Positions 1 through 64,000 are shown, numbered from the stretch's first letter. The stretch is DNA of 64,000 bases from an uncultured Verrucomicrobiae bacterium (GCA_963846775.1 CAWJXB010000006.1:1702990-1766989); one strand, 5' to 3'. Notes: a model not told the origin generated them from the letters alone. Numbers and translations: made by a program.

Positions 1-829
1 CGACGACGGCCATTGCGTTCAAAACCACGAGCTGATGCGGCGCGCGGTTGAGTACGCCCGGATGTTCGATTTGCCTGTGCTCGATCATTGTCAGGATTAC
101 GATCTCGTCGGCAACGGTCTCGTGCACGAAGGACACTGGAGCACGCTCCTTGGTTTGCCTGGTTGGCCCGCAGCGGGAGAGGAAGCGATCGTAATGCGCA
201 ACATTTTGCTGGCGGACCTTTGCCAGCACCACATCCATTGCCAGCATATCAGCGCTGCGGGAAGTGTAAGCTTGATCCGCCAAGCGCGCACGAGAGGCGT
301 GAAAATCAGCGGGGAAGTTTGCCCTCACCACGTCGCATTGACCGATGAGTCGATCCAAAATTTTGATACGAATTACAAAATGAATCCACCGTTGCGCTCG
401 CAGCGCGATGTCGATGCGATCATCGAGGGTGTCGCCGACGGCACATTGTCGATCCTGTGCTCGGACCATGCTCCGCACGCGCACTTCGAAAAAGAAGTCG
501 AGTTCGATATGGCCCCATTCGGTATTCTCGGCTTGGAAACGGAGCTGGGGATTTTTCTCGATCTTCTCGTTCACAAACATCGCAAGATCGACCTCTCGCG
601 TCTGATTGAGATGTACACGGTCGAGCCGGCGCGCTTGCTCAGACTCGAGGCTGGCACGCTATCGATTGGGGCAAAGGCCGATGTGACGTTGATCGATCCC
701 GATTTGGAATGGACCGTTCACATCGACAATTTCCAATCGCTCTCGCGCAATTCTCCCTATCACGGCTGGAAATTGAAAGGCCGGGCGGTGCGGACAATCG
801 TCGCCGGACAAACCGTGTGGAAGTTGTAG
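1..829 (+). CDS. pyrC: dihydroorotase, C-terminal part (gene starts upstream of window)
   Basis: ORF open to the window edge. Amidohydrolase C-terminal region with the metal-ligand motif (LCSDHAPH) typical of PyrC-type dihydroorotases. Confidence 0.85.
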   Translation, partial: DDGHCVQNHELMRRAVEYARMFDLPVLDHCQDYDLVGNGLVHEGHWSTLLGLPGWPAAGEEAIVMRNILLADLCQHHIHCQHISAAGSVSLIRQARTRGVKISGEVCPHHVALTDESIQNFDTNYKMNPPLRSQRDVDAIIEGVADGTLSILCSDHAPHAHFEKEVEFDMAPFGILGLETELGIFLDLLVHKHRKIDLSRLIEMYTVEPARLLRLEAGTLSIGAKADVTLIDPDLEWTVHIDNFQSLSRNSPYHGWKLKGRAVRTIVAGQTVWKL

Positions 830-848
830 CAGCGGTCTGTGACAAACT
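826..848. repeat. REP-like palindromic unit (reverse orientation, truncated), overlapping pyrC stop
   Basis: gTAGcagcggtctgtgacaaac matches the reverse complement of GCGACGGTCACAGACCGCCGCTACA. Its TAG is the pyrC stop codon. Confidence 0.6.
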
Positions 849-889
849 CGGAATGCGATTTACAAGGCGCTTGGCACAGCGCCTCTCCA

Positions 890-1339
890 TCATCCGGTGT
901 AACCGCCGTGGATATAACTCTCCAGATGCGCGATGGTGGCGCTCTGGCACGAGATGATGTGCTTGACCAGGTCGCCAATGGAGATCACCCCGACAACCGT
1001 TCCGCCATCGACCACGGGTAAATGCCGAATGTGTTTGTCGGTCATCATGTGCAGACACTTCTCCACCGGCTCGCGCGGATGGGCGACGGTCACGTTCGGC
1101 GACATGATTTCAGCCACCTGCGTTTCGCGCGAGCGTTTCCCGCGCAGAAAAACTTTGCGGGTGTAATCGCGCTCGGAAATGATGCCCACCAGGCGCTCGG
1201 CCTCCATCACCAAAAGCGCGCCAACGTTCTTGCGGTCCATCATCTCGATCGCTTCGAACACTGTCGCGTCGTGCGCGATCGAGTAAATCTCATCGCTCTT
1301 GCTGTGCAGGATCGCGTCGATGGTGCCGCCAACGTCCAT
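890..1339 (-). CDS. CBS-pair domain protein
   Basis: Two tandem CBS motifs (TVFEAIEMM..., HLPVVDGG.VVGVISIGDLVK). Start taken at the internal Met (MDVGGT); the upstream 21 codons look non-coding. Confidence 0.7.
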   Translation of the reverse strand: MDVGGTIDAILHSKSDEIYSIAHDATVFEAIEMMDRKNVGALLVMEAERLVGIISERDYTRKVFLRGKRSRETQVAEIMSPNVTVAHPREPVEKCLHMMTDKHIRHLPVVDGGTVVGVISIGDLVKHIISCQSATIAHLESYIHGGYTG

Positions 1340-1608
1340 ATTCAACTCCAAGCCAATTAGGGCCAGAATCTTAGAATAGGGCAGTCCGGGGAGGGATGGC
1401 AATCAAATTCGCGGAGGTTCAGCGAGTCGGGGTGAGTATTATTGATGGTCAGTCGGACCGATCACCCTCACCTCAGTCCTCTTCCTTTGAGGGAGAGGAG
1501 GACACAGGCCACGAGTCACTTGGGGTTCAGGTCGGGAGGTCACACGCGAAGCGGCCAGGTCAGGGTTGTTTCGAATGTTCTTTCTTTCCATGAGAACGCA
1601 TTTCTTCG

Positions 1609-2781
1609 TTAACGTCCCGGCATCATCTCGAGCAAAACGCCTCTGAAATATTCCGTCTCGGGGATAGTCGGTAAAACCGGATGATCCAACGCTTGCTCGA
1701 AATGGCGTAATCTTCTGGCCGAGCGCCGAACATCGACCAGCGCGTCGGCAATGGTCTGCGAGAAGGCCGCATCGCTCACGTGATGTGAGCAGGAAAAAGT
1801 CGCGAGCAATCCGTCTTTCGACAGCAGCTTGAATGCGCGCACGTGTAACTCGCGATAGCCGCGCAAGGCATCGCGCAATCCGCTCTTGGTTTTCGTAAAC
1901 GATGGCGGATCAAGCACAATCAAATCGTATTGCGCTTCTGCTTTACCGGCATCGCGCAGAAACTGAAATACGTCCGCCTCGGTCCAGCGCACATTTGTTT
2001 TGTTACGCTCGGCGTTCCGTTTCGCCGCGGACAGATTATGGGAGCTTTCATCAACCGCCGTCACCTCCGCCGCGCTCGCGCGCGCGCAGATGAGCGCAAA
2101 CGCGCCTTGATTTGTGAAACAATCGAGCACGCGGCGGCCTTTCGCGTGTTGGGCCACGATCTCGTAATTTTGCCGTTGATCGAGATAGAAACCGGTCTTG
2201 TGTCCGCGCAGAAGATCGACCGCGAACTTTGCGCCGGCGATGTCGATCTCGATTAGCGCCGACGGCGCCGCGCTTGCCAAGACGCCAGTGCGCAATTCTA
2301 ATCCTTCGGCTTTTCGAATTGGCGCATCGTTGCGCTCGATGATTGTGACCTTCCCGAAAAGATCGACAATGGCCTCGGCGATCAAATTCTTCCGCAAATC
2401 CATTGCCAGGGTCAGCGTTTGTAAAACAAGATGATCGCCGTAACAATCGAGGACTACGCCGGGCAGACCGTCGCTCTCGCTCCAGACGATACGTCGCAAT
2501 TTAGGATCGACACCGCGCCGGTCGCGATACTCCGACGCCTGGGCAATCCGGCGCTTGAAAAAATCGAGATCGAGGTCCTGCTTTCGCCGCGAAAACCGGC
2601 GCGCCACGATCTGTGATTTCGAATTGTAAATCGCGCTTCCGATCAAATGATCGCGTCCGTCCTTGAGAGAAATCACATCGCCATCAGCCGGTTTGCCGAA
2701 AACTTTCAGCACCTCGCTGGAAAAAACCCAGTCGTGTCCGTGCAAAATTTGCGCGCGGGGTTTGACGACGAGTCCAGCCAT
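1609..2781 (-). CDS. rlmI: SAM-dependent 23S rRNA (cytosine-C5) methyltransferase, RlmI-like (PUA + class I MTase)
   Basis: N-terminal PUA-like region, central DPPSF and C-terminal class I MTase motifs, ~390 aa. Start set at the internal ATG (MAGLVVKP). Confidence 0.75.
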   Translation of the reverse strand: MAGLVVKPRAQILHGHDWVFSSEVLKVFGKPADGDVISLKDGRDHLIGSAIYNSKSQIVARRFSRRKQDLDLDFFKRRIAQASEYRDRRGVDPKLRRIVWSESDGLPGVVLDCYGDHLVLQTLTLAMDLRKNLIAEAIVDLFGKVTIIERNDAPIRKAEGLELRTGVLASAAPSALIEIDIAGAKFAVDLLRGHKTGFYLDQRQNYEIVAQHAKGRRVLDCFTNQGAFALICARASAAEVTAVDESSHNLSAAKRNAERNKTNVRWTEADVFQFLRDAGKAEAQYDLIVLDPPSFTKTKSGLRDALRGYRELHVRAFKLLSKDGLLATFSCSHHVSDAAFSQTIADALVDVRRSARRLRHFEQALDHPVLPTIPETEYFRGVLLEMMPGR

Positions 2782-2788
2782 ATTTAGA

Positions 2789-2850
2789 AAGTGAGAAGTG
2801 AGAAGTGAATGGTGAGAAGATAATCCCCAACCACGTCTCACTTCTCACTA
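2789..2850. repeat. tandem heptamer array (GTGAGAA x4) with inverted partner forming hairpin between divergent rlmI and purC starts
   Basis: gtgagaa gtgagaa gtgaatg gtgagaa ... tctcacttctcac; period 7, arms complementary. Confidence 0.7.
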
Positions 2851-2863
2851 ATCACAGCCGTTT

Positions 2864-3808
2864 ATGCAAACCTCGCCTCAAAGCTCAATCGATCTGACCG
2901 GAATCAAAAAACTGCGCAGCGGCAAGGTGCGCGAAGTTTTCGATCTCGGCGACACGCTTCTGTTCGTTGTGACCGACCGGCTTTCGGCGTTTGACGTGAT
3001 TTTATCCGACCCTATCCCGCACAAGGGCGCGGTGTTGAATCAGCTCTCCGCCTTCTGGTTCAAACGCTTCGGCAACTCCGACAGCCGTCGCGAGCAGGGC
3101 ATCGACAATCATTTTGTCACGGCAAACTTTGACGAATTTCCGGAGAATTTGCAGCCGTTCCGCGATCAACTTGCCGGACGTTCGATGATTGTCCGTAAAA
3201 CAAGACCGCTCCCGGTCGAATGTGTGGTGCGCGGTTATCTGGCCGGCTCCGGCTGGAAGGAATATCAGGAATCGCAAAGCGTATGCGGAATCAAATTGCC
3301 GGCGGGTTTGCAGCTCGCCTCGAAGTTACCGGAACCGATTTTCACGCCTGCGACCAAGGCCGAGGAAGGCCACGACGAAAACATCGACATGAAACGTTGC
3401 GCGCAGATTCTCGGCCCAAAAACGGCAGAGCAAGTGAAGAAGCTCAGTCTCGAGATTTACTCGCGCGGGCGGGATCACGCGGCGCAGCACGGGATCATCG
3501 TGGCCGATACGAAATTCGAATTCGGACAGATCGATCCGCCGCAGGACGGATCCGCCGTGGCGAACAATTGCTTGCTGTTGATTGACGAATGTCTTACGCC
3601 GGATTCGTCGCGGTTTTGGCCGGCTGATCAATATGTCGTCGGCCAAAGCCCGCCCAGTTTCGATAAACAATTTGTCCGCGACTATCTGGAAACGCTCGAT
3701 TGGGACAAAACCCCGCCCGCGCCGAAGTTGCCCGCCGACGTGATCGCGCGCACGGCAGCGAAGTATGTCGAAGCGTTCGAGCGATTGACTGGTGAGAGGT
3801 TAAGGTAG
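2864..3808 (+). CDS. purC: phosphoribosylaminoimidazole-succinocarboxamide (SAICAR) synthase
   Basis: Long-form PurC signatures (GKVREVFD, VVTDRLSAFDV, ADTKFEFG), 314 aa. Confidence 0.9.
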   Translation: MQTSPQSSIDLTGIKKLRSGKVREVFDLGDTLLFVVTDRLSAFDVILSDPIPHKGAVLNQLSAFWFKRFGNSDSRREQGIDNHFVTANFDEFPENLQPFRDQLAGRSMIVRKTRPLPVECVVRGYLAGSGWKEYQESQSVCGIKLPAGLQLASKLPEPIFTPATKAEEGHDENIDMKRCAQILGPKTAEQVKKLSLEIYSRGRDHAAQHGIIVADTKFEFGQIDPPQDGSAVANNCLLLIDECLTPDSSRFWPADQYVVGQSPPSFDKQFVRDYLETLDWDKTPPAPKLPADVIARTAAKYVEAFERLTGERLR

Positions 3809-3840
3809 GGCGCGCGGGCACTGCTTTTCCCAAGAACACG

Positions 3841-3866
3841 GCGACGGTCACAGACCGCCGCTACAG
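3841..3866. repeat. REP-like palindromic unit (forward), overlapping mdh stop
   Basis: gcgacggtcacagaccgccgCTAcag. The CTA is the reverse complement of the mdh TAG stop. Confidence 0.7.
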
Positions 3867-4841
3867 TAAGTCACTCACGAGCGATTTTTCTTCCTTCAAT
3901 TCGGCGACCGTCTTGTCGATCTTGTCGCGGCTGAATTCATTGATCGGGACACCTTGGACGATTTGCCATTTGCCGCCGTGGACGCGCACGGGAAACGATG
4001 AAATCAATCCTCGATCGACATGGTAACTTCCATCCGAACAAACGGCGACGCTATGCCAATCGTCACCGGCGGTGTCCTCCGTTAACGAGCGAACGCTGCC
4101 GATGACAGCGTTTGCGGCGGAAGCGGCCGAGGAAAGCCCGCGCGCTTTGATGACAGCAGCACCGCGTTGTTGCACCGTGGCGATGAAATCTTCCTTTAAC
4201 CATTTCTCGTCGCCGATGATCTCGCTGGCCGGGCGATTGTCGATCTTGGCGTTGTAAAAATCAGGATACTGGGTGGAGGAATGATTGCCCCAGATCGTCA
4301 TGTTCGTGACACGCGTAATCTGGACGCCGGCCTTGTGCGCAAGCTGAGCGCGGGACCGGTTTTCATCCAGTCGCGTCATGGCAAACCAGCGATCGGTCGG
4401 AATTTCCTTTGCGTTGTTCATCGCAATCAGGCAATTCGTGTTGCACGGATTTCCTATGACGAGAACGCGCACATCGGCGGCGGCATTCTTTTGCATCGCC
4501 TGCCCCTGGCCGATGAAAATTTTGCCGTTGATGCCGAGCAAATCTTTCCGTTCCATGCCGGCCTTGCGCGGGACGCTGCCGACGAGCAAGGCCCAGTTAA
4601 TGTCGCGAAAGCCTTCGTCGAGATCGGCTGTCGGCACGATCGAGTGGAGCAGCGGAAAGGCACAATCGTGCAGTTCCATTACCACGCCTTCGAGCGCACC
4701 AAGCGCGGGCGGGATTTCGACCAGATGGAGCGAGACGGGCTGGTCCTGGCCAAACATTTCGCCCGAAGCGATCCGGAAAACCAGCGCATAACCAATGTGA
4801 CCGGCCGCGCCGGTGACAGCGACTTTGATGGGTGACTTCAT
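3861..4841 (-). CDS. mdh: malate dehydrogenase (NAD), LDH2-family
   Basis: N-terminal Rossmann motif [12 protein letters not shown], catalytic region IWGNHS, 326 aa. Confidence 0.9.
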
Positions 4842-4884
4842 GATTCAATTAGCCACAGGGTCTGCCTTGGGCAATCCGGAAGGA

Positions 4885-5003
4885 TCAATGACGAATGTCG
4901 AATGTCTAATGACGAAGAAATGACGAAATCCAAATGACGAAAGTGATTCCTCGCTGCCTTTCGTCATTCATGAATTCGGATTTTCTTCGTCCATCGTCAT
5001 TAC
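4885..5003. repeat. tandem heptamer/octamer array (AATGACG-type) with inverted partner; long imperfect hairpin between malQ stop and mdh start
   Basis: aatgacg aatgtcg aatgtct aatgacg aag aaatgacg aaatcc aaatgacg aaag | ctttcgtcattcatgaattcggattttcttcgtccatcgtcatt. Confidence 0.7.
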
Positions 5004-6691
5004 GCGCGTCCCGTTTTCTCCAGCAACTTGCGAATCAGCGCCATTCGTTTTCGTTCCGCTCGGCTGGCGCGCAACTGCGCAATCGAGCGGTGCATTCGAC
5101 GCGTCCAATTCCCCGAAGCAGCGGTGCCGGGCACGTTGAAGCGATACTTGCACGCGAGCAGATCGGTGATCATGACCGAGGCGATCCACGATTCGCTCCG
5201 AAACAGCGCTTCCATGATCCGCGGATAAAAATCGCGGCTGTAATCGATCGATTCGCCCTTCGGCTGGAATCCGGCAAACTCGGCGATTTTGTTGAGAGCG
5301 TCGATGGATTGCTCCGATGTCGATGTGGGGTGCTCAATCGCCTCTTCCCACAACTTGCGTAACGGTTTGTGATCGTGCGTGGCGTAAGTCGCTACCGAGA
5401 CGCGATTGTATTCGCTCCCAGGGGTGACCCGGCCATGATACACTTCCCATTGCGGGATTTTGAATCCGGCGATTCCTAACGAGCGCAGACTGGGGCGGAC
5501 ATAATCGGGTACCGTCCCCAAATCTTCGCCAATTACCCGCGCGTCGCCCGACTCCTCCAGGACGGCGCGCAAATATTCTTCGCCTTCGCGCAAATTCGCG
5601 GCGCACTCTTCCGGATTGGAATCATTCCGCGGCGCAAAATGCGGGGCACGGCCGCCGGTCTTGGCCAACATCTCATTCCATTCCAGTGCCAGGAATTTTC
5701 GATTCTGCGATGGTCGCCACGGGAAAGCATAGATCCGATAAAAGCCGAGGACGTGATCGATCCGGAAAAGATGAAAAATGCGGCGGACAAAGCGGACCCG
5801 TTCCCGCCACCAATCGAAACGGCGCGTCCGCATCGCGTCCCAGCGATAAAGAGGGATGCCCCAGTTTTGTCCCCATTTTTGTGTAAACTTATCGTCTTTG
5901 AAGTATGGCTCCGGCGGCGCGCCGCCTGACCAGTCGAGCGCAAACTCGTCGTGCCGAGCAAAGACATCGGCGCTGTAGTAACTGATGCCGAACGGAATGT
6001 CGCCCATCAATGCCACACCGCGCTCTTCGGCGAACGCTTTGATCGCGCGCCACTGTTCGTGCGCGATCCATTGCACATAGCGAAAGAAATTCTCCCGCTT
6101 GGCAAATGCCGATTGTCGATCCAGCGGCAAATTGCATAACCACTCCCGCGCCGATCCCGGCGAGGGCGTCGGCCATCGGTCCCACGTTTCGTGCTCGCCA
6201 TTCTCTTCCATCAAGGCGCGGAACAGGGCGTAATGGTTCAGCCACGCCGCTTCTTTTTCACAAAATTTCCCGAAACTCGATTCGCGCTCAGCGCTCGCGT
6301 GGATGCAAAACCGGGCAAACGCGTTCTCCAACAACTGACGATTCAGTTTCCTGGTCTGCGGATATTTCACGGCCCCATGTCGAAGCGCCGCCAGATCGAA
6401 AGTCGTTAGGGTCGCAGAAAAGTCCTCCGCGCTCAAATCTTCCGGGCTGCCTGGCGCTAGATAAATCGTCGTTGGCTCGATCGCCATCGCACTAATGGCG
6501 TTGTAGGGACTGTTGTCACCTCCGATTTCATTGATCGGCAGAAGTTGCACCAGCTTGAACCCGGCGTCGGCTGCCCACTCGATGAATTGCCGCAGCGCCT
6601 CGGTGTCGCCGACTCCAAGATCGTCATCACGGCGCAACGCAAACAACGGCGCCAGAACACCGGCGATTTTCTTTTCGTGGGGGAGATCCAT
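5000..6691 (-). CDS. malQ: 4-alpha-glucanotransferase (amylomaltase, GH77)
   Basis: 563 aa with GH77 catalytic-region motifs (FRIDHVLGF, IGEDLG, ATHDH). Confidence 0.88.
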   Translation of the reverse strand: MDLPHEKKIAGVLAPLFALRRDDDLGVGDTEALRQFIEWAADAGFKLVQLLPINEIGGDNSPYNAISAMAIEPTTIYLAPGSPEDLSAEDFSATLTTFDLAALRHGAVKYPQTRKLNRQLLENAFARFCIHASAERESSFGKFCEKEAAWLNHYALFRALMEENGEHETWDRWPTPSPGSAREWLCNLPLDRQSAFAKRENFFRYVQWIAHEQWRAIKAFAEERGVALMGDIPFGISYYSADVFARHDEFALDWSGGAPPEPYFKDDKFTQKWGQNWGIPLYRWDAMRTRRFDWWRERVRFVRRIFHLFRIDHVLGFYRIYAFPWRPSQNRKFLALEWNEMLAKTGGRAPHFAPRNDSNPEECAANLREGEEYLRAVLEESGDARVIGEDLGTVPDYVRPSLRSLGIAGFKIPQWEVYHGRVTPGSEYNRVSVATYATHDHKPLRKLWEEAIEHPTSTSEQSIDALNKIAEFAGFQPKGESIDYSRDFYPRIMEALFRSESWIASVMITDLLACKYRFNVPGTAASGNWTRRMHRSIAQLRASRAERKRMALIRKLLEKTGRA

Positions 6692-6698
6692 TTGGGAA

Positions 6699-6788
6699 GG
6701 TGAGAAGTGATCAGTGATCCGCGATCCGTGAACAGTTTACGCAGCGTTGCTTCATGCTGATCACTGATCACCGATCACAACTCTATTT
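6699..6788. repeat. tandem heptamer array (GTGAnnn x5) with inverted partner; hairpin immediately upstream of malQ start
   Basis: gtgagaa gtgatca gtgatcc gcgatcc gtgaaca ... gatcactgatcaccgatcac. Confidence 0.7.
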
Positions 6789-8151
6789 CGACTCCTGGCG
6801 TAGGCACAATCACCTCCGCGTTAGGCAATTCTGCGCTCAACGTCGCGCGCATCCATTCCACCGCCGACACATCGCCGTGCACGAGCACGACTTTTTGCGG
6901 CGACACCTTCTTCGCGTACGCAATCAACGTCTCGCGCGAGGCGTGGGCGCTGAATTGGAACTGCTTCAAATTGCACCGGACGTGCTGGGGCGCTTCATCT
7001 GGATCGAGCTGAACTTCGCTCCCCGGCGCGGCATCGCGCAGCAATCCCGCCGGAGATTCCGGATCGGCGTAGCCGACAAAAAAGATCGACTGCTGCGGAT
7101 TCTCCACCAGGCGATGCGCGAAAATGTTTGAGAGCGTTTTGGGCGTCATCATTCCGCTGGAGAGCGCATAGACGCGGCCCGGACGCGGCGCCGCGTCGTG
7201 AATCGTTGCGCCATTCAACACGAACGGGGCCATATCATCCATCAACTGCAGACGCGGCAATTGCCTGCGGCTCATTCCGGCGCGGCGATCGTAAATCTTG
7301 GTCATCTTCGAGCTCAAACCTCCGATATAAATCGGAAAATCCCGCTGCAACTGGTCGCGCCTAAATTTGCCAAGCATAGCCAGAACTTCCTGCGTTTTGC
7401 CTAAGGCGAAGACCGGGATGAGCGCGCAGCCACCACCCTGGAAAGCGTCCTCGATCGCTGCGGCCAGAAGGCGTTCTTCGGCAGCGCGCGTCCAATCAGC
7501 CGGTTGAGCGTGATCGCCGCGGGTGCATTCCATGATCAGAATGTCGATCCCTTCGTCGGGAAAGACCGCCGCTTGCATGATCGTTTGATCGTCGAAGTTC
7601 ACATCGCCCGTGTAGAAAACCGTGCCACCTTCGCCGCGGAGCAGAATTCCAGTGGAACCGAGGACGTGACCAGCATCGTAGAGCTCGAAGGACAATGGGC
7701 CGGTCTCGTTCGGCGGGACGCGCTCGCCCGAAATCGAGAGGCGCTGCCGCATCGGACACGACTGCCAAAGATCTGACGCGCGATCGGTCTCACGATGGGT
7801 GAAGAGCGGATACAACATTGTGCCCAGCTCTTCGCGCTGGCGCATCATCACGTTGACGGAGTTATGCAGTAGCACATCGCCAATGTCGGCCGTGGCGTCG
7901 GTCATGAAGACGCGCGCACGCGGTTGCCGTCGCATCAGTACCGGTAACGTCCCGATGTGGTCCTGGTGCGCGTGCGAGATCAGGATCGCGTCAATTGGTC
8001 GATCCGCGATCGGTTTGAAATTTGGTAGCGCATCTTCGCCGACGTTTTTTGGGTGCATCCCGCAATCGAGTACGATCCGGTGCCCCGCGATTTCCAGATA
8101 ATATGAGTTCGCGCCGATCTCAGTGTGCCGCGTCAGATTGATGAATTTCAA
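6775..8151 (-). CDS. MBL-fold metallo-hydrolase, beta-CASP family (RNA-metabolising nuclease-like)
   Basis: HxHxDH metallo-beta-lactamase motif (SHAHQDHIG) plus a beta-CASP-like C-terminal region, 458 aa. Confidence 0.75.
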   Translation of the reverse strand: MKFINLTRHTEIGANSYYLEIAGHRIVLDCGMHPKNVGEDALPNFKPIADRPIDAILISHAHQDHIGTLPVLMRRQPRARVFMTDATADIGDVLLHNSVNVMMRQREELGTMLYPLFTHRETDRASDLWQSCPMRQRLSISGERVPPNETGPLSFELYDAGHVLGSTGILLRGEGGTVFYTGDVNFDDQTIMQAAVFPDEGIDILIMECTRGDHAQPADWTRAAEERLLAAAIEDAFQGGGCALIPVFALGKTQEVLAMLGKFRRDQLQRDFPIYIGGLSSKMTKIYDRRAGMSRRQLPRLQLMDDMAPFVLNGATIHDAAPRPGRVYALSSGMMTPKTLSNIFAHRLVENPQQSIFFVGYADPESPAGLLRDAAPGSEVQLDPDEAPQHVRCNLKQFQFSAHASRETLIAYAKKVSPQKVVLVHGDVSAVEWMRATLSAELPNAEVIVPTPGVEIEL

Positions 8152-8183
8152 GACGGCAAAGCGTTGCGGATACCCCTTGGAAT

Positions 8184-8250
8184 GTAGCGGCGGTCTGTGA
8201 CCGTCGCCATCTCTTGGAAAAAGTTTGCGACGCTCATAGAGCGCCGCTAC
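8184..8250. repeat. REP-like pair (inverted + forward unit with ~18-bp spacer)
   Basis: gtagcggcggtctgtgaccgtcgc ... tgcgacgctcatagagcgccgCTAca. The second unit supplies the dipeptidase stop codon. Confidence 0.7.
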
Positions 8251-9284
8251 AGGAGCTGTTCAAAGATTCGCATCCAGTTTCGGTACAAAATTTTCTCGAT
8301 TTGCTCGTCGGTGAAGCCGCGCTCGATCAATTTTCGCGTCAGATTGCGCGCCTGCGAATGGTTCGTGAGGTCCGGGATAAAATGCGCTTTCGTCAGTTTG
8401 GCCTCGACCTCTTCCGCCGCCTCCTTGGGCAATTGCTGAAACAGGTACTCGCAAAAATCCAAGCCGATGCCAACGCCGTCGATGCCAATGAGACCAATTA
8501 CGTGCTCGATATGATCGATGTAATGATCAATCGTGCTTCCCTCCTGGGTCGGACTGACCAGGATCGCGTTCACGCCGACCACGCCGCCGCGTTGGCCGAT
8601 CGCTTTGATCTGATCATCGCTGATGTTCCTTTCCATGTCGTAAAATTTGCGCGTGTTAGTGTGCGAAACGATCAACGGTTTTTCCGTGAGATCGACAATA
8701 TCGGCAAAGCCTTGCGGGTTGATATGGGCCAGATCGACAATGATGCCGAGCCGCTCGCATTCGCGCACGATTTCACGTCCGAATTCCGTAAGTCCATCGC
8801 GTGAGGAACCGCTGGGTTTGAAAACGCCGCCGCTGCCGGCGGCGTTGCGACGGGCATGGGTCAGCCCGATCACGCGCACGCCGAGCTCGAAAAAAACGCG
8901 CAGCAGATTCGGATCTTCGCCTAACGGCTCGACTCCTTCCATCGTGATCACGAGCGCGATTTTCCTCGCCGCGCGCGCCTGCCGGATTTCCTTATACGTT
9001 TTGCAGATGACGAACTGTGGCGCGCTTGCGACTTCGCTGTACAACTGTGCGACCTGCCCCAACCCAACGCGCAATCCCATTTCCGGCAAATAGCGATCGT
9101 CGATGTAAATGGCCGCGCCAATGAGAGCGATGTTTCCCGCTTCGAACTCAGGTAAATAATGCGCGGTTAATTGGCCGGGCCGGTTCCGTTTCTCGTACAA
9201 ATCGAACGGTAAATCGAAATGAAGATCGATCAGGCCGGGCGCGTGAAGACGATTTACGCGTTGTTCGATTGACTCGTTAGGCAT
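8247..9284 (-). CDS. membrane dipeptidase (peptidase M19 family)
   Basis: 345 aa; renal-dipeptidase-fold motifs (DLHFDLPFDL, HTNTR, GIDGVGIGLDF). Confidence 0.85.
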   Translation of the reverse strand: MPNESIEQRVNRLHAPGLIDLHFDLPFDLYEKRNRPGQLTAHYLPEFEAGNIALIGAAIYIDDRYLPEMGLRVGLGQVAQLYSEVASAPQFVICKTYKEIRQARAARKIALVITMEGVEPLGEDPNLLRVFFELGVRVIGLTHARRNAAGSGGVFKPSGSSRDGLTEFGREIVRECERLGIIVDLAHINPQGFADIVDLTEKPLIVSHTNTRKFYDMERNISDDQIKAIGQRGGVVGVNAILVSPTQEGSTIDHYIDHIEHVIGLIGIDGVGIGLDFCEYLFQQLPKEAAEEVEAKLTKAHFIPDLTNHSQARNLTRKLIERGFTDEQIEKILYRNWMRIFEQLL

Positions 9285-9309
9285 CTCCTAGTTTTCGTTT
9301 GGTGTTTCC

Positions 9310-9963
9310 CTACGGTGCCAGCCGATCAATGTGCCACGACCCGTCGGCGCCACGCGCATAACGAAACCGATCGTGCAATCGATTCGGGCGGCCCTGCCAG
9401 AATTCCATCATGTCCGGCGTGAGGCGATAGCCTCCCCAGCGCGGTGGCAACGGAATCGGCTTATCGGCGTAACGCTCCCTCACCTCAGCCATGCGCGCGT
9501 CCAGCACACGCCGCCCATCGAGAACCTCGCTCTGATGCGACGCCCATGCGCCAAGCTGGCTCCCAATTGGGCGCGAATGGAAATAGCGGTCCGATTCTTC
9601 GTGCGAAGTTTTTTCGACCGGCCCCGTGATCCTGACCTGTCGATCCAGCTCGATCCAGTAAAACACGAGAGCCGCGTACGGATTTTCCGCCAAATGCCGG
9701 CCTTTCTCGCTTTCGTAATTCGTGAAAAAGACGAAGCCGTCGTGGCCGAAGCCTTTCAGCAGCACGACGCGCACTGACGGTTCCGCGTTGCGCCCGGCGG
9801 TGGCGAGACTCATTGCGTTGACGTCGCGAATGCCGGCCTCGATCGCCGAGGTGAACCAATTGCCGAATTGCTTGATCGGATCGGGATCGAGATCGCGCCG
9901 GCGCAAACCGTGGGCGGCGTGTTCGTAACGGGTAGCAGTCGGATCGAGCGACGCGTCAGACAT
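9310..9963 (-). CDS. pdxH: pyridoxamine 5'-phosphate oxidase
   Basis: C-terminal 217 aa of the longer ORF match PdxH (FMN-binding split barrel; RLHDRFRY near the C-terminus). The N-terminal 170 codons of the long ORF are Arg-rich junk, so the internal ATG at 9961-9963 is used. Confidence 0.85.
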   Translation of the reverse strand: MSDASLDPTATRYEHAAHGLRRRDLDPDPIKQFGNWFTSAIEAGIRDVNAMSLATAGRNAEPSVRVVLLKGFGHDGFVFFTNYESEKGRHLAENPYAALVFYWIELDRQVRITGPVEKTSHEESDRYFHSRPIGSQLGAWASHQSEVLDGRRVLDARMAEVRERYADKPIPLPPRWGGYRLTPDMMEFWQGRPNRLHDRFRYARGADGSWHIDRLAP

Positions 9964-10158
9964 GACGCGGACAATATCCGACCGAATCAAGTTGTCGATG
10001 CGCGCGTTTTCCGCATTGACGCCGGATCGACAACTCTGCGGGACGCGAACATGAAGACGCTTCTCGCGTAAATCCGATGTCCAGTCTGGGCGGGGCGACT
10101 TCGGGGGCTTGCAAATTTCTGTTGGCGCTGGGCAGAGAACCCATACAATAGTCCGGCG

Positions 10159-10368
10159 ATGAAAATTTCTTCCGACGATCAAAGAGGTATCGGCGTCATC
10201 CTCCTTTACACAGCGCTCCTTTTTTTCCTGATAGGTATGGCAGGCCACATGAAGGCCGATTTTCATTACCGCGCCGAAATTTTCACCGGTGGACTGACGA
10301 CGGCGGCGGTGCTGGCGACATTTGGCGTGATCATGCTCCTCGTCGCCGCGCGGCGAAAACAGAACTGA
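10159..10368 (+). CDS. small membrane protein (2 predicted TM helices), hypothetical
   Basis: 69-aa ORF with two hydrophobic helices in an otherwise empty 560-bp gap. Weak RBS; speculative. Confidence 0.3.
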   Translation: MKISSDDQRGIGVILLYTALLFFLIGMAGHMKADFHYRAEIFTGGLTTAAVLATFGVIMLLVAARRKQN

Positions 10369-10526
10369 CGCCAAGGAGCGACGGCTTCCCAGCCGTCGAG
10401 TGAAAGGTCGGGCGGCTGCCCAAGCCGCCGCTCCTCGGAGTTCTCGAATCCCTAAAAGTCCGGTGGCGGCCATTCATGGCCGCCACCGCGCCCTTTTGCC
10501 CGCCTCAGCGAGCACCCAGAGAGTGG

Positions 10527-10898
10527 TTATTCCTGCATCGCGCTGTGCAGTTTCTGATGCGCATCGCGCATTTCCTGGCGCGCCGCCTTCAGATCGTCCA
10601 ACTTCTTCTGCTGTTCCGGAGTGAGCAGTGGACGAATCTTCGACATCGTGTCGTCCATGATCGCATGCGTCTTCTGCATTGCGTCCTGATGGATGGCGAT
10701 GATCTGCGGTTTCGCTTGATCGATGATGGGTTGGACCTTGGCCTGTTGATCGGGAGTGAGGTTTAGCGTTTTGGTCATGTGTTCCAAGCCGCCAGCTCCG
10801 TGCCCGTGCCATTGATTGCCAGGCCCGGCCTGTGCTAAAACAAGTCCGCCCAGCGCGATAGCACAGATGGCGGCAAGTGTAAGAAGGTTTCGTTTCAT
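10527..10898 (-). CDS. Spy/CpxP-family periplasmic chaperone
   Basis: Signal peptide followed by repeated LTPDQQ / LTPEQQKKL motifs typical of the Spy/CpxP/LTXXQ family, 123 aa. Confidence 0.7.
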   Translation of the reverse strand: MKRNLLTLAAICAIALGGLVLAQAGPGNQWHGHGAGGLEHMTKTLNLTPDQQAKVQPIIDQAKPQIIAIHQDAMQKTHAIMDDTMSKIRPLLTPEQQKKLDDLKAARQEMRDAHQKLHSAMQE

Positions 10899-11058
10899 AG
10901 TTTTGGTATTTGGTTTGTTCTAATGACCCCGAAAAACTTCGGGGCGTTCATGGATTGGTGACCGGCCGGGGCAAAACGCGGTTACATTTTTTACGACGAA
11001 CGTGCGAATCTATTTGTCGCGGGCCGGCAGAGACAATCTACAGTGGACGCCACGGAAG

Positions 11059-12357
11059 ATGCCAAAGGTCCTCGCCAAAATTGTCGATGTTAAGCCGGTG
11101 GAAATCCGTGCGCTCTGGCTCGCTTTCGTTTTCAACTTCGTCATCCTCGCCGGCTACTACATTCTCCGCCCAATTCGCGAGGAAATCGGCGCGACCAGCG
11201 GCGTTGAAAATCTGCCGTGGATGTACACAGCCACGCTTATCGGCATGCTCATCGCGAACGCGCTCTTTGCCGCCATCGTGTCGCGCATGTCGCGCCGCAA
11301 GTTTCTGCCCATCGCCTACCGCTTCGCGATTGCCAATCTTTTCATTTTTTTCATTCTGATGCGTTTCGTCCCGCCGAACTGGCAATGGCTTCTGGCGCGC
11401 TCGTTCTTTGTCTGGGTCAGCGTCTTCAATCTTTTCGCGACGACGCTTTTCTGGGCCTTCATGACCGACCTGTTTACGGCCGAACAAGGCAAACGTCTTT
11501 TCGGGTTCATCGCCGTCGGCGGTTCGTTAGGCGCAATTCTTGGCCCGCTCGTGCCGACGTTCCTCGTCGATCGTCTCAGCACCGGCATTTTCTGCCTTAT
11601 GTCGGCGGCCATGTTCGAAATCGCGGCGCAATGCGTCCGTTTTTTTCCAGCCGAACCTGACGAGCATTCTCAGACCGAAACGGGCGAGAAACCGATCGGC
11701 GGAAACATTTGGGACAGCGTCACGCACATCGCCCGTTCACCGTACTTATTCGCGCTCGTCCTCTTCATCTTTATTTACACGCTGACGAATACCTGGGCCT
11801 ATTTTCAACAGGCTGATCTCACGCAGCATCAGTTGGCGGACAAATCGGCCCGCACTGCATTCTTTGGTAAACTGGATTTCTCGGTCAACACCCTTACGGT
11901 GCTGATTCAACTGTGCCTAACTAGCCGATTACTGAAATGGTTTGGAGTAGGGTTCACGCTCGTTCTTATGCCGGCGCTCAGCGGGATTGGTTTTCTATCC
12001 ATTGGCTATGCCCCGATCCTAGTTGTGCTTGCGATTTTTCAAGTGGTGCGACGTGCCACTGGCTTCTCGCTGCTTCGTCCAGCGCGCGAGATTCTGTTCA
12101 CCGTTTTACGGCGGGAGGACAAATACAAAGCGAAAAGCGTGATCGACACATTCGGTTATCGCCTTGGCGATCAAGTGGGCGCGTGGTCGTATCGCGCGAT
12201 GCACGCCGTCGGTTTGGGCTTGAGCGCTATCAGCTTCATTGCTGTGCCACTCATCGTTGCGTGGTGCGCGTTGAGCGTTTGGCTGGGACGAAAACAAGCG
12301 GCATTGGCGCGTCAGCGCTGGACGGAAACCGAAGAGCGCCGAAACTTAGCGTCGTGA
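11059..12357 (+). CDS. MFS-type transporter, TLC (ATP/ADP translocase-like / Npt) family
   Basis: 12 predicted TM segments. N-terminal motif YYILRPIREE resembles the TLC-family signature. Start at the internal ATG (MPKVLAKI). Confidence 0.55.
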   Translation: MPKVLAKIVDVKPVEIRALWLAFVFNFVILAGYYILRPIREEIGATSGVENLPWMYTATLIGMLIANALFAAIVSRMSRRKFLPIAYRFAIANLFIFFILMRFVPPNWQWLLARSFFVWVSVFNLFATTLFWAFMTDLFTAEQGKRLFGFIAVGGSLGAILGPLVPTFLVDRLSTGIFCLMSAAMFEIAAQCVRFFPAEPDEHSQTETGEKPIGGNIWDSVTHIARSPYLFALVLFIFIYTLTNTWAYFQQADLTQHQLADKSARTAFFGKLDFSVNTLTVLIQLCLTSRLLKWFGVGFTLVLMPALSGIGFLSIGYAPILVVLAIFQVVRRATGFSLLRPAREILFTVLRREDKYKAKSVIDTFGYRLGDQVGAWSYRAMHAVGLGLSAISFIAVPLIVAWCALSVWLGRKQAALARQRWTETEERRNLAS

Positions 12358-13505
12358 TTTATCTCGATTACAACGCCACCACGCCGCTCTGCGATCGCGC
12401 GCGCGAGGCGATGCTGCCGTACCTCGAGCCCTACTTTGGTAATCCCTCGAGTGTCCACGCCGCCGGGCGCGAAGCGCGCGCCGCGATCGATAACGCGCGC
12501 GACGAAATCGCGGCCTTACTACGAGTTAAATCTTCCGAATTGATTTTCACCGGCGGTGGCACCGAGTCGTGCAATCTCGCCGTGCTTGGTCTGGCCCGAT
12601 GCGGCATGTCGCACGGCGGCCACGTCATCTCGAACAAAGCCGAGCATCACGCCGTGCTCAACGCGATCCAGCATCTGGAGAAACGCGAAGGCTTCGAGGT
12701 AACGTGCCTGAATGTTTCGCGCGACGGAATTGTCGATCTTGATCAGTTGGCCGATTCCATACGGCCGGAAACGCGGCTCGTTTCCATCATGACCGCGAAC
12801 AACGAGACTGGCGTGATCCAACCGTTGCGCGAAATTTCCGGGATTTGCCGGGCCAAAGGCGTCCTTTTGTACAGCGACATGGTTCAATCGTTTGGGAAAA
12901 CGAAGATCGACATATCGCTGGTCGATGCTGCCAGTTTCGCCGCGCACAAATTCCATGGGCCAAAGGGCGCAGGTCTGCTTTTCTTGCGCAGCGGATTGTC
13001 GATTCAACCGATCATGTTTGGCGGCGCGCACGAGAACGAGCGCCGGCCGGGGACGGAAAACGTCGCGGCAATCGCCGGCATGGCCGCTGCGGCGGAGTGG
13101 ATTGAACAACACCGTGATCAGGAGAGAGAAAAAAAAATGCGTAACGCATTGTGGAATCGAATCGCCACGATTTTTCCCGACGCTGCCCAGAACGGCGATC
13201 CCGAGAGCCGATTAGCGAACACACTGAACCTCAGTTTCCCCGGCATCGATTCGGAAACAATGCTGATGGCTCTCGATCTAGAAGGCGTTTGTGCCTCGAG
13301 CGGCTCGGCCTGCATGGTCGGCTCCGTCGTCGCATCACACGTCCTGCTCGCAATGGGTTTGCCGATCGAACGCGCCAGTTCAGCCATCCGGTTCTCGCTC
13401 GGTAAATGGACGACCGAAGAAGAAATTGATGCAGCAGCGGCGGCGATTGAGCGCATCCTCGACCGGTTGAAAAAATCAAAACACGAGGAGTATGCCGCTG
13501 TTTAG
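12354..13505 (+). CDS. cysteine desulfurase (NifS/IscS family, PLP-dependent)
   Basis: Class V aminotransferase motifs (YLDYNATTP, SAHKFHGPKG with PLP-Lys, active-site SSGSAC). GTG start overlaps the stop of the upstream transporter (GTGA). The long N-terminal extension of the raw ORF lies inside the transporter gene and is rejected. Confidence 0.88.
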   Translation: MIYLDYNATTPLCDRAREAMLPYLEPYFGNPSSVHAAGREARAAIDNARDEIAALLRVKSSELIFTGGGTESCNLAVLGLARCGMSHGGHVISNKAEHHAVLNAIQHLEKREGFEVTCLNVSRDGIVDLDQLADSIRPETRLVSIMTANNETGVIQPLREISGICRAKGVLLYSDMVQSFGKTKIDISLVDAASFAAHKFHGPKGAGLLFLRSGLSIQPIMFGGAHENERRPGTENVAAIAGMAAAAEWIEQHRDQEREKKMRNALWNRIATIFPDAAQNGDPESRLANTLNLSFPGIDSETMLMALDLEGVCASSGSACMVGSVVASHVLLAMGLPIERASSAIRFSLGKWTTEEEIDAAAAAIERILDRLKKSKHEEYAAV

Positions 13506-14082
13506 GCAGCTCGAGCTCGCTCTTGTCGGGCAGGCGCTCCGGCGGCCGGCTGCATCGACGGCAAGCGAGGCTCTTGCCCTACGATCGCGGGCGCGCCAGC
13601 TTCTGCGCGCCAATGGGGCCGCGCGAATTGCTCGCGAACTTCGGGTAAACTGGAATCCGCGATTGAAAACATGCGCCGGGCGCGCCGATTATCGCGCGAA
13701 ACTGATCACGTTGAATCCGCAACTCATCCATCATCCTGGAGAGATTGATCGTACCCTGCGACACGAGCTCGCGCATCTGCTTGCCCAATTCCGAGCTGGC
13801 CGCCGCCGGATTTCGCCGCATGGTCGGGAATGGCGGCAAGCGTGCCACGATCTTGGCATCGCCGATGAGAAACGTTGTCACAGTCTCCCATTCGCAACGA
13901 TTAACCCGCGACGCCGCTTCCTCTACCGTTGCCCCAAGTGCGCGCGCGACTTCCCGCGTGTCCGCCGGATTCGCCATTGCCTCGCGTGCCTGGCCTGTTG
14001 CCGCGCTCATTCCCGCGGCAACTTCGATCCCCGTTTCCGATTGCGCCTGGTTGAAAACAGCAAAGCGTCTCCATTCGCCTGA
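13492..14082 (+). CDS. SprT-like zinc metalloprotease family protein
   Basis: HExxH (HELAHL) followed by a C-terminal CxxC...CxxC zinc ribbon, 196 aa. Confidence 0.65.
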   Translation: MPLFRQLELALVGQALRRPAASTASEALALRSRARQLLRANGAARIARELRVNWNPRLKTCAGRADYRAKLITLNPQLIHHPGEIDRTLRHELAHLLAQFRAGRRRISPHGREWRQACHDLGIADEKRCHSLPFATINPRRRFLYRCPKCARDFPRVRRIRHCLACLACCRAHSRGNFDPRFRLRLVENSKASPFA

Positions 14083-14103
14083 TAGCTTGGAAACGTGACC
14101 GGC

Positions 14104-14272
14104 CTTGGGTAGCGCATGCGTCACGCGTGTCTGGCCAGCGCGTCTCGCGATGGTGAACTTCTCTTAGCGCGCTGCCTCGGCCGAAATCCCGGATCGAGGG
14201 AAGATCGTTTCGGCGCGATGCCGAAAGTCCGAGCCGGACTGGCATCAGCACGCAAGACGCGTGCGCCACCCA
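14104..14272. repeat. structured ~170-bp repeat element with terminal inverted repeats (MITE-like), copy A
   Basis: Ends gggtagcgcatgcgtcacgcgtg / cacgcaagacgcgtgcgccaccc are inverted repeats. Internal hairpin tttcggcgcgatgccgaaa. The right half is ~95% identical to the 23634-23722 copy. Confidence 0.65.
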
Positions 14273-14279
14273 AAACAAA

Positions 14280-15365
14280 TCAAAGTCGCGGCGGCGAAAT
14301 CGTTAAAAACGCTGCCACTTCGATCTCGGCAGTCTGGGGGAACATATCGAGTGGAGTGACGGAATTGATCCTGAATTGTGTCTGCAATTCTTTCAGATCG
14401 CGGGCGAGGGTGGATGGATTGCAGGAAACATAAATGAGCGTTTCTGGCGCAAGATCGACAATCGCTTTGCGCACGCCGGGACTGAGGCCGGTAGCGGGCG
14501 GATCAACAATGACGGTAGTGCCGCGTGGCACCACGCTCACCCCTTTGGGATAAGCGGCTGACACAGCCGCCTCTACACCTTCGACCTCGCCGGCAACGTA
14601 AGTTTCTTTCGGCGTTGCGTTCCGTTTCGCTTCGGCAATCGCGAATCTGTCCCAGTCGATCCCGATCACGCGTTCGAATTTGTCGAGCAACGCTTTGGCG
14701 AAAAAACCGGCACCGCAATAAGCGTCGATCAACAAATCCTGATTTGGCGGGACAAGATCGACAATCAGATCGCACAGCGCATTTGCCACTGGGTCGTTGG
14801 TCTGCGAAAAAGTGCGTGAGTGTGTTTTAGCCCGCAGTGTGTAGTGCCCATCAGGGGGATTTTGCGCGCGCAAATCGACCAGGCCGCGATTGACTTCGTC
14901 GATGGCAATCGGGCAACGCTCGATGTCGATCAAACGATGAGAATCGCGTCGAAAGAAACCGATCACGCCATCTTCGACGTGGACGGTGATGCGATTGCGA
15001 TAGCCGTACTGTTGCGGCGATGGAATGATCGGGCGCATCGGCGGATGGTCAATCTTACCGATGCGGCAGAGGAGGTCATGCGCCTGTCGCGATTTGATGG
15101 TGAGCTGATGCTCGTAATCGATGTGTTGATAGGCACAGCCGCCGCATCGGCCGAAATACGGGCACGGCGGCGCGGCGCGATGGAACGACGGTTCCTTTAC
15201 ATCGGCCAGCTCAGCCTCCGCGAATTGTTTGCGCTCGCGGACGATCCTGGCACTAACGAGTTCGCCTTCGATCACGTAGGGCACAAACACCACCTTGCCG
15301 CTTGCGCGTCCGACGCCTTTCCCGCCAAAACCGATGTCTTCGATTTTAAGATCAACCAGCTGCAT
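14280..15365 (-). CDS. rlmD: 23S rRNA (uracil-C5)-methyltransferase, RlmD/RumA family (TRAM + Fe-S + MTase)
   Basis: N-terminal TRAM-like region, 4-Cys cluster (CPYFGRCGGC...C), class I MTase motifs, C-terminal catalytic SCNPSTLARD. Start at the internal ATG (MQLVDLKIED). Confidence 0.8.
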   Translation of the reverse strand: MQLVDLKIEDIGFGGKGVGRASGKVVFVPYVIEGELVSARIVRERKQFAEAELADVKEPSFHRAAPPCPYFGRCGGCAYQHIDYEHQLTIKSRQAHDLLCRIGKIDHPPMRPIIPSPQQYGYRNRITVHVEDGVIGFFRRDSHRLIDIERCPIAIDEVNRGLVDLRAQNPPDGHYTLRAKTHSRTFSQTNDPVANALCDLIVDLVPPNQDLLIDAYCGAGFFAKALLDKFERVIGIDWDRFAIAEAKRNATPKETYVAGEVEGVEAAVSAAYPKGVSVVPRGTTVIVDPPATGLSPGVRKAIVDLAPETLIYVSCNPSTLARDLKELQTQFRINSVTPLDMFPQTAEIEVAAFLTISPPRL

Positions 15366-15424
15366 AAAGCGAAAGTTCCGAGCACTATTGAGCCCACATC
15401 GGGCGCCTTCGGTTTGAAGCTCGG

Positions 15425-17497
15425 TTATGCCCACTCTGCTGGCGCGTGGAGTTTGGCGGTTTCGCCTGCCATGGCGCGTTCGATGGCGGCCTCGAGCTTT
15501 TCCAGCTTGATTGGCTTAACCAGATGATCGGAGAAACCGGCCTGTAAACTTCTTTCAATGTCGCCATTGGTGCCAAAACCGCTGATGGCGATGCCCGGAA
15601 TGGCGCTGATGGCGCGGAGTTGAAGCATCAAATCCATGCCGCTGCCATCGGGCAAGGAAATGTCGCTGATGAGCAGATCGAATCGGTCGCGCACCGCGGT
15701 CTCGAGGGCGGAGCGGAGGTCGTGGGCGGCGGCGACGAGATGTCCGCGTCTAACGAGTAAACGCTCGAGGGCATCACAGGTGTCCTGGTGATCGTCCACC
15801 AGCAGGATACGTAACATGCGGCGGTCTTCGGACGCGGCATCCGCGCTGGTCGAACCCGGAATTTCCAGCCGCGGCGAGACGGTTGACATCGACAAGGTGA
15901 ATGTTGATCCTCGACTACTGCCTTCGCTGCGCGCAACCAGAGCTCCGCCGTGCGCTTGCGCGAGCGATTTGGAAATGGCCAGTCCGAGCCCGAGCCCGCC
16001 AAACCCGCGCTCGACCGATCGGTTGCCCTGTTCGAACGGATCGAAAATCCGCTCCATCAGCTCGGGCTCGATGCCGACACCGGTGTCGTGCACGCTGAGG
16101 TGGAGCGTTTGCGCCGCCGGATTTTCAGACGAGATCACGATTTCGCCATTCTCCGGCGTAAATTTGATCGCGTTCTTGAGCAGGTTCCAAATGATCTGCT
16201 GAAACTTCGCCGCGTCGGCCGAGACGTGGTGCGCGCCGGCGCGAAGATTTACGTGCACGCGTAGATTTTTCAACGCGGCTTCCGGGCGGCAAATTTCGAC
16301 CACGTTTGAGATCGCGCGGTGCGCGTTGATGATGTCGAAGCTCAAACGCAATTTGTCTTTAGCGATGCGGGTGAGATCGAGCAGATCATCAATCAACTGG
16401 CTTTCCAATTCGACGTTGCGCCGGATCATCGCGAGCGCCTCTTTCGATTCTTCTGCGCTGGCGGGGCTGGTCTCGAGGGTGTCGAGAGCGGTGATGACCG
16501 GAGTGAGTGGCGTCCGCAACTCGTGCGAAAGCATGGCGAGGAAATTGTCCTTCGTGCGATTGGCCGCTTCGACGACGGCTTTTTGCTGTTGAAGCATGTT
16601 CTCGATTCTGCGCTGTTCCGTCATTCCGGCGGAGAGGGCCAGGGCGGTGATCGTCAGCACCGCGGTCCAAGCTTGCAACGTCAGGAGCGATTGGTTTTCC
16701 GTTTCCATCGTAAACGGACCAAACCGATGCAACGTTCCCCAAATCGCGACGGCCGATAGAATGAAAATGCCGGTGGCGGTTTCGCGCTGGGTGAAGCGGA
16801 ACGCAGTCCAGATCATGATCGGGCCGCAGACGAACGAGAGGGGATAGTTGTGGATCGACAACGAATTCCAGCCGCCGAAAACGAGTTCTGAGAGAACAAA
16901 AAGCAGGAACAGAAGAACGCCGACTTCAACCGCATCGCGCCGGCTCCATTGTCGCTGCGATTTCGAGGCCCAAAGCAGAATGAGTGGCGCAACGACCAGA
17001 TCGCCCGCCGCATCGCCCAGCCACCACGTCGCCCAGATCGCGCCGTAGTTTGCCCATCCGGCCAACCCGCTGAGCGCGAGACTTGTTACGCCGAAGATTG
17101 GACTAATGAGCGTGCTCAGGATGGCGACGAGTGCGAATTTGAAAACACCCTGTGGCCGATCGAAGACGCGCGTGCCTCCAGCGTAACGATTGATCAGCCA
17201 CGCGCCGCAAACGGCTTCCAGCGTGTTTCCCATGGCGATCCCGAGGCACGTTACGATGCTGCCCATGCTCGGGGCGTTGGTGACGTTAACAAGAAACGCG
17301 CCGAGGAAAATCGCCGGCCAAGTTCGGTAGCCGAGCAAGAGGAGAACGGCGAGTGCGATCCCGGCCGGCGGCCATACTGGCGACGCACTTCTGTGGAGAA
17401 ACGCCAGGTGTAGACTGAGCTTGCCGGCGACGAAATAGATCAACGTCAACGTCAAGATGCTGATGACCGGTAGCGTGGAGAAACGTCGCAGTTGCAT
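15425..17497 (-). CDS. hybrid sensor histidine kinase/response regulator with N-terminal MASE1-like membrane sensor domain
   Basis: About 8 TM helices at the N-terminus, HisKA H-box (LSHELRTPLT), HATPase_c G-boxes, C-terminal REC domain (LLVDDH...D). Confidence 0.85.
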   Translation of the reverse strand: MQLRRFSTLPVISILTLTLIYFVAGKLSLHLAFLHRSASPVWPPAGIALAVLLLLGYRTWPAIFLGAFLVNVTNAPSMGSIVTCLGIAMGNTLEAVCGAWLINRYAGGTRVFDRPQGVFKFALVAILSTLISPIFGVTSLALSGLAGWANYGAIWATWWLGDAAGDLVVAPLILLWASKSQRQWSRRDAVEVGVLLFLLFVLSELVFGGWNSLSIHNYPLSFVCGPIMIWTAFRFTQRETATGIFILSAVAIWGTLHRFGPFTMETENQSLLTLQAWTAVLTITALALSAGMTEQRRIENMLQQQKAVVEAANRTKDNFLAMLSHELRTPLTPVITALDTLETSPASAEESKEALAMIRRNVELESQLIDDLLDLTRIAKDKLRLSFDIINAHRAISNVVEICRPEAALKNLRVHVNLRAGAHHVSADAAKFQQIIWNLLKNAIKFTPENGEIVISSENPAAQTLHLSVHDTGVGIEPELMERIFDPFEQGNRSVERGFGGLGLGLAISKSLAQAHGGALVARSEGSSRGSTFTLSMSTVSPRLEIPGSTSADAASEDRRMLRILLVDDHQDTCDALERLLVRRGHLVAAAHDLRSALETAVRDRFDLLISDISLPDGSGMDLMLQLRAISAIPGIAISGFGTNGDIERSLQAGFSDHLVKPIKLEKLEAAIERAMAGETAKLHAPAEWA

Positions 17498-17631
17498 CGC
17501 CGGACCGTCCGTCTCGTATTTCTACGACGCTATCAAGCCCGGTCAAATGGCGGGGATCAGTTCATCTCCAGAAACATTCAACCTGCCGCAATGCTCGCCT
17601 CTGAATTGGATGTTGAACGTTGGACAACCTG

Positions 17632-17668
17632 CCCCGTTTCTTTTTTTCGGGGTTGGGCGTTTTCTGAA
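17632..17668. repeat. 35-bp hairpin repeat (CCCCG-T-rich-CGGGG + TTGGGCGTTTTCT), intergenic copy
   Basis: ccccgtttctttttttcggggttgggcgttttct; 27 of 28 positions identical to 48131-48158. Confidence 0.6.
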
Positions 17669-17734
17669 GCCCGCACCCAAGAACGGTGGGCAGTGTTTCC
17701 TCCACCGGTCAGCCGCTGGATGATACCGCCCGCA

Positions 17735-18139
17735 TTAGTAATCCCGGCAATACGGATATTTCGTTTCGAACCCAAGCTCAGGCGGAAATTCCGAGTAGCC
17801 AGCGTGAATGTACGGAACCTGGGGTGGCAGCATCGGATAATAACTCTCACGCCATACCGGAGCGGGAAACGTCAGAATTTCAATCAGACCGGCGATGTGC
17901 CTCGTCGCGGATCGTCCCACCCCGCGCACCACGCCGTAACCTGCCGCCGCGGCGTTTCCTTCCTTCGTGTTGATCGTGGTCACGGTCACAAAAACTTCCG
18001 CCGGGGCGAAAAGGAAATTGACCAGCCCGCGTCCGAGTTTTCGGGTCCGGCCATAATCGTTCGATGGCGGATCTTGAATATCGGCCAGAGCGGTGCTGGC
18101 TAGGCCGGCAATGAGAGCGAGGAGCGTGAGCTTTTTCAT
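17735..18139 (-). CDS. secreted hypothetical protein (signal peptide)
   Basis: 134 aa with a clear N-terminal signal peptide (MKKLTLLALIAGLASTALA). Family not recognised. Possibly an exosortase-associated small secreted protein (low confidence). Confidence 0.5.
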   Translation of the reverse strand: MKKLTLLALIAGLASTALADIQDPPSNDYGRTRKLGRGLVNFLFAPAEVFVTVTTINTKEGNAAAAGYGVVRGVGRSATRHIAGLIEILTFPAPVWRESYYPMLPPQVPYIHAGYSEFPPELGFETKYPYCRDY

Positions 18140-18238
18140 AGGAAACCTCCCACGAACAGATAAACAATTTTCGGCGCCAGACGCAATGGTTTTGATTTGC
18201 CGAGTCTTTCGACAGAGTCGCAGACGCCGGGGTAGCGC

Positions 18239-18643
18239 TTATTCCCGCACGATCGGGTTTTCGCGGCAGCAGATCTCCAGCTTGTTGCCGTCAAGATCCT
18301 CGAAGAAGAACGCGTAATACCCTGGGCTGTAACCTTGGCAGATTTCCGGACCTTCCAGCGTTCGGCCACCGATTTCGCGCACGAGTTGGGCGATGCGATC
18401 GACTTCGTCGCGCGTGTCGGCCCAAAAGGCGATGCGCGTCCCGTTCGGTTGATGCTGTCGATCTTCGGTGAAACCGAAGAAGTCCGACGGCTTATCCGGA
18501 CCGACCGAGTAAAACGTTGCCCACGTGTCATCCGAACGGTCGCAGGTGAAACCGAGCGCGGGCAGGAGCTTTTCGTAAAACCGCATCGCGCGCTGAAAAT
18601 CCTTTACTCGCAGATCGATGTGATCGAGGCGTCGCGTTTTCAT
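18239..18643 (-). CDS. VOC-family (glyoxalase/bleomycin-resistance fold) protein
   Basis: HIDLRV...FY paired beta-alpha-beta-beta-beta module. Start at the internal ATG (MKTRRLDHIDL), which overlaps the upstream gene by 4 bp. Confidence 0.65.
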   Translation of the reverse strand: MKTRRLDHIDLRVKDFQRAMRFYEKLLPALGFTCDRSDDTWATFYSVGPDKPSDFFGFTEDRQHQPNGTRIAFWADTRDEVDRIAQLVREIGGRTLEGPEICQGYSPGYYAFFFEDLDGNKLEICCRENPIVRE

Positions 18644-19056
18644 TTGCCTGATTTTCGATTGCTTCGCCGAATCATCAACTTTAGTCCCGACCACGTTTCA
18701 TCGACCGCGCAGACCTTTATATCCACCAGTCCGAGCGGCAATGCGACATGGCGGATCACGTTCTCGGTCATATCGGTCGGGATTCCCGCAGATTTCTTCG
18801 GCCACGAGATCCAAAGCGCAGCATCGTCCGCGATGGTTCCGCTGAGCCATGGCAGATGTTTCTCCAAAACGCGTCGTTCTTTGACAAACAAATGAACGAA
18901 TTTCGTTTTTCCGACCGGACGCGTCGCAAAATTTACTCCGCTGGGAATCGGCTCGAGCAGCTTCCGGTAATTATCGGGAGGATCAATCGCAACCACTATC
19001 ATTCCCGGCTTGATTCCCAGCTTCTGCGCAAGCGGCGTTTTTGAATAACCAGCCAT
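18640..19056 (-). CDS. DUF3052-domain protein
   Basis: N-terminus MAGYSKTPLAQKLGIKPG is the conserved start of the DUF3052 family, 138 aa. Confidence 0.55.
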   Translation of the reverse strand: MAGYSKTPLAQKLGIKPGMIVVAIDPPDNYRKLLEPIPSGVNFATRPVGKTKFVHLFVKERRVLEKHLPWLSGTIADDAALWISWPKKSAGIPTDMTENVIRHVALPLGLVDIKVCAVDETWSGLKLMIRRSNRKSGK

Positions 19057-19150
19057 TAGCGAAGTGTTTTACCGAGCGCAGGTGCCTTGGCAAGAAACCC
19101 GGCGCGCCTGATGGATTACCGGAAAAATTCTGGTTGCGTCCGGAAACTAT

Positions 19151-19181
19151 ATATACCACATTAGTTTCCTAAGTGGCATAT
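19151..19181. promoter_or_regulatory. putative TetR operator (imperfect palindrome) overlapping AT-rich -10-like region upstream of the TetR/efflux operon
   Basis: ATATACCAC-attagtttcctaa-GTGGCATAT; arms match 8 of 9 positions as inverted repeats. 47 bp upstream of the TetR start. Confidence 0.45.
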
Positions 19182-19227
19182 CCTTCAAGGGACTCGACAC
19201 CGATTACGAGGCTGGGAGGAACAAGAC

Positions 19228-19854
19228 ATGAGCCGCGCAAACAAATCACAACCGCGTAAGCGAGCCAATGATTCGATTCATCGGCGAATTGTCGACGCGG
19301 CGAGGTTGCACTTTTTCAGTCATGGATTCCGCAGCGTGACCATGGACGATCTGGCGGGCGAACTGGGAATCAGCAAGAAAACGCTCTACACGTATTTTCC
19401 CGGCAAGATCGAACTGCTCGAGGCCGTGTTGGCCGATAAATTCGCCGGCGTCGAAGCCAGACTGAAGGACGCTGCATGCGCGCATCGGCATAATTTCCTG
19501 GCGACTTTGCACGAATTACTGGCCGGGACCCAACGCGAACTGGACGAGATCAAGCCGCCATTCATGCGCGACATGCGTCAGAAGGCGCCGCAGGTATTCA
19601 AAGTGGTCGAGCGCCGCCGGGCTGCGTTGATTCAGCGTTACTTCGGAAACCTTTTCGTCGAAGGGCAGCGATCCGGAATGGTCCGCAAAGATGTTCCGGT
19701 CAAACTGATCATCGAAATTCTGCTAGCGATTGTTCAGGCGATCATGAATCCGCCTAAGATGGAAGAGCTCGGGATGATGCCGAGGGAAGGCTTCGCCGGA
19801 ATTCTCAAGATTGTTCTCGAAGGCGCGCTGACGTCGAAGGGGCGAAAGGAATGA
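19228..19854 (+). CDS. TetR/AcrR-family transcriptional regulator (CecR/YbiH-like by context)
   Basis: N-terminal TetR HTH (RRIVDAARLHFFSHGFRSVTMDDLAGELGISKKTLYTYF). Sits directly upstream of the HlyD/ABC/ABC-2 genes with a 4-bp overlap. Confidence 0.85.
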   Translation: MSRANKSQPRKRANDSIHRRIVDAARLHFFSHGFRSVTMDDLAGELGISKKTLYTYFPGKIELLEAVLADKFAGVEARLKDAACAHRHNFLATLHELLAGTQRELDEIKPPFMRDMRQKAPQVFKVVERRRAALIQRYFGNLFVEGQRSGMVRKDVPVKLIIEILLAIVQAIMNPPKMEELGMMPREGFAGILKIVLEGALTSKGRKE

Positions 19855-20723
19855 ACGCATTGTTTGCTAGCCACGCACGACCACTGCTCCGCGCGGCGGT
19901 CGTTTTGGCATTACTTCTCATTCTGGCTGGTTGTCGCGCTCGAAAAAACACCGTTTCAGGAACAATTGAAGTGGATGAAGTCCACGTCGGCCCGCGTTCG
20001 GGCGGGCGAGTCGAGAAGATTTTCGCGTGGGAAGGAGACAAACTACGGGCCGGCCAGCCGATCGTACAACTCGAAGCGACGGAATTGAAAGCGCGGCGCG
20101 ATCTGGCCCAGGCCCAGATCGACACGGCCATTCACGATGCCGATGCGCAGCAGGCGCAACTCGATTTTTTGCGTGACGACGCGAAGCGGCAGCAGGACTT
20201 GCTCAAACGCAAAGTCGTTTCGCCTAACGATACTGAGCGCGCGGTCAGCGCGGCCCGAGCGCAGCAAAAGAATGTCGAGGCCGCACGAATGCGTGTGACC
20301 CAAGCGCGGGCACAATTGGCCGATGTCGACGCGCAGTTGGCCGAGATGCAAGTGATTGCGCCCGAGGATTCAGTCCTGGAAGTCTTGAGCGTGAAAGTGG
20401 GCGACGTCCTTCCGGCCAATCGCGAAGTCGCAACCCTGCTGCTGACCCGACATCTGTGGGTGCGCGTCTACGTTCCCGAAACCTGGCTCGGTTTGATCAA
20501 GGTGAGAGAAGAGGTCCGTGTCCAAGTCGATTCGTTTCCGCATGTCGATTTTCCCGGCAAGGTTGAGCAGATCAATCGCCAGGCCGAGTTCACGCCGCGG
20601 AACGTGCAAACCGTCGGCGACCGTATCAAACAAGTCTTTGGCGTGAAAGTTCGGCTGCCTAACAATGATGATCGCCTCCGCGCCGGCATGGCCGCGGATG
20701 TGTATTTCCCGAACGTGGATTGA
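19851..20723 (+). CDS. HlyD-family secretion protein (YbhG-like periplasmic adaptor)
   Basis: N-terminal TM/lipoprotein-like anchor, coiled-coil region, beta-barrel C-terminus, 290 aa. Confidence 0.8.
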   Translation: MNALFASHARPLLRAAVVLALLLILAGCRARKNTVSGTIEVDEVHVGPRSGGRVEKIFAWEGDKLRAGQPIVQLEATELKARRDLAQAQIDTAIHDADAQQAQLDFLRDDAKRQQDLLKRKVVSPNDTERAVSAARAQQKNVEAARMRVTQARAQLADVDAQLAEMQVIAPEDSVLEVLSVKVGDVLPANREVATLLLTRHLWVRVYVPETWLGLIKVREEVRVQVDSFPHVDFPGKVEQINRQAEFTPRNVQTVGDRIKQVFGVKVRLPNNDDRLRAGMAADVYFPNVD

Positions 20724-20737
20724 CCGGAACGAACAAA

Positions 20738-21718
20738 ATGGAAACGAACGGACACGCCGGCGCGATGATCGAAATCGATGGGCTGACGAAACGTTTTGGG
20801 ACGTTCACCGCTGTCGATCACGTTTCGTTTTCGGTCCGGAAAGGTTCCATCTTTGGGTTTCTCGGGCCGAATGGGTCGGGCAAAACGACGCTGATTCGCA
20901 TGCTTTGCGGCATTCTTGAGCCGAGTGATGGCACCGCGCGGATCGGCGGACACGACATCATCAAAGAAGGCGGCGCGATCAAGGAGATGATTGGATACAT
21001 GTCGCAACAATTTTCGCTCTACGACGAATTGACCACGAACGAAAATCTGACCTTCGCCGGACGGCTCTACGGTGTGCGCGGCCGCGAGTTGGAAAAACGA
21101 CGCGGCGAAATGATCGAGATAGCACATTTGAATAATTACGTCGACCGGCGCGCGTCTCAGCTCTCCGGTGGTTTGCGGCAGCGGCTCGCCATGGCCTGCT
21201 CACTCATGCACAGACCGACGGTGCTTTTTCTGGATGAGCCGACTGCAGGTATCGACCCCGTGGCGCGGCGCGAGCTGTGGGACCTGCTTTTCCAATTCGC
21301 CGCCGGCGGCATGACGCTTTTCGTCACCACGCATTACATGGATGAAGCCGAACGCTGCGATCATGTCGGCTATATTTACATGTCGAAGTTGATCGTGTGC
21401 GGCGAGCCGGACGACCTGAAGAAAATGGAAGAAGTGAATCCGCCGGGCACGCGCCGGCTCGATGTCACCTGCGATCACGTGACAACAGCTCTGCAAGCAA
21501 TGCGCCAGATGGAGGGAGTCCACGGCGCGACAGTCTTCGGTCAATCGATGCACCTGCTTGTCAATGAAGATGTCTCGCACGCTCAGATTGAGGAAAAACT
21601 GCGGAGTGTTGGGATTAGCCACGCCGAGGTCCATGAGATCGGACCGTCGCTCGAGGATGTTTTCGTGACGTTGAGTGCGAAGCGCTCCGAAAGCGCGAAA
21701 GAAAGGAAGGCCGCATGA
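20738..21718 (+). CDS. ABC transporter ATP-binding protein (ABC-2 type)
   Basis: Walker A (GPNGSGKTT), ABC signature LSGGLRQR, Walker B (LFLDEPT). Confidence 0.9.
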   Translation: METNGHAGAMIEIDGLTKRFGTFTAVDHVSFSVRKGSIFGFLGPNGSGKTTLIRMLCGILEPSDGTARIGGHDIIKEGGAIKEMIGYMSQQFSLYDELTTNENLTFAGRLYGVRGRELEKRRGEMIEIAHLNNYVDRRASQLSGGLRQRLAMACSLMHRPTVLFLDEPTAGIDPVARRELWDLLFQFAAGGMTLFVTTHYMDEAERCDHVGYIYMSKLIVCGEPDDLKKMEEVNPPGTRRLDVTCDHVTTALQAMRQMEGVHGATVFGQSMHLLVNEDVSHAQIEEKLRSVGISHAEVHEIGPSLEDVFVTLSAKRSESAKERKAA

Positions 21719-22836
21719 AAAACTTGTTTCGAGGTTTTCGCGCGATTCTCTACAAGGAATTCATTGTCGTCTTTCGCGACCGCACCGCGCTGTTTTTCAT
21801 GTTTTTTCCGCCCCTCGTGCAGATTATCGCCTTTGGGTTTGCGCTTGATCTCGATGTGAAACACATGCCGACGGCGCTGTTAAACCAGGACCGGACATTC
21901 GAGAGCCGGCAATTGATCGACGGGTTCGTTAACACCGACACGTTTCGCATCGTAAAAGTGGTCGGCAGCCCGGAGGAACTGGCTGCGACCATCCGGCGTG
22001 GCGAAGCTTATCTGGGCATCGAAATTCCGCCGAATTTTGCTCGTGATTTGCGTGCCCGCCAGACCGCCTACGTCCAGGTGTTGATCGATGGTTCGAGCTC
22101 GACCACTGCGCTGCAAGCGCTGAATACCGGAATCGGCGTGACGTTCAACAACTCGCTCAAGCAGCTCGTGCAAGAATCCGGACGCAGCGGCATCCCGATC
22201 GAAATCCGGCCTCAAGTGCTCTACAATCCCGCGCTCAAGAGCCCGAACTTCTTTGTGCCGGGCGTGATCGGCATTGCGTTACAACTAGCCACCGTTTTTT
22301 CCACCGCGCTCTCGCTGGTGCGCGAACGCGAGCGCGGCACGCTCGAGCAATTGCTCGTTAGTCCGCTCTCGCGCTGGGGATTGATGCTCGGCAAGATCGT
22401 GCCCTACCTCTGCATCGCAATGACAATGGCCGCGATCCTGTTCGCCATCCTGCGCTGGATTTTTTTCGTCCCGATCCAGGGCAGCGTGATCGCGCTATTT
22501 ATCTCGGCGTTCTTTTACATTTTCACGCTGCTTAGCCTTGGCCTGCTAATTTCAACAAAAGCGCAAACGCAAATGGAGGCTTTCCAACTGGCGCTCGTGT
22601 TCCTGCTGCCGGGCGTCTTTTTCTCAGGTTTCATTTTTCCGCGCGAAACGATGCCGTGGATTTTCTCCGCTCTCGGTGCGTGCATGCCGGTCACGTATTT
22701 CATCAAATTGATGCGGGCCATCATCCTGCGCGGCGCGAGTTTCGCCGAGTTCTGGACATCGCTGGCAGTGCTCGCTGCGATGGGCGCGGCGCTTTTTTCG
22801 CTCTGCGCGGTGCGGTTCCGGAACAAACTCGGATGA
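21715..22836 (+). CDS. ABC-2 family transporter permease (YbhS/YbhR-like)
   Basis: 373 aa. N-terminal TM, large periplasmic loop, then 5 TM helices; typical ABC-2 permease topology. 4-bp overlap with the ATPase gene. Confidence 0.8.
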   Translation: MKNLFRGFRAILYKEFIVVFRDRTALFFMFFPPLVQIIAFGFALDLDVKHMPTALLNQDRTFESRQLIDGFVNTDTFRIVKVVGSPEELAATIRRGEAYLGIEIPPNFARDLRARQTAYVQVLIDGSSSTTALQALNTGIGVTFNNSLKQLVQESGRSGIPIEIRPQVLYNPALKSPNFFVPGVIGIALQLATVFSTALSLVRERERGTLEQLLVSPLSRWGLMLGKIVPYLCIAMTMAAILFAILRWIFFVPIQGSVIALFISAFFYIFTLLSLGLLISTKAQTQMEAFQLALVFLLPGVFFSGFIFPRETMPWIFSALGACMPVTYFIKLMRAIILRGASFAEFWTSLAVLAAMGAALFSLCAVRFRNKLG

Positions 22837-22976
22837 CGAAACGCGTTCTGCGTTTTGCGTTAGTCGTTAGCGGATTGGAGAAAGTGATCGCGAAGGTCGC
22901 AGATGGAAATGGATTGTAGGGCAGGGCGCTCCGCCGGCCACGGCAGCCGACGCGGTTAGCCTACGAATTTGCTCCG

Positions 22977-23573
22977 TTAGCCCGTCACATCGCCGGTCAA
23001 GAATCGTCGCACGCCGAGTGCCCAGATCAGTAGCGTGATGAGCAAATACCAGGCAAAGAAGCGATCGTAACCGCGTCGGCGCGCGATCAAGCCTCCGCTG
23101 GCGATGAGCGCATAATGGCTCGCGTAAGGGAGATACCAGATGGGATGGAACAGCTCGCCGCGGATGCCCGTCTGGGTGATGTCGAGCAGGCACATCAGAA
23201 TGAAGGTCGAATAAAAGCCGACGCGGTTTCGCTCGAAGCGGGCCTGATGCTCTTCCTCTTCGGAAAGGTCGGGCGGATATAGAAAAACCGTTAACAGATA
23301 GAGTGTGATTGTCCAGACGATGAGGACAAGAAATTCATCAAAACTCCACTTCAGATCGGTATTCCATTTAAATGTGACCCACCATTGTAGAACGAGAAGT
23401 AACAGCGTCGCGGCGGTGAGGACGATACGGACTTCGTCCATCGGATTTTTCTCGCGCCGGTAAAATGCGCGCCCGGCGCCAGCCAGCAAATTCGTTACGC
23501 CAAGGCCGACTACGATCGACATCAGCGTGACGATGAACTCGAAACTGCTCATCAAGTTCGATGCGTTTTGCAT
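22977..23573 (-). CDS. hypothetical integral membrane protein
   Basis: 198 aa with about 5 hydrophobic helices; no recognisable family. Confidence 0.45.
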   Translation of the reverse strand: MQNASNLMSSFEFIVTLMSIVVGLGVTNLLAGAGRAFYRREKNPMDEVRIVLTAATLLLLVLQWWVTFKWNTDLKWSFDEFLVLIVWTITLYLLTVFLYPPDLSEEEEHQARFERNRVGFYSTFILMCLLDITQTGIRGELFHPIWYLPYASHYALIASGGLIARRRGYDRFFAWYLLITLLIWALGVRRFLTGDVTG

Positions 23574-23633
23574 GGCGCGACCAACCTAGCGCAACCGCAC
23601 GCAGAAGATCGAGCGACAAATGGCAGCTCGCGC

Positions 23634-23722
23634 GGGTGGCGAAGGATTGGGTAGCGCACGCGTCTCGCGTGCTGATGCCAGTCCGGCTCGGACTTTCGGC
23701 GTCGCGCCGAAACACGCTTTCC
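23634..23722. repeat. partial (half) copy of the MITE-like structured repeat, copy B
   Basis: gcgcacgcgtctcgcgtgctgatgccagtccggctcggactttcggcgtcgcgccgaaac matches the reverse complement of 14200-14265. Confidence 0.65.
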
Positions 23723-23939
23723 TTTGGCACCCTCTGCAGCGAGAAATGAAATCTCAGTTCTTCGAGACTCGAACAGTTATTTGAGCGACCAGGCCGACTG
23801 TACCGGGTGGGGTAGCGCCGCTCGGTCAGGTCGCATTAGCAGGCAGGAGTCACAGTGCAGTAAAATGGATCAAACAGAGCCTGGCCCGGTGCAGAGCATC
23901 TGCGAAGCCAGTGGCGGAGCGCCGCGATGGCGCAAAATC

Positions 23940-25043
23940 TCAGCTCTCCCGTTCGCCGCGGATAAATTGCTCGACGCAGCGATAGGCTTCGTCGTCAGTC
24001 ATTTGCACGGGAGGATGCTTCGAGAAAAAGGCGGAGGGAGAATGCAGGACGCCGCCGATGCCGCGGTCGAGCGCGAGTTTACAACACCGGATCGAGTCGA
24101 TGGCGATGCCGGCGGAATTCGGTGAATCTTCGACGGAAAGCTTCACGTCGATCTCCATCGGCACGTTGCCGAAGAGACGACCTTCGACTCGGATAAACGC
24201 GATCTTGTTGTCGAGCTGCCAGGGAACGTAATCGCTCGGGCCGATATGAATATTTTCATCGGCCAGCCGCTCGCCGATGACCGATTGCACCGCCTCGGTC
24301 TTGGAGGTTTTCTTCGAGGCGAGTCGGGTACGATTGAGCATATTGAGGAAATCGGTGTTGCCGCCGGTGTTCAATTGATACGTGCGTTCAACCTTGACGC
24401 CCCGTTTGCGGAAAAGATCGACAATCATGCGATGCAAGACCGTCGCGCCGAGCTGCGCTTTGATGTCGTCGCCGATGAGGGGCAGATTTTTCTCGGCGAA
24501 TTTTTTTGCCCAGACCGGATCGCTGGCGATGAAGACCGGGATATTGTTGACAAAGCCCATTCCAGCTTGGAGCGCGCAACTGGCATAAAACCGGGTCGCT
24601 TCTTCCGAGCCGACCGGAAGATAATTCACCAGCAGCTCGGCCGAAGAATTTTTCAGCTCGGCGATGACTTGCTCGCGGGTGGATTCTTTTTCGAGCGGCA
24701 GGAATGTGCGAAGCGGATCCTGGTCGCGCATGTGCGGCGCATAACTATCGAGGACACAGCCCATCTTCACGATTGCGCCGGTAAGCTTGATTTTTTCGCA
24801 GAAAATTTTCGTGCAATTCGGCGGGGAGAAGATGGCCTTGCTGACATCGAGGCCGACCTTGCGGCGGTCGATGTCGAATGCGGCCACGACTTCGATGTCG
24901 TTCGGGTGATACGGACCAATCTGGCGATGCATCAGACCGACGCTGGTGCCATTGGGAGAGGCACCGTTGTAAAAGTTGATTCCTTGGACAAGTGAGCTGG
25001 CGCAGTTGCCGACGCCAACGATTGCGATTCGAATTTTTCTCAT
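23940..25043 (-). CDS. ino1: myo-inositol-1-phosphate synthase (inositol-3-phosphate synthase, archaeal/bacterial type)
   Basis: 367 aa. N-terminal NAD-binding IAIVGVGNCASSLVQG and conserved MIPS core motifs. Confidence 0.85.
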   Translation of the reverse strand: MRKIRIAIVGVGNCASSLVQGINFYNGASPNGTSVGLMHRQIGPYHPNDIEVVAAFDIDRRKVGLDVSKAIFSPPNCTKIFCEKIKLTGAIVKMGCVLDSYAPHMRDQDPLRTFLPLEKESTREQVIAELKNSSAELLVNYLPVGSEEATRFYASCALQAGMGFVNNIPVFIASDPVWAKKFAEKNLPLIGDDIKAQLGATVLHRMIVDLFRKRGVKVERTYQLNTGGNTDFLNMLNRTRLASKKTSKTEAVQSVIGERLADENIHIGPSDYVPWQLDNKIAFIRVEGRLFGNVPMEIDVKLSVEDSPNSAGIAIDSIRCCKLALDRGIGGVLHSPSAFFSKHPPVQMTDDEAYRCVEQFIRGERES

Positions 25044-25243
25044 TCGGGGTTGATAAAACTTTTAAGCTAGCCGCAGACTTACGGGAAAGACAAGGTGCAA
25101 GTTACGGCAAGCTCATGGGGTTAGCTGCTAAAAAGTGCGGGATTTTGCACCGACTCGCGCCGGCTTGCAAGAACTGTTATAACTAGAAACGCGAGAGGGA
25201 TTCTTATTGAACATGGAGGCCCTCGCGAGGAGATACACGAAAA

Positions 25244-26629
25244 ATGCGTCTAAAGACATCTGCGGGCCTGCTCCTTTTGGCATCGGTCCTGGCCGTCGCA
25301 GCACGAGCCGCCAAGCCGACCTACGACATCGATCAGGCAGTCGCGCTGGCCCAGGGGCAGAACCCGGAAATCATCATCGCGCGAAAACAAGTCGAGGCGG
25401 CACGCGGCGATCTGCTCTCGGCGCGTTCGGGATATTTGCCATCGGTGGTCTCGACCGGTTTGCTCGATAAACGGCAGTATCAAGAGCAAACAAATCTGCG
25501 CAAAGAGGATTACAATGCATCGGTAAAATTGTTGCAGAATGTTTATACCGGTGGCGCGGTCGCGAGTCAGTTAGCGATCGCGCGATTGAACGTCGAAAAA
25601 CAGGAGTATGAGCTTCAGGAAGTCGTCAACCGGGTCGCGATGGAGGTCCGGATCGCGTTCAACGAATTGTTGCTCAACCGAGCGAAAGTTCGCGTCCATG
25701 AAGATTCCGTTCGCGTTTTGGAAGAGGAGCTCAAATCCCAGGAGGAGCGACTCAGCGCCGGGATTGTAGGGACACTCAACGTCCAGCGTGCGCAAGTCGC
25801 GTTGGCGAATGAACGCCCCGAACTTTACAATGCGCAGACGCAATTAAAGAACTCATATCTGCGGCTCGGCGAAGTGTGCGGGATTGCGTTCGAGCCGGCC
25901 GCGGAGGAAGCGCCGTTTGAGATTGCCGGGGAACTGCAAGTGCATTCGCCTCAACCCGATTTGATCGAATGCCTCGCCCGGGCGGACGCCAACCGCGGCG
26001 TGATCAAAGAGCGCGAGAACGATATCACAATCCAGGATCGACAATACACGCTCGACCAGAGCGAGCTGCGCCCGCAGGTGCAATTTTTCTCCGGTTACGA
26101 AGCCTACAGCGAGAGGGATCCGGCGGTTGGCCCGGAGTTCAACCACGGCTATCTCGTCGGCGTAACTGCGAACTGGCACGTGTTTGACGGATTTGCGACA
26201 AAAGGAAAACTTCAGGCCACCCGCGCCCGCCGCGAGGCGGCCGCTCAAGCTCTCGATGCGGCCCGGCGTTCCGTGGCGGCCGAAGTTCGGAGCGCGTTTT
26301 TCGATTTCGATCAAGCGGCGCGAGTGCTCGAGACGGAAATCAAAAACGGGCAGATTGCGGATGAATCTTTGGAAATCGCCAAGAGCAACTTCGCGGCCGG
26401 TCTGGGCACGCAACTCGACATTTTACAGGCTGCGACCGACGTGACCCGCACGCGCACGACACGGCTGACTGCGATTTATTTGCACAATGTAGCCTTGGCA
26501 CGATTGGCCCAGGCGTGCGGCGGATCACTCGAAACGCTTGCTTTTAATCCGCAGGCCAAAAACGAGCCGAAAAACGAACAGCGCGTTTCGGACATTCCTC
26601 AGCCACCGAAGAAACGAACGAATCGATGA
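25244..26629 (+). CDS. TolC-family outer-membrane efflux protein (paralog 1)
   Basis: Signal peptide and two repeated alpha-helical/beta-barrel halves typical of outer membrane factors, 461 aa. Confidence 0.8.
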   Translation: MRLKTSAGLLLLASVLAVAARAAKPTYDIDQAVALAQGQNPEIIIARKQVEAARGDLLSARSGYLPSVVSTGLLDKRQYQEQTNLRKEDYNASVKLLQNVYTGGAVASQLAIARLNVEKQEYELQEVVNRVAMEVRIAFNELLLNRAKVRVHEDSVRVLEEELKSQEERLSAGIVGTLNVQRAQVALANERPELYNAQTQLKNSYLRLGEVCGIAFEPAAEEAPFEIAGELQVHSPQPDLIECLARADANRGVIKERENDITIQDRQYTLDQSELRPQVQFFSGYEAYSERDPAVGPEFNHGYLVGVTANWHVFDGFATKGKLQATRARREAAAQALDAARRSVAAEVRSAFFDFDQAARVLETEIKNGQIADESLEIAKSNFAAGLGTQLDILQAATDVTRTRTTRLTAIYLHNVALARLAQACGGSLETLAFNPQAKNEPKNEQRVSDIPQPPKKRTNR

Positions 26630-27972
26630 ACGGGCGAATTCAGTTTCCGAGGAGCGCAGGCCGAGGGTCTGTCGCATCCGGCGTGGTTTTTCTTCTTACA
26701 GCCTGGGGCGTTCAAACGAGTCATGCGATCACCCTGGAAGGCGTGCTCCAAACTGCTCTGGAGAAAAATCCTGCGATTTTGCAGGCGAAAGCAAATGTGG
26801 AGCAAGCCGCGGGGCGACGCCTGGTGTTTCGGTCGATCGCGTGGCCTTCCGCGCGATTGAATGTTCCAGCGGGCGTGCAGGGCGGACATCGCGCCGGGGA
26901 AAGCACGAAAGGCTTCGTTTTCGCGCAAGGATCGTTTGTGCAGCCGATTTTTAATGCCGCGATTCCATCATCATTACGACGTGGAGATGTCGATCTTCTC
27001 ATCGCCCAACAGCAATTGAACGTGGCCGTGACAGAACAACTCCATGCCGCGCGGCTGGCATTTTATTCGGCGCTCTACAATCGCGCCCTACAAACCCTGC
27101 GTGAAGAACAACGGCAACGCCTGGACGAAAACGTTGCCAGCCAAAAGCAGCGTTATGAAGCCGGGCTAACCGATCGCAGCGCGTTCGCCAGCGCGACCGT
27201 GGAAGCGCGCGAACTCGACTCGCAGGTGGAGAGCGCCGGGCGCGATTACAAACAGGCGCGACTGAATCTCGCCCTCGCGATGGGCAAGGATCCTTCGCAA
27301 AACCTGCCGGAACCGCAGGGCGAGCTCGAATTCTCGCCGCGAACTGTCGATCTTGAATCGGAGACAAAAACAGCACTCGAACGTCGACCCGATCTTCAAT
27401 TGGCGCGTGCGCTGGTCCGCGCGGCAAACGAGGACCAAAGGATTATCGAGGCTGGCTGGTACCCGCTCGCGACGGCATACGTTGCGGGGCATTACTTGCC
27501 GATCACGGGGATTCACCGTGAAGGTTCTACGAGCCGCACGAACGATTTTATTTCATCCGAAGTTCGCGCGGGCGCGAACTACACGTGGCGCGTGATCGAC
27601 ACCGGCGCCGTGACGGGTGCAGTTCGAAAAGCGCGGGCCGCACGCGAGATCAATGAGGTGGCCTTGCAGAAACTGGAAACAAACGTGGCCCGGGAACTGT
27701 TGCGAATTCACAACGATCTGGGCGCGATTGAGGCGCGGCACAAATCCCTCGGGTCCGCGGAAAACGCCGCCCAAGAGAGCACACGGACCGTCGAACAAAA
27801 TCTGGCCGGCGGCCTGGCCTCTCAGCTCGAATATCGCCTAACGCAAAACGGTTACCTCGAAACGCGGAGTGGCTTGCTTAGCGCTGCGTATTTTTACAAT
27901 GTCTCGTTGGCGGAGTGGGACCGTGCCACGGGCCGGTACTTTCAATTTTCCGAGGCAGGCGCGGGCCGTTGA
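26626..27972 (+). CDS. TolC-family outer-membrane efflux protein (paralog 2)
   Basis: Same architecture as the upstream gene, 448 aa; 4-bp ATGA overlap with paralog 1. Confidence 0.8.
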   Translation: MNGRIQFPRSAGRGSVASGVVFLLTAWGVQTSHAITLEGVLQTALEKNPAILQAKANVEQAAGRRLVFRSIAWPSARLNVPAGVQGGHRAGESTKGFVFAQGSFVQPIFNAAIPSSLRRGDVDLLIAQQQLNVAVTEQLHAARLAFYSALYNRALQTLREEQRQRLDENVASQKQRYEAGLTDRSAFASATVEARELDSQVESAGRDYKQARLNLALAMGKDPSQNLPEPQGELEFSPRTVDLESETKTALERRPDLQLARALVRAANEDQRIIEAGWYPLATAYVAGHYLPITGIHREGSTSRTNDFISSEVRAGANYTWRVIDTGAVTGAVRKARAAREINEVALQKLETNVARELLRIHNDLGAIEARHKSLGSAENAAQESTRTVEQNLAGGLASQLEYRLTQNGYLETRSGLLSAAYFYNVSLAEWDRATGRYFQFSEAGAGR

Positions 27973-28243
27973 TTTTTATTACGGCGCCCCTGTCTCTTCC
28001 CCTTAACGGCTGTAGTGTGCGCTTTCTTGAGCGCATAGCTCCAAGACGTGGAAGTGACAAATCCGCTGGGACGGCGGAACCTGCCGCCGCAGATATGCTT
28101 TCTGCGGTGGCTGCATTGTTGCTTATTAGCGCTAACACATACGTTGACCTTAATCACTCGTTCGATAACGATGATCACATACACGCTGCCCAGCGATTTT
28201 GGGTGAACCGCCCGTAGCTGTGCATTGTCAAACACCGCTCACC

Positions 28244-29404
28244 ATGATGAAAGTGCCGGAATCACCGAGGTTTTTGTGGGTTGGCGCGCCTGCGTTCGTA
28301 ATTATTTGTGCGGTGGTCTATTACTATTTGATCATGCCGGTCGCAGAAGTGGCGGTGGTGCGTCGCGGCACAGCCATCTCGGCGGTCTATGGCACGGTGC
28401 GGATTGAGCCGGCGTTTGTCGTGCATGTCCGCGCACAAAACGGCGGGTTCATCCAACTGGCCGAGCCCTTTACCGCAGGGCGCGGCGCGATCGGCAAACC
28501 GGTGGAGAAAAGTCAGTTGCTGGCGACCATTGCCGACGAAGAGACGGCGCGAGAATTAAAACAGGCGGAAGTCGATTTGCAGGCGGCACAGGAACGCGCC
28601 GCTTTGCCATTGCCCTCATCGGAATTACTCAAGGCGGCGCAGGATAATTTACAGCGACTCGAAAAAGTCGTGGCCTCGGGCAACGTCCCGACGGTTGAAT
28701 TCGAGCGGGCGAAATCGGAAGTGAATCGGCTGCGCGGAGCAGTCGAAGCCGAGCGGATCGAGCGCGACCGGAATCTTGGAGCGCTCGATCAAGCTCGAAA
28801 GAAACTCCAAGCGCAGATGCAAAGCTCCGAGATCCGTTCGCCAATGGATGGCCTGCTGACCAACGTGCTCACCATCGACGGCGAGCTGGTGAAAGATGGT
28901 AACGAGCTTTTTACCGTGTCATCGCGCAAAAATTATGTGCGCGGCGAAGTGAACGAAGAAGACGTGGGCGAGATCAAACCGGGAATGCCAGCGCGAATCC
29001 AGCTCTATGCCTACCGGACGCGATCGTTCGCGGCGCGCGTCACGTCGATTCAACCCGCGGCCGATCCGACGACGCAGCGTTATACTATCGTCCTCGACCT
29101 GGAGAATCCGCCCGACAATTTGATGGCCGGCATGACCGGCGAAATGAACATCATAACCGGGACCCACAAGGAGGTGTTACTCGTCCCGACGCGGGCGCTG
29201 ATGGTCGATCAAGCGCTCCTGATCAAAAATAATGTCGTTAGGCGAAGAACGATACAGGTTGGCTATCGGACGCTCGATTTCGCCGAAGCGATGAGCGGTC
29301 TGTCCGAAGGCGACCGCGTCATCGTGACCGACCAGGACAAATTCCGCCCCGGCCAGCCGGTCCGTCAGCGCAAGATCGACTTCCGCTCTGGGAAGAAACA
29401 GTGA
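28244..29404 (+). CDS. efflux transporter periplasmic adaptor (HlyD/MacA-like membrane fusion protein)
   Basis: N-terminal TM anchor, long coiled-coil, barrel-sandwich/beta-barrel C-terminus. Start at MMKVPESP. Confidence 0.75.
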   Translation: MMKVPESPRFLWVGAPAFVIICAVVYYYLIMPVAEVAVVRRGTAISAVYGTVRIEPAFVVHVRAQNGGFIQLAEPFTAGRGAIGKPVEKSQLLATIADEETARELKQAEVDLQAAQERAALPLPSSELLKAAQDNLQRLEKVVASGNVPTVEFERAKSEVNRLRGAVEAERIERDRNLGALDQARKKLQAQMQSSEIRSPMDGLLTNVLTIDGELVKDGNELFTVSSRKNYVRGEVNEEDVGEIKPGMPARIQLYAYRTRSFAARVTSIQPAADPTTQRYTIVLDLENPPDNLMAGMTGEMNIITGTHKEVLLVPTRALMVDQALLIKNNVVRRRTIQVGYRTLDFAEAMSGLSEGDRVIVTDQDKFRPGQPVRQRKIDFRSGKKQ

Positions 29405-29510
29405 GTCCAACAAAGAAAACTGACAGGGCGCGACCGCCAGGCGCGCCAAATCGTGGAACTTTCGGTGTGGACAGCCCGGCGGTCGGTCTCTACCACTTCG
29501 TGAAGATGCA

Positions 29511-30746
29511 ATGACGCCGCCGCTTTACATTGCGCTGCGGTTTTTGACTCACCGGAAACGCGCGCTGTTGCTGAGCCTGAGTGGTGTCGTTTTCGGCGTG
29601 GCGATTTTCATTTGCACGCAAGCTCAGACTCAAGGATTCGCCCAGTACTTCATCGACTCGACCATCGGCAGCAATGGCGCACTCGTGTTGAGATCGCGGT
29701 TTCAGCCGCGTTACGAGCAGCTAATGGTCCAAGCCAAAAATTCGAACGGGACGCCACGCCGTCTTTATTTCGAGGGGATTAGAAATCCTAACGAGATCAT
29801 GCGCGTGAGCCGGCGGTTCTCCAATGTGCTGGCATGTTCTCCAGTGTTGCGCGGAACGGTCAGCGCCCGCGCCGGATTTGAAAACGCGACGGTCGATCTT
29901 TTCGGGATCGATCCGGCGTTGCATGCGCAGACGACCGATCTTTTGCATCAACTGGTCGCGGGCAAGTTCGACGATTTCCGGAACAACACCAGCTCGGTGA
30001 TCCTCGGCACCAAGCTGGCGGAAACGCTCGACGCCGGAATCGGCGACACAGTGCAATTGCTTTCGCCGAGCGGAGAATACTGGCGTTTCACCGTGGCGGC
30101 GCTCGCTCGCGCCGGCGTGGGCACGATCGATGCAACGCGTGTCTATGCCCACGCGCGCGTCGCGCAGACGCTGCTGCAACGGCCGTTCGGCGCGTCGAGC
30201 ATTATTTACAAACTGCGCGATCCCGATCGCGCTCCGGCCCTGGCGAAGCAGTTTGAGAGTTTATTTCAACACGAAGCCTCAGGCTGGCAGGACCGCGAGG
30301 AATCCACCTTGCAGCTCTTTCTCACGCTCCGCGTTTCGGCCGGGGTCACAGTTTCGCTGATTATTTTGCTCGCCGGCTTTGGCATTTTCAACGTGCTGAC
30401 GATGTCTGTGCTCGCAAAAGTGAAAGAGATCGCGATTCTGCGGTCGATGGGCTATCGCAGGGTCGACATCTCAGCGATCTTTCTTTGGCAAGGCGCGCTC
30501 ATTGCCGCGGCGGGATCGCTGCTCGGCTGCGTGTTCGGCGCAATGATGACGTGGGGCATCTCGCACATCCCGATCCGAATCCGTGGACTGATCTACACCG
30601 ATTACTTTCTCGTGAGTTGGGATTGGCGGCATTACTTTGGGGCTACATTGCTCGCCATTATTGCCGTCTTTATCGCCAGCTACGTCCCAGCCCGGCGCGC
30701 CGCCGAACTGCCGCCGGTCGCAACCCTGCGCGGATCCAATGTATGA
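29511..30746 (+). CDS. ABC transporter permease, FtsX/MacB/LolE family
   Basis: 411 aa. TM1, ~230-aa periplasmic domain and 3 C-terminal TM helices. Confidence 0.8.
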   Translation: MTPPLYIALRFLTHRKRALLLSLSGVVFGVAIFICTQAQTQGFAQYFIDSTIGSNGALVLRSRFQPRYEQLMVQAKNSNGTPRRLYFEGIRNPNEIMRVSRRFSNVLACSPVLRGTVSARAGFENATVDLFGIDPALHAQTTDLLHQLVAGKFDDFRNNTSSVILGTKLAETLDAGIGDTVQLLSPSGEYWRFTVAALARAGVGTIDATRVYAHARVAQTLLQRPFGASSIIYKLRDPDRAPALAKQFESLFQHEASGWQDREESTLQLFLTLRVSAGVTVSLIILLAGFGIFNVLTMSVLAKVKEIAILRSMGYRRVDISAIFLWQGALIAAAGSLLGCVFGAMMTWGISHIPIRIRGLIYTDYFLVSWDWRHYFGATLLAIIAVFIASYVPARRAAELPPVATLRGSNV

Positions 30747-30781
30747 CCTTCCCCTTCAACGCTTTAACGAGTTAACGCATT

Positions 30782-31525
30782 ATGAACGGCCAAGCCTGTC
30801 TTAGCTGCCGCGACCTCGAGCGCTACCTTGGCGAAGAAGAGGAACGCGTCCATGCGCTCCGCGGCGTTTCGCTCGATTTGGAACCAGGAACAATCCACGC
30901 CGTGGTTGGTCCGTCCGGTTGCGGCAAGAGCACGCTACTTTACATTCTCGGCCTGCTCGATCATCCCGATTCTGGTGGCGTCTCGATCGGCGCCGCGTCT
31001 GTGTCGCATTTGAGTGACGACGAGCTGTCGCACAAGCGAAACGAACTCATCGGTTTCATTTTTCAGTTCCACTTTCTGATGGAGGATTTCACCGCCCAGG
31101 AAAACGTGATGATCCCGATGCGGAAGCTGGGCCGGTCGTCGGAGGAGCAAATGCGCCAGCGCGCGGCCGTTCTGCTGGAAGCGGTTGGCTTAGGCGAAAA
31201 AATCCGCCGACCGAGCCGGCATCTTTCCGGCGGCGAGCAACAGCGGGTCGCGATCGCGCGGGCGCTGGCAAACGATCCCAGTGTGATTCTGGCCGACGAA
31301 CCGACCGGCAATCTCGATACCGCAAATTCCGAGCGCGCCTTTGGGCTTCTGCAATCGATTGTGCAGCAAGGAAAGAAAGCGTTACTTCTCGCGACGCATA
31401 ACCCTGCCATTGCCGAGGCCTGTGATTGGATTCACGAAATGAAAGATGGCCGAATCCTCGCGAGTCATCCGCGCGGGCCGGCGCGCATTCTGCATCAGTC
31501 ATTACTCACGACCCACGATCTGTAG
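30782..31525 (+). CDS. ABC transporter ATP-binding protein (MacB/LolD-like)
   Basis: Walker [10 protein letters not shown], signature [15 protein letters not shown], Walker [12 protein letters not shown]. Confidence 0.9.
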
Positions 31526-31539
31526 GAGAGCCTGGCCGC

Positions 31540-31595
31540 TTCGCGTCAATTTTAACGTTCAACCTGAACGCTCAACGTCCAATGCTCAAAAAAAG
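31540..31595. repeat. degenerate tandem repeat (CGYTCAA-N-AA, period ~13) in convergent intergenic region
   Basis: cgtcaattttaa cgttcaacctgaa cgctcaacgtccaa tgctcaaaaaaa. Confidence 0.4.
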
Positions 31596-31607
31596 CGCAC
31601 GTGCGGA

Positions 31608-32393
31608 CTATGCTGCGGGCGGTTCGCTCTTTCTTATTAATGGCGTAAAGATGTCGATGGGGATCGGCAGAAATGTCGTCGTGTTATGCTCGCTGGAAAT
31701 TTCGCGCATCGTCTGAAGGAAGCGCAATTGCAGCGCGATCGGTTCCTTGCTCATCATCGCCGCCGCCTGCACCATTTTCTCCGCCGCTTGAAATTCGCCT
31801 TCGGCGTTAACGATCTTGGCCCGGCGCTCCCGCTCGGCCTCGGCTTGTTTGGCCATGGCGCGCTTCATCGTATCGGGTAGCGCAACGTCTTTTACTTCGA
31901 CAGCGGTAACTTTGATGCCCCAGGGATCGGTTTGCCGATCAATGATCTCCTGCAACGTCATGTTGATCTTCTCGCGGTGGGCCAGCAGCTCATCCAGCTC
32001 GGCCTGACCCAGCACGCTCCGCAAGGTCGTCTGGGCGATCAGCGAGCTGGCTTTCAGAAAATTTTCCACTTTCACCACAGCCGCTTCCGGATCGACCACA
32101 CGAAAGTAGAGAACCGCATCCACGCTCACCGGCACGTTATCGCGGGTCATGACTTCCTGCCGAGGCACGTCGATGGTGACCACGCGCAGATCCATGCGCA
32201 CCATACGATCGACAATCGGGATAAGGAAAATCAAGCCCGGTCCTTTTGCGCCTAACAACTTTCCAAGCCGAAAAATCACGCCCCTCTCGTATTCGCGCAG
32301 AATTCGGATGGCTTGCGGCAAAATAATGATGGCAAGAATAACGAGCGGCACAGCCCAACTGATGATCCGCGGCAAAGCTTCGATCGGTGACAT
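31608..32393 (-). CDS. SPFH/band-7 (stomatin-like) family protein
   Basis: N-terminal TM anchor, SPFH core (REYERGVIFRLGK...), coiled-coil C-terminus, 261 aa. Confidence 0.85.
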   Translation of the reverse strand: MSPIEALPRIISWAVPLVILAIIILPQAIRILREYERGVIFRLGKLLGAKGPGLIFLIPIVDRMVRMDLRVVTIDVPRQEVMTRDNVPVSVDAVLYFRVVDPEAAVVKVENFLKASSLIAQTTLRSVLGQAELDELLAHREKINMTLQEIIDRQTDPWGIKVTAVEVKDVALPDTMKRAMAKQAEAERERRAKIVNAEGEFQAAEKMVQAAAMMSKEPIALQLRFLQTMREISSEHNTTTFLPIPIDIFTPLIRKSEPPAA

Positions 32394-32516
32394 GGCTTAT
32401 CCTCCTGTAGTTGAGGAAAGTCAGACACGAATTGCACAAATTGTCACGAATCTTCGGCGGGTGACCCGCTGGAACCAGTCGTCCGGATTCGTGAAATCCG
32501 TGGCACGCCGAGCGAC

Positions 32517-32996
32517 TCAGCGAGCATCGTAAACAAACGGTACTCGGACTTTAGCCGCTACCGGTTTTCCGTTTTTCTTGGCCGGCTCGAATTTCCAATA
32601 CTGAACGGCTCGGATCGCATGGGTGGCAAAGAAGTGGTAAGTCGCGCCGATTATGACGAAGTCTCTCGTATTTCCCTTCTCGTCGATCGTGAAGCCGATC
32701 ACGGCGGCGCCGGGGTTACCCTTTCTTAATTGCGCAATCGGATAGGCCGGGGCTTCTCCGCTGATAAATCGCGGCGGTATGTCAAACTGGTGCGATGTCG
32801 CGCCCATGTATTGCATTCGCGCCGCTGGGATGGCGTGACCCTCCCTGGTTGGCGGTCGGTGTTCCGACAAATAGTCGGCGACCATCTTTCTGAGTTCCTC
32901 ACGTGGAATCGTAGGATCGGCCTGCGACTTAGGCTCAGCCACCGCGGTGGCGCCCACTGCCAGTCCAATAATCATACATACACAAGAGATCTTCAC
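32517..32996 (-). CDS. secreted TonB C-terminal-domain protein
   Basis: GTG start gives the signal peptide MKISCVCMIIGLAVGATAVA. The C-terminal ~90 aa resemble the TonB_C fold and are paralogous to the C-terminal module of the adjacent rmlA ORF. Confidence 0.5.
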   Translation of the reverse strand: MKISCVCMIIGLAVGATAVAEPKSQADPTIPREELRKMVADYLSEHRPPTREGHAIPAARMQYMGATSHQFDIPPRFISGEAPAYPIAQLRKGNPGAAVIGFTIDEKGNTRDFVIIGATYHFFATHAIRAVQYWKFEPAKKNGKPVAAKVRVPFVYDAR

Positions 32997-33203
32997 GAGA
33001 TGTGAGTTTAGACTATGGAATTCGCACATGAAGCTGTCAGGGGTCAATTTGGACGCGGCATGGTTTGATCTTCCGTTGACTCCAATTTCGCCGGCTGCCG
33101 GCAGTTTGAGAAGGAGAACAGTCACCGCGGCTGCGGACACCAGCGGTGGGGACAGGGGTGTGTTCGCCTTTGGGCAGCTATCGATGACGCCCATCGATCT
33201 AGC

Positions 33204-34478
33204 TTACTTATCTACCCAGATTGGATACTCGACGACGACGGCGGAATTACCTGAAAGGAAGAATTTGATGGGAACCCAGACTTTGCTGACAGTGTGCGGC
33301 TTGAATCTCCATTGTAGGAGCGCCTGGACCGCAGCCTGATCGAGTATTTTGCTGCGTGTGCTGACTCCCATCTCTGCCTTGACAACATGGCCAGTTGCGG
33401 CGTCGATCGTTAGCATGGCAATCCCCGCTCCTGATTGACCTTTTTCGCGCGCGGCGCTCGGATATGCCGGATCTCGCACATAAAGCGCCAACTCGTCGGA
33501 TTCCTGCTTAGTGAGCTCAACAGGTTTAGCCCGTATGGGTTCCGCTGCGACGCAGAATGCAGTGAGGAACAGAGACAATTTAGACAAACGAGCATTCATG
33601 CCGTTTTCGGCCCTTCGGGTACTAACCATTTCAAGGTAACTGCGGTATTCGCCTTTCGGCAAGCGTCCGATGGCAGCGGATAGCTGGGCTTGATCGATGA
33701 AGCCCATGCGGAACGCGACTTCTTCCAGGCAGGCAATCTTCAGGCCTTGTCGATGTTCGATTGTAGCGATGTAATTGCCGGCTTCGAGCAAGCTCGTTTG
33801 CGTCCCGGTGTCGAGCCAGGCCATGCCACGGCCTAACAATTTTACATTGAGCTCACCGCGTTGGAGGTAAAGCAGATTCAGATCGGTGATCTCTAGTTCG
33901 CCGCGCGCTGACGCCCGTAGCGAACGCGCAAGATCGACCACGCGTTCGTCGTAAACATAGAGGCCGGGCACGGCGAAATGGCTCTTCGGCTGTTTCGGTT
34001 TTTCCTCGAGACTGATCGCTTTGCCGGCGGCGTCGAACTCGACTACGCCGTATCGCTCGGGATCACGCACTTGATAGCCGAAAATGCAGGCGCCGCGCTG
34101 GATGGCGAGCGCTTCGCGGAAAAAATCGAGTTTGCCATAGAAGATGTTGTCGCCCAGGATGAGCGCCGCACCGCAATCGCCGAGGAACTTTGCGCCGATC
34201 AGAAACGCCTGCGCGATCCCCTCCGGCTTCGGTTGCTCGGCGTAATCGAGACGGATGCCGAATTGCGAGCCGTTGCCAAGAAAATCGCGGAGCACAGGCA
34301 GATCTTTCGGCGTGGAAATGATCAAGATCTCGCGCAACCCGCAAAGCATGAGCGTGGCTAACGGATAACAAATCATCGGCTTGTCATAGACCGGCAAGAG
34401 CTGTTTGCAGACGATCTTGGTGATTGGGTAAAGACGCGTCCCCGCGCCGCCGGCAAGCAAGATGGCCTTCTTATTCAC
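33204..34478 (-). CDS. rfbA: glucose-1-phosphate thymidylyltransferase RmlA, read through in frame into a C-terminal signal-peptide + TonB-C-like module
   Basis: The first ~290 aa are canonical RmlA (MNKKAILLAGGAGTRLYPITK..., GRGMAWLDTGT). There is no stop where RmlA normally ends. The frame continues into MNARLSKLSLFLTAFCVAAEP..., a 131-aa signal-peptide + TonB_C-like unit. Confidence 0.8.
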   Translation of the reverse strand: MNKKAILLAGGAGTRLYPITKIVCKQLLPVYDKPMICYPLATLMLCGLREILIISTPKDLPVLRDFLGNGSQFGIRLDYAEQPKPEGIAQAFLIGAKFLGDCGAALILGDNIFYGKLDFFREALAIQRGACIFGYQVRDPERYGVVEFDAAGKAISLEEKPKQPKSHFAVPGLYVYDERVVDLARSLRASARGELEITDLNLLYLQRGELNVKLLGRGMAWLDTGTQTSLLEAGNYIATIEHRQGLKIACLEEVAFRMGFIDQAQLSAAIGRLPKGEYRSYLEMVSTRRAENGMNARLSKLSLFLTAFCVAAEPIRAKPVELTKQESDELALYVRDPAYPSAAREKGQSGAGIAMLTIDAATGHVVKAEMGVSTRSKILDQAAVQALLQWRFKPHTVSKVWVPIKFFLSGNSAVVVEYPIWVDK

Positions 34479-35599
34479 GGCTGAGGCCTCCCGGTTTCTC
34501 TGGCCGATTTAATTCCGATCTTTCGACCGAGCCGCAACCACCGCGATTCGCGCCACAGTCTTCGCACGGCCGACAACTCTGCTTTTGCCTCATTGAGCTC
34601 GCCTCGCAGCCGCAAATACTTTTGCTCGAGTCCAGCGCCGAACTGCGTCCCACTGACATGAAGATCCACCAAAAACCGGTTTGGAAATTCGCTCGCTTCG
34701 CTAAATTTCATCATTGTCTTGATGTGTGCCTGCACCTGGTCGCGAGGGCATTTGCTGAGCACGTGAGCAATGAGTGAGATGAAGAGATCAGCGCGAAAGC
34801 TTGATATGTTGCTCCAAGCCGCGCGCTGGTAAGCAGCAAGGGCCCGCCGCAAATCGAGTGAATCGGCAAGCTCCGGCGCGAGCGCAACCAGAAGATCCAC
34901 ATTCATCTCCATCAGTTCGCGCACAAGTGCTTCTGGCGGGGCCGAAATTGTGTTCGCCGAATGCACGCGATACGACAATAGCTCCTCATCGAGCACCGCG
35001 AGGCGGTCGTGCAACGCGCAATCGAGCAGAAAAAAGTAATCGTGAGCGTAGCGATATGATCGAAACGGGTGCTCGAGAAAGTATGTTCTACGTCCGGTAA
35101 GATTGCTGGTCGAAGCCAAAAAATTGGCCACGCCGAGCTGCTCGACGAGATCAAGTGATGAGCCGTGAATCGACCACGCGGCGGCGAACCACTTGGCCGA
35201 CGGATCAGAGGCGGCCAACTCGCGCCCGGCGCTATCGATCAGCTTTAGCCTGGTCGTGACTACATCGATCGCAGGCATCTCGTTCAGAAACGCCACACAT
35301 TTGGAAATACGCTCGCGGGCAAAGACATCGTCGGAGTTGAGGATGGCAACATAATCGCATCCGGCAGCCATCTCGATCCCGCGGTTGATCGCGGCGTGGG
35401 CACCCGCGTTCGGCTGCGTGTGCAATTCAATCCGCGGTTCCGCGAACGCGCGCACGATTTCGACTGAATCGTCAGTCGAGCCGTCATCGACGATTACAAT
35501 CTTATCGACGGTCTGCATCTGGGCGAGGACCGATCGGATCGCATCACCAATGTAGGCAGCGTGATTGTAGAGTGGAATGACGACAGCAATTTGTTTCAT
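34475..35599 (-). CDS. glycosyltransferase family 2
   Basis: GT-A fold motifs (VVIPLYNHAAYIGDAIRSVLAQ, DDGSTDDS, DxD). Start at the internal ATG (MKQIAVVIP). Confidence 0.8.
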   Translation of the reverse strand: MKQIAVVIPLYNHAAYIGDAIRSVLAQMQTVDKIVIVDDGSTDDSVEIVRAFAEPRIELHTQPNAGAHAAINRGIEMAAGCDYVAILNSDDVFARERISKCVAFLNEMPAIDVVTTRLKLIDSAGRELAASDPSAKWFAAAWSIHGSSLDLVEQLGVANFLASTSNLTGRRTYFLEHPFRSYRYAHDYFFLLDCALHDRLAVLDEELLSYRVHSANTISAPPEALVRELMEMNVDLLVALAPELADSLDLRRALAAYQRAAWSNISSFRADLFISLIAHVLSKCPRDQVQAHIKTMMKFSEASEFPNRFLVDLHVSGTQFGAGLEQKYLRLRGELNEAKAELSAVRRLWRESRWLRLGRKIGIKSARETGRPQP

Positions 35600-35719
35600 C
35601 GGCTCCACGTCTCGAGCTGATTGCGCCATTGTTGAAGAAACTCCTCCCGGATGTGTCCCTCTCTTGGACCAAATGGCCCGCGCCAGCGCGGCGGCTTCGG
35701 CTCTACAATGAAGCGACCG

Positions 35720-37468
35720 TCAAAATGGGCGCGGATTTTCGGGTCCGCAACACGACCGCCAGGTACAGATCGGTAGCAGGCGTTGCAGCACGTTTGACGG
35801 AAACGCCGGAGGGGACTCAATCGTCGCGCTGATCGTGACTTTTGCGAGACGCTGCAAGATCCATGCACAGAGCAAAGCGCGTGAATCTGTCGCGTGCACG
35901 TGGCGGATGCCCGCGCGCACAAGTTTCGGGCCAAGATAAAGGGCGACGCGGGCCGCTTCGAGATAATCGGCGGTCGGGCACACGCTCGGAAGCTCACGCC
36001 GCCAGCTCTCCACTTCATGCGCGCGCGCGCGATCCGCAAGCCATTCCGCTTCGATCACGAGCGCATCCGGCAAAAATTCCAGAGCGCGTACGAGATGCGC
36101 AGATCCCTTGGCTGGCGAAATTGAGCCTGAGCGCCAGACGTAAATCGGCGCACCCGCCAGAGTCATGAGCTCGCGATCCAACCCCGGCAATTTCCGATTA
36201 GGCCATTCCCAGACGAGATGGGCGCAGTGCTGCAACTGCGGCCTTGGAGGTTGAAAGGCAGCTGGCGGGACCGCGGCAGCTTCAAAAAGCTTCAAGAGCT
36301 GGGCGGCGGTTTTATCGACATCGAATGTTTCTTCGACCGTGCGCCTGCCTGCCGCGCCCAGTCTGGCCCGGAGTTGCCGATCGCCTAACAGCGATTCGAG
36401 CGCATTGGCGAGCCCCTCAACATCTCCCGGGGTAACGAGCAGGCCGTTCTCCCCATCCCGGACCATTTCCGGAACGCCTGCCAGTCGCGCCGAGACAACC
36501 GGCCGCGCGGTAGCCATGGCTTCAAGAATCACGGTCGGTAAAATGTCATTTGCGCCTTCGCGACTGACAGTACAGGCAAGAGCAAAAACATCTGAATCGA
36601 TCAGGCGATCCACCACTTCTTCCTGCGGTAGCGATCCTAGCAGCCGAACGAAACCGTCCAGGCCCGCCTCAGTAATTGCGCTTTGCAGCGCGTCCCGCAA
36701 CGGCCCCTCGCCGATGATTTCGCATTCAAATTCGAGGCCACGCTTTTTCAGGTCGGCGCAAGCGGAAATCAGGTGGCGAAAGCCTTTAAACTCGACCAAG
36801 CGGCCAATACTCAAGATGCGCGGCCGCAAATCAGGCAATCTCGGCGGAGCGGGTTTGAACTTTCGCAAATCGATGCCGTTATACACGCAGTGAATCTTTC
36901 CGGCCGCGTCCGGACATTTCTGGAGGATTAACTTGCGACTGTAGTCGCTCACGGCAATAACGAACGCAGCTTCGCGGCACATTTCACGCAGCAGCTCGTC
37001 GCTACCGACATCGAGCATGAAGTCCTGCGCGTGCGCGGTGAAGCTGAACCCGATCTTGCTGATCGCTTTGACGAACAGGGCGGTGTGGGTGGCATGGCTG
37101 GCGAAATGAACGTGAAAATGCGCGATGCCACTGCGAACGAAATGTTCGGAAAAAAAAAGCGCATTAAGCGCGCGTTGCTCGGCTTTGAAGCTCGGGCCAT
37201 ATCGTGCCTCGTGTTCCGCGACAAGAGCGGCAGGCCAGATGCCATCGCGGCGTGCCAGCTGTCCCATTAGCCGCACCACTTCCGGAGGCGGCGCGTAGCG
37301 AATTTCCGCGCGCAAATTCGCCCTGTGTCCATGACGAAGACTCGTGAACGGCGGATGGAACGAGCCAATTTCGAGCTCCACGCCTTGCCGCTCTAGGGCG
37401 AGCATTTCAGTATCGCAGAACGTCTGCGAAATCACTGGATATCGCGAGTAGAGGTATCCAAGGCGCAT
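35720..37468 (-). CDS. glycosyltransferase family 4 (GT-B) with ~180-aa C-terminal extension
   Basis: GT4 donor-binding region (EGFGLP-like: EAMATARPVVSARLAGVPEMV), 582 aa. Confidence 0.75.
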   Translation of the reverse strand: MRLGYLYSRYPVISQTFCDTEMLALERQGVELEIGSFHPPFTSLRHGHRANLRAEIRYAPPPEVVRLMGQLARRDGIWPAALVAEHEARYGPSFKAEQRALNALFFSEHFVRSGIAHFHVHFASHATHTALFVKAISKIGFSFTAHAQDFMLDVGSDELLREMCREAAFVIAVSDYSRKLILQKCPDAAGKIHCVYNGIDLRKFKPAPPRLPDLRPRILSIGRLVEFKGFRHLISACADLKKRGLEFECEIIGEGPLRDALQSAITEAGLDGFVRLLGSLPQEEVVDRLIDSDVFALACTVSREGANDILPTVILEAMATARPVVSARLAGVPEMVRDGENGLLVTPGDVEGLANALESLLGDRQLRARLGAAGRRTVEETFDVDKTAAQLLKLFEAAAVPPAAFQPPRPQLQHCAHLVWEWPNRKLPGLDRELMTLAGAPIYVWRSGSISPAKGSAHLVRALEFLPDALVIEAEWLADRARAHEVESWRRELPSVCPTADYLEAARVALYLGPKLVRAGIRHVHATDSRALLCAWILQRLAKVTISATIESPPAFPSNVLQRLLPICTWRSCCGPENPRPF

Positions 37469-37516
37469 CGAGATCGACCATTACGCGCGGTGGACAGAAT
37501 AGCAATGCACTCGGCC

Positions 37517-37834
37517 TCAGGAAAACCGGACATCTTTGCCCGGATCCATCTCGAAATCGAGCGTTAATGAATCCGCCGTGTTGGGCTTGATGGTTTCCTC
37601 CATGAATTTCACGAAAATTGGGTCCTCGCGGAAGATGGCGTATTTGTCCATCGATTCGAAGTCGATGGCGATGAAAAACGGCCAGGGCAATTCCGGATCG
37701 ACCCGTTTGCCGCACTTGATGCTGAGCACCTCGGGGATTTTCAGAAGCTGCATGCGCGCGTTCATCATCATCTCTTCGACACGCGCGGGAGTGACCTCCG
37801 GTTTGAGCTTGTAGAGGACGACGTGATGAATCAT
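37517..37834 (-). CDS. Dabb-family stress-responsive alpha/beta-barrel protein
   Basis: 105 aa, MIHHVVLYKLKPE... typical Dabb fold signature. Confidence 0.65.
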   Translation of the reverse strand: MIHHVVLYKLKPEVTPARVEEMMMNARMQLLKIPEVLSIKCGKRVDPELPWPFFIAIDFESMDKYAIFREDPIFVKFMEETIKPNTADSLTLDFEMDPGKDVRFS

Positions 37835-37961
37835 GAAAGCTAAAGCTATTAGGCGGTTCAGGTGGAACGCGCAAGCAGGAATCAGAAGCTTGGGCAGTTC
37901 TCCATTATTGGATCGCCTTTTGTTCAGCGGGAAATTAAGTCTGAGTCGCCCCTAGCCGAAA

Positions 37962-39092
37962 ATGAAAGTGATCGCGATCATCAAGAGCAAATTGAGCCGA
38001 GCCGCAGGACTATTGCCGCACGATGATTGGCTCGCGCTCGGCTGGGTGTTGGCGATCAAGCTTCTGCTTCTCATCTTTGGCATAAGAAGTTTTCAAACGC
38101 TTGGAAATAGTGTCGCCCCGGGCTGGCTAGAAATCTGGAACCGCTGGGATTCGATTCATTACCTCGACGTCGCCCAATTTGGTTATCGCTCGTCGAGCAC
38201 GCTCAAAGCCTGGTTCTATCCATTGTTTCCGTGGTTGACCCGGGCAGTGGCGTGGATCACCGGGAATTATCTTGCGAGCGCTTTCATCGTTTCGGGCGCG
38301 GCCCTCCTGATTGCGGCCATCCTCTTGCGCCGGCTCGTTCAACTCGACTATCCACCAGACGTCGCCCGGCGCGCTGTCTGGTTCTTCCTCATTTTCCCGA
38401 CTGCATATTTTCTCCACATTGGCTACAGCGAAAGCCTTTTTCTCGCGCTCGCGCTCGGATCAATCTTTGCGGCGCGACGCGGGAGATGGTGGCCGGCGGG
38501 AGCCCTCGGGGCGCTGGCGTGGGCGACTCGTCCCACCGGAATCGTTCTCGTGCCGACCCTCGCCGTGGAAGCTGCCCACCAATTGATCACTACGAAACGC
38601 TGGAACTGGGGCTGGCTCTGGATCGGATTCGTGCCGCTCGGGTTCGCCGCGTATCTTTTCCTCAATTGGAAAGTCTCAGGCGAGCCGTTCGCATTTCTGC
38701 AAATGCGCAAACCGCTTTTTGCGATGTCGTTCGCCTGGCCTTGGGTTGGAATCCGCGAAGCGATCGGGAATCTGCGTCGTCCGCCAAATGACGCCGAGAT
38801 AGTCGGTGCCCAGGAATTGTATTTCGTCGCCCTCAGCTTTGTTTGCCTGGTTGTCAGTTGGATTAAGCTGCGGCCGCTTTACGCCGTCTGGATGACTGGA
38901 AACTGGCTGTTGTTCACCTGTGTTACCTTCATCGAAAGCGCGCCACGCTACGCGGTCACGCTTTTCCCAATTTTCATCCTATTCGCGCTGCTCGCGAAGA
39001 ACCGCTTCTGGAACGGGATCATTACTGTGTGGTCGGTTTTATTTCTTGCTCTCTTTGTCAGCCTTTTTGTCCGCGGCTGGTGGGCGTTTTAG
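37962..39092 (+). CDS. GT-C-fold membrane glycosyltransferase (putative mannosyltransferase)
   Basis: 376 aa, ~10 TM helices, conserved acidic/aromatic first loop (WDSIHYLDVAQFGY). Resembles the PIG-V/DUF2029/GT87-type mannosyltransferases. Confidence 0.5.
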   Translation: MKVIAIIKSKLSRAAGLLPHDDWLALGWVLAIKLLLLIFGIRSFQTLGNSVAPGWLEIWNRWDSIHYLDVAQFGYRSSSTLKAWFYPLFPWLTRAVAWITGNYLASAFIVSGAALLIAAILLRRLVQLDYPPDVARRAVWFFLIFPTAYFLHIGYSESLFLALALGSIFAARRGRWWPAGALGALAWATRPTGIVLVPTLAVEAAHQLITTKRWNWGWLWIGFVPLGFAAYLFLNWKVSGEPFAFLQMRKPLFAMSFAWPWVGIREAIGNLRRPPNDAEIVGAQELYFVALSFVCLVVSWIKLRPLYAVWMTGNWLLFTCVTFIESAPRYAVTLFPIFILFALLAKNRFWNGIITVWSVLFLALFVSLFVRGWWAF

Positions 39093-39299
39093 CTGATCGG
39101 AATTCGCCATACTCCGACAAGTTTCAACGTCTCCGGTTCGGGAGATTCGTGGCGCAGGCATTTCGGTCGATCCGGACTCGAACGAGTTAGAAGAATTCGG
39201 GAGATTGATCGACGCGAAAGATTGTTCTTAAAGGCGCGGACCGGTAGTTTGTTCGGCGAAGTTGCCCCTTTTCGCCGCGCAATTAAGATCGACGTCATC

Positions 39300-39899
39300 A
39301 TGACGACGATTGGACCAAGCAAATACGGAGCGAAGGAAATCGCGCAGCTTTTCCCCAGTCTGATGCAGATCAAAGAGGAATCGCTCCGGGAAAAAGTAGC
39401 GGCGGTTTGGAATGAAGCGATCACGACCGGCTGTGGCGGGAAGGGCTGGACGTTCGACGAATTGCGCTCGGTGAAATTTACGCTGCTGGCCGGCGATATC
39501 GACATGACGTTCGTCGAGCATCTGAACTCCTGTGCTTTGCAATGCATCGCCATCGCTGATGTGTTGGAGGGGGCATTCCGTTGTGGCATCCCGATCCGCC
39601 GCGATTATCTCATCGCGGGAGCGCTGCTGGCAGATGTCGGCAAGCCACTCGAGTATGATAAGGACGCCTCCGGCAACGTGATCCAGGGCACGTTCGGCCA
39701 GCAGGTGCGGCATCCGTTCAGCGGTGTCGCACTCGCGCACAAGCATGGTCTGCCCGGCGAGGTCTTACACATCATCGCCACCCACAGCCATGAAGGTGAC
39801 AAAGTCGAGCGCTCTATCGAGTCGATCATTTTTCATCACGCCGACTTTGTCGATTTCGACATCGCCAAACTCCTCGGCAAACGGGCCGGGAAAAAATGA
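39300..39899 (+). CDS. HD-domain phosphohydrolase family protein
   Basis: H...HD...H...H...D metal ligands (LLADVGK..., HSHEGD). Start at the internal ATG (MTTIGPS). Confidence 0.6.
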   Translation: MTTIGPSKYGAKEIAQLFPSLMQIKEESLREKVAAVWNEAITTGCGGKGWTFDELRSVKFTLLAGDIDMTFVEHLNSCALQCIAIADVLEGAFRCGIPIRRDYLIAGALLADVGKPLEYDKDASGNVIQGTFGQQVRHPFSGVALAHKHGLPGEVLHIIATHSHEGDKVERSIESIIFHHADFVDFDIAKLLGKRAGKK

Positions 39900-39936
39900 A
39901 CTTGTCCATCCTCGCGTTGTCTGAACGAACACGAAA

Positions 39937-40758
39937 TTGATTCGCCGGAATTTTAGTAGTCGGGCGCGCCAGCTTTCAGGCGGTGATGCGATTCTTATTT
40001 CCATCCCGAAAAGCGGCCGGACATGGCTGCGCACATTTCTCTGCGCTTATTTTTGCCAGCGGTACGGGCGCGAGTTCACGCTCGATCCGCAACGTTATGT
40101 CGATCTTACGATTCCACGCCTAGTCTATTCGCACGATGTGTTTGAACATCGGACGAAAGGAAGCTGGTGGGACCGGTTGCGCGGTAAATATCTCGTGCCC
40201 GCGCGCGAATGGCGAAGTGCGAAAAAGATCATCCTGCTGGCAAGAGATCCGCGGGATTGTTTTGTCTCGCTCTATTTGCAGATGACGCGTCGCACGGCGG
40301 AGACGCCGGCCAAGCTAAAACAGAAAGCCACCAGTGAAATGTTACGGGACGGACGATTCGGCATCCGCGCGATGGTGCGGACGATGAACGACTGGTTGAA
40401 CGAACTCACCCGCCACGACCATTTCGCCTTACTGCGATACGAGACGATCCGGGCCGCGCCAGCAGAGAAATTTCGCGAGTTGCTAGAATGGTTAGGCGAA
40501 AATGATGTCGACTTGCCGATCTTGGAGGGGGCGGTGGATTTTTCCTGCTTCGAGAACATGCAGAAAATGGAAGCAGCCTGGGCTTTCGATTCCAAAATCC
40601 TCCAGCCCGGGGATGCGCGCGACCGGGAATCGTTCAAAGTGCGCCGCGGAAAAATCGGCGGATTCGAAGATTACTTGTCGATCGGCGATCAACAATATGC
40701 CGCCGAGGCGATGAAGAGTTTACATCCTCGGTTTGGCTACGCGCCGTTAACGAATTAA
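39937..40758 (+). CDS. sulfotransferase-family protein
   Basis: PAPS 5'-phosphosulfate-binding loop PKSGRTW and 3'-PB region (LARDPRD), 273 aa. Confidence 0.6.
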   Translation: MIRRNFSSRARQLSGGDAILISIPKSGRTWLRTFLCAYFCQRYGREFTLDPQRYVDLTIPRLVYSHDVFEHRTKGSWWDRLRGKYLVPAREWRSAKKIILLARDPRDCFVSLYLQMTRRTAETPAKLKQKATSEMLRDGRFGIRAMVRTMNDWLNELTRHDHFALLRYETIRAAPAEKFRELLEWLGENDVDLPILEGAVDFSCFENMQKMEAAWAFDSKILQPGDARDRESFKVRRGKIGGFEDYLSIGDQQYAAEAMKSLHPRFGYAPLTN

Positions 40759-40809
40759 ATCTTGGCACGGCAGCAGGTTGAAGTTTAATCTTTCCATTGA
40801 CGTTGTCGA

Positions 40810-41331
40810 TTGCACGACATGCAAACACTGCGGCGAAGAACGATACTCGGTTTCGCGCTTACGCTCTTTTTATCGATCGTTGCCGCACAGTCGCAGCAGC
40901 GAGGCGAGAGCGATGGAGCGGTGCATGTAAGAATGATCGTCAATTCGGACGGCTCGCGCACGACTTTCATGTTCAACGATGTCGAACGGAAATGCGTTGC
41001 CACGACTACGAGCGAAGACGGGAAATTGCGTGAGAAAGTTCGTTACGAGCTCGATGAGGCCGGGCGTTTTTTGACGGGGCGCATCTTCGGTCCGGACGGT
41101 AAACTTAAATTCAAGAGCCGCTACAAATACGACAGCACCGAGCGAATGGAGAAAGAAACGCAGATGAACGAGCAAGGCGATCTGCTGCACCGGATCATTT
41201 ACAGCTATGATCAAACCGGCAGACCGACTGGTTATTCCGTGTTCGATGCAAACGGGAAACTGGAGAATCGACTGATGGTCCCGACGCCGAGTGCCCCGAT
41301 CAAACCCCGGGGTCGAAAAATCAAGGAGTGA
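40810..41331 (+). CDS. secreted hypothetical protein
   Basis: Signal peptide (TILGFALTLFLSIVAAQSQQ). Repeated DGK/DGS-L motifs. No recognised family. Confidence 0.45.
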   Translation: MHDMQTLRRRTILGFALTLFLSIVAAQSQQRGESDGAVHVRMIVNSDGSRTTFMFNDVERKCVATTTSEDGKLREKVRYELDEAGRFLTGRIFGPDGKLKFKSRYKYDSTERMEKETQMNEQGDLLHRIIYSYDQTGRPTGYSVFDANGKLENRLMVPTPSAPIKPRGRKIKE

Positions 41332-41577
41332 GGGCCTCCCAGCCGCTACGCACCGCCTGGCGGCTAGGAAAGCCGTCGAGTGGGAGGCCGCAGTTTCGCC
41401 AGGGTCGACATGATCCAAAGTTCCCAACGTAGTTGCGAAACGATTGGTCGGCACGACTGAGAATAAGCGCGCTTGGAGCAACATAGGGTGTTGCATCGAA
41501 TACGGCCTCTGCCTGAGCGCAGCCTTGGCCGCGGTTCGCGGTTGCTAGGGCGCGCAAAGAGGGTTACAAACTGCACC

Positions 41578-42261
41578 GTGATTGACTATATCCAGAAGGG
41601 CGGATTGCTGATGTGGCCAATTCTGGTCTGCAGCATCATCGCCATCGCCGTTTTTTTAGAGCGACTTTTTTATTTTCACCGCGCGACGATTCACGTCGGC
41701 GAGTTTTTGAAGGGACTGTCGAACTTGATTCAGCGTCGGAATTTTGCCGAGGCTTTGCATGAATCGGCCGGGACGCCGGGGCCGGTGGCGCGGGTGATTC
41801 ATGCGGCCATTATCCGGCACGATGCACCGCGGACGGAGCTGCGCGACATCGTGCAGGAAGCGGGACAACTGGAAGTGCCGAAGCTGGAGCGCTTCCTCGG
41901 TGTGCTGTCGACGATCGCGTTTCTCGCGCCGCTCCTTGGCTTGTTAGGCACGGTCGCGGGCATGATCGACGCGTTTGGCACGATTTCAGCGAGCGGTGGT
42001 TATGTAACCGTGACCGAGCTTTCCCGCGGCATTTACAAGAGTTTGCTCACCACGGCCGCTGGTCTCGTCGTCGCGACGCCTACGTTTGTGGCCTATAGTT
42101 ATCTCTCGTCGCGTGTTACGACGATGTTGCACGACATGGAACGCGCTGGGATCGAGATCGTTCACATGTTGACGGAAAGCCGGCCGATCAGCGGCATTAT
42201 CAGCTTCCAGCAGCCCGATGAAGCAGCTGCGCGTGAGCGCGAGGCACGGCAGGATCTTTAA
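41578..42261 (+). CDS. exbB: MotA/TolQ/ExbB proton-channel family protein
   Basis: 3 TM helices and the conserved C-terminal TM2/TM3 region (LGLLGTVAGMIDAF). GTG start chosen; an ATG at 41611 is also possible. Confidence 0.8.
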   Translation: MIDYIQKGGLLMWPILVCSIIAIAVFLERLFYFHRATIHVGEFLKGLSNLIQRRNFAEALHESAGTPGPVARVIHAAIIRHDAPRTELRDIVQEAGQLEVPKLERFLGVLSTIAFLAPLLGLLGTVAGMIDAFGTISASGGYVTVTELSRGIYKSLLTTAAGLVVATPTFVAYSYLSSRVTTMLHDMERAGIEIVHMLTESRPISGIISFQQPDEAAAREREARQDL

Positions 42262-42380
42262 CCACGAATCAACACGAATTGAGAGTTTCAAGCATTTCCC
42301 GGGAAGCTTTCAGCTTCCCCATCGGGAGCTATCTTCCATTCGCGTTGATTGGTGTCCATTAGTCATTAATTCAGCGCGAC

Positions 42381-42785
42381 ATGAAGCTCATTCGCACAAA
42401 AAATTACCACTTCGGCTGGCTGGTTGTTTGTCCGCTGCTCGACATCGCTTTTTTGATGGTGTTTTTCCTCCTGCTCAGCTCGCATTTTCTTTTGCAGCAG
42501 GGCGTTTCGGTCTCGATGCCGTTATCGCGGTTTGTCCTGGGGCCGCAATTGAACCAGCAAATCATTAGCATCACCGGTGGCGCGTCGCCCGCGATTTATT
42601 TTCGTGAACAACGAGTCACACTCGAACAACTCGGGCCGATGCTCGACGCGGCCAAACGCGACGGGCAATCGATCATCATTAAGGCGGATCGGCTGACGCC
42701 GTACGAATTGGTGGTCGAAGTTACGAACGCGGCGCTGGAGCACGGGATTACCTCCGTAGCCTTGGCTGGAGTGCCGCCGCAATGA
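42381..42785 (+). CDS. exbD: biopolymer transport protein ExbD/TolR
   Basis: Single N-terminal TM then a periplasmic domain, 134 aa. Confidence 0.8.
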   Translation: MKLIRTKNYHFGWLVVCPLLDIAFLMVFFLLLSSHFLLQQGVSVSMPLSRFVLGPQLNQQIISITGGASPAIYFREQRVTLEQLGPMLDAAKRDGQSIIIKADRLTPYELVVEVTNAALEHGITSVALAGVPPQ

Positions 42786-42860
42786 ATGCGTTTGTCGTCG
42801 GGATTGTTCGGTCAGCGCTGAGGAGGCATCATCTTCCGCTACCGTCGGCGGGACAGCTTT

Positions 42861-43658
42861 GTGTTTGCCATGAATGGGATGGCTAATTTCCCGCTTCTTT
42901 TTCAATGGGAACCGCCACGTGCACGGCGAGGAGCGATCATTCTTTTTTTGATTCTATCGCTGTTGGCGCATGCATTCTGTTTTTACCTGTTTCAGGTTGT
43001 TTATCCGCCAACGGTCGCGCTTTTGCCGCCGCCGGCGCGGGTTAGTTTGATCGCGGCTCATTCCGCGGAAGGTCAGACCCTGCTGTCCTGGATTGAATCG
43101 GAGGACCCGGCGCTGGCGTTTACGACCGTGCGTCCAACTGAAGGAAAACTTCGCGCATTGCCGAAGATAGCGCACGTCCCTTCGTATCGGACGCATCAGC
43201 CGATGCTAAAAGAAGCGCCGCCACTGGCTGTCGATATCAACCCGCCGAGCACGCGACCACCGGCGCCGATTCCGATCGTGCGTCGGAATGTCGAGCCCTT
43301 AACCAATCAAAAGATCCCGACGACGATTTCGTTTTCGGATGAGCTAAGTTCGTTAGGCGCTGCCATCATGCCGCCGTTCAAGCTCACCGCGAGCAATACG
43401 GAAGCGCCGCAAAACATGCGATTTCGCGTCGCCGTCGCTCCTGGCGGCGAAGTGCATTATTGTTTCCCTCTCACCAGTTCTGGCGACGCGGCCCTGGACG
43501 AACAAGCGCGCCAGGCCATCGCGCTTTGTCGGTTCCCGGGAACAACCAATCATCGACCGCCCACGGCCAACGCGCTGGTTTGGGGAATCGTCACTCTCGA
43601 TTGGGGCAATGATGTTGCGCCACCGTCCGCCCCACCGACATCCGCCCCGATTCGTTAA
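42861..43658 (+). CDS. TonB-like energy transducer (divergent)
   Basis: N-terminal TM anchor, Pro-rich spacer, C-terminal TonB_C-like domain. Directly downstream of exbBD. Confidence 0.6.
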   Translation: MFAMNGMANFPLLFQWEPPRARRGAIILFLILSLLAHAFCFYLFQVVYPPTVALLPPPARVSLIAAHSAEGQTLLSWIESEDPALAFTTVRPTEGKLRALPKIAHVPSYRTHQPMLKEAPPLAVDINPPSTRPPAPIPIVRRNVEPLTNQKIPTTISFSDELSSLGAAIMPPFKLTASNTEAPQNMRFRVAVAPGGEVHYCFPLTSSGDAALDEQARQAIALCRFPGTTNHRPPTANALVWGIVTLDWGNDVAPPSAPPTSAPIR

Positions 43659-43682
43659 CGACCTGGCCCGCGAGCATCGAGG

Positions 43683-43970
43683 TTGCGGTTTCGATTTCGC
43701 AAGCCGGGAGGCATGCGCTACTCTTCTCCCGTGATTCAAGTCAGTCTCACCGCGCTAATCACGATTTATTTGCTGCTTTTTCTTGCGGCGGTTTTCCTCC
43801 TCTGGATATTGGGGGAATGGAATCGCCGCCGGCGCGAACGTCGGGCCTTGCGCTATCGACTGCGCTGCGTGATTTGCGCGTTTGAGTTTGAAGATCGGAC
43901 CGACGCGCTGCTTCCGCGGTGTCCGCGCTGCGGCAGCCTAAACGAGCGATTCAAACTGGAACGAATTTGA
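43683..43970 (+). CDS. small membrane protein with C-terminal CxxC...CxxC zinc ribbon, hypothetical
   Basis: One TM helix then CVIC...CPRC. True start is probably the internal Met (MRYSSP). Confidence 0.35.
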   Translation: MRFRFRKPGGMRYSSPVIQVSLTALITIYLLLFLAAVFLLWILGEWNRRRRERRALRYRLRCVICAFEFEDRTDALLPRCPRCGSLNERFKLERI

Positions 43971-43971
43971 T

Positions 43972-45150
43972 ATGGGAATGTGGATTGGCCGCAACCGCAA
44001 GGCGCGCGTGACGTATGGCTTCGATGAAATCGCGCTCGTGCCGGGACGTGTCACGATTAACCCGAACGAAGTCGATACCACATTTCGGTTGCCGCGAAAA
44101 AATGCGGAGCCGCTCGTGTTAAAGATTCCGGTGCTGGCCAGCGCGATGGATGGCGTGGTCGATGTTCGGTTCGCGATTGCGATGAGCCAGCTCGGCGGCC
44201 TGGCCGTGCTGAATCTCGAAGGCGTGCAGACCCGCTACAAAAGCCCCAGGGAAGTCCTGCAAAAAGTTGTCGATGCTGATAAGTCGCAGGTCACCGCGTT
44301 GCTGCAAAAAATTTATCAGGAACCGGTCCAGGAAAATCTGATCGCAGCTCGGATCAAGGAGATCAAGGACAGCGGCGCGTTGGCAGCGGTTAGCTCGATC
44401 CCGCAGCGCGCGGCCGAGTTTGGGAAGATCGCCGAGGAAGCGGGCGCGGATGTTTTCGTCGTGCAAAGCACCGTCTCAACCGTCCGCCACGTTTCGTCGG
44501 AGTATCAGTCGCTCGATCTGGAAAAATTTTGCCACGAAATGCGGATCCCGGTCATCGTCGGCAACACGGTCGGTTACGACGTTACGTTCGAGATCATGGA
44601 ATGTGGGGTGGCGGCGGTGTTGATCGGTGTGGGGCCAGGCGCGGCATGCACGTCGCGCGGCGTGCTCGGGCTGGGCGTCCCGCAAGTGACCGCCACAGTC
44701 GATTGCGCCGCGGCGCGCGACGCCTATTTCAAGAAGACCGCGCGATACGTGCCGATTATCACGGATGGCGGGATGAGCAAAGGGGGCGATGTTTGCAAAG
44801 CGTTGGCCTGCGGTTCCGATGCAGTCATGATCGGAAGCGCGTTTGCCCGTGCCGAAGAAGCGCCAGGATGCGGGTATCACTGGGGCATGGCTACGCCGCA
44901 CGCGAATCTCCCGCGCGGCACGCGCATTCGAGTTGGCACGACCGGAAGACTGAAACAGATTCTCTTTGGCCCGGCTGAAGTGGACGACGGCAGCCAAAAT
45001 CTTGTCGGCGCGATCACCACCTGCATGGGCAATGTCGGCGCGCGCTCGATTGCCGAATTTCAACAAACGGAAATCATCATCGCGCCGTCGATCCGTACCG
45101 AAGGCAAGCTGTTCCAAACCGTGCAAAACGTCGGGATGGGAACAAGCTGA
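43972..45150 (+). CDS. IMP dehydrogenase-family protein lacking CBS subdomain (GuaB3-like)
   Basis: TIM-barrel IMPDH/GMPR motifs (active-site Cys loop GVGPGAACTSRGVLGLGVPQ), 392 aa, no CBS pair. Confidence 0.8.
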   Translation: MGMWIGRNRKARVTYGFDEIALVPGRVTINPNEVDTTFRLPRKNAEPLVLKIPVLASAMDGVVDVRFAIAMSQLGGLAVLNLEGVQTRYKSPREVLQKVVDADKSQVTALLQKIYQEPVQENLIAARIKEIKDSGALAAVSSIPQRAAEFGKIAEEAGADVFVVQSTVSTVRHVSSEYQSLDLEKFCHEMRIPVIVGNTVGYDVTFEIMECGVAAVLIGVGPGAACTSRGVLGLGVPQVTATVDCAAARDAYFKKTARYVPIITDGGMSKGGDVCKALACGSDAVMIGSAFARAEEAPGCGYHWGMATPHANLPRGTRIRVGTTGRLKQILFGPAEVDDGSQNLVGAITTCMGNVGARSIAEFQQTEIIIAPSIRTEGKLFQTVQNVGMGTS

Positions 45151-45198
45151 GCGGAACTTGTTGGCTAAAGCTGTCAGCTGCCCTTACCGCAATTACGA

Positions 45199-46449
45199 AT
45201 GAACTTTGATCGTCGAGTCGTTATTACCGGCATGGGCGTGATCACGCCGGTCGGGAACGATTTGGAAACCTTCTGGACGAGCCTGAAGAACGGCGTCAGC
45301 GGGATTCGCCGAATCGAAGCGTTCGATACCACCGCTTACGACACCAAGATCGCCGGCGAAGTGCGCGGGTTCGACCCAAAGCCATTCTTTAAGAATCCGA
45401 AGGATGTGCGGCGGAGCGATCGGTTCGGCCAATTCGCCATGGCTGCGGCGAAGATGGCATTGGACGATAGTGGGGTCGATCTGAGCGCGGAACGGCGCGA
45501 TCGCTTCGGTGTGATCGTGAGCAGCGGCATCGGCGGATTAAAAACTTTGGAGGAACAACACACGATTTTGTTAACCAAGGGGCCGTCCCGGAGCTCGCCC
45601 TTTACCATTCCAATGTTGATCAGCAACATCGCCGGCGGCTTGATCTCAATGGAGTTCGGTTTGAAAGGTCCGAATCTCTGCATCGTGACCGCGTGTGCGA
45701 CTTCGGCCAATGCCATCGGCGAATCGTGGCGCATGATTAAGTTCGGCGATGCAGACATCTTTCTCGCTGGCGGTTCGGAAGCGGCGATTGTTGAAATTGG
45801 CGTGGCCGGATTTTCGGCGATGAGAGCGCTGAGCCGGCGAAATGCCGAGCCGGAGCGCGCCTCGCGCCCGTTCGATCGCGACCGGGATGGATTTGTGATG
45901 AGCGAAGGCGCCGGCGTGGTCGTGGTCGAGGAGCTGGAACGTGCCAAAGCGCGCGGCGCGAAGATTTACTGCGAAATCGCCGGTTACGGTTTAAGCGCGG
46001 ACGCGTATCACATGACCGCGCCCCCGCCGGACGGTGAGGGCGCAGCGCGCGCCATGCAGATGGCGTTGAATCGGGCGCAGATTGCGCCGGAAGAGGTCGA
46101 TTACATCAACGCCCACGCTACCTCCACTGACATCGGCGACGTGTGCGAGACGCGTGCCATCAAAACCGTGTTTGGCGAACGCGCGCACAAAGTGGCCATC
46201 AGCGCGACCAAATCGATGACTGGCCATTTGTTAGGCGGGGCGGGGGCGGTCGAGATGGCCGCGTGCGCCCTGAGCATTCGCGATGGAATCATTCCGCCGA
46301 CGATCAATCTCGAACACCCGGATGAAGGGTGCGACCTGGATTACACGCCAAACAAGGCGCGGGAAAAGAAAGTGCGGATCGCGCTCAACAACGCCTTCGG
46401 TTTCGGTGGGCACAACGCCACCCTCGTGGCGAAAGCCTTCGAAGAATAG
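45199..46449 (+). CDS. fabF: beta-ketoacyl-[acyl-carrier-protein] synthase II
   Basis: 416 aa; active-site Cys (ACATSANAIG), His-His (HATST, GHLLGGAG) and C-terminal NAFGFGGHNA. Confidence 0.92.
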   Translation: MNFDRRVVITGMGVITPVGNDLETFWTSLKNGVSGIRRIEAFDTTAYDTKIAGEVRGFDPKPFFKNPKDVRRSDRFGQFAMAAAKMALDDSGVDLSAERRDRFGVIVSSGIGGLKTLEEQHTILLTKGPSRSSPFTIPMLISNIAGGLISMEFGLKGPNLCIVTACATSANAIGESWRMIKFGDADIFLAGGSEAAIVEIGVAGFSAMRALSRRNAEPERASRPFDRDRDGFVMSEGAGVVVVEELERAKARGAKIYCEIAGYGLSADAYHMTAPPPDGEGAARAMQMALNRAQIAPEEVDYINAHATSTDIGDVCETRAIKTVFGERAHKVAISATKSMTGHLLGGAGAVEMAACALSIRDGIIPPTINLEHPDEGCDLDYTPNKAREKKVRIALNNAFGFGGHNATLVAKAFEE

Positions 46450-46564
46450 ATTCCTTCACACATTGGCTTGTCGCTTTGAAACCGTACCACTACCGCCTAC
46501 GAACTTGTTTCACCTAACCCGGTTGAAACGATCAGTTTTGACGAGGAAACACTTCAAACAGGTT

Positions 46565-47032
46565 CTAGTGATCGGCAAAGACTGGCCCGGCGGAAATGTC
46601 TGCGGCGGTGAATTCGAAAACGTGTTCCTTGGCGCGGAGGGTTTTTAGAAGCACCGCCAGATTTTGCGCGGCTTGCGCGGCGTAAAAGCGTACCAGACCG
46701 ACCGTGGTGCGCTTGCCGAAGACCGCAATCATGATCGTTTCATCATCGACCGAATTCATAAAAATGTGGCTGCTGTTGCCCTGATGAAAGAGCGCATTGA
46801 ACTCGACTTCGCCGATCCGGCGGGCGAGCTCACACGTGGCGGCAAATGAACCGGCGGCAAGCGCGGCCATGATCGTGACATCCACAGCCTCCCGTTCGCC
46901 GAACTGTGAGATTACGTTGCCGCCGCGATCAATCACAATCGTCAAATCGCCCTCGGCTTTGTGCACGAACTCGGCCAAAATGGCGTCAAGTGCGGCGACG
47001 TCTTCGATCGTCAGGGCGGGAATTCCGTTCAT
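46565..47032 (-). CDS. mglB: roadblock/LC7-domain protein, MglB-like GTPase-activating protein
   Basis: 155 aa roadblock fold. The C-terminal block (TTVGLVRFYAAQAAQNL) aligns with the MglB TSLGLVRLRIKKASDEL region. 4-bp overlap with the upstream mglA. Confidence 0.75.
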   Translation of the reverse strand: MNGIPALTIEDVAALDAILAEFVHKAEGDLTIVIDRGGNVISQFGEREAVDVTIMAALAAGSFAATCELARRIGEVEFNALFHQGNSSHIFMNSVDDETIMIAVFGKRTTVGLVRFYAAQAAQNLAVLLKTLRAKEHVFEFTAADISAGPVFADH

Positions 47033-47700
47033 GGGGAAGCTTCCTTCTCTTCCGCAGCGCCATGCTGCACTGGGATCGCCACCGGCGGCGGCGGAGTGTG
47101 CGGCAGATCACTTTGTTTGCTAAATTTATGAAGCAAAATCTGCGAAACCGCATTGAGGGCGGAGAATACGTTTTGTCCGGTACTGGAAATGGCCTCGAAA
47201 CTTTGTAATCGCTTCTTCCGGTTGTTCAGAGTGTATTCGAGATAATTGATCGGTGCGACATTCGGCAGATCCCGCTTGTTATACTGAAGCACGAGCGGTA
47301 TGTCGTCGATGTTGGCGTTTTGGAGGGCGAGATTCTCGCTCAGATTCTTGAAGCTTTCCACGTTCTCCTCCATTTTCTCCCATTGGGAATCGGCCACAAA
47401 AACGAGACCATCGGTGCTGCGCAACACGAGCTGGCGGGTAGCGTTGTAAATCACCTGACCCGGCACGGTATAGAGCTGGAACTTCGTCACGAAGCCTTTG
47501 ATCACGACCGCATTCAGCGGTAAAAAATCGAAGAACAAGGTACGGTCGGCAGCCGTGGCCAACGAAACCAGTTCGCCACGATTTTTCGGACTGATCCGCT
47601 GATGGATGTAAGCCAGGCTCGTCGTCTTCCCGCACAGCGCGGGCCCGTAGTAAACGATCTTGAATTGGATTTCGCGGCTGGCGTAATTAACGATCGACAT
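47029..47700 (-). CDS. mglA: Ras-like small GTPase MglA
   Basis: Near-colinear with Myxococcus MglA: (SIVNYASREI)QFKIVYYGPALCGKTT, TLFFDFLPL, LYTVPGQV, DGLVFVADSQ, LQYNKRDLPN. Start at the internal ATG (MSIVNY). Confidence 0.9.
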   Translation of the reverse strand: MSIVNYASREIQFKIVYYGPALCGKTTSLAYIHQRISPKNRGELVSLATAADRTLFFDFLPLNAVVIKGFVTKFQLYTVPGQVIYNATRQLVLRSTDGLVFVADSQWEKMEENVESFKNLSENLALQNANIDDIPLVLQYNKRDLPNVAPINYLEYTLNNRKKRLQSFEAISSTGQNVFSALNAVSQILLHKFSKQSDLPHTPPPPVAIPVQHGAAEEKEASP

Positions 47701-49762
47701 GCGAGGGTTCCGGATAGGCTTGTGAGACTTGCTGGAGAAGCTGCGCCAGTTGCTCACGCGTTTCGGTGCTGAGGTCCTGGCCGTTTTTGTGCCAGGCAGT
47801 CAGGCAAAGTTTGTCTTGCTTGAAAAAGGTCAGGCTCGAATCACCACAATGCAGCGACATTGCCACGAGCCCGCCAAGTCTTGTGTCTTCGAGGTGATTG
47901 TCGATCTTGTCGATCAGCGCTGGCGCGATGGAACAGATCCCTTCGGCCTGCAAATCGCCCGGGATGTTACCCGCCAGGCTGAGGCCGTCCGTGAACGAGA
48001 CGGTGCAACCGGCCACGCCAGTGAGACCACTGGCGCGAGCAATTGCGCGTTTGGCGTCGATCGCTTCCGCCTTGGCCGAGGCTCCGGCAGACGGTTCGAT
48101 CTTTTCTTCAGTTGGACGTTGGGCAGCCCGCCCCGTTTCTTTTTTTACGGGGTTGGGTGTCGGGCGTTGGGCGTTTTCTTTGCCACTCTGAAAACGTTTC
48201 GCGTCCTCCTCCGCTTTGAGCGAAAATGGCGTCTCGAATTTCTCGGTCACCGCTTCCTGTTCCTGGTCCGCGCGCACGCGCAGCGCCGTGACTGGAAACT
48301 GCTTCACGATTTCTGGCAACGGGAGCGTCACCGCTGTCTCGTTAGGATCAACCAGGAAGAGCGGCCGATACGCTTCGGGCACGGCCCGTTCGAAAATGCG
48401 CGCCGGGATACTAACGCGACCAGACGCCAACTGTGGCTCTATCATCGACGACGGAAATTCCACGCGCGCGTCTTCCGGAACGCTCATCGGGCTGCCGTTC
48501 AATTGAAATGGCGGCAACTCGCTCAGGACCGCCTGGAGCGACAAGATAATGTTGCGCTCGCCCTTTCCGCCTGGTGTCGGCGCGACCGGCTGCCTCGGGG
48601 ACGGCTCAGATTTTGCGGCAGGCTCGATCCCCGGCACGAGGGTAAACTTGGGGCGAATATCGTTGCTCGGCGCTTTAACCGCGAACGGAACCGGCGGAAG
48701 CGGCGGTTGATCGAGAGCGACTGTCTCGTTAGGCTTCTGCGCCGGGGCCGCGACGGCCGATTCAGGTTCAGACGCCGAAATTGGAACGGGCGGCCCGCTT
48801 GAGGCTGGAACTCTCTCAGCGGCGGGCGCGCCCGTCCCGTTCGGTGGAAGATGGAACGGAATCTCTCTGGCGGCCGGTGTGGCAATACCATCATCGGCGC
48901 GTGGGGTTTGCAGGGTCGCTGGAGGAGAAGCAGCGGGAGCTGAAGTAAGCGCTCCCAAATCCCGCAGCGAAATCTTTGGCCGGCGGGACCGTGTCGGAGT
49001 TTCCTCGGAAACCTTTTGCTTTGGTTTCGCTAATTGCAGAACGGCGGGTTCAGGCTCGGCTTCGGCGATTGTTTTCGCAATCGCGGGCTCCACTTTCATC
49101 GGCGGCTGCGTCGATGTTTGCAACGGCTCGATCTCGGTGCCAAAGCGCTCCGTGTCCTCGATCGTGACCTGCAAGATCGGCGTGTCGAGCTGGGGCAAAT
49201 TTTCATCGCGTTCTTGATCGTTGCGCACGTGAAAATTGTGGAATTGCTCGAGCACTTTCGCATAGGGAAGCGGGACCGGAGTGGCGTCTCCTGGCGCGAC
49301 GACGTTGACAAAAATTTCCGGCGCCTGTTCATAGATGCTCGCCAGTGGCACACTCGGCTTGCCCTTAGCCATGCCCTTTTCGATCTCCGATGCCATGAGA
49401 ACAATGGTGCGCGCGGCATCAATTTCCTTGGTTGGTTTAATGGCGGTGTTCGGCAACTGATCCAGAATGTCAGACACTTGGAGAGAAATGGTGCGTCGGA
49501 TTTCCGCTTCGGGAGTGCGTTCATTCAGGGGCCGAGCCGTCAAGGGGTCGAGTGCACGAGCGGAGTTCTTCGCCCCCAGAAACGGATCGGACCCGCTCCC
49601 TGGGCGGTTCGCGCTCGGCATCACCGTCTTACTCAAACGCTGATCCTTTGACTTCACTGCCCGCACCATCGGTGGTGCCGCCGGCTTGCTTTTCCCGAAT
49701 GGAAAAAAACGCGCCTTCGCTTTAATGACAAGATCGACAAACGGCAGGTTCATAACGCTCAC
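47687..49762 (-). CDS. Pro/Ala-rich 691-aa protein with internally duplicated motif and C-terminal roadblock/LC7-like domain
   Basis: Low-complexity Pro-rich central region. A ~35-aa motif occurs twice (IYEQAPEIFVNVVAPGDATPVPLPYAKVLEQF and IFERAVPEAYRPLFLVDPNETAVTLPLPEIVKQF). The last ~120 aa resemble a roadblock fold. Confidence 0.6.
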   Translation of the reverse strand: MSVMNLPFVDLVIKAKARFFPFGKSKPAAPPMVRAVKSKDQRLSKTVMPSANRPGSGSDPFLGAKNSARALDPLTARPLNERTPEAEIRRTISLQVSDILDQLPNTAIKPTKEIDAARTIVLMASEIEKGMAKGKPSVPLASIYEQAPEIFVNVVAPGDATPVPLPYAKVLEQFHNFHVRNDQERDENLPQLDTPILQVTIEDTERFGTEIEPLQTSTQPPMKVEPAIAKTIAEAEPEPAVLQLAKPKQKVSEETPTRSRRPKISLRDLGALTSAPAASPPATLQTPRADDGIATPAAREIPFHLPPNGTGAPAAERVPASSGPPVPISASEPESAVAAPAQKPNETVALDQPPLPPVPFAVKAPSNDIRPKFTLVPGIEPAAKSEPSPRQPVAPTPGGKGERNIILSLQAVLSELPPFQLNGSPMSVPEDARVEFPSSMIEPQLASGRVSIPARIFERAVPEAYRPLFLVDPNETAVTLPLPEIVKQFPVTALRVRADQEQEAVTEKFETPFSLKAEEDAKRFQSGKENAQRPTPNPVKKETGRAAQRPTEEKIEPSAGASAKAEAIDAKRAIARASGLTGVAGCTVSFTDGLSLAGNIPGDLQAEGICSIAPALIDKIDNHLEDTRLGGLVAMSLHCGDSSLTFFKQDKLCLTAWHKNGQDLSTETREQLAQLLQQVSQAYPEPSHVDR
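48131..48178. repeat. 35-bp hairpin repeat, copy inside Pro-rich protein coding sequence
   Basis: ccccgtttctttttttacggggttgggtgtcgggcgttgggcgttttct; encodes ...NPVKKETG... on the minus strand. Confidence 0.6.
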
Positions 49763-51477
49763 TGGTCCTCCGCCGTAACGCGCCAGACTTCTTCCAGCGT
49801 GGTGATACCTTCCAGCGCCTTCTCGATTCCAACCTTGCGCAATGTTTTCATTCCTTCGTTCATCGCCTGGTTCTTAATAACCGCAGCCGAAGCGCGTTTA
49901 ATGACGAGCCGCCGGATCGTTTCCGTCACGGTCAGCGCCTCGATAATGGCGACGCGTCCCACATAGCCGCGGCCCTTGCACCGATCACATCCGGAGCCGC
50001 GATAAAAAACTGTATTCTCTCGATCTCGCAGGGCGAGCCGCTCGAGCAGCTCCGGCTCGGGCTTGAATTCATCTTTGCAGTTGGGGCAGACTCGCCTAAC
50101 GAGACGCTGGGCGCAGGTCATGAGAATGGAGCTGGAAATCAAGAACGGCTCGATCCCCATGTCGTCCAGGCGGGTGATCGCACCAGCCGCGTCGTTCGTG
50201 TGGAGCGTGCTTAACACCTGGTGACCGGTCAACGCCGCTTTGACCGCGATGTCGGCAGTCTCGTTGTCACGAATTTCTCCCACCATCACGATGTCGGGAT
50301 CCTGTCGCAGGATCGAGCGAAGCGCGGATGAAAAATCCAAACCGATGTCGCTGCGTACGGCGACCTGGTTCACCCCCATCAGCTCGTATTCGATCGGGTC
50401 TTCCACCGTCACGATGTTGTATTGTGGATTGTTCAGCTCGTGCAGAACGGAGTAAAGCGTCGTGGTTTTGCCCGAACCAGTCGGGCCCGTCACCAGGATC
50501 ATTCCGTGCGGCGCATCGATCGCTTTGCGGAATTTCTCCAGAGTTTCCTGGTCCATGCCTAACTGATCGATCCCGCCGGAAAGGGATGTCTTATCCAGAA
50601 TACGAATCACAATTTTCTCGCCGTGCGCCGTTGGCAGAATCGAGATACGAAGATCGACATCTTTGCCCATGACCCGGACCCGGAAACGCCCATCCTGCGG
50701 CAGACGGCGCTCCGCGATATTCAGCCCGGCCAAAATTTTCATGCGCGAAGTGATGGCAAGCTGAAGCGCTTTCGGCGGCGACTCGGCCGGGAGCAGCTCG
50801 CCATCGACACGGTAACGCAATTTCAGCGCCGTATGGAACGGTTCGATGTGAATGTCTGACGCTTTTTCCTTCACGGCCTGCGCCAGGATCAAATTCACCA
50901 TCTTAATCACGGGCGCGTCGTCGCCGTCGGTCGCCAGACGCTCCAGATCGATCTCTTCGTGTTTGGCCACGTGCACTTTCACGTCGGACGCCTGCACCGC
51001 CGCTTCGGCCGCTTTCTTCAACGCCTGGCTCATGTTGCCGACGCCGTGAATCCCGCTCAGCATTTCGGTGACCGCTTTCTCGGTGGCGATCATCGGGACG
51101 ATCTCGAGCTGGACGCGACGCTTCAGGTCGTCCATGGCCAACACGTTGGTCGGATCGGCCATGGCGACGAAGAGTTTGCCGTTTAAGCGCGCGATCGGCA
51201 CTAACTTGTTCGTCTTGGCCATCTCCCGCGGCACCAGCGCCGTAATCTCTTCGGGCACACGCACCTTTGTCAGGTTCACGGGCGGCGTATTCAGGCACCG
51301 GCCCGTGCTGAACGCCATGTCCTGTTCAGTGACGAATTGTCGTTCCGTCAGGATCTTCAGCAACCGGCCACCCTCGGCTTTTTGAATGTCGAGCGCCTCG
51401 CGCAATTGCGCCGGCAAAAGCAGTCCGTCCTCAATCAGGACGTCGGCGATGCGCTCTCCAAAAGATTTCGTTTTCAT
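49759..51477 (-). CDS. pilB: GspE/PilB-family secretion ATPase (type IV pilus assembly ATPase-like)
   Basis: N-terminal T2SSE_N domain, Walker A GPTGSGKTT, Asp/His boxes, tetracysteine CPNC...CDRC. Start at the internal ATG (MKTKSFGER). Confidence 0.88.
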   Translation of the reverse strand: MKTKSFGERIADVLIEDGLLLPAQLREALDIQKAEGGRLLKILTERQFVTEQDMAFSTGRCLNTPPVNLTKVRVPEEITALVPREMAKTNKLVPIARLNGKLFVAMADPTNVLAMDDLKRRVQLEIVPMIATEKAVTEMLSGIHGVGNMSQALKKAAEAAVQASDVKVHVAKHEEIDLERLATDGDDAPVIKMVNLILAQAVKEKASDIHIEPFHTALKLRYRVDGELLPAESPPKALQLAITSRMKILAGLNIAERRLPQDGRFRVRVMGKDVDLRISILPTAHGEKIVIRILDKTSLSGGIDQLGMDQETLEKFRKAIDAPHGMILVTGPTGSGKTTTLYSVLHELNNPQYNIVTVEDPIEYELMGVNQVAVRSDIGLDFSSALRSILRQDPDIVMVGEIRDNETADIAVKAALTGHQVLSTLHTNDAAGAITRLDDMGIEPFLISSSILMTCAQRLVRRVCPNCKDEFKPEPELLERLALRDRENTVFYRGSGCDRCKGRGYVGRVAIIEALTVTETIRRLVIKRASAAVIKNQAMNEGMKTLRKVGIEKALEGITTLEEVWRVTAEDQ

Positions 51478-52373
51478 GACCCCGGCGAACCCTTGGCCGA
51501 ATCGAGCCGGTAAATTCCCTGCAACGTCTTCACAATGGCCGACGGCCGGGCCAGGTACCACATCACGGTGTAATCGACCGATTGCTGCACCGCTTCGCGC
51601 CCGGCGGCATCGAACGGATTGCAGCACGCCACCATCATCGTTCGGCTAACTAGATCGAACGGCGCGAAGAGCCGGCCCAGCGTGAGGTGTTCCGGCAACA
51701 TCGGCGCGATTTGCCGGTCCACATCGTAATACTCGAGCGGCACGTAAGCGAACTTGGTTCGGTCGATCAGGGCCGAAAGGATTTTTTCCGACTTCTCGAT
51801 ATTATCCTTGCACAAATGGTCTAACAATGAGGCTGCGATCGTTTGTGGCGGCAGTTCCTTGTTCATTTGGTCCACCGCTTTCACCGCCGGTTTCACTTCC
51901 TCTTCCGGGAAGAGTTGTTGAACGATGAGAAATTTTGCGAGCTGATCGGTGCCGCGTTCGTGCAAACTGCTGACTTTACCAACGTTAGCGCCCGGAACGA
52001 TATCGATCAACGCGCCCTCCGCTTCGCCGGCGCCATTGGGGCCGGCCGATTTCGCCGCTGTCGCGCCTGCGGCCTGCAAGCGGGCCTCGATCTCGCCCAA
52101 CATCGCCAGGATGTCGGGCGCGTTCGGTTCTTTCCCAAGCACAACCTCGCATTCCTGCATCGCGTGGGCGTACGAACCCGCGGCGAAATACGCCTCCGCC
52201 AGCCGGCGAGACGTACGCAAAGAATCGGCGTCTCGACCGACTTTCCGGTAAGCCTCCTTCAGAATTTCCAGCGATTGATAGTCGTCGGGTTGGGTTTGAG
52301 TAATTGCCTCAAACATCTCGATCGTCTGGACGATCTGTGTATGTTCTTGTTTCGACAGACTGTGTCCCAGCAC
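51474..52373 (-). CDS. stand-alone GspE-N (T2SSE_N)-like domain protein with TPR-like N-terminus
   Basis: C-terminal ~100 aa (LLDHLCKD...YVPLEYYDVD...LGRLFAPFDLVSRTMMVACCNPFD) resemble the N-terminal domain of PilB/GspE ATPases. 4-bp overlap with pilB. Confidence 0.5.
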   Translation of the reverse strand: MLGHSLSKQEHTQIVQTIEMFEAITQTQPDDYQSLEILKEAYRKVGRDADSLRTSRRLAEAYFAAGSYAHAMQECEVVLGKEPNAPDILAMLGEIEARLQAAGATAAKSAGPNGAGEAEGALIDIVPGANVGKVSSLHERGTDQLAKFLIVQQLFPEEEVKPAVKAVDQMNKELPPQTIAASLLDHLCKDNIEKSEKILSALIDRTKFAYVPLEYYDVDRQIAPMLPEHLTLGRLFAPFDLVSRTMMVACCNPFDAAGREAVQQSVDYTVMWYLARPSAIVKTLQGIYRLDSAKGSPGS

Positions 52374-52494
52374 GTCGCCCTAAAAAAGCTAGAAATATGC
52401 CCCTCGCTCGCTATCGCGACCGAAAAGGAGTGGAATTACACAAATTACCTATAATCCGGGGCATCCTCTTTCCTGATTGTTCGTGAAATTGGCG

Positions 52495-52570
52495 TTAAAA
52501 AAGTCGGAAAAAACAACCTTTTCTCCGAAATTTAGCAAAAAGGGGCGCTGCAATTCGAAAAGGAAGAAGA
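52495..52570 (+). promoter_or_regulatory. conserved ~75-bp upstream element (copy 1, before PMT-like TPR gene)
   Basis: ttaaaaaagtcggaaaaaacaaccttttctccgaaatttagcaaaaaggggcgctgcaattcgaaaaggaagaag; ~75% identical to 54681-54757. Confidence 0.55.
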
Positions 52571-52598
52571 AGTGTCCGCGGTTGCCAAAGCCTGGTCT

Positions 52599-52674
52599 GT
52601 AGCGGCGCGTCTATGACCGTCGCCATCTCTCAGCCCTCCAGTTTGCGACGGTCGCAGACTGCCGCTACAATCGC
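52599..52674. repeat. REP-like pair inserted in 5' leader of the PMT-like TPR gene
   Basis: gtagcggcgcgtctatgaccgtcgcc - 20-bp spacer - tgcgacggtcgcagactgccgctacaatcgc. Confidence 0.7.
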
Positions 52675-52692
52675 TCGCAGGGTGCCTTTGCC

Positions 52693-54561
52693 ATGAACTT
52701 AACCGGGTTGCGGCAGCATACTCGTTGCGCCGCTTTATTGATCGCGCTTGCCGTATTGCCGTACCTACAGACCCTCAGTCACGATTTCATCAACTACGAC
52801 GATAATCTATATGTCACCGAGAACCATCATGTCCAACAAGGCCTGACCTTGCCCGCAATCTCGTGGGCGTTTACCACATTCAAAGGCGGCAACTGGCATC
52901 CCCTGACGTGGCTCTCGCACATGCTGGACATAAACATCTGGGACGGATGGCCGGGCGGGCATCATCTCACGAACGTCGCGCTCCACGCCGCAAATACACT
53001 GTTGTTATTCCTGATTCTACTGGAAATGACCGGTGGCCTCTGGCGGAGCGCTCTGGTCGGCGCTCTTTTTGCCGTGCATCCGCTCCATGTGGAATCGGTT
53101 GCCTGGATTGCCGAACGCAAAGACGTCCTCAGCACTTTTTTTGGCTTGCTTGCTCTCTGGGCTTATCTCGCATATACGCGCCGGCCCTCAGCCAAACAAT
53201 ATTTGGCCATGACCGGTTTTTTCATTCTCAGCCTGATGGCGAAACCGATGCTGGTCACTTTCCCCTTTCTGCTTTTGTTGCTTGATGTCTGGCCACTAAA
53301 ACGATGGAGGCTCGGTCCAGTCGATAGCGAAGGCCGCAGAAGCCATCTCGCCAATGGTAGGGACGGCTCGCCGGTCGATCCGCATCGAGTGTCCCACGAT
53401 GCGGCAATAAAACGCGCTATTCTGGAGAAACTTCCGCTGTTCGTCGTCGCTGCGATGTTCAGTGTGATCGCCATCGTCTCACAACGCGGCACGGGGGCCC
53501 TCGGCGGGCTTGTCGCGTTTCCGCTTTCAACTCGGATCGTCAACGCCTTTGTCGGATACGCGTTGTATCTCGAAAAGCTGGTCGCGCCCGTGAATCTGGC
53601 GGTTTTCTATCCACATCCTGGTCACTGGCCGATGCTTCAAGTCGCGGTGAGTGTTGCCATCCTGTTGGGGATTACCGTCGTTGCCATCTGGCAGCGAGGT
53701 CGGCGGCCATGGCTGCTGATCGGCTGGTTGTGGTTTGTTGGAATGCTCGTTCCAGTAATCGGTTTGATCCAGATCGGTATGCAATCGATCGCCGATCGAT
53801 ATACCTATTTCCCGGCGATCGGCGCTTTCATAATGATCGCGTGGAGCATTCCCGCTGCGATGCCGCCGATGGCAAAGCGCGCGGTGATCGGCGCGGCATG
53901 CATCTGCATTCTTGGCCTAACAATAATGACATGGCGCCAGATTTCCTACTGGCAAAATAGCCGGACGCTCTTTACTCACGCTCTTGCGGTCACGCGCGGT
54001 AATTTCATCGCACACCAAAATCTTGGGAGTGTCTTCGAAGGGGATGGGAACCTCAACGCTGCGCTCGAACAATACCGCTGGGCCGCCAGCGAATTCCCAG
54101 GATACGGAAGGATTCACGAAAACATCGGGAACGTCTTGCTGAAACAGGGCCGTTATCCGGAAGCGTTAGCAGAATTTAAGAGCGCCATCGATCTCGACCC
54201 GCATTCCTCAAGTGCCTTCAACAGCATCGGATCTATCGCGCTCATGAATCAGCAATACGACGATGCGGCGAAGTACTTCCGACGCGCTGTTGAGCTCGAC
54301 CCCGATAACGTTCCCGCGCACATTAACTTCGGCACATCCTTGGTAAAGCTTGGCCGATACGATCAAGCGATTGCGCAATTGGCTCCGATCACGCGAGCGG
54401 AGCCAAAGCGTATTGTGGCCAGAACGAACCTCGCTCGCGCTCTGGCCGGTCGTGGGAATGTCGATCAAGCCATCGCCGAATTGCACCAAATTCTTCAGAT
54501 GCAGCCCGAGTACGCTCCGGCCCGCGAAGCTCTGCAAGAGATTCAAATCAATCGACGATAA
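52693..54561 (+). CDS. PMT-like (DUF1736-type) membrane glycosyltransferase with C-terminal TPR repeats
   Basis: Conserved N-terminal FINYDDNLYVTEN...GLT motif, ~11 TM helices, then 5-6 TPR repeats, 622 aa. Confidence 0.8.
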   Translation: MNLTGLRQHTRCAALLIALAVLPYLQTLSHDFINYDDNLYVTENHHVQQGLTLPAISWAFTTFKGGNWHPLTWLSHMLDINIWDGWPGGHHLTNVALHAANTLLLFLILLEMTGGLWRSALVGALFAVHPLHVESVAWIAERKDVLSTFFGLLALWAYLAYTRRPSAKQYLAMTGFFILSLMAKPMLVTFPFLLLLLDVWPLKRWRLGPVDSEGRRSHLANGRDGSPVDPHRVSHDAAIKRAILEKLPLFVVAAMFSVIAIVSQRGTGALGGLVAFPLSTRIVNAFVGYALYLEKLVAPVNLAVFYPHPGHWPMLQVAVSVAILLGITVVAIWQRGRRPWLLIGWLWFVGMLVPVIGLIQIGMQSIADRYTYFPAIGAFIMIAWSIPAAMPPMAKRAVIGAACICILGLTIMTWRQISYWQNSRTLFTHALAVTRGNFIAHQNLGSVFEGDGNLNAALEQYRWAASEFPGYGRIHENIGNVLLKQGRYPEALAEFKSAIDLDPHSSSAFNSIGSIALMNQQYDDAAKYFRRAVELDPDNVPAHINFGTSLVKLGRYDQAIAQLAPITRAEPKRIVARTNLARALAGRGNVDQAIAELHQILQMQPEYAPAREALQEIQINRR

Positions 54562-54680
54562 TTTTGCCGGGCATTTGCCCGCGCATTGAATAACTCTCAC
54601 GTTTCCCGCCACGCCATGGGTCTTTCCGAGAAGAGCAGTTGGCGCAGGGTCGGTCGCGCCCGCAATTTCCACTCAAAATT

Positions 54681-54757
54681 TTCAAAAAAGGGTGGAAAAA
54701 GCTTGACCTTTTATCCGAAATCTATCAAAACGGACGCTGTAATTCTAACGAGGAGAA
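54681..54757 (+). promoter_or_regulatory. conserved ~75-bp upstream element (copy 2, before PEP-CTERM gene)
   Basis: ttcaaaaaagggtggaaaaagcttgaccttttatccgaaatctatcaaaacggacgctgtaattctaacgaggagaa; ends in RBS 5 nt before the ATG. Confidence 0.55.
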
Positions 54758-54761
54758 TATT

Positions 54762-55445
54762 ATGAGCCCAGAAAACCGAAAACTGAGTCCCCGTATTGAC
54801 GGTCGTTTGGCCGCGTATGCAACCCTGGCAGGTGCCGCCTTAGCCGCGCCGGCTGTCCCGAACGCTGATGCCACTATCGTTTACAGCGGAATCGTCAACT
54901 TTAATATCCCGAGCACGACGGCTGGCATTTATTTGAACGTCGTCACTGGCGTCACCTCGACGACTCCCGCCGGCGCTCCCGGCTGGGACCTGAACCCATG
55001 GAGCAGCAGCTCCCTCGAAATCTGGGGAAATAATTCCGCCAGCCCTAATGATGGTGTTCTGGACAACTTCACGGGAGGCGCAGCTGGTTCAGTCGATAAT
55101 CTTCCGGTTGGAGCTGTCATCGACGCCTCGTGGAACTATGGCAGAACCGATTCTACGGTTGAAACGTCCGGCCCCACTGCCTTTAATCTCAACAGCAGCA
55201 ACAACATTTTTGGATTCCGGTTCTTGAACGAATCTACCGGTGTATATGACTTCGGCTGGGCGCGGGTTTCGCTTTCCGGGACCTTAGGCGGCCAGCCACG
55301 GGCGATTGTGGAGTATGCCTACGAGGACACGGGCGCGGCAATTATGGCCGGCCAAGTTCCAGAGCCTTCTACCATGGCTCTGCTGGGCGTGATGGCAGCA
55401 GGTGCACTTGGCGTGCGCGCCTGGCGCAAGAGTAAGAAGTCGTAA
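54762..55445 (+). CDS. PEP-CTERM sorting-domain protein
   Basis: Signal peptide. C-terminus VPEPSTMALLGVMAAGALGVRAWRKSKKS is the PEP motif + TM + basic tail. AGGAGA RBS 7 nt upstream. Confidence 0.85.
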   Translation: MSPENRKLSPRIDGRLAAYATLAGAALAAPAVPNADATIVYSGIVNFNIPSTTAGIYLNVVTGVTSTTPAGAPGWDLNPWSSSSLEIWGNNSASPNDGVLDNFTGGAAGSVDNLPVGAVIDASWNYGRTDSTVETSGPTAFNLNSSNNIFGFRFLNESTGVYDFGWARVSLSGTLGGQPRAIVEYAYEDTGAAIMAGQVPEPSTMALLGVMAAGALGVRAWRKSKKS

Positions 55446-55477
55446 TCCACGGGCTATTTCGTTTCTTTCTCCAAGGA

Positions 55478-55519
55478 GCCCGCGCGGACGTGAGTGTCGC
55501 GCGGGCTTCTGTTTTTCTG
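55478..55519 (+). terminator. Rho-independent terminator downstream of PEP-CTERM gene
   Basis: agcccgcgcg-gacgtgagtgt-cgcgcgggct stem-loop (10-bp GC stem) followed by tctgtttttct. Confidence 0.7.
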
Positions 55520-55640
55520 GGAGAGCGCCCTGCCTGCCTTCGGCAGAAAAGGCGAACGCCCGCCACGGGTACTAGCGGCCGGTACATATAGGATCGACAA
55601 TCGATTTGCCGATGTAACGATGTAACCATTCAACGACGAT

Positions 55641-56330
55641 ATGAAGGTCTCTGTTGTCATCCCATGCTTCAACGAACGCGACACGATCGAACGAATCATT
55701 GACGCGGTGCGCAGAGCACCGCTGGCAGATCGCGAAATCATCGTGGTGGATGACGGCTCAAACGATGGAACGACGTCCGTTCTGAAGGAGCGAATCACGC
55801 CTCTGGTGGATCGCATTATCTATCAACGTGGCAACCAGGGGAAAGGCGCCGCTCTCCGGGCCGGGTTCGCTGCCGCCAGCGGTGAGGTGATTCTCGTGCA
55901 GGATGCCGACCTCGAATACGACCCGGCGGAGTATCCCATTCTGCTTGAGCCTATCTTTTCCGGCGAAGCGGATGCGGTTTTCGGCTCGCGCTTCATGGGC
56001 GGCGGGCCGCATCGCGTTCTATATTTCTGGCACATGGTTGGAAACAAGTTCCTCACGCTGCTCTCAAACATGTTTACAAATCTCAACCTCACGGATGTGG
56101 AAACCGGCTCTAAAGCCTTTCGCGCATCAGTACTTAAGACGCTGGACTTGAGTGAGGACCGCTTCGGATTCGAGGTGGAGATCGCGGCGAAACTGGCTAA
56201 AACGCGCTGCCGGATTTATGAAGTCGGCGTTTCCTACAGCGGCCGCACATACCTTGAGGGGAAGAAAGTGAATTGGAAAGATGGGGTCCACGCGATCTAC
56301 GCCATTCTGCGTTACAATTTGCTTCCATGA
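55641..56330 (+). CDS. GT2 polyprenol-phosphate glycosyltransferase (Ppm1/DPM1/GtrB-like)
   Basis: 229 aa soluble GT-A (VVIPCFNE, DDGSNDGT, QDADLE DxD). Confidence 0.85.
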   Translation: MKVSVVIPCFNERDTIERIIDAVRRAPLADREIIVVDDGSNDGTTSVLKERITPLVDRIIYQRGNQGKGAALRAGFAAASGEVILVQDADLEYDPAEYPILLEPIFSGEADAVFGSRFMGGGPHRVLYFWHMVGNKFLTLLSNMFTNLNLTDVETGSKAFRASVLKTLDLSEDRFGFEVEIAAKLAKTRCRIYEVGVSYSGRTYLEGKKVNWKDGVHAIYAILRYNLLP

Positions 56331-56692
56331 GAGGAAATCATTCGTGCGGATTCATCGCCGCTCTTGCCGGCGCACACCAAAGCGACGGACCTCGTTGACG
56401 CAGCCCACGCAAGGGGAATAATCCCACTATGACTCTCACCGCTTGACGGTAAGAAGCGCGGCGTGCTGCCTGGAGCAAAGCCGGGAGGCGTTTTCGCCTG
56501 CGAGCAAAAGGCGAATACAATTCTTCTGCGCCGCGTTCACCGAACCGTCTCGCGCAAGAAATTGACCAAGGCACAGGCGCTCAAGGCAGTCCGCGGTTGG
56601 AAAGCGTTGCGCGGCGTGAAGTGGGAAGAACTGCGCGCCAGAGAGTCTTGATTCGGCTCAATCGAACTTATCGAGCCGCCGCTTTCATGAGT

Positions 56693-56725
56693 TTGCGACG
56701 GTCACAGACCGCCGCTACAATCGCC
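56693..56725. repeat. REP-like palindromic unit (forward)
   Basis: tgcgacggtcacagaccgccgctacaatcgcc; identical core to the 3841 copy. Confidence 0.7.
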
Positions 56726-56806
56726 CCAGCGTTGGGCGTGGGCTTTCTTTTAGCAACAAAGATCGACTGAAGGTTCAGCACAACGTTGCGACAGAGTCAG
56801 AATACG

Positions 56807-58834
56807 ATGAACTCCTCTCCGCTGGCCAATCCTTCACGCGTCCTAGTGATCGGTTGGGACGCGGCCGATTGGCAGGTGATCCATCCGTTGGTTGACAATG
56901 GGCTCATGCCCACTCTCCAACGCTTGATCGAAGGCGGTGTGATCGGGAATCTGGCGTCGCTCTCGCCGATGCTTTCACCGATTCTCTGGACTAGCATCGC
57001 TACGGGCAAACGCGCCTACGCTCACGGTGTGCGCGGGTTCATCGAGCCGCTTCCCGATCGTTCCGGCCTCCATCCCGTCGGGACGCGCTCCCGAAAATGC
57101 AAAGCGCTTTGGAATATCGCCTCGCAATCGAACCGCAAAAGCGTGATCTGCGGCTGGCAAGCGAGTCATCCGGCGGAGCCGATTCAGGGCGCGATGGTGT
57201 CGAATCTCTTTTGCATCCCGCCGCTAAATTCAACGCCGGATTCATGGTTAATCCCTGAAGGAAGTGTTCAGCCGCCAGCACTGGCCAGCGAGCTCGCGGA
57301 GCTGCGGGTGCATCCACGGGAAATCGAAGCGACGCCGATTCAGCAGTTGATCCCGCGGGCAGCTGAGCTGGACCAGAAGGATTTGCTTGTCCAACGCCGC
57401 CTGACTTTGTTGACCGAGCGCCTCGCGGAAGTGATCAGCGTTCACGCCGTCGCGACCGAGCTACTGGAAAGAGAACCCTGGGATTTCGGCGCAGTTTATT
57501 ACGAATGCATCGACCAGGTCGGGCACGAGTTCATGTCCTTCCATCCGCCGCGATTACCCGAGATTAGCGAACGCGAATTCGAATTTTATCGCGACGTGAT
57601 AACCGGCGTTTACCGATTCCATGATCTAATGCTGGCGCGCCTCGTCGAGCTGGCGGGACCGAGCGCACACATTATGATTGTTTCCGATCATGGATTCGAA
57701 AGCGGGGCGCGCCGGCCCCGCGGGCGAGTCGAGCCAGCAAAGTGGCATCGGCCACAGGGAATTTTCGTGCTGCATGGCCCGGGGATTCGAGCGGACGAGA
57801 GAATCGAGGGCGCAACCTTGCTCGACATCGCCCCGAGCGCGCTTACCTTGCTTGGGTTGCCCATTGGCGAGGACATGGAGGGCAAACCTCTGGTCAGCGC
57901 GTTCGAGAAACCGCCGGATATCAAACGAATTCCGTCATGGGAAAAGGTAGCGGGCGAAGACGGGCATCTTCCGCCTCGGGCCGGGGATGAAGATCCGGCC
58001 GCTGCACAGGCCGTGCTGCGCCAGTTTATTGCCCTTGGCTATGTCAACGCGCCCGGTGATGACACGCTGCGGCTTATTTCCCTGGCCGAGGACGAATCCG
58101 ATTTCAATGTCGCCGTCAGTTTGTGCGAGGCCGGGCGCGCGCGCGAAGGCAAAGAACTTCTGGCCAAGCTGATAGCCCGAAGACCCGACGAACCGCAGCC
58201 GCGCTATTGGATGGCCTTTGCTCAGGCCTGCCTCAGCGCGCAAACACCTCACGAAGCGGCACCCGCGCTTGATGCGCTAGAGCGAACTCAGCCGGACGCG
58301 CCGCAAACGCTTGTCCTGGGTGGGGTGTTGGCCTGGGTGCGCGGCGATATGGAAGGCTGTGCCGAGGCTTTCCATAAAGCGGAACGCGTTGCTCCTAACG
58401 ACCCAATCACCCAAACGTATCTCGGCCGGCTTTACTTGCGTCAGCGCCGATGGCCGGAAGCCGAGCGCGCCTTCCGGCTCGCACTGAGGGTCAATCCAGA
58501 CATGCCTGAGGCACATTATGGATTGAGCGTGGCGCTGCCACGGCAAAATTTCGTCGAACAAGGAATCGATCACGCTTTGCTGGCCGTGGGTCTGCGCCAC
58601 GAATTTCCCGAGGCGCATTTCCAGCTCGGCGCGTTGCTCTCGCGGATGGGGTGGTTCGAACGGGCCATTCAGGCTTTTGAGATGTCGCTCCGGATGCGCC
58701 CCGGCTTCGTTCTGGCCCATCGTTATCTCTCGCGCATTTACCCTCGCATCGGGCGATCCGATCTGGCCGAGCGCCACCGCAAGGAAGCCGCCCGTCTTTT
58801 GGAAATGCGCGTGCCCCAGCCAATTGCGGATTAG
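56807..58834 (+). CDS. alkaline-phosphatase-superfamily (type I phosphodiesterase/nucleotide pyrophosphatase) protein with C-terminal TPR repeats
   Basis: N-terminal VLVIGWDAADW and the metal-ligand region of AlkP-core enzymes. The C-terminal ~250 aa are TPR repeats. Confidence 0.7.
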   Translation: MNSSPLANPSRVLVIGWDAADWQVIHPLVDNGLMPTLQRLIEGGVIGNLASLSPMLSPILWTSIATGKRAYAHGVRGFIEPLPDRSGLHPVGTRSRKCKALWNIASQSNRKSVICGWQASHPAEPIQGAMVSNLFCIPPLNSTPDSWLIPEGSVQPPALASELAELRVHPREIEATPIQQLIPRAAELDQKDLLVQRRLTLLTERLAEVISVHAVATELLEREPWDFGAVYYECIDQVGHEFMSFHPPRLPEISEREFEFYRDVITGVYRFHDLMLARLVELAGPSAHIMIVSDHGFESGARRPRGRVEPAKWHRPQGIFVLHGPGIRADERIEGATLLDIAPSALTLLGLPIGEDMEGKPLVSAFEKPPDIKRIPSWEKVAGEDGHLPPRAGDEDPAAAQAVLRQFIALGYVNAPGDDTLRLISLAEDESDFNVAVSLCEAGRAREGKELLAKLIARRPDEPQPRYWMAFAQACLSAQTPHEAAPALDALERTQPDAPQTLVLGGVLAWVRGDMEGCAEAFHKAERVAPNDPITQTYLGRLYLRQRRWPEAERAFRLALRVNPDMPEAHYGLSVALPRQNFVEQGIDHALLAVGLRHEFPEAHFQLGALLSRMGWFERAIQAFEMSLRMRPGFVLAHRYLSRIYPRIGRSDLAERHRKEAARLLEMRVPQPIAD

Positions 58835-59197
58835 GCGGCCGTTAACAGTTAGGACTGTTCAACGTCGAAGCGACACCTTGTTTCTCTTTTTTTGTCCCGG
58901 GGCAAGGTCAACTCACGGTCGAAATTCGAATCCTACATTGAAGTTGAGGACACGCGGAAGAGCGCGATAAGATTTTTTCCTTCATGCGTGTTCCAGGAAA
59001 GAATTTGTGGGGAGCCAGCAGGGTGATGGTGATTTGCCTGGCGGACCTTGCAGGCCCAGGGCTCGGGTCCGTTAGGCAAATGCTTTCTACTTGAACACGT
59101 TGTCATTCTGAGCGAAGCGAAGAATCTCTGATTGGTTCAGAGTGAGCCATGCCAAGACAATGACCAGAGATGTTTCTCCCGCGACTGCGGGATCAAC

Positions 59198-60232
59198 ATG
59201 ACAAAAGAGCGCCACGAATTCGCCAGCGATAATACTGCCCCGATTTGTCCCGAAGTCTGGGATGCCCTGGCAAAAGCAAACCGCGCCGCCGCCGCGTCCT
59301 ATGGTGAAGACGAATGGAGTGCGCGACTACACGAACGTGTCCGCGACCTGTTCGAAGCCGATTGCGAGAGCTTTCTTGTCTTTAACGGCACGGCTGCGAA
59401 TGCGCTGGCGCTGGCGCAGCTTTGCCAGCCGTTTCACAGCATCGTTTGTCACGAACGCGCCCACATTGAAACCGACGAGTGCGGCGCGCCGGAATTTTTC
59501 TCCGGCTCTAAACTGCTGGTCGCGCGTGGCGATCACGGTAAAATCGACATTGGCGAGGCGCAATCGGTCATTGGTCGCCAGCCGGAACTACACGCGCAGA
59601 AGCCGCGGGTCATCAGTCTGGCGCAAGCGACAGAGTTGGGCACAGTTTACCAACGGCACGAGATTCGCGCGCTGAGCGAATTGGCCCTTGAACGGTCGCT
59701 CTTCATCCACATGGATGGCGCACGCTTCGCCAATGCCGTGGCGTCGCTTGACTGCGCCCCGAAAGAAATCTCGTGGCAGTCCGGGGTCGATGTTCTCTGT
59801 TTCGGCGGCACCAAAAACGGGCTCGCTGCGGGGGAGCTGGTTGTGTTTTTTAAGAAGGAATTGGCGCGCGAATTCGATTACCGGATCAAACAAGCCGGGC
59901 AGCTCGGTTCGAAAATGCGGTTTCTGGCTGCGGGCTGGCTTGCGCTTCTCGAAAACGATCTTTGGCTGCGCAATGCCGAACAGGCCAATGCGGCCGCGCG
60001 CCGGCTGGCGGAAAAGCTCCGCGGGCTAACGAACATTAGCATTTTGTTTCCGGTGGAAGCGAACGCGATTTTTGTTCGTTTGGAAGAGCGAATCGCACAC
60101 GCGCTGCAAGCAGCCGGCTGGCATTTCTACAGGTTTATTGAGCCTGATGTTTATCGCTTCATGTGTTCGTGGGCGACCAGCGAGCGCGCCACTGAAGATC
60201 TTGTCGCGGAAGTAAAACGTGCGTGGAAGTGA
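59198..60232 (+). CDS. ltaE: low-specificity L-threonine aldolase
   Basis: Beta-eliminating lyase fold with PLP-Lys region (GGTKNG), 344 aa from the internal ATG (MTKERHEFASDN). Confidence 0.85.
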   Translation: MTKERHEFASDNTAPICPEVWDALAKANRAAAASYGEDEWSARLHERVRDLFEADCESFLVFNGTAANALALAQLCQPFHSIVCHERAHIETDECGAPEFFSGSKLLVARGDHGKIDIGEAQSVIGRQPELHAQKPRVISLAQATELGTVYQRHEIRALSELALERSLFIHMDGARFANAVASLDCAPKEISWQSGVDVLCFGGTKNGLAAGELVVFFKKELAREFDYRIKQAGQLGSKMRFLAAGWLALLENDLWLRNAEQANAAARRLAEKLRGLTNISILFPVEANAIFVRLEERIAHALQAAGWHFYRFIEPDVYRFMCSWATSERATEDLVAEVKRAWK

Positions 60233-60282
60233 TGAACCGCCTAAAAATTGCGCCCGGCGCGCGAAGTCGTATAAAGCACGCA

Positions 60283-60834
60283 ATGCCGCATCACGCGCAA
60301 TCGTTTTTGTTGCTTAACCTGTCGATCCTGACAGGAACCGCGTTGGGTGGGTGCAGCGTCGCTCACGATGCTGCCTCCGTGACGTATCACGCTGCATCCG
60401 CAACGTACCATGCTGCATCCACAACGTATCATGCTGCATCCACAACGTACCACGCGGTCACTGTGCCGGTGCGAATCATTAGGCGGAACGTTGCCCATCG
60501 ACTGCCTCCCGACGCTCATGGGGAAAACACGACCACGAGCGTCGTGACCGAAACGGCCCCGACAACTCCGGATTCTTCGATCGCGACGACGCCTGCAACG
60601 CCCCGGAAGTCCGCCCCCCCGCAAAAGGCCGCGGTCTTCTCGAAGGCTAAAGCTTCGCCAACTCCAGGTGCCGTGCCGCGTGTGCAATTTCCAATCGCCG
60701 AGCGGGTTCCCGGCAAATCCGGATTGGTGATGAGCCCGTTCGATCCGGAAGCAAGATATGTCGACGTCAGCGGTTACGCCTCCGGCAGTAAAGTGAAGGA
60801 TCCGTGGACGGAGAAGATTTTCATTGTGCCGTAG
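60283..60834 (+). CDS. lipoprotein with four tandem (V/A/T)TYHAAS heptapeptide repeats and Thr/Pro-rich linker
   Basis: Signal peptide with lipobox-like LGGC. Repeats encoded by four 21-bp tandem units (60380-60463). Confidence 0.5.
   Translation: MPHHAQSFLLLNLSILTGTALGGCSVAHDAASVTYHAASATYHAASTTYHAASTTYHAVTVPVRIIRRNVAHRLPPDAHGENTTTSVVTETAPTTPDSSIATTPATPRKSAPPQKAAVFSKAKASPTPGAVPRVQFPIAERVPGKSGLVMSPFDPEARYVDVSGYASGSKVKDPWTEKIFIVP
60380..60463 (+). repeat. 4 x 21-bp in-frame tandem repeat inside lipoprotein gene
   Basis: gtgacgtatcacgctgcatcc / gcaacgtaccatgctgcatcc / acaacgtatcatgctgcatcc / acaacgtaccacgcggtcact. Confidence 0.8.
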
Positions 60835-60904
60835 ACGCTCCTTGAGGACTTGACCGGTTTAACCGGTCAAGTCTAACGACTTCGCGTAACAGTTGACCCG
60901 GGCC

Positions 60905-61129
60905 TTATGGGTCTTGTGCGTCTTTGGTCCGCTTACGCGCTTGTTCGGCGACTTCGCGAGCGCGATCGATGGAATGTTTAGCCCAGTCGTGCTCGGACAC
61001 CTGGCGGGGCGGTGCAGGCGTCACAACCGATGCATGCTCGTTTGGCACCGGAGCGGTTTCGCTGTTTTTCTGCCAGAGATAAAGAATGCCCAAGCCTGCG
61101 ATAATGAGGAAGGGCAAGTAACGCCGCAT
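60905..61129 (-). CDS. small membrane-anchored hypothetical protein
   Basis: 74 aa with one N-terminal TM helix. Confidence 0.35.
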   Translation of the reverse strand: MRRYLPFLIIAGLGILYLWQKNSETAPVPNEHASVVTPAPPRQVSEHDWAKHSIDRAREVAEQARKRTKDAQDP

Positions 61130-61277
61130 GCTTTTTATTCAGCAGATCATGAGCCAGCAGGGCGCGCCGGCTGAGAATTTCCGCGGTCCGACCGAACCTC
61201 GGGAGCGCGCATAAAAAAGTCATTCTCTTGGGTTCGGCAAGCGCGCCGAACACGAACACGGTTACTACCTTCTCTTG

Positions 61278-61610
61278 TCACTCGCGCCTCTGCTTTTCGA
61301 CGAGGTGGCGCAGCTGGCGTTCCATTGTCTTGAACGCGTCGTGGATGACTTTTTTAAGCGGTTCGTGTGAGCCGTTGTCGTTTTGTTGTTCATCGGCTAC
61401 GAGCTCGTGGCGCGGTCTCACCGTCACGTCGATTCGACAACGATAAGGGTTGCCTTTTTGATGGGTGTGATTGGTTTGCTCGATCGCGATATCACATCGG
61501 TTGATGTGGTCGCAAAAACGTTCCAATCTCGCGGCATAGTCGAGAATAGTACTCTCAATGAGATCGGATTTCTCCACCCCCCGATAGCTGATTTTCACTG
61601 GCAGTTGCAT
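61278..61610 (-). CDS. hpf: ribosome hibernation-promoting factor (HPF/RaiA family)
   Basis: 110 aa; MQLPVKISYRGVE... beta-alpha-beta-beta-beta-alpha pattern of the YfiA/HPF family. Confidence 0.75.
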   Translation of the reverse strand: MQLPVKISYRGVEKSDLIESTILDYAARLERFCDHINRCDIAIEQTNHTHQKGNPYRCRIDVTVRPRHELVADEQQNDNGSHEPLKKVIHDAFKTMERQLRHLVEKQRRE

Positions 61611-61657
61611 GCTCTAAGTTAAGCCGCATCGGCGCTAGTGAGAAGCGAAATTGTGCT

Positions 61658-62125
61658 TCAAATCTGCTGCAACGACCGGAAGTGCGACGTGAGTTTGGCC
61701 GGCTCGATCTTGACCAAGTCGGAATTCACGTGTTCCACGATGCGCTGGCGGACAGCCGCCGGCAGAAGATCGACAATCGCGTTGTGGATTTCCGCCGGCG
61801 CAGCAAGGGACCAGGCTTCCTTTCCGTTGCGCGAGACAACATCGACAATTCGATCGGCCAATTGTTTGCAGAGGCGCCGCTCCGTCTCCGTCTCCAATTG
61901 CGTTCGTTCGGCAATGGATCCGTGCCCATGATGCCCGCTCGCGCCATTGCTGACGCGGAACCGCCCCGCCTGGTCGGTCACTTTGTCGAGCAATCGGCCG
62001 TGGGCATCGGTCAGGTTCAATGCCTGGATAAGCTGGAGACTGGGGCCGCGAGTGGGAGTTTCATTAACACGGTAAGCTTTCAGACTGCCCCGATCTGTGA
62101 CGATCACTAAAGAAGTTGCTGTCAT
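61658..62125 (-). CDS. host-attachment-protein family (PF10116-like) protein
   Basis: Block-wise similarity to the Hap family (LVIVTDRGSLKAYRVNE; TDQAGRFRVSNGASGHHGHGS; SLAAPAEIHNAIVDLL). Confidence 0.5.
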   Translation of the reverse strand: MTATSLVIVTDRGSLKAYRVNETPTRGPSLQLIQALNLTDAHGRLLDKVTDQAGRFRVSNGASGHHGHGSIAERTQLETETERRLCKQLADRIVDVVSRNGKEAWSLAAPAEIHNAIVDLLPAAVRQRIVEHVNSDLVKIEPAKLTSHFRSLQQI

Positions 62126-62199
62126 TTTCCTATCTAATCTAAAATCGCGTCCTAACGCAACATCGCGTCCATGTGATTCGTAAGCAGGACCCGGCGAAG

Positions 62200-64000
62200 C
62201 TATTTTTTTGCCGTCGTGCCGAGCTGGGCGAACAGAAATGCATAGATGTCCGCTTGTTGTTTGATTCGCTCGCTTAATGCCGTGCCGATTCCATGACCGG
62301 CGCTTGTACTCGTGCGCAACAAAATCGGATTACTCGATTTGTTAGCTTCGTCCAGACGCGCGGTCATTTTGCGGGAATGATAAGGCGCCACGCGGCCGTC
62401 GTTGGCACCGGTCATCAGCAAGATCGACGGATATTTCGTTCCATCGACAACATGATGATAGGGCGAATAAGCGTAGAGCGCTTTGAATTGGTCTGGATCT
62501 TTTACCGTCCCAAACTCCGTTACATTGAAGGCGCCATTGGGCGCCAGCTCGACCCGGAGCATATCGTAAATCCCGACTGAGGAGACAACGGCGTGCATCA
62601 GATCGGGATGCTGCGTGATCAGCGCGCCCATCAGCAACCCGCCGTTGCTCCCACCTTCAATGGCGAGCTTTTGCGGACGCGTCCATTTTTCTTTAATCAA
62701 ATATTCTGCCGCCGCGGCGAAATCATCGAACACGTTTTGTTTCTTAGTGAGATTGCCGGCCTTATGCCACTCCTCGCCAAACTCGCCGCCGCCGCGAATG
62801 TTCGCGACCACGTAAACGCCCCCGCGATCGAACCAGAGTCGTCTCGTGAAATCGAAACTCGGCGACATGCTGATGCTGTAACCGCCGTAGCCATAAAGCA
62901 GCGTGGGATTATTGCCGTCGAGCTTCGTTCCCTTTTTCCGGACAATGTTTAGCGGAACCTTCGCGCCGTCTTTGGAAGGCGCGAACTCGCGCGTCACTTC
63001 GATATCGGCAAACGACACCGGCGATGTATTGACCAGTGCCGTCTTCACCGACTCAGTTTTTCCTCCAGCCAAATGGAACCAGGCCGGCGACTCGGTATAA
63101 CTGACATCGCGGAACAGCAGCGAACTGTCTTCCAGCGACTCCATTTCCGAAATCGTCGAGACATTCGGAATTGGAATGATTCTCTCGTCTTTGCTGTCGA
63201 GCGCGAAACGGCGCAGCTGGGACGGGCCGCCCAGCAAATCTACAACGTAAAGCGCATCCGCGGTCGGCTCCACCTGTTGAATCACCGCTTCGCCTGGCGG
63301 AACGATCATCGTTGCCTTGGCCAATTCCGGCGTGTCCAGCGGCAGACGCAAGACTTTCCCGCGCGGAGCATCGGCGCGCGAAAGCAGATACAGGGCGTTG
63401 TCACGTCCCAAACGCGCTATTCGAACCTGATCGCTGAAGTGCGTGATTTGCTTCCAGGCACCGTCCGGCGCAAGCAGATAATGAGCGAACTCGCCGCCGT
63501 CGCCATTCGCCACCGCAGCCAAAATGTATTTTCCGTCTTGTGACGCAGCCAGTTGGATCTCGGCGATGCGCGGAAAGTCTTTACCGATCGCGTATGTGTC
63601 GTCGGTATCCGGCGTGCCGAGCTTATGGAAATAAACCTGCTGATAGAAGTTCAGGTCGGCATCGGGCCGTTCGCCCTTGCGCGGAAAGCGCGTGTAATAA
63701 AGACCAGTGCCGTCCGCATTCCAGGCCGCGCTTCCGCCGGCCGTTGGATATTGCACATGCGCGATGGTGTCCGGGAGCGCCTTCCCAGTTTCGGTTTCGT
63801 AAATATGAAGCGTCCCATCTTCGCTTCCGCCTTTCGAAAGCGAAACAGCGACATATTTGCCATCGCGTGACGGAACAAACCAATCGATCGCAGTTGTGCC
63901 TTTGTTGTCGAGCGCATTCGGGTCGAGCACGATCCTCTCCGATTTCAAATCGTTAGCCGAGGCAAGCGTCACCAGCATCTGCTGCTGTTTCGGCGGCTGA
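62200..64000 (-). CDS. prolyl oligopeptidase-family serine peptidase (S9A), N-terminus beyond window
   Basis: Beta-propeller region followed by the alpha/beta-hydrolase catalytic domain (GGSNGG nucleophile elbow, catalytic Asp/His). ORF open to the window edge. Confidence 0.85.
   Translation of the reverse strand, partial: QPPKQQQMLVTLASANDLKSERIVLDPNALDNKGTTAIDWFVPSRDGKYVAVSLSKGGSEDGTLHIYETETGKALPDTIAHVQYPTAGGSAAWNADGTGLYYTRFPRKGERPDADLNFYQQVYFHKLGTPDTDDTYAIGKDFPRIAEIQLAASQDGKYILAAVANGDGGEFAHYLLAPDGAWKQITHFSDQVRIARLGRDNALYLLSRADAPRGKVLRLPLDTPELAKATMIVPPGEAVIQQVEPTADALYVVDLLGGPSQLRRFALDSKDERIIPIPNVSTISEMESLEDSSLLFRDVSYTESPAWFHLAGGKTESVKTALVNTSPVSFADIEVTREFAPSKDGAKVPLNIVRKKGTKLDGNNPTLLYGYGGYSISMSPSFDFTRRLWFDRGGVYVVANIRGGGEFGEEWHKAGNLTKKQNVFDDFAAAAEYLIKEKWTRPQKLAIEGGSNGGLLMGALITQHPDLMHAVVSSVGIYDMLRVELAPNGAFNVTEFGTVKDPDQFKALYAYSPYHHVVDGTKYPSILLMTGANDGRVAPYHSRKMTARLDEANKSSNPILLRTSTSAGHGIGTALSERIKQQADIYAFLFAQLGTTAKK

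Follow-up and report, generated by a model that had tools for sequence, protein, structure and literature searches.

Introduction

The unipolar type IVa pili of Myxococcus xanthus are served by an MglA–SgmX–(FrzS/SopA)–PilB system. In two reports (PMC7519303, PMC7668184), the action of MglA on type IV pili runs via TPR effectors and the recruitment of PilB, and further precedent for this route has been described (PMC11580455, PMC3983030). SgmX has 14 TPRs and no MshEN domain, and direct contact between SgmX and PilB was not detected (PMC11580455). There is also precedent for roadblock–roadblock adaptors under the control of MglA-GTP (PMC10329633). In Bdellovibrio bacteriovorus, MglA controls type IV pili at one pole via the TPR protein Bd2492 (353 aa), in a hub with a c-di-GMP input (PMC3983030). 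The extension ATPase is where the regulation of pilus formation converges, as with the FimX/PilZ PilB adaptors (PMC11580455; PMC5595344). A 2014 survey found only group 5 MglA, and no group 1, in Verrucomicrobia, and variable neighbourhoods for group 1 (PMC4316618).

Here we analyse a five-gene locus (g1–g5) in a 64-kb stretch of DNA, referred to as the window, from a soil Verrucomicrobium (Verrucomicrobiota, order Chthoniobacterales). Its parts resemble the M. xanthus MglA–SgmX–PilB system: the switch is the same, with catalytic residues of MglA kept, the GAP MglB is adjacent, the other players are a TPR protein (g1) and a PilB extension ATPase (g2), and g3, like SopA, has folded ends or domains parted by disordered linkers. 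However, the Myxococcus genes are scattered, whereas those of the window all lie in one operon; unlike SgmX, g1 is short and carries a domain like the PilB N-terminus; and g3 contains a roadblock domain and two copies of a domain, here termed D, which are not known from SopA, FrzS or RomR.

Results

Positions 46565-52373 of the minus strand contain five overlapping ORFs in the order g1-g2-g3-g4-g5 (Table 1). From low to high coordinates the overlaps are 4 bp (g5/g4), 14 bp (g4/g3), 4 bp (g3/g2) and 4 bp (g2/g1), exactly as given in the initial annotation, and the five gene identities proposed there were all confirmed by Pfam, NCBIfam and PDB searches and structure prediction. The starts of the five genes agree with the conserved N-termini of 58-69 orthologues; for g2 the ATG at 51477 was used, the mechanical ORF extending to a GTG at 51627. 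Genes g1–g5 are translationally coupled. The block is bounded on one side by a convergent FabF gene (45199-46449, plus strand) and on the other by a divergent TPR gene (52693-54561, plus strand). Terminator-like sites within the operon were not in excess over chance (7 observed versus 9.1 expected). The operon promoter presumably lies in the divergent intergenic region; a consensus scan of its minus strand returned no sigma-70-like site. The 64-kb window contains no pilin or other pilus-machine gene (PilC, PilM-Q, PilT; platform, secretin), and RomR, RomX, RomY and Frz genes were not seen in it. The PEP-CTERM trait previously noted elsewhere in the window corresponds to a match at 54639-55445, but its 19.6 bits fall just below the Pfam cut-off of 20.7.

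Table 1. Coordinates of the genes, domains and motifs of the five-gene locus in the window
Feature	Coordinates	Strand	Size or residues	Basis
g1, TPR + MshEN-like (T2SSE_N) protein, first operon gene	51474..52373	-	299 aa	ORF, Pfam
g1 TPR region	52083..52283	-	~31-97	Pfam TPR_14 at 56-95, TPR_19 at 35-93
g1 MshEN-like domain	51501..51941	-	~145-291	Pfam MshEN at 210-291
g2, PilB-type (PilB/GspE family) hexameric ATPase	49759..51477	-	572 aa	Pfam T2SSE 1.7e-139, MshEN 1.3e-16
g2 predicted c-di-GMP-binding MshEN motif	51313..51453	-	9-55	NF053729 'c-di-GMP motif, MshE-related'
g3, Pro-rich scaffold	47687..49762	-	691 aa	ORF, alignment A1, AF2 model
g3 N-terminal basic/hydrophobic helix, NLPFVDLVIKAKARFFP	49703..49753	-	~4-20	conserved in A1; helix 8-19 in AF2 model
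g3 D1, (beta-alpha)x4 domain of ~90 residues	49229..49501	-	88-178	
g3 near-invariant linear motif IPFHLPPNGTGAPAxERVPASSGPPVP	48782..48862	-	~301-327	alignment A1
g3 D2, second D-domain copy	48293..48562	-	401-490	pLDDT ~88
g3 C-terminal roadblock/LC7-fold domain	47708..48055	-	570-685	AF2 model, Foldseek
g4, MglA, Ras-like GTPase	47029..47700	-	223 aa, from ATG at 47700	PDB search
g5, MglB, roadblock-type GAP	46565..47032	-	155 aa	Pfam Robl_LC7 2.5e-7
Divergent intergenic region 5' of g1, presumed operon promoter region	52374..52692	.		sequence reading

In the PDB search g4 matched the MglA proteins of M. xanthus (5ymx, 1.2e-65) and Thermus thermophilus (4.7e-61); its identity to the M. xanthus protein is 53%. 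The check for MglA-specific residues that bears on this identification found R53 (the family-specific intrinsic Arg) and Q82 retained, along with T78 (in TVPGQ); the C-terminal tail is Pro-rich and about 28 residues long. The product of g5 matches M. xanthus MglB (6h5b, 1.8e-18) and, below cut-off, the NCBIfam MglB model (1.1e-15). Identity ranges over 63-93% across 74 loci for g4 and 67-76% across 73 loci for g5. Judged by their sequences, g4 and g5 are a bona fide MglA/MglB GTPase/GAP pair. At the MglC-binding patch of Myxococcus MglB (K14/R115/K120), g5 has A14, R115 and Q120, only R115 being kept.

The ATPase g2 contains a Walker A motif (GPTGSGKT) and Cys motifs (CPNC...CDRC). Like the MshE/PilB MshEN ATPases, it has an N-terminal MshEN motif that matches the c-di-GMP-binding consensus: RIADVLIEDGLLLPAQLREALDIQ fits RLGxxLLxxGLLxxxxLxxxLxxQ, and NF053729 scored 40.1 bits (NCBIfam cut-off 38). 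This motif is almost invariant among 62 orthologues.

The assignment of g2 as PilB rather than GspE is favoured by its sequence, although not settled. The NCBIfam models for PilB (TIGR02538, 637.8 bits, residues 10-569) and GspE (TIGR02533, 623.4 bits, residues 82-568) gave nearly equal scores, both slightly under their cut-offs, and PilF and GspE structures score alike on the ATPase core (~414-420 bits). These scores would also fit a GspE of a T2SS-like or pseudopilus system with a 'Verru_Chthon' pilin cassette, in which MglA/MglB, g1 and g3 would position or gate secretion instead of a motility or adhesion pilus. In relatives, a divergent upstream operon encodes a GspG/PilA-like pilin followed by weak matches to Verru_Chthon cassette D, B, C and A. 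N-termini resembling those of GspH, GspJ and GspK are arranged there as in a T2SS (a GspG-H-I-J-K-like cassette), and PilT, PilM and PilQ were not found within ±10 kb in Chthoniobacterales loci. The T4aP minor pilins FimU-PilV-PilW-PilX are, however, homologous to GspH-K and identically ordered; the cassette therefore fits a T2SS-like pseudopilus and T4P minor pilins equally and does not discriminate between T4aP and T2SS, and its last gene gave a PilX_N match. Moreover, g2 aligns over the whole PilB model (2-563 of 564), whereas its alignment to the GspE model starts only at residue 82. It has the length and N-terminal architecture of PilB, including the extra helical MshEN subdomain with the c-di-GMP motif, and finds its best PDB matches in full-length T4aP PilB (Geobacter 5tsg, 519 bits; M. 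xanthus 3jc8, 514 bits), compared with 421 bits for GspE 4pht. In Armatimonadota, a related D-domain/MglA/MglB cluster adjoins pilMNO-pilQ-pilB-pilT. Taking both sides together, we consider a secretion ATPase unlikely.

The first gene, g1, matches TPR_14 (5e-5) and MshEN (formerly T2SSE_N; 4.5e-7, 30.2 bits versus a cut-off of 23.1) in Pfam and lacks an ATPase domain. Its TPR region, the most conserved portion in the orthologue alignment, gave weak PDB matches to designed TPR proteins. In NCBIfam, g1 residues 145-289 align to the MshEN region of NfrB and 177-289 to PilB positions 25-137; hhalign placed 221-288 over PilB 77-144, weakly, in the T2SSE_N register. A recent copying of the N-terminus of the operon's own PilB was ruled out (BLASTP E=19). 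Direct reading of the helical half, QLAKFLIVQQLFPEEEVKPAVKAV, showed that R1, G10 and Q24 of the MshEN c-di-GMP motif are missing, and the stand-alone MshEN-like domain of g1 thus differs from those of the MshE/PilB ATPases. Identity across 64 related loci is 60-87%, and the 4518 homologues at E<=1e-5 are named in their source only 'TPR repeat protein' or 'hypothetical'. We know of no earlier description of a TPR-fused stand-alone MshEN/T2SSE_N domain encoded directly upstream of an ATPase.

The product of g3 gave no match to Pfam or NCBIfam. It consists of an N-terminal helix, D1, conserved motifs, D2, a linker and the roadblock domain, with a Pro content of 12.2% overall and 18.5% in the central linker. 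The N-terminal helix (hydrophobic moment 0.33) possibly binds the membrane or a partner; an Armatimonadota relative has N-terminal transmembrane helices in its place. D1 and D2 are about 25% identical (alignment A2), and the D domain is new, previously unannotated and without known relatives. The linear motif, whose invariant columns in A1 are I301, P306, P307, G309, G311, V318, P319, A320 and P327, lies within the disordered linker (pLDDT <50); most close family members have it, whereas the distant long forms lack it. The earlier description of g3 as a long disordered scaffold holds for this linker, but two confidently folded D domains and several invariant short motifs are also present.

The C-terminus of g3 was predicted to fold as a roadblock domain, as had been proposed, with the topology alpha-beta-beta-alpha-beta-beta-beta-alpha (pLDDT ~85). 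Foldseek matched it to Asgard Roadblock 9jue (E 1e-6, TM 0.77), Ragulator/LAMTOR subunits and M. xanthus MglB (6izw_C, TM 0.77), and a distant g3 family member matches Robl_LC7 in Pfam (2.3e-5). Among the family members (at least 676), many carry the JGI name 'regulator of Ras-like GTPase activity (Roadblock/LC7/MglB)'. The shared MglB fold, this COG annotation and the fact that roadblock proteins include both GAPs (MglB) and parts of GEF platforms (Ragulator/LAMTOR, among the top Foldseek matches) would agree with a catalytic MglA regulator, that is, a second GAP, a co-GAP or a GEF, rather than a dimerising or adaptor module. However, the domain has no sequence-profile likeness to the co-encoded MglB (hhalign probability <1%), a canonical MglB is already present in the operon, and the trio-only clade described below retains the g3 roadblock without adjacent MglA. 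Its closest conceptual analogue is MglC, an adaptor that leaves GAP activity unaffected (PMC10329633). A catalytic regulator is therefore given a low probability, although GAP/GEF-like, MglC-like adaptor and dimerisation roles cannot be distinguished.

The comparison with the M. xanthus RomR/MglC/MglB complex extends further: both GTPase systems contain a second roadblock-fold protein besides MglB, and RomR is a polar landmark with a Pro-rich/acidic low-complexity linker, to which g3 is comparable. In contrast to MglC, a separate 120-aa protein, the g3 roadblock is fused to the Pro-rich scaffold; its similarity to MglB is undetectable in sequence, the MglC-binding patch of MglB is largely replaced, and a receiver domain is absent here.

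The five-gene order was colinear in 61 of the 61 loci with enough flank to be assessed, from different species-level genomes; the remaining 19 related loci were cut by contig ends. This confirms the expected conservation of the neighbourhood, and the arrangement is far beyond chance. Median identities across related loci are 83% for MglA, 81% for PilB, 71% for MglB, 66% for g1 and 39% for g3. A more distant five-gene example was also found (L084).

Three further loci (L085, from a Chthoniobacter sp., L086 and L087) retain TPR/MshEN-PilB-D-D-roadblock, followed by unrelated genes (FG-GAP, HEAT, rpoA). Because this sister group keeps the trio without adjacent mglA/mglB, linkage to MglA/MglB is specific to one clade, the trio is the older core, with MglA/MglB added or lost, and g1 and g3 do not obligatorily depend on a next-door MglA. 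One explanation is that the trio is a PilB regulator needing no MglA, and that mglA-mglB are hitch-hikers of one clade regulating something else, for example another motility or polarity system; the neighbourhoods of group 1 MglA are reported to 'vary widely' (PMC4316618). We regard this as quite improbable. In the window's clade the overlaps are 14 bp between mglA and g3 and 4 bp between mglB and mglA, the arrangement persists in all assessable loci despite divergence of g3 to 34-49% identity, and the C-terminus of g3 is always a roadblock domain, whose fold typically partners small GTPases. In addition, mglA/mglB may lie elsewhere in Chthoniobacter genomes, and D-domain proteins adjoin MglA/MglB again in two unrelated lineages.

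The same parts recur independently in these two clusters. The first, in an Armatimonadota MAG (L090), encodes a TPR+roadblock fusion, a Pro-rich D-domain protein, a roadblock protein, MglA, MglB, PATAN, PilMNO, PilQ, PilB and PilT. The other (L088) comprises a T2SSE ATPase fragment, TPR(+roadblock), a protein with 5-8 D domains, roadblock proteins, MglA (61% identical to that of the window), MglB, PATAN proteins, an Arf-like GTPase, PilM and PilN. With L089, they resemble the described PATAN/roadblock/small-GTPase clusters (Makarova et al. 2006; Wuichet & Sogaard-Andersen 2014) in combining MglA/MglB-type and pilus genes with extra roadblock proteins, whereas a PATAN protein is absent from the window's operon. 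Neither survey mentions the D domain.

Discussion

The Chthoniobacterales operon probably encodes a pilus-extension ATPase of the PilB type along with a dedicated module for its spatial and temporal control. In the best reading, this module would be functionally like MglA–SgmX–PilB but built of different parts, and may represent a compact, hard-wired form of the Myxococcus pilus-polarity circuit. From gene linkage and analogy we infer all of the following steps. MglA-GTP would mark the site of pilus formation, and MglB would turn MglA off elsewhere. What SgmX and Bd2492 do as TPR effectors in Myxococcus and Bdellovibrio, respectively, would be done here by g1: its TPRs may bind MglA-GTP, the invariant Pro-rich motifs of g3, or both, and its MshEN-like domain may engage PilB or the docking site of PilB on the machine. 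As a dimeric scaffold formed via its roadblock domain and possibly anchored to the membrane through its N-terminal helix, g3 would gather MglA/MglB, g1 and PilB, merging the Myxococcus roles of RomR, MglC and SopA. Binding of c-di-GMP to PilB would be a second input, and the output would be licensed, localised pilus extension. MglA may steer the PilB-type motor directly.

The proposal that this is a self-contained module needs qualification. The ATPase, MglA and MglB do share one operon; the module is not strictly self-contained, however, because pilin, platform and secretin genes are absent from the window, and the sister-clade trio has no adjacent mglA/mglB.

The Bdellovibrio MglA–Bd2492–RomR–CdgA hub likewise uses a short TPR protein, comparable in size to g1. 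It differs in that Bdellovibrio has lost MglB, that Bd2492 is encoded with tamAB and not with pilB, and that the c-di-GMP receptor is a separate protein, CdgA, whereas the predicted receptor here is the MshEN motif of PilB itself.

In the literature searched, no description of this architecture as a unit in Verrucomicrobia was found, in agreement with the initial annotation. A Ras-like polarity switch, a motor ATPase of the type IV pilus type and two adaptor proteins not described before are brought together in this strictly conserved operon.

Layout of the five-gene operon

The five minus-strand genes overlap one another; in order of increasing coordinate the overlaps are 4, 14, 4 and 4 bp, the mglB gene overlapping the mglA stop by 4 bp, and with the starts chosen here these are exactly the values given in the initial annotation. 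The chosen starts match N-termini that are conserved among 58–69 orthologues. A FabF gene, convergent with the block, adjoins it on one side and a divergent TPR gene on the other. Inside the operon, a consensus scan for terminators gave nothing above chance, and on the minus strand it recognised no sigma-70 promoter; it is therefore the overlaps, and the conservation described below, that support an operon.

Coordinates of the five genes in the window and median identity of their products in related loci
Gene	Product	Coordinates	Strand	ORF	Median identity
g1	TPR and MshEN protein	51474-52373	-	299 aa	66%
g2	PilB-type ATPase	49759-51477	-	572 aa, from the ATG giving 'MKTKSF...'	81%
g3	Pro-rich scaffold	47687-49762	-	691 aa	39%
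g4	MglA	47029-47700	-	223 aa, from 'MSIVNY...'	83%
g5	MglB	46565-47032	-	155 aa	71%

Downstream of mglB (window 41473-46449) lies a block of ExbB, ExbD, two unknown proteins (265 aa and ~95 aa), an IMPDH/FMN_dh-like protein and FabF, in which the IMPDH/FMN_dh-like gene keeps ~90% identity throughout the clade. About two-thirds of the related loci have the IMPDH-like and FabF genes downstream, and the full ExbB-to-FabF block is annotated in the three loci looked at in detail (L001-L003).

Elsewhere in the window, the protein encoded at 33204-34478 (-) joins an NTP_transferase domain (5e-63) to a TonB_C domain at its C-terminus (2e-8), an unusual pairing, and a pyridoxamine 5'-phosphate oxidase at 9310-10473 (-) is extended at its N-terminus by ~200 residues that match nothing in Pfam. 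The PEP-CTERM signal reported in the initial annotation is present as a motif match in the gene at 54639-55445 (+), but its score falls just below the Pfam cut-off (19.6 vs 20.7 bits).

Conservation in Chthoniobacterales

A scan of one genome per species identified 135 genomes with a relative of the Pro-rich scaffold, and 80 loci were kept. All 80 were labelled Verrucomicrobiota, Chthoniobacterales or 'Spartobacteria', save one short contig. This contig (L054, labelled Phycisphaerae) was rejected as a sign of spread to Planctomycetes, since it is only 3.9 kb long, is otherwise typical of the clade and is probably mis-binned. The five genes were colinear in 61 loci, and tblastn with the window's proteins showed that in the other 19 every missing gene is accounted for by a contig end. 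The neighbourhood singled out in the initial annotation is therefore conserved in 61 of 61 assessable loci. Taken with this colinearity, the fall in median identity from MglA to the scaffold indicates that the arrangement has survived long divergence.

MglA and MglB

The MglA protein aligned with Myxococcus xanthus MglA at E 1.2e-65 (53% identity, one 2-residue gap) and with Thermus thermophilus MglA at E 4.7e-61. Its P-loop 'GPALCGKT' (GxxxxGK[ST]) and G4 motif 'NKRD' (NKxD) align with those of the M. xanthus protein and are invariant in 69 orthologues. Hallmarks of MglA are the intrinsic arginine finger R53, Thr78 in place of the Ras Asp in G3 (TVPGQ) and the catalytic Gln82. R53, T78 and Q82 occupy the same positions as in M. 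xanthus MglA, the alignment being ungapped to residue 160, and are conserved across all orthologues (n=69); both the intrinsic Arg and the Gln that the initial annotation had named as specific to MglA are thus present, together with the Thr. Judged by these residues, by its overall similarity and by the adjoining mglB, the protein is a genuine MglA of the group 1-like type. The last ~28 codons (window 47029-47112) encode a Pro-rich tail, '...DLPHTPPPPVAIPVQHGAAEEKEASP', of a kind that the M. xanthus and Thermus MglA proteins do not carry; its 'VAIPV' core is kept in the clade.

The MglB protein matched Pfam Robl_LC7 above the cut-off (2.5e-7) and matched solved MglB structures of M. xanthus (6h5b_B, 1.8e-18) and Thermus (1j3w, 7.6e-9). 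It scored 58 bits against the cut-off of 200 for the NCBIfam MglB equivalog model NF052242, which was built on Thermus-type MglB, so that the shortfall weakens the description 'equivalog of that model' and not the roadblock/MglB-like call. The protein is classed here as MglB-like on its profile and structure matches. In M. xanthus a further roadblock protein, MglC, links MglB with RomR, a Pro-rich landmark, and MglA-GTP undoes this link; MglC binds the four-helix side of MglB through an acidic FDI patch, which meets K14/R115/K120 of MglB (PMC10329633). The aligned positions in the window's MglB are A14, R115 and Q120. Since only R115 of the patch is retained, a strictly MglC-like contact is not supported.

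The PilB-type ATPase

The ATPase matched Pfam T2SSE (1.7e-139) and MshEN (1.3e-16) and contains the Walker A motif 'GPTGSGKT' and the Cys motifs 'CPNC...CDRC'. Full-length PilB proteins of type IVa pili (T4aP) have ~565 aa, and the ATPase covers positions 2-563 of the 564 in the PilB model TIGR02538. The PilB and GspE models of NCBIfam do not separate the protein, both scores being near and below their thresholds (PilB, 637.8 bits against 675.65; GspE, 623.4 bits against 630.25). By score, its best PDB chains were the PilB proteins of Geobacter (519 bits) and M. xanthus (514) and Thermus PilF (506), with GspE at 421; in this ranking against PDB chains the ATPase core alone scored about equally against PilF and GspE. 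The length, the end-to-end match to the PilB model and the top-scoring solved structures all suggest an extension ATPase of the T4aP kind, and PilB is favoured over GspE; because the two model scores are almost equal and both under the cut-off, it is only favoured.

No pilC, pilMNOPQ, pilT or pilin gene was found near the ATPase gene in the 64-kb window, and no prepilin GFxxxE motif was found in any of its six frames. In several relatives (among them L082:1022-7211, on the contig of L001; L002; L003) a divergent five-gene pilin/minor-pilin cassette precedes the gene for the TPR–MshEN protein. Its first gene is pilin-like, with a GspG/PilA-type N-terminus, and genes 2-5 gave weak matches to 'Verru_Chthon cassette' D, B, C and A (TIGR02596/98/99/600) in a GspH-I-J-K-like order, the last gene encoding a 1010-aa protein with a PilX_N match. 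In the window the cassette is absent, and a TPR gene occupies its place. The G-H-I-J-K-like order of the relatives' cassette, like the near-equality of the GspE and PilB scores, would fit an ATPase that serves a T2SS-like system and not a pilus. We regard this as unlikely, given that the protein is built like a full-length PilB, that PilB chains rank first among solved structures and that Armatimonadota relatives carry pil clusters, and the ATPase is taken below as a probable PilB.

Residues 9-55 of the ATPase matched the c-di-GMP motif model NF053729 (40.1 bits against a cut-off of 38). The MshEN motif has 24 residues, RLGxx(L/V/I)(L/V/I)xxG(L/V/I)(L/V/I)xxxxLxxxLxxQ; motif I of the ATPase, 'RIADVLIEDGLLLPAQLREALDIQ', is conserved across the clade and motif II is degenerate. 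The N-terminus is therefore a predicted c-di-GMP receptor of the MshE type. In one distant relative the five-gene cluster is preceded, at a distance of ~5 kb, by a second MshEN+T2SSE ATPase gene (L084:1-759), suggesting that such genomes may hold two PilB/GspE paralogues and that the operonic copy may be specialised.

A stand-alone TPR–MshEN protein

The first gene product contains TPRs (residues ~31-97) and a C-terminal MshEN/T2SSE_N-like domain (~145-291), and has no ATPase domain; it thus fuses a TPR module, putatively of the MglA-effector type, to a domain like the PilB N-terminus. Only the alpha/beta T2SSE_N half of this domain matches Pfam. The helical half does not have the Arg, Gly and Gln of the c-di-GMP motif: residues ~144-167, 'QLAKFLIVQQLFPEEEVKPAVKAV', contain neither R1, G10 nor Q24. 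The domain was also considered as a recent partial copy of PilB, and this was rejected, as BLASTP against the PilB N-terminus gave E=19; the homology is detectable at the profile level only.

The Pro-rich scaffold and the D domain

Pfam and NCBIfam scans of the Pro-rich protein gave no match. Its family comprises at least 676 homologues, many of them named by JGI 'regulator of Ras-like GTPase activity (Roadblock/LC7/MglB)'. Three folded parts emerge from a 46-member alignment and an AlphaFold2 model; the rest is disordered and rich in Pro, which makes up 12% of the whole protein and 18.5% of its central linker. The C-terminus (residues 570-685) is modelled with the alpha-beta-beta-alpha-beta-beta-beta-alpha roadblock topology at a pLDDT of ~85. 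Foldseek matched it to an Asgard roadblock protein (9jue, E 1e-6, TM 0.77), to M. xanthus MglB (6izw_C, TM 0.77) and to Ragulator/LAMTOR subunits. There were 111 PDB matches at E<=1e-3, and the best 50 of these 111 were all roadblock-fold chains (Roadblock, LC7, Ragulator/LAMTOR, MglB and one GATOR-Lam complex chain). The model and the fold search thus bear out the initial annotation, which had proposed a roadblock-like domain at this end of the protein. The window protein itself gave no Pfam Robl_LC7 match at E<=0.01; a distant family member (P0187) matched at 2.3e-5, and the COG-based JGI names back the assignment in many homologues. An origin by recent duplication of MglB was rejected, as hhalign against the operon's MglB detected no similarity. 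The domain may be an adaptor or dimerising module; that it acts instead as a catalytic GAP or GEF seems less likely.

The other two folded parts, D1 (residues 88-178) and D2 (401-490), share ~25% identity and repeat a single (beta-alpha)x4 domain, here called the D domain, which when modelled alone gave a pLDDT of 86.7 and a pTM of 0.75. A D-domain profile found nothing at E<=10 among PDB sequences, and no Pfam match to the domain was seen in the 10 members scanned. An exhaustive profile search returned 995 representative clusters at E<=1e-3. Among the best 146 members, scanned with our own HMM, the architecture D-(motif)-D-roadblock dominates, with long forms of up to 1373 aa. The D domain thus defines a new family, absent from Pfam and from solved structures. 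The 46-member alignment also showed a conserved basic/hydrophobic N-terminal helix, the invariant motif 'IPFHLPPNGTGAPAxERVPASSGPPVP' and a tail, 'R-DQ...ETPF....ED..RF', that is repeated after each D domain; these short elements have the look of docking peptides.

Related loci outside the core clade

The distant locus L084 contains the full five-gene set. Three others, L085 (Chthoniobacter sp.), L086 and L087, encode the TPR/MshEN, PilB and D-D-roadblock proteins (genes at ~5200-12100) with no adjoining mglA or mglB. Their D-D-roadblock proteins have 799-1373 aa and do not contain the 'PPNGTG' motif; the trio is followed by an FG-GAP/beta-propeller gene in L085 and L087 and by HEAT-repeat and ECF sigma-factor genes in L086. 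Such loci could mean that mglA and mglB are late hitch-hikers on an older unit of the other three genes. This is quite improbable in view of the tight gene coupling, the conservation in 61 of 61 loci and the fact that D-domain proteins again adjoin MglA/MglB in other lineages, and the five genes are treated here as one unit.

In L088:563-13856 (GC 63%) the order is TPR+roadblock, a 1465-aa D protein with 5-8 D domains, a 302-aa roadblock protein, roadblock, MglA (61% identical to the window's MglA), MglB, roadblock, PATAN+roadblock, PATAN, an Arf-like GTPase, PilM and PilN. The end of a T2SSE ATPase gene also belongs to the neighbourhood of the D protein. With 3-4 roadblock and 2 PATAN proteins, this is an unusually dense GTPase/roadblock cluster. 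In L090:4067-19001, from an Armatimonadota MAG, the order is a TPR+roadblock fusion, a D protein, roadblock, MglA, MglB, PATAN, pilMNO, pilQ, pilB and pilT; MglA/MglB are here embedded in a complete pil cluster. The D protein of this locus (1001 aa) has N-terminal transmembrane helices, extremely Pro/Ala/Glu-rich linkers and one D domain. Among the loci examined, full pil clusters were seen only in Armatimonadota-type relatives. Taken together, the contexts of the related loci indicate that at least two phyla have combined TPR, roadblock, D and Pro-rich modules in different orders about MglA/MglB and genes for pili.

Proposed mechanism and significance

Control of type IV pili by MglA/MglB through a TPR effector and PilB is a known theme. 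To our knowledge, GTPase-switch control of when and where a type IV pilus extends is understood in Myxococcus only. In this organism SgmX and SopA are needed for polar PilB, and no direct contact with PilB or PilM was detected (PMC11580455); nor, for SgmX in particular, was one detected with either protein (PMC11580455, PMC7519303, PMC7668184). In Bdellovibrio a short TPR protein, Bd2492, is a binding partner of MglA, and the hub to which they belong senses c-di-GMP as well (PMC3983030).

By analogy with these two MglA systems, a four-step model is proposed, in which the parts list and its conservation are what is observed. MglA/MglB would set where the system is 'on'. The TPR–MshEN protein would be both effector and adaptor, its TPRs binding MglA-GTP and/or peptide motifs of the scaffold and its MshEN-like domain engaging PilB or a docking site of PilB. 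The Pro-rich protein would act as a scaffold in dimeric form, perhaps at the membrane, and gather the partners via its roadblock domain, D domains and motifs. PilB would integrate c-di-GMP through its own predicted MshEN motif. The operon probably is a functional MglA/MglB–PilB regulatory unit; the specific wiring among the five proteins is a tentative proposal. With similar reserve, we suggest that Pro-rich D-domain proteins, with a roadblock domain usually fused at the end or encoded nearby, may be an unrecognised cross-phylum core component of MglA/MglB–type IV pilus polarity modules, and that in Chthoniobacterales the D-D-roadblock and TPR–MshEN proteins may form a direct bridge from the GTPase switch to the PilB motor. 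No bridge of this kind is known from Myxococcus, where no SgmX–PilB contact was detected.

Literature searches that paired MglA with MshEN or with one of the lineages concerned (Chthoniobacter, Verrucomicrobiota, Armatimonadota) turned up no account of the five-gene operonic unit, and the literature searched contained none of its occurrence in Verrucomicrobiota, of a stand-alone TPR–MshEN adaptor or of a D-D-roadblock scaffold. A 2014 survey of MglA groups found only group 5 MglA in Verrucomicrobiota and variable neighbourhoods for group 1 (PMC4316618); the present operon extends group 1-type MglA/MglB to this phylum. Verrucomicrobiota are abundant and poorly studied soil bacteria, and the organisms carrying the operon are uncultured or hard to manipulate. 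The operon is real, strongly conserved and mechanistically suggestive for the open question of pilus control. Its five co-encoded proteins amount to a minimal candidate parts list for control of a pilus by a GTPase, and because one of them fuses a TPR module to a domain like the PilB N-terminus, the missing link between GTPase and PilB is testable in vitro with few recombinant proteins. The shuffling of modules among phyla around the same GTPase helps to trace the evolution of Ras-like polarity systems.

Follow-up and report, generated by a model that had tools for sequence, protein, structure and literature searches.

A conserved block upstream of a verrucomicrobial PEP-CTERM gene is probably its core promoter and short leader, with a second, decayed copy left by gene duplication

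The 64-kb window analysed here, a continuous stretch of 64,000 nucleotides from an uncultured Verrucomicrobiae bacterium, contains two similar blocks of roughly 75 bp, one ahead of a gene for a TMTC/PMT_2-like membrane protein (copy 1) and one ahead of a gene for a PEP-CTERM protein (copy 2). What does this resemblance mean for the two genes? The preliminary description of the locus took the blocks to be a shared promoter or operator, through which a candidate glycosylating enzyme would be co-regulated with a candidate PEP-CTERM substrate. We considered this idea by asking how each copy is built, where the element occurs in relatives, and what became of each copy in orthologous loci. The features discussed are collected in Table 1.

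Table 1. Positions of the genes, of the two upstream blocks and of their parts, counted from the first nucleotide of the window.
Feature	Position	Strand	Remarks
Copy 1, relic promoter and leader	52467..52592	+	flank, 2-nt deletion and remnant common to orthologous copies
ACAACC in place of TTGACC (copy 1)	52513-52518	+	copy 1 is without any TTGAC
CAAAAA hexamer (copy 1)	52536-52541	+	
Remnant codons GTG TCC GCG GTT GCC AAA GCC	52572-52592	+	align with first codons of relatives' decayed fragment
REP pair	52598..52674	.	truncates remnant of copy 1's gene
TMTC/PMT_2-like membrane protein gene, 622 aa	52693..54561	+	'PMT-like glycosyltransferase' of the preliminary description; C-terminal TPR repeats
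Copy 2 block	54684-54761	+	sigma-70-family promoter layout with short leader
A-tracts AAAAAA...GGAAAAA	54684..54700	+	directly 5' of -35 box; read as UP-element-like
-35 box TTGACC	54703..54708	+	TTGAC invariant in 17/17 distinct intact copies
Spacer TTTTATCCGAAATCTAT, 17 nt	54709..54725	+	conserved blocks TTTT, GAAAT(T)T; length 17 in 17/17 copies
-10-like hexamer CAAAAC	54726..54731	+	relatives at same spacing: CAAAAC, CACAAC, CAAAAG, CAAAAA
Start-site region GGACGCTG and 5' leader	54732..54761	+	predicted start near 54738; GGAcGc conserved
Shine-Dalgarno GAGGAG	54750-54755	+	6 nt before ATG 54762
PEP-CTERM protein gene, 227 aa	54762..55445	+	sole PEP-CTERM ORF in window
Intrinsic terminator	55478..55519	+	GC-rich hairpin then TTCTGTTTTTCT
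GT2 enzyme, Dpm1/AglJ kind	55641-56330		
Phosphodiesterase-TPR protein	56786-58834		

The resemblance itself is real. Copy 1 (52495-52570) and copy 2 (54681-54757), both on the + strand, are identical in 57 of 80 columns of a global alignment (71%), and a MAFFT alignment of wider pieces of both gives a mean column identity of 76%; these values bear out the coordinates and the figure of about 75% over some 75 bp given in the preliminary description. The local alignment score of 32 lies far above those of 2000 shuffles (mean 7.6, sd 1.3, maximum 16). An iterated profile extends the similarity to about 125 nt (52467-52591 and 54659-54785), past the limits originally drawn. Both copies contain the core CCTTTTNTCCGAAATNTANCAAAA without a single difference, and no other site in the window matches it even when three mismatches are allowed (0 expected by chance). 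A profile built from the two copies returned no credible third copy in the window with nhmmer; the next match, at 24778-24832, is weak (E = 0.26) and was dropped because it lies inside a coding region.

The gene behind copy 2 is well defined. Its product scores 21.4 bits against TIGR02595 (cut-off 16) and 19.7 bits against PF07589, just below the threshold of 20.7, and its C-terminal tail, VPEPSTMALLGVMAAGALGVRAWRKSKKS, qualifies as a PEP-CTERM sorting domain. The terminator beyond it folds at -30.5 kcal/mol (z = -3.6, with none of 200 shuffles as stable), and the same terminator stands 3' of the PEP-CTERM gene in two relatives (L080 and L082). Because this strong terminator closes the gene, we regard it as a single-gene unit. 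The gene behind copy 1 is harder to name. Residues of about 440-620 of its product match TPR families, and the N-terminal 430 residues have no sequence match in Pfam or the PDB. The 'PMT-like' label is nonetheless plausible, since many homologues (47-62% identity) carry PF13231 (PMT_2), and some of them bear the JGI name protein O-mannosyl-transferase. Farther upstream, on the other strand, are genes for an MshEN/TPR protein and a PilB/GspE-like ATPase.

Copy 2 can be read from end to end as a sigma-70-family promoter followed by a leader. Its -35 box belongs to a set that is close to TTGACA, with TTGAC(C/A) in 17/17 of the distinct intact copies described below, and the distance from this box to the hexamer falls within the 16-18 bp expected of a sigma-70 promoter, at exactly 17 nt in 17/17 intact copies and 17-18 nt in the wider family. 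The AAAAAGC that precedes TTGAC is 80-100% conserved across the same 17 copies, which align on TTGAC free of gaps to give the consensus AAAAAGC TTGACC TTTTnnccGAAATTTAt CAAAAC GGAcGc. Beyond GGAcGc the conservation of the leader drops off with distance, and all intact copies have AGGAG followed by ATG, 59-89 nt after TTGAC. The fit is loosest at the -10 position. Compared with TATAAT, CAAAAC has A at position 2 and C at position 6, and homologous promoters have TATAAG, CATAAC or CATATC. Taking in the other family members, which carry CAAACC, GAAAAC, CATAAC, TATAAG or CATATC at this place, position 2 is A almost without exception and position 6 is never T. Because CAAAAC is without the usual final T of sigma-70 promoters, neither the -10 assignment nor the choice of sigma factor is certain; we infer both of these, and the start site, from the sequence pattern. 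The 3' part of the spacer reads AAAT(T/C)TG(n) in the wider family and resembles an extended -10. We found no usable promoter consensus for Verrucomicrobiota in the published literature, and the other TTGAC sites in the non-coding DNA of the window are too few and too varied to supply one for the lineage.

The distribution of the element in relatives gives this layout its meaning. An iterated element profile was run against the window and loci L012-L084 (66 metagenome loci encoding relatives and 7 loci from an exact-protein look-up), 423,135 bases together. In all of this DNA the element stands only directly 5' of PEP-CTERM genes or of their decayed remnants, and its orientation is constant. 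The 17 distinct intact copies, all on soil metagenome contigs, each precede a distinct intact PEP-CTERM gene and conform to the pattern AAAAAGC-TTGAC(C/A)-TTT..-N17-CA(A/C)AA(C/G/A). The genes served fall into at least three subfamilies, namely the 227-aa family, that of L068:556-1215, and that of L083:9262-9891 and L082:9069-9782, and PF07589 matches occur in every one. Copies of the element seem to have spread by gene duplication. Among the 399 homologues of the PEP-CTERM protein, the few with named sources are assigned to Chthoniobacterales and Verrucomicrobiota, plus two Bryobacteraceae bins; going by these few source names, the lineage of the element is probably soil Verrucomicrobiota of the Chthoniobacterales kind. 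A search of 185,579 species genomes with the 19-base core CCTTTTNTCCGAAATNTANCAA gave 11 single matches, none of which extends past the core, and no exact match from the source lineage among these representative genomes. We attribute the 11 matches to chance because they lie in unrelated taxa and none is longer than the core itself.

Conservation within the element is sharply localised. Counting from TTGAC, identity to copy 2 is 12-38% between -60 and -21, 35-70% across the A-tract (-20 to -1), 76-90% from TTGAC through the hexamer (0 to +29), and 36-93%, dropping with distance, from +29 to +43. The block is thus a conservation island that sits on the -35 to -10 interval, in intergenic DNA that is otherwise unalignable. 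In the closest relatives the intact copies are 84-90% identical to that of the window, which is about the neutral rate, so that the argument for constraint depends on the more distant copies. More diverged promoters keep the same frame, with TTGACA-N18-CAAACC in L017, L036 and L040, TTGACA-N18-CATAAC in L020, TTGACA-N18-TATAAG in L019, TTGACC-N17-GAAAAC in L021, TTGAAA-N17-CATATC at L082:15068 and TTGACG-N17-TAGAAA in L013. Several of these have TG just 5' of the hexamer (…TGG CAAACC, …TGT CAAACC, …TGC CATAAC), again in the manner of an extended -10.

Copy 1 looks very different when it is placed beside its orthologues. Five relatives (L015, L023, L026, L080 and L081) each carry the element twice, with about 290 nt between the two sites. 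The upstream (A) copies have the same left flank as copy 1 of the window (…GAATTACACAAAT…CCGGGG…TTTCCTGATTGTTCGTGAAATT…) and adjoin the same MshEN gene, whose product is 89-93% identical. Copy 1 and the five A copies also have in common a 2-nt deletion that turns CTTGACC into CT--GCC or CA--ACC. The A copies are followed by about 200 nt that match PEP-CTERM residues 29-75 (tblastn, E from 1e-7 to 1e-9), and these fragments are visibly decayed: stop codons interrupt the frame in L023, L026 and L080, L080 also has a frameshift, and L015 has lost the start codon. In each of the five loci an intact (B) copy of the element and an intact PEP-CTERM gene come after the decayed fragment. In the window, only about seven codons of the remnant survive before the REP pair and the TMTC/PMT_2-like gene. 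In three other loci (L028, L024 and L053) this same MshEN-side site is still occupied by a TTGACC promoter and a PEP-CTERM gene, both intact, an arrangement that, judged by comparison of the loci, is the ancestral state of the copy 1 site.

The rate of change at copy 1 points in the same direction. Copy 1 and the A copies are 83-84% identical, and the neutral benchmarks are 80-88% for MshEN third codon positions and 85-88% for the adjoining intergenic DNA; in this comparison copy 1 gives no sign of constraint. Some A copies are altered further in blocks that the intact copies conserve, to CAAGAA, CCTGTT or CAATA. The AGGAG-type ribosome-binding site described at the end of both copies is present in copy 2, but in copy 1 the corresponding AAGGAAGAAG is a relic, followed by a GTG at 52572 that opens a dead frame of 14 codons. 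Similarly, the earlier TTGACC...TATCAA reading with its 14-bp spacing is correct for copy 2 but does not carry over to copy 1. Comparison with relatives marks copy 1 as what is left of a vanished tandem paralogue; most probably it has no function, or acts at most as a weak residual promoter. With its A-tract and hexamer kept, it might still drive some weak transcription into the TMTC-like gene.

Some other readings of the DNA around copy 1 were tried and set aside. A leader peptide after copy 1 was rejected, given the lost start codon in L015, the frameshift in L080 and stops at differing places, and so was a minus-strand terminator at 52528-52504 (a hairpin with a T-run), whose stem is AT-rich and which serves no gene; 6 such sites occur against 5.6 expected. 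A search for the rest of the remnant, which set 54562-54702 and 52592-52692 of the window against the remnants and the TMTC-upstream regions found in relatives, recovered only chance words of 7-9 nt.

The preliminary description placed a REP pair after copy 1, ahead of the TMTC-like start codon, and this pair is genuine. Its inverted arms lie at 52609-52628 and 52640-52659, and the unit GCGACGGTCNCAGACNGCCGCTACA occurs five times in the window, as a family of at least five units. The right-hand unit holds TTGCGA-N17-TACAAT (52643-52671), which ends 22 nt 5' of the TMTC-like start and is a candidate promoter for that gene.

These observations lead us to the reading that the element is probably the core promoter and short 5' leader of single-gene units for PEP-CTERM surface proteins, and that it was duplicated with its gene and then decayed in copy 1. 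In this model a sigma-70-family RNA polymerase would bind the A-rich, UP-like tract and TTGACC, and then CAAAAC across the fixed 17-nt spacer. The transcript from copy 2 would begin near 54738 with a leader of about 24 nt that contains GAGGAG, enter the coding region at the ATG at 54762, and stop at the terminator at 55478-55519. The two copies would have arisen when the PEP-CTERM gene was copied in tandem together with its promoter. A 2-nt deletion would then have destroyed the -35 box of the upstream paralogue, whose coding region decayed; in the lineage of the window this paralogue would have been shortened to about seven codons, followed by the REP pair and the TMTC/PMT_2-like gene.

The alternative that survives best is an operator for a dedicated regulator, maintained in both copies and switching the TMTC/PMT_2-like enzyme together with its PEP-CTERM substrate. 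We consider it unlikely, although the element has properties that would suit it. Within the spacer, bases outside those usually recognised by sigma-70 (TTTT and CCGAAAT) are 80-100% conserved, and a loose dyad, TTTT(GC)-N10-(GC)AAAA, spans the spacer, but its inner positions are unpaired in 10/17 and 6/17 copies. In L013, a close (80%) orthologue, the A-tract and TTGAC are kept but the spacer and hexamer are unrelated, so that the block from spacer to hexamer behaves as a separable module. The PEP-CTERM and TMTC-like genes are, moreover, recurrent neighbours. Against these points stands the state of copy 1, which together with all of its orthologues is without the invariant TTGAC, has a dead fragment behind it and evolves neutrally, with the further changes in conserved blocks noted above for some orthologues. 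The REP pair and 121 nt lie between copy 1 and the TMTC-like start at 52693, the REP unit beside that gene offers a better sigma-70 match than copy 1 does, and no regulator gene was identified. Because copy 1 is a relic that diverges at the neutral rate, and some relatives have an intact promoter and gene at the same site, the two copies owe their similarity to gene duplication and do not mark a maintained operator.

The preliminary proposal can therefore be divided. An expression signal acting in cis and linked to PEP-CTERM genes is upheld by the 17 intact genes in 423 kb; a shared operator is not, and neither is joint control of the two genes, the glycosyltransferase-like and the PEP-CTERM one, through this element, given the relic status of copy 1. 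A regulator may still bind at a site that overlaps the promoter of the intact copies, where the spacer (TTTT..CCGAAATTT) is more conserved than a plain promoter needs. A bolder proposal is that TTGACC-TTTTnnCCGAAATTTAnCAAAAC-GGA constitutes a verrucomicrobial counterpart of the proteobacterial box, recognised by a sigma factor peculiar to the lineage or by a regulator that binds over the conserved spacer. We offer this as a speculation, with somewhat better prospects than the shared operator but doubtful all the same. If it were true, the box would determine how hypervariable PEP-CTERM surface proteins are expressed, and these proteins would be substrates of the neighbouring TMTC/PMT_2-like enzyme and the Dpm1-like GT2 O-glycosylation genes.

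A structured RNA within the 5' leader, such as a riboswitch-like element or a protein-binding hairpin, with the promoter further upstream, is a much less probable reading of the block. Weak hairpins can be drawn (GGAAAAA with TTTTNTCC around TTGAC, and TTTTGC with GCAAAA), and the fold of copy 1 is somewhat more stable than those of its shuffles (z = -1.7), but intact copies score z = -0.1, -1.25 and +0.64, RNAalifold predicts no consensus pairs for the 17 copies, and the named helices have many broken pairs and no significant covariation. Rfam gave no match at the gathering score in the whole window, and at E up to 10 in 52300-55000 returned only chance-level matches, none of them on the element. 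The element is accordingly without RNA structure. The model also places a promoter upstream of the block, and because the sequence 5' of the A-tract is unconserved (12-38%), no shared promoter lies there.

The block can barely be defended as a sigma-54 promoter accompanied by a PrsR-type enhancer site, like the element upstream of proteobacterial PEP-CTERM genes (Haft et al., 2006; PMC1569441). The TGGAAAAAGCTTGAC of copy 2 resembles TGGCAC-N5-TTGC with an offset of 1 nt, the off-by-one sigma-54 reading of the preliminary description, which also suggested a PrsK/PrsR-type regulator. The GG is not conserved, however; other copies have AAAAAAAGC, TTAAAAAGC or AGAAAGTC, mostly with A at that place. 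The -12 position has GA where GC is expected, and the 17-copy alignment contains no conserved GG-N10-GC. No 17-nt motif ending in TTTACA is found about 63 nt upstream, nor any TTTACA at all in 54560-54700. The survey that defined the motif found it in Proteobacteria only (PMC1569441). We discard this reading, and with it the proposed regulator. Hardly worth entertaining, finally, is a small mobile or dispersed repeat of REP or MITE type that happens to lie near these genes, the case that the preliminary description had named as its own refutation: the genome does have a dispersed REP family with one pair adjoining copy 1, but the element has no terminal inverted repeats or target duplications, it keeps a fixed orientation and a fixed distance to the start codon, no copy occurs away from PEP-CTERM genes or their remnants in 423 kb, and the hits to its core among species genomes are the scattered ones described above.

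If the element does not tie the two genes together, their arrangement does. In L024, L026, L031 and L080-L083 a TMTC-like gene comes after the PEP-CTERM gene, and GT2 and phosphodiesterase-TPR genes often come next; the reverse order, TMTC-like gene first, is found in the window, in L012 and L014, and on the contig holding P0003. On this evidence from gene order, the link between the PEP-CTERM and TMTC-like genes is a recurrent neighbourhood. The region turns over quickly, in that flanking proteins are 89-97% identical between genomes and the PEP-CTERM protein there only 56-85%. The TMTC-like protein of L080 is only 52% identical to that of the window, so its gene is better regarded as a paralogue than as an orthologue. 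We found nothing usable on PEP-CTERM glycosylation in the published literature. This recurring neighbourhood, in which a strikingly variable PEP-CTERM gene keeps company with genes for TMTC-like, Dpm1-like GT2 and phosphodiesterase-TPR proteins, is a better lead to it than the element.

The nearest known counterpart of copy 2 is the classical sigma-70 promoter with an UP element, in which a -35 TTGACA and a -10 TATAAT are separated by 17 bp, as in E. coli rrnB P1. Like such a promoter, copy 2 combines an A-rich tract with an invariant TTGAC, a 17-nt spacer and a short leader with a Shine-Dalgarno sequence; its hexamer is A-rich with A at position 2, and conservation peaks between -35 and -10. 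It departs from the classical form in that CAAAAC is without the final T and the spacer sequence is itself conserved. The family as a whole suggests that this lineage may make use of -10 hexamers without a final T (CAAAAC, CAAACC, CATAAC).

Copy 1 has a different counterpart. Relic promoters and pseudogene stubs are a general legacy of tandem duplication and decay. Copy 1 resembles such stubs in keeping its promoter, ribosome-binding site and first codons, along with an inactivating deletion and neutral divergence. It is unlike the usual stub in that it now lies 5' of a different gene, the TMTC/PMT_2-like one, into which residual read-through may persist. The pair has a corrective value: likeness between two upstream sequences is not enough to infer a shared operator, and here relatives expose one of them as a fossil.

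Haft et al. (2006; PMC1569441) described two motifs upstream of proteobacterial PEP-CTERM genes, one of 17 nt ending in TTTACA (the PrsR site) and the other a sigma-54 promoter with -24 GG and -12 GC; they noted that PEP-CTERM genes are habitually single-gene operons and that motifs outside Proteobacteria remain to be found. The element resembles the proteobacterial box in being a conserved DNA block 5' of single-gene units and common to several PEP-CTERM genes. It differs in being without the sigma-54 signature, the TTTACA motif and the gap of about 63 nt between two motifs, and in lying 59-89 nt from the start codon with the look of a sigma-70-type core promoter. As a defined promoter consensus of non-sigma-54 type for PEP-CTERM genes outside Proteobacteria, it would address the gap left by Haft et al. 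(2006), and it could be used for annotating PEP-CTERM genes and designing reporters in Verrucomicrobiota.

The PEP-CTERM gene of the window belongs to a gene cluster that recurs at L080, L082 and L083 (see table), and we regard this cluster as a candidate for a module that O-glycosylates PEP-CTERM proteins from lipid-linked sugars. Its members are one or more PEP-CTERM genes, one to three TMTC/PMT_2-like TPR genes, a Dpm1/AglJ-like GT2, a phosphodiesterase-TPR protein, a beta-eliminating lyase and, often, Trp-halogenase-like flavoproteins. The TMTC-like protein of the window has a 622-aa homologue (P0133) that is identical to it across the 430 residues compared.

The PEP-CTERM protein itself (54762-55445) is hypervariable, with 56-85% identity between genomes (compared with L015, L023, L026, L028, L053 and L080), whereas for the MshEN and PilB-like proteins on its flanks the identity between those same genomes is 89-97%. 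This contrast suggests diversifying selection or allele replacement at this surface protein. The promoter modules also differ among close paralogues and orthologues of the gene, as seen at L013 and L082, and promoter parts seem to have been exchanged at the -35 box among these relatives.

The window contains a family of REP-like repeats whose unit is GCGACGGTCNCAGACNGCCGCTACA. Read in the + orientation, the unit contains a good sigma-70 match, TTGCGA-N17-TACAAT, whose end lies 22 nt before the start of the TMTC-like gene (52693) and ~65 nt before that of the phosphodiesterase-TPR gene (56786). Because this match stands so close before two gene starts, the repeat may provide outward promoters.

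REP-like units, promoter regions and recurring clusters
Feature	Source	Position	Orientation or character
REP-like unit	window	3841-3865	+
REP-like unit	window	8183-8207	-
REP-like unit	window	8227-8251	+
REP-like unit, diverged	window	52598-52624	inverted
REP-like unit	window	52645-52669	+
REP-like unit	window	56695-56719	+
Promoter region	L013	9890-10000	A-tract + TTGAC retained; spacer unrelated, TAGAAA hexamer
Promoter region	L082:15068	14990-15070	TTGAAA-N17-CATATC
Recurring cluster	window	52693-60232	
Recurring cluster	L080	10001-18739	
Recurring cluster	L082	9069-19153	
Recurring cluster	L083	9262-19893	

Two other repeats occur in the window. At 60365-60469, within an ORF at 60223-60834, 21-nt units, ACGATGCTGCCTCCGTGACGT or variants of it, stand in a tandem array of at least 4-5 copies that would give a 7-residue protein repeat. 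A 46-nt element is found in two copies, 83% identical, at 17612-17657 and 48111-48156, with the pattern GTTG.ACGTTGG.CA.CC.GCCCCGTTTCTTTTTTT.CGGGGTTGG; both carry complementary arms, CCCCG and CGGGG, with a T-rich stretch between them, and look like a shared stem-loop element.

An operon-like gene run on the - strand (46565-52373) encodes an MshEN/TPR protein, a PilB/GspE-like ATPase that carries MshEN and c-di-GMP-binding motifs, and a protein of 691 aa that matches no family. In syntenic contigs the run is followed by genes for an Arf-like GTPase and a Roadblock/LC7 protein, an arrangement that resembles an MglA/MglB-like pair adjoining a pilus-type ATPase.

Follow-up and report, generated by a model that had tools for sequence, protein, structure and literature searches.

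A cluster of four genes in the 64-kb window (the whole stretch of DNA analysed) may form a protein-glycosylation module in which a small PEP-CTERM protein is the likeliest candidate acceptor for the enzymes encoded beside it, a reading to which we give a probability of about 0.4. The genes, all on the + strand, encode a GT-C/TPR membrane glycosyltransferase (52693–54561; 622 aa), the PEP-CTERM protein (54762–55445; 227 aa, true start ATG 54762, with RBS GAGGAG at 54750–54755), a GT2 glycosyltransferase (55641–56330; 229 aa) and an AlkP-superfamily protein with TPR repeats, AlkP-TPR (56807–58834; 675 aa, true start ATG 56807). The four ORFs lie exactly where the first-pass annotation had put them (52693–58834), and the public assembly with this contig calls identical gene lengths. 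The module hypothesis raised there is reasonable, testable and, as our literature search found no paper on the association, apparently undescribed. It is partly supported: the gene identities, the predicted periplasmic TPR domain and the recurrent adjacency of PEP-CTERM and GT-C genes speak for it, but the link to GT2 and the EptA/LtaS-like role envisaged for AlkP-TPR fared poorly. The locus provides a candidate enzyme–substrate pair, with a conserved beta-sandwich of 160 residues on one side and a single GT-C subclade on the other, alongside a donor synthase gene in the window's lineage, and brings out AlkP-TPR as a conserved partner. If true, the reading would bring bacteria into the range of domain-specific O-glycosylation of the TMTC type and offer a handle on exosortase cargo maturation in the abundant, mostly uncultured soil Verrucomicrobiota; the host here is a soil Verrucomicrobium.

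The PEP-CTERM protein, encoded by the sole such ORF in the window, scored 21.3 bits against TIGR02595 (cutoff 16) and 19.6 bits against PF07589, slightly under the 20.7 cutoff, and has the build of exosortase cargo, with a signal peptide, a beta-sandwich (residues 38–198), VPEPS with conserved P200, E201 and P202, a TM helix and a basic RKSKKS tail. It is, as first described, small, secreted and Ser/Thr/Asn-rich (S+T+N = 29.8% in the mature domain), and its sequence supports membership of a compact, unnamed family, here called PEPfam. PEP-CTERM proteins are believed to carry glycans (PMC12188702), and two S/T-rich loops are conserved in PEPfam (PSTT, 50–53; ETTGPT, 134–139). The conserved S/T positions are equally conserved with or without an adjoining GT-C gene, which counts against the module. 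Across the family, NF033554 (flocculation protein PepA) is repeatedly matched over the full domain but below threshold (20.5 bits for the window's protein, 17–34 in relatives); with a cutoff of 80, PepA equivalog identity was rejected and PEPfam is a distant relative at best. No exosortase (EpsH/Xrt) was matched among the window genes scanned by profile.

The GT-C/TPR protein has a multi-helix GT-C membrane fold whose best matches are protein O-mannosyltransferases, with Pmt4 and Pmt2 as the top structural matches, and carries an acidic DD motif in its first extracytoplasmic loop (FINYDDNLY; D36 and D37 conserved in at least 90% of 74 homologues). Model helices together with loop K+R counts (7 in residues 200–234, 3 in 334–338 and 1 in the DD loop) predict ~11 TM helices with the N-terminus inside, and place the C-terminal TPR domain (~residues 423–622) in the periplasm, as they do the DD loop. 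This predicted topology is that of TMTC-like (GT105) enzymes and supports a PMT/TMTC-like GT-C enzyme with a probably periplasmic TPR domain. Eukaryotic TMTC1–4, GT-C O-mannosyltransferases with luminal TPR domains that served as our reference for this architecture (PMC7801869), share with it the N-in orientation, ~11 TM helices, the DD motif in the first extracytoplasmic loop, a non-cytoplasmic C-terminal TPR domain, a presumed lipid-P-sugar donor from a DPM1-type GT2 and a FAVHP-H-E segment (FAVHPLHVES here, resembling LLFAVHPIHT in TM3 of human TMTC3). They also have a long TM7–TM8 loop with an amphipathic helix, and a 47-residue loop with such a helix (278–297) sits here where the TMTC DUF1736 segment would be. 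The locus protein differs from TMTC1–4 in being bacterial, in having no Pfam match to DUF1736 (PF08409) between TM7 and TM8, and in belonging to a huge bacterial family (at least 8000 members) mostly unlinked to PEP-CTERM genes; our literature search found no paper naming an acceptor for any bacterial GT-C/TPR protein. Strict PMT family (GT39) membership was rejected, since the N-terminal domain matched neither Pfam PMT (PF02366) nor PMT_2, even at E up to 10 (some homologues match PMT_2, but weakly), and TPR repeats take the place of a MIR domain.

For GT2, the best solved relative is the dolichol-P-mannose synthase of Pyrococcus (5mlz; 2e-21 over residues 1–210), followed by ArnC, and its VVDDGS and DADL motifs align with those of 5mlz. 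A GT-A GT2 domain with a DxD motif (PF00535, 5e-33) is as found in polyprenyl-phosphate glycosyltransferases, and the sequence supports a soluble enzyme of the DPM1/ArnC/AglJ type, although it stays under every curated equivalog cutoff (AglJ, 127 of 325 bits; dolichyl-P hexose transferase, 64 of 375; PpgS, 63.5 of 370; ArnC, 58.5 of 529). Thus, the enzyme pair first proposed, a PMT/TMTC-like GT-C (by fold) and a DPM1-like polyprenyl-phosphate sugar synthase, was borne out. The two-enzyme logic is shared with Ppm1/Pmt in actinobacteria and Dpm1/PMT in fungi, where a polyprenyl-P-mannose synthase serves a GT-C transferase, the differences being that the GT-C here has TPR instead of MIR and no PF02366 match, that GT2 lacks the lipoprotein N-acyltransferase-like partner domain of Ppm1, and that GT2/GT-C linkage, relative to Ppm1/Pmt, is limited to a narrow clade. 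ArnC/ArnT and GtrB/GtrA/Gtr, by comparison, act on a lipid or glycan, lipid A or O-antigen, and include no TPR domain; moreover, a GtrA-type flippase gene is usually adjacent in Gtr-type systems, and no flippase gene occurs in our locus. A second GT-C-type gene, PIG-V-like (37962–39092), is part of a glycan cluster at a distance of 15 kb; its product could equally well use what GT2 makes. Both observations count against the module.

That a glycan gene cluster occupies the same window also bears on a rival explanation, in which the substrate of GT-C/TPR and GT2 is not a protein but a lipid or glycan, such as exopolysaccharide, LPS or some other polymer of the envelope; PEPfam would then be a surface protein associated with polysaccharide, as PepA is in Zoogloea and Aquincola, and its gene would be linked to theirs through a common surface matrix. 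The Aquincola pepA gene has a stem-loop terminator behind it and then the TPR gene prsT, and PepA overexpression shifts soluble EPS to bound EPS (PMC9850573). The order of PEP-CTERM gene, terminator and TPR-protein genes matches here, and the sub-threshold PepA scores point the same way. The pepA–prsT pairs of Aquincola tertiaricarbonis and Zoogloea resiniphila (PMC9850573; Haft 2006, PMC1569441) resemble the locus in having their own promoter, a terminator and a TPR-protein gene, but PEPfam reaches only 20 bits where PepA demands 80, its promoter is not of the sigma-54 type, and the TPR proteins of the locus are enzyme fusions (GT-C, AlkP) and not a PrsT lipoprotein. PrsT (TIGR02917) identity was in fact rejected for both (74 and 56.6 bits, against 312), the similarity being generic to TPR. 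A protein partner is suggested instead by the fusion of a periplasmic TPR domain to the GT-C and by top fold matches to protein O-mannosyltransferases, and the conserved module contains no polysaccharide export or polymerase genes. We regard a purely glycan or lipid substrate as possible but rather unlikely.

The full quartet, GT2 included, was found only in the closest relatives of the window (PEP-CTERM protein 84–94% identical), where the gene order is permuted and the flanking PilB, MshEN and Thr aldolase genes are also kept; as annotated, the GT2 gene of L081 and L082 stops right against the start codon of AlkP (position 11471 for both in L081). GT2 was present in none of 78 species-representative PEPfam loci, and GT-C in just eight of the 67 usable for neighbour counts, most having no adjoining GT-C. 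Distant GT-C/TPR homologues (50–53% identity; three contexts) are single genes in housekeeping surroundings, with no PEP-CTERM gene beside them, and PEPfam does not adjoin even the close homologue in L168. This distribution counts against the module and would suit the absence of any functional link between the glycosyltransferases and PEP-CTERM proteins, with synteny inherited in a narrow Chthoniobacterales lineage, GT-C/TPR as a general-purpose enzyme and PEPfam/AlkP-TPR as the only real module. Order and copy number vary, however, while adjacency stays. PEPfam adjoins the GT-C subclade in ~12 Chthoniobacterales genomes and one Isosphaeraceae, as one to three copies each and in either order (PEP-GTC or GTC-PEP), and the two are adjacent without GT2 in L003, L004, L006, L015, L025 and L069, with three GT-C genes interleaved with three PEP-CTERM genes in L004. 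Moreover, L167, which has lost AlkP and has no GT2, retains PEP-GTC, and the triplet of PEPfam, GT-C (48% identical) and AlkP-TPR reappears in the Planctomycete L069 (the Isosphaeraceae genome). We consider the lack of a functional link unlikely. The conservation anticipated for the quartet thus held among close relatives and in the recurring PEPfam/GT-C pair, but not for GT2 or for GT-C in PEPfam loci at large.

By far the most conserved and deepest link of PEPfam is with AlkP-TPR, across Verrucomicrobiota and Planctomycetota. Neighbour clustering identified it as the sole widely conserved neighbour (41 loci, compared with 8 for GT-C), a count that shifts the initial stress on PEP-CTERM with GT-C/GT2 and also fits the no-link explanation above. 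Its gene is immediately downstream of PEPfam in 26 of the 67 loci and within 10 kb downstream in 38, and a reverse scan from AlkP-TPR found a PEP-CTERM gene immediately upstream in 25 of 62 more distant loci; among the ~37 others, a few carry one downstream or on the opposite strand. AlkP-TPR belongs to AlkP superfamily PF01663, the NPP/phosphodiesterase type (85.8 bits, 6e-24; cutoff 23), with a C-terminal domain of TPR repeats in addition, and its metal ligands and Ser nucleophile (D18, S57, D236, H240, D294, H295) are invariant in 20 diverse homologues. The window's protein has no match to PF00884 (sulfatase family), and no signal peptide or TM segment was found in ~40 homologues inspected, so that a cytoplasmic enzyme is predicted. 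EptA and LtaS share the bimetal core of the superfamily but are PF00884 proteins with N-terminal TM helices and a periplasmic catalytic domain; lacking signal peptide and membrane helix, AlkP-TPR is excluded from EptA/LtaS-style periplasmic action, and the analogy in the first-pass annotation had to be dropped. It is hard to see where an enzyme in the cytoplasm would fit into glycosylation in the periplasm, which counts against the module. AlkP-TPR is absent from the literature we found on PEP-CTERM proteins and exosortases.

Such strong and deep synteny would be expected were AlkP-TPR itself the modifier or escort of PEPfam, its TPR region binding the pre-protein in the cytoplasm, by the signal peptide or by the basic tail at the C-terminus, and its AlkP domain adding or removing a phospho-group, either on PEPfam or on the acceptor that the exosortase uses later. 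The invariant active site agrees with this, and the TPR region resembles the class II secretion chaperones LcrH/SycD (E 3e-7), a generic TPR similarity only. GPI ethanolamine-phosphate transferases also fall in PF01663. The enzyme is cytoplasmic, though, and PEPfam exported, and the absence of an immediately upstream PEP-CTERM gene from ~37 of the 62 distant loci likewise argues against a dedicated escort, which we judge improbable. Still more speculative, and quite improbable in our view, is a combination in which PEPfam and the AlkP-TPR gene downstream form a so far unrecognised module of two genes, present in at least two phyla, whose AlkP-type phosphoryl-transfer enzyme with its TPR adaptor primes, in the cytoplasm, the pre-protein or the exosortase acceptor, and in which the GT-C/TPR genes linked to it encode the first TMTC-type protein O-glycosyltransferases of bacteria to have an identifiable substrate of their own; by analogy, the AlkP-TPR logic would resemble that of the GPI-anchor transferases.

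In the glycosylation module that we favour, with donor, acceptor, sugar and any role of AlkP-TPR as we infer them, the core of the locus would be the highly expressed gene of PEPfam, a small beta-sandwich surface protein exported through Sec and sorted by exosortase. This gene has a promoter and a terminator to itself, and accessory enzyme genes would have been added around it in layers. The soluble DPM1-type GT2 would make a polyprenyl-phosphate monosaccharide at the cytoplasmic membrane face, a flippase encoded outside the locus would flip the lipid-linked sugar, and the PMT/TMTC-like GT-C would transfer the sugar in the periplasm, its TPR domain selecting the acceptor. Because TMTC enzymes O-mannosylate folded beta-sandwich domains, PEPfam would by analogy be the most likely acceptor. 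AlkP-TPR, as an older conserved partner, may act at some step in the cytoplasm, whether through phosphoester or nucleotide chemistry on a precursor or through handling of the pre-protein by its TPR domain.

The promoter element said to be shared by the GT-C and PEP-CTERM genes proved real as a ~90-nt similarity of their upstream regions (52485–52575 and 54670–54761), with a 24-nt pattern found in the window only at these two sites (0 expected by chance). The PEP-CTERM copy contains TTGACC-N17-CAAAAC (54703–54731; single occurrence in the window), and 17 of 27 matches to this motif in 3.9 Mb of fetched loci lie directly 5′ of PEPfam genes. Alignment and cross-locus motif comparison therefore suggest a PEPfam-specific promoter with its 5′ leader, degenerate in the GT-C copy, where ACAACC replaces TTGACC as the −35 box. 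Downstream of the PEP-CTERM gene, a strong intrinsic terminator (55474–55518; hairpin −30.7 kcal/mol, z −4.4, then a U-rich tract) separates it from GT2, which counts against the module; with its own promoter and this terminator, the PEP-CTERM gene is not simply co-operonic with the enzymes. A REP-like palindromic repeat in the GT-C leader (52606–52674; hairpin −36.7 kcal/mol, z −5.1), whose core motif occurs five times in the window (0.06 expected), is a dispersed genome repeat and not a signal specific to the locus, and its half-copy 5′ of the AlkP-TPR gene (56692–56724) mimics a TTGCGA-N17-TACAAT promoter.

Positions 52693–58834 hold four plus-strand genes, as the first-pass annotation had described, encoding a PMT/TMTC-like membrane glycosyltransferase with a C-terminal TPR domain (GT-C/TPR, 52693–54561), a small exosortase-sorted PEP-CTERM protein (54762–55445) whose family we call PEPfam, a soluble 229-aa DPM1/ArnC-type GT2 (55641–56330) and a 675-aa protein with a PF01663 AlkP-superfamily domain followed by TPR repeats (AlkP-TPR, 56807–58834). 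Public assembly calls give the same products, of 622, 227, 229 and 675 aa, which fixes the start codons of the PEP-CTERM and AlkP-TPR genes at 54762 and 56807, respectively. Exact-protein look-ups with the window GT-C and P0001 gave no match, and homologues were taken instead. The second gene encodes a bona fide PEP-CTERM protein, scoring above the TIGR02595 cutoff, and is the sole PEP-CTERM ORF across the 64 kb. Its family is compact and unusually well conserved (~400 matches of ~225 aa, the best 120 of which are 54–94% identical). In an NCBIfam profile scan the protein reached no curated PEP-CTERM subfamily; PEPfam members recurrently match the flocculation protein PepA over the full domain but below threshold, and PepA membership was rejected. 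Profile searches against PDB sequences with PEPfam and with the AlkP domain returned nothing, or weak matches to iPGM and PhnA.

Scanning with the PEPfam profile, one genome per species, yielded 78 loci, annotated with our own ORF calls and HMMs, in Verrucomicrobiota, Planctomycetota (Phycisphaerales, Isosphaeraceae and Gemmataceae) and a few Burkholderiales and Xanthomonadales. Among the 67 whose downstream sequence extends for 1.5 kb or more, AlkP-TPR started on the same strand no more than 400 nt 3' of PEPfam in 26 and lay downstream within 10 kb in 38; a GT-C/TPR gene was present in eight and the window's GT2 in none. Unsupervised clustering of all ORFs gave no widely conserved neighbour other than AlkP-TPR (41 loci versus 8 for GT-C). 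The reverse scan, with an AlkP-TPR profile against metagenome contigs, gave 62 loci that extend far enough upstream. In 25 of these an ORF that is PEPfam-like or encodes another PEP-CTERM protein comes directly before AlkP-TPR, and the 37 with none there mostly encoded more divergent AlkP-TPR proteins (~40–46% identity). No other gene is linked as deeply to this PEP-CTERM family as AlkP-TPR.

Related loci come from MAGs of Chthoniobacterales and other Verrucomicrobiota, and the window therefore most probably belongs to a soil Chthoniobacterales genome. All the closest relatives (PEP protein 84–94% identical) possess the quartet, in permuted order: GTC-PEP-GT2-AlkP in the window and a JGI contig, and PEP-GTC-GT2-AlkP in loci L081 and L082, where the annotated GT2 stop abuts the AlkP start codon; L127 has GT2 then AlkP. 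Beyond these, PEPfam and this GT-C subclade still adjoin in varying arrangements, including three copies each of GT-C and PEP, interleaved (L004), PEP-PEP-GTC-AlkP in an Isosphaeraceae locus (L069), PEP-GTC with AlkP lost (L167) and others in L003, L006, L011, L015 and L025. GT-C/TPR homologues at 50–53% identity stand alone among housekeeping genes, and one at 59% does not adjoin PEPfam. Taken together, both scans, the close-relative look-ups and the more distant arrangements reveal layered recruitment, with an old PEPfam/AlkP-TPR pair, GT-C/TPR recruited mainly in Chthoniobacterales and GT2 only in the window's subclade.

The metal ligands and Ser nucleophile of the PF01663 domain are invariant among AlkP-TPR homologues. 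Signal peptides and TM helices are absent from all of the ~40 inspected, and the protein is predicted to be cytoplasmic. The analogy with EptA and LtaS drawn in the first-pass annotation fails on both family and topology. A primary role for AlkP-TPR, the most persistent neighbour of PEPfam and one predicted to lie in the cytoplasm, is among the less likely readings. PrsT membership was rejected by a membership test. A subgroup of ~900-aa AlkP-TPR proteins with an extra C-terminal extension occurs at metagenome loci L092, L093, L112, L114, L118 and L126, and several of these homologues still have a PEPfam-like gene just before them. The 476-nt gap between GT2 and AlkP-TPR (56331–56806), unusually long for two genes that abut in L081 and L082, contains a 62-aa basic ORF (56463–56651, plus strand) and a REP-like half-site, and may be an insertion remnant. 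GT2 reaches none of the NCBIfam equivalog cutoffs; among solved structures it is closest to Pyrococcus dolichol-phosphate mannose synthase (2e-21) and to ArnC.

The pairing of a DPM1-type GT2 with a PMT/TMTC-like GT-C enzyme is an established route to periplasmic or luminal glycosylation in two steps, with a polyprenyl-phosphate sugar as donor, as in Ppm1/Pmt, Dpm1/PMT/TMTC, ArnC/ArnT and GtrB/Gtr. Here, GT2 would supply the polyprenyl-phosphate sugar and GT-C would transfer it on the periplasmic side, with PEPfam the candidate acceptor. Helix positions and the positive-inside rule predict 11 TM helices for GT-C, with the N-terminus in and the TPR domain out, the same architecture as derived for human TMTC1-4 (PMC7801869), and its segment ALFAVHPLHVES resembles a TMTC3 segment quoted there. 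D36-D37, in the first periplasmic loop, are nearly invariant among homologues. At least 8000 matches make GT-C/TPR a very large family, and its members commonly bear the JGI label 'protein O-mannosyl-transferase'. By analogy it probably works like a PMT/TMTC enzyme, yet we place it outside PMT (GT39) because it lacks a MIR domain and gives no match to DUF1736.

Since its TPR domain is predicted to be periplasmic, GT-C may well have a protein partner, and as GT-C repeatedly lies, in changing order, beside members of a single beta-sandwich protein family, PEPfam is the strongest candidate for the acceptor, a reading to which we give a probability of about 0.4. TMTC and TMEM260, too, act on folded beta-sandwich domains. 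Comparing Ser/Thr conservation in PEPfam with and without adjacent GT-C, which is confounded by phylogeny, revealed no GT-C-specific site. Somewhat less likely is that GT-C and GT2 modify a glycan or lipid, with PEPfam a PepA-like matrix protein; in favour of this, the Aquincola layout pepA-terminator-prsT is strikingly similar to the PEPfam locus, where a strong intrinsic terminator lies 3' of the gene (−30.7 kcal/mol, z −4.4). Plain inherited synteny of the quartet is a less likely reading as well. A guiding role of TPR proteins in covalent modification of PEP-CTERM proteins was proposed as a possibility by Haft et al. (2006; PMC1569441), and as Verrucomicrobium is without PrsT in the table of that study, there is room for TPR-enzyme fusions in such modification here. 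The proposal that the quartet is a protein-glycosylation module for exosortase cargo stands in part and is to be amended on three points: GT2 is linked only in a narrow group, AlkP-TPR is predicted to be cytoplasmic, and the deepest link of PEPfam is to AlkP-TPR. In the accessible literature we met no account of PEP-CTERM genes linked to PMT/TMTC-like enzymes or to AlkP-TPR proteins. Each component activity is of a known kind, and what appears new is their combination and the proposed substrate.

A promoter-like motif, TTGACC-N17-CAAAAC, occurs once in the window, upstream of PEPfam (54703–54731). In 3.9 Mb of fetched loci, its looser form, TTGAC[CGT]-N16-18-nA[AG]AAC with an A-rich tract before it, occurs 27 times, and in 17 cases, all in Verrucomicrobiota loci (e.g. 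L003, L004, L016 and L081), a PEPfam gene follows directly. This near-exclusive association suggests that a sigma factor or regulator is dedicated to these genes. The promoter element said to be common to the GT-C and PEP-CTERM genes is real: 52485–52575 and 54670–54761, the latter comprising the PEPfam promoter and leader, are similar over ~90 nt, with the GT-C copy degenerate (−35 box ACAACC). Given the PEP-GTC-PEP orders in L004 and L015, this copy may be what is left of a PEPfam gene duplication. An Rfam E-value scan of 52000–59200 gave no match, and the common leader is therefore not a known RNA family.

A second element, of 33 nt, lies upstream of both GT-C and AlkP-TPR and resembles a sigma-70 promoter by score (TTGCGA-N17-TACAAT). 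It was rejected as a co-regulation signal because it is half of a dispersed intergenic REP-like palindrome (core CAGAC[CT]GCCGCTACA) with five window copies against 0.06 expected, at 824–839(−), 3851–3866(+), 8128–8197(−), 52606–52674(+) and 56692–56724(+); one lies between convergent genes, and two form full ~65-nt hairpins (−36.7 kcal/mol). Outside the window, one copy of the repeat occurs in a Ca. Udaeobacter contig (L013:2550–2565).

Elsewhere in the window, a glycan-biosynthesis cluster (33204–40758) includes another GT2, a GT4/GT1, an HD-domain protein, a sulfotransferase, an NTP_transferase fused to a TonB_C domain (33204–34478) and a second GT-C-type gene, PIG-V/GT87-like (37962–39092), which could be an alternative user of the DPM1-like GT2 product. 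A 203-aa ORF at 60223–60834 (+), which combines a lipobox-like N-terminus (LGGC) with (A)AS(A/T)TYHA repeats in tandem, matched no Pfam or NCBIfam family and has a counterpart at the same position in L001 (33% identity). Upstream of the quartet, a minus-strand block (46565–52373) that is syntenic in the closest relatives encodes a Roadblock/LC7-like protein, an MglA-like small GTPase, a 691-aa Pro-rich protein, a PilB/GspE-type ATPase with an MshEN domain and a TPR+MshEN protein. This block, whose MshEN domains are of the c-di-GMP-binding type, may form a module for motility or polarity.
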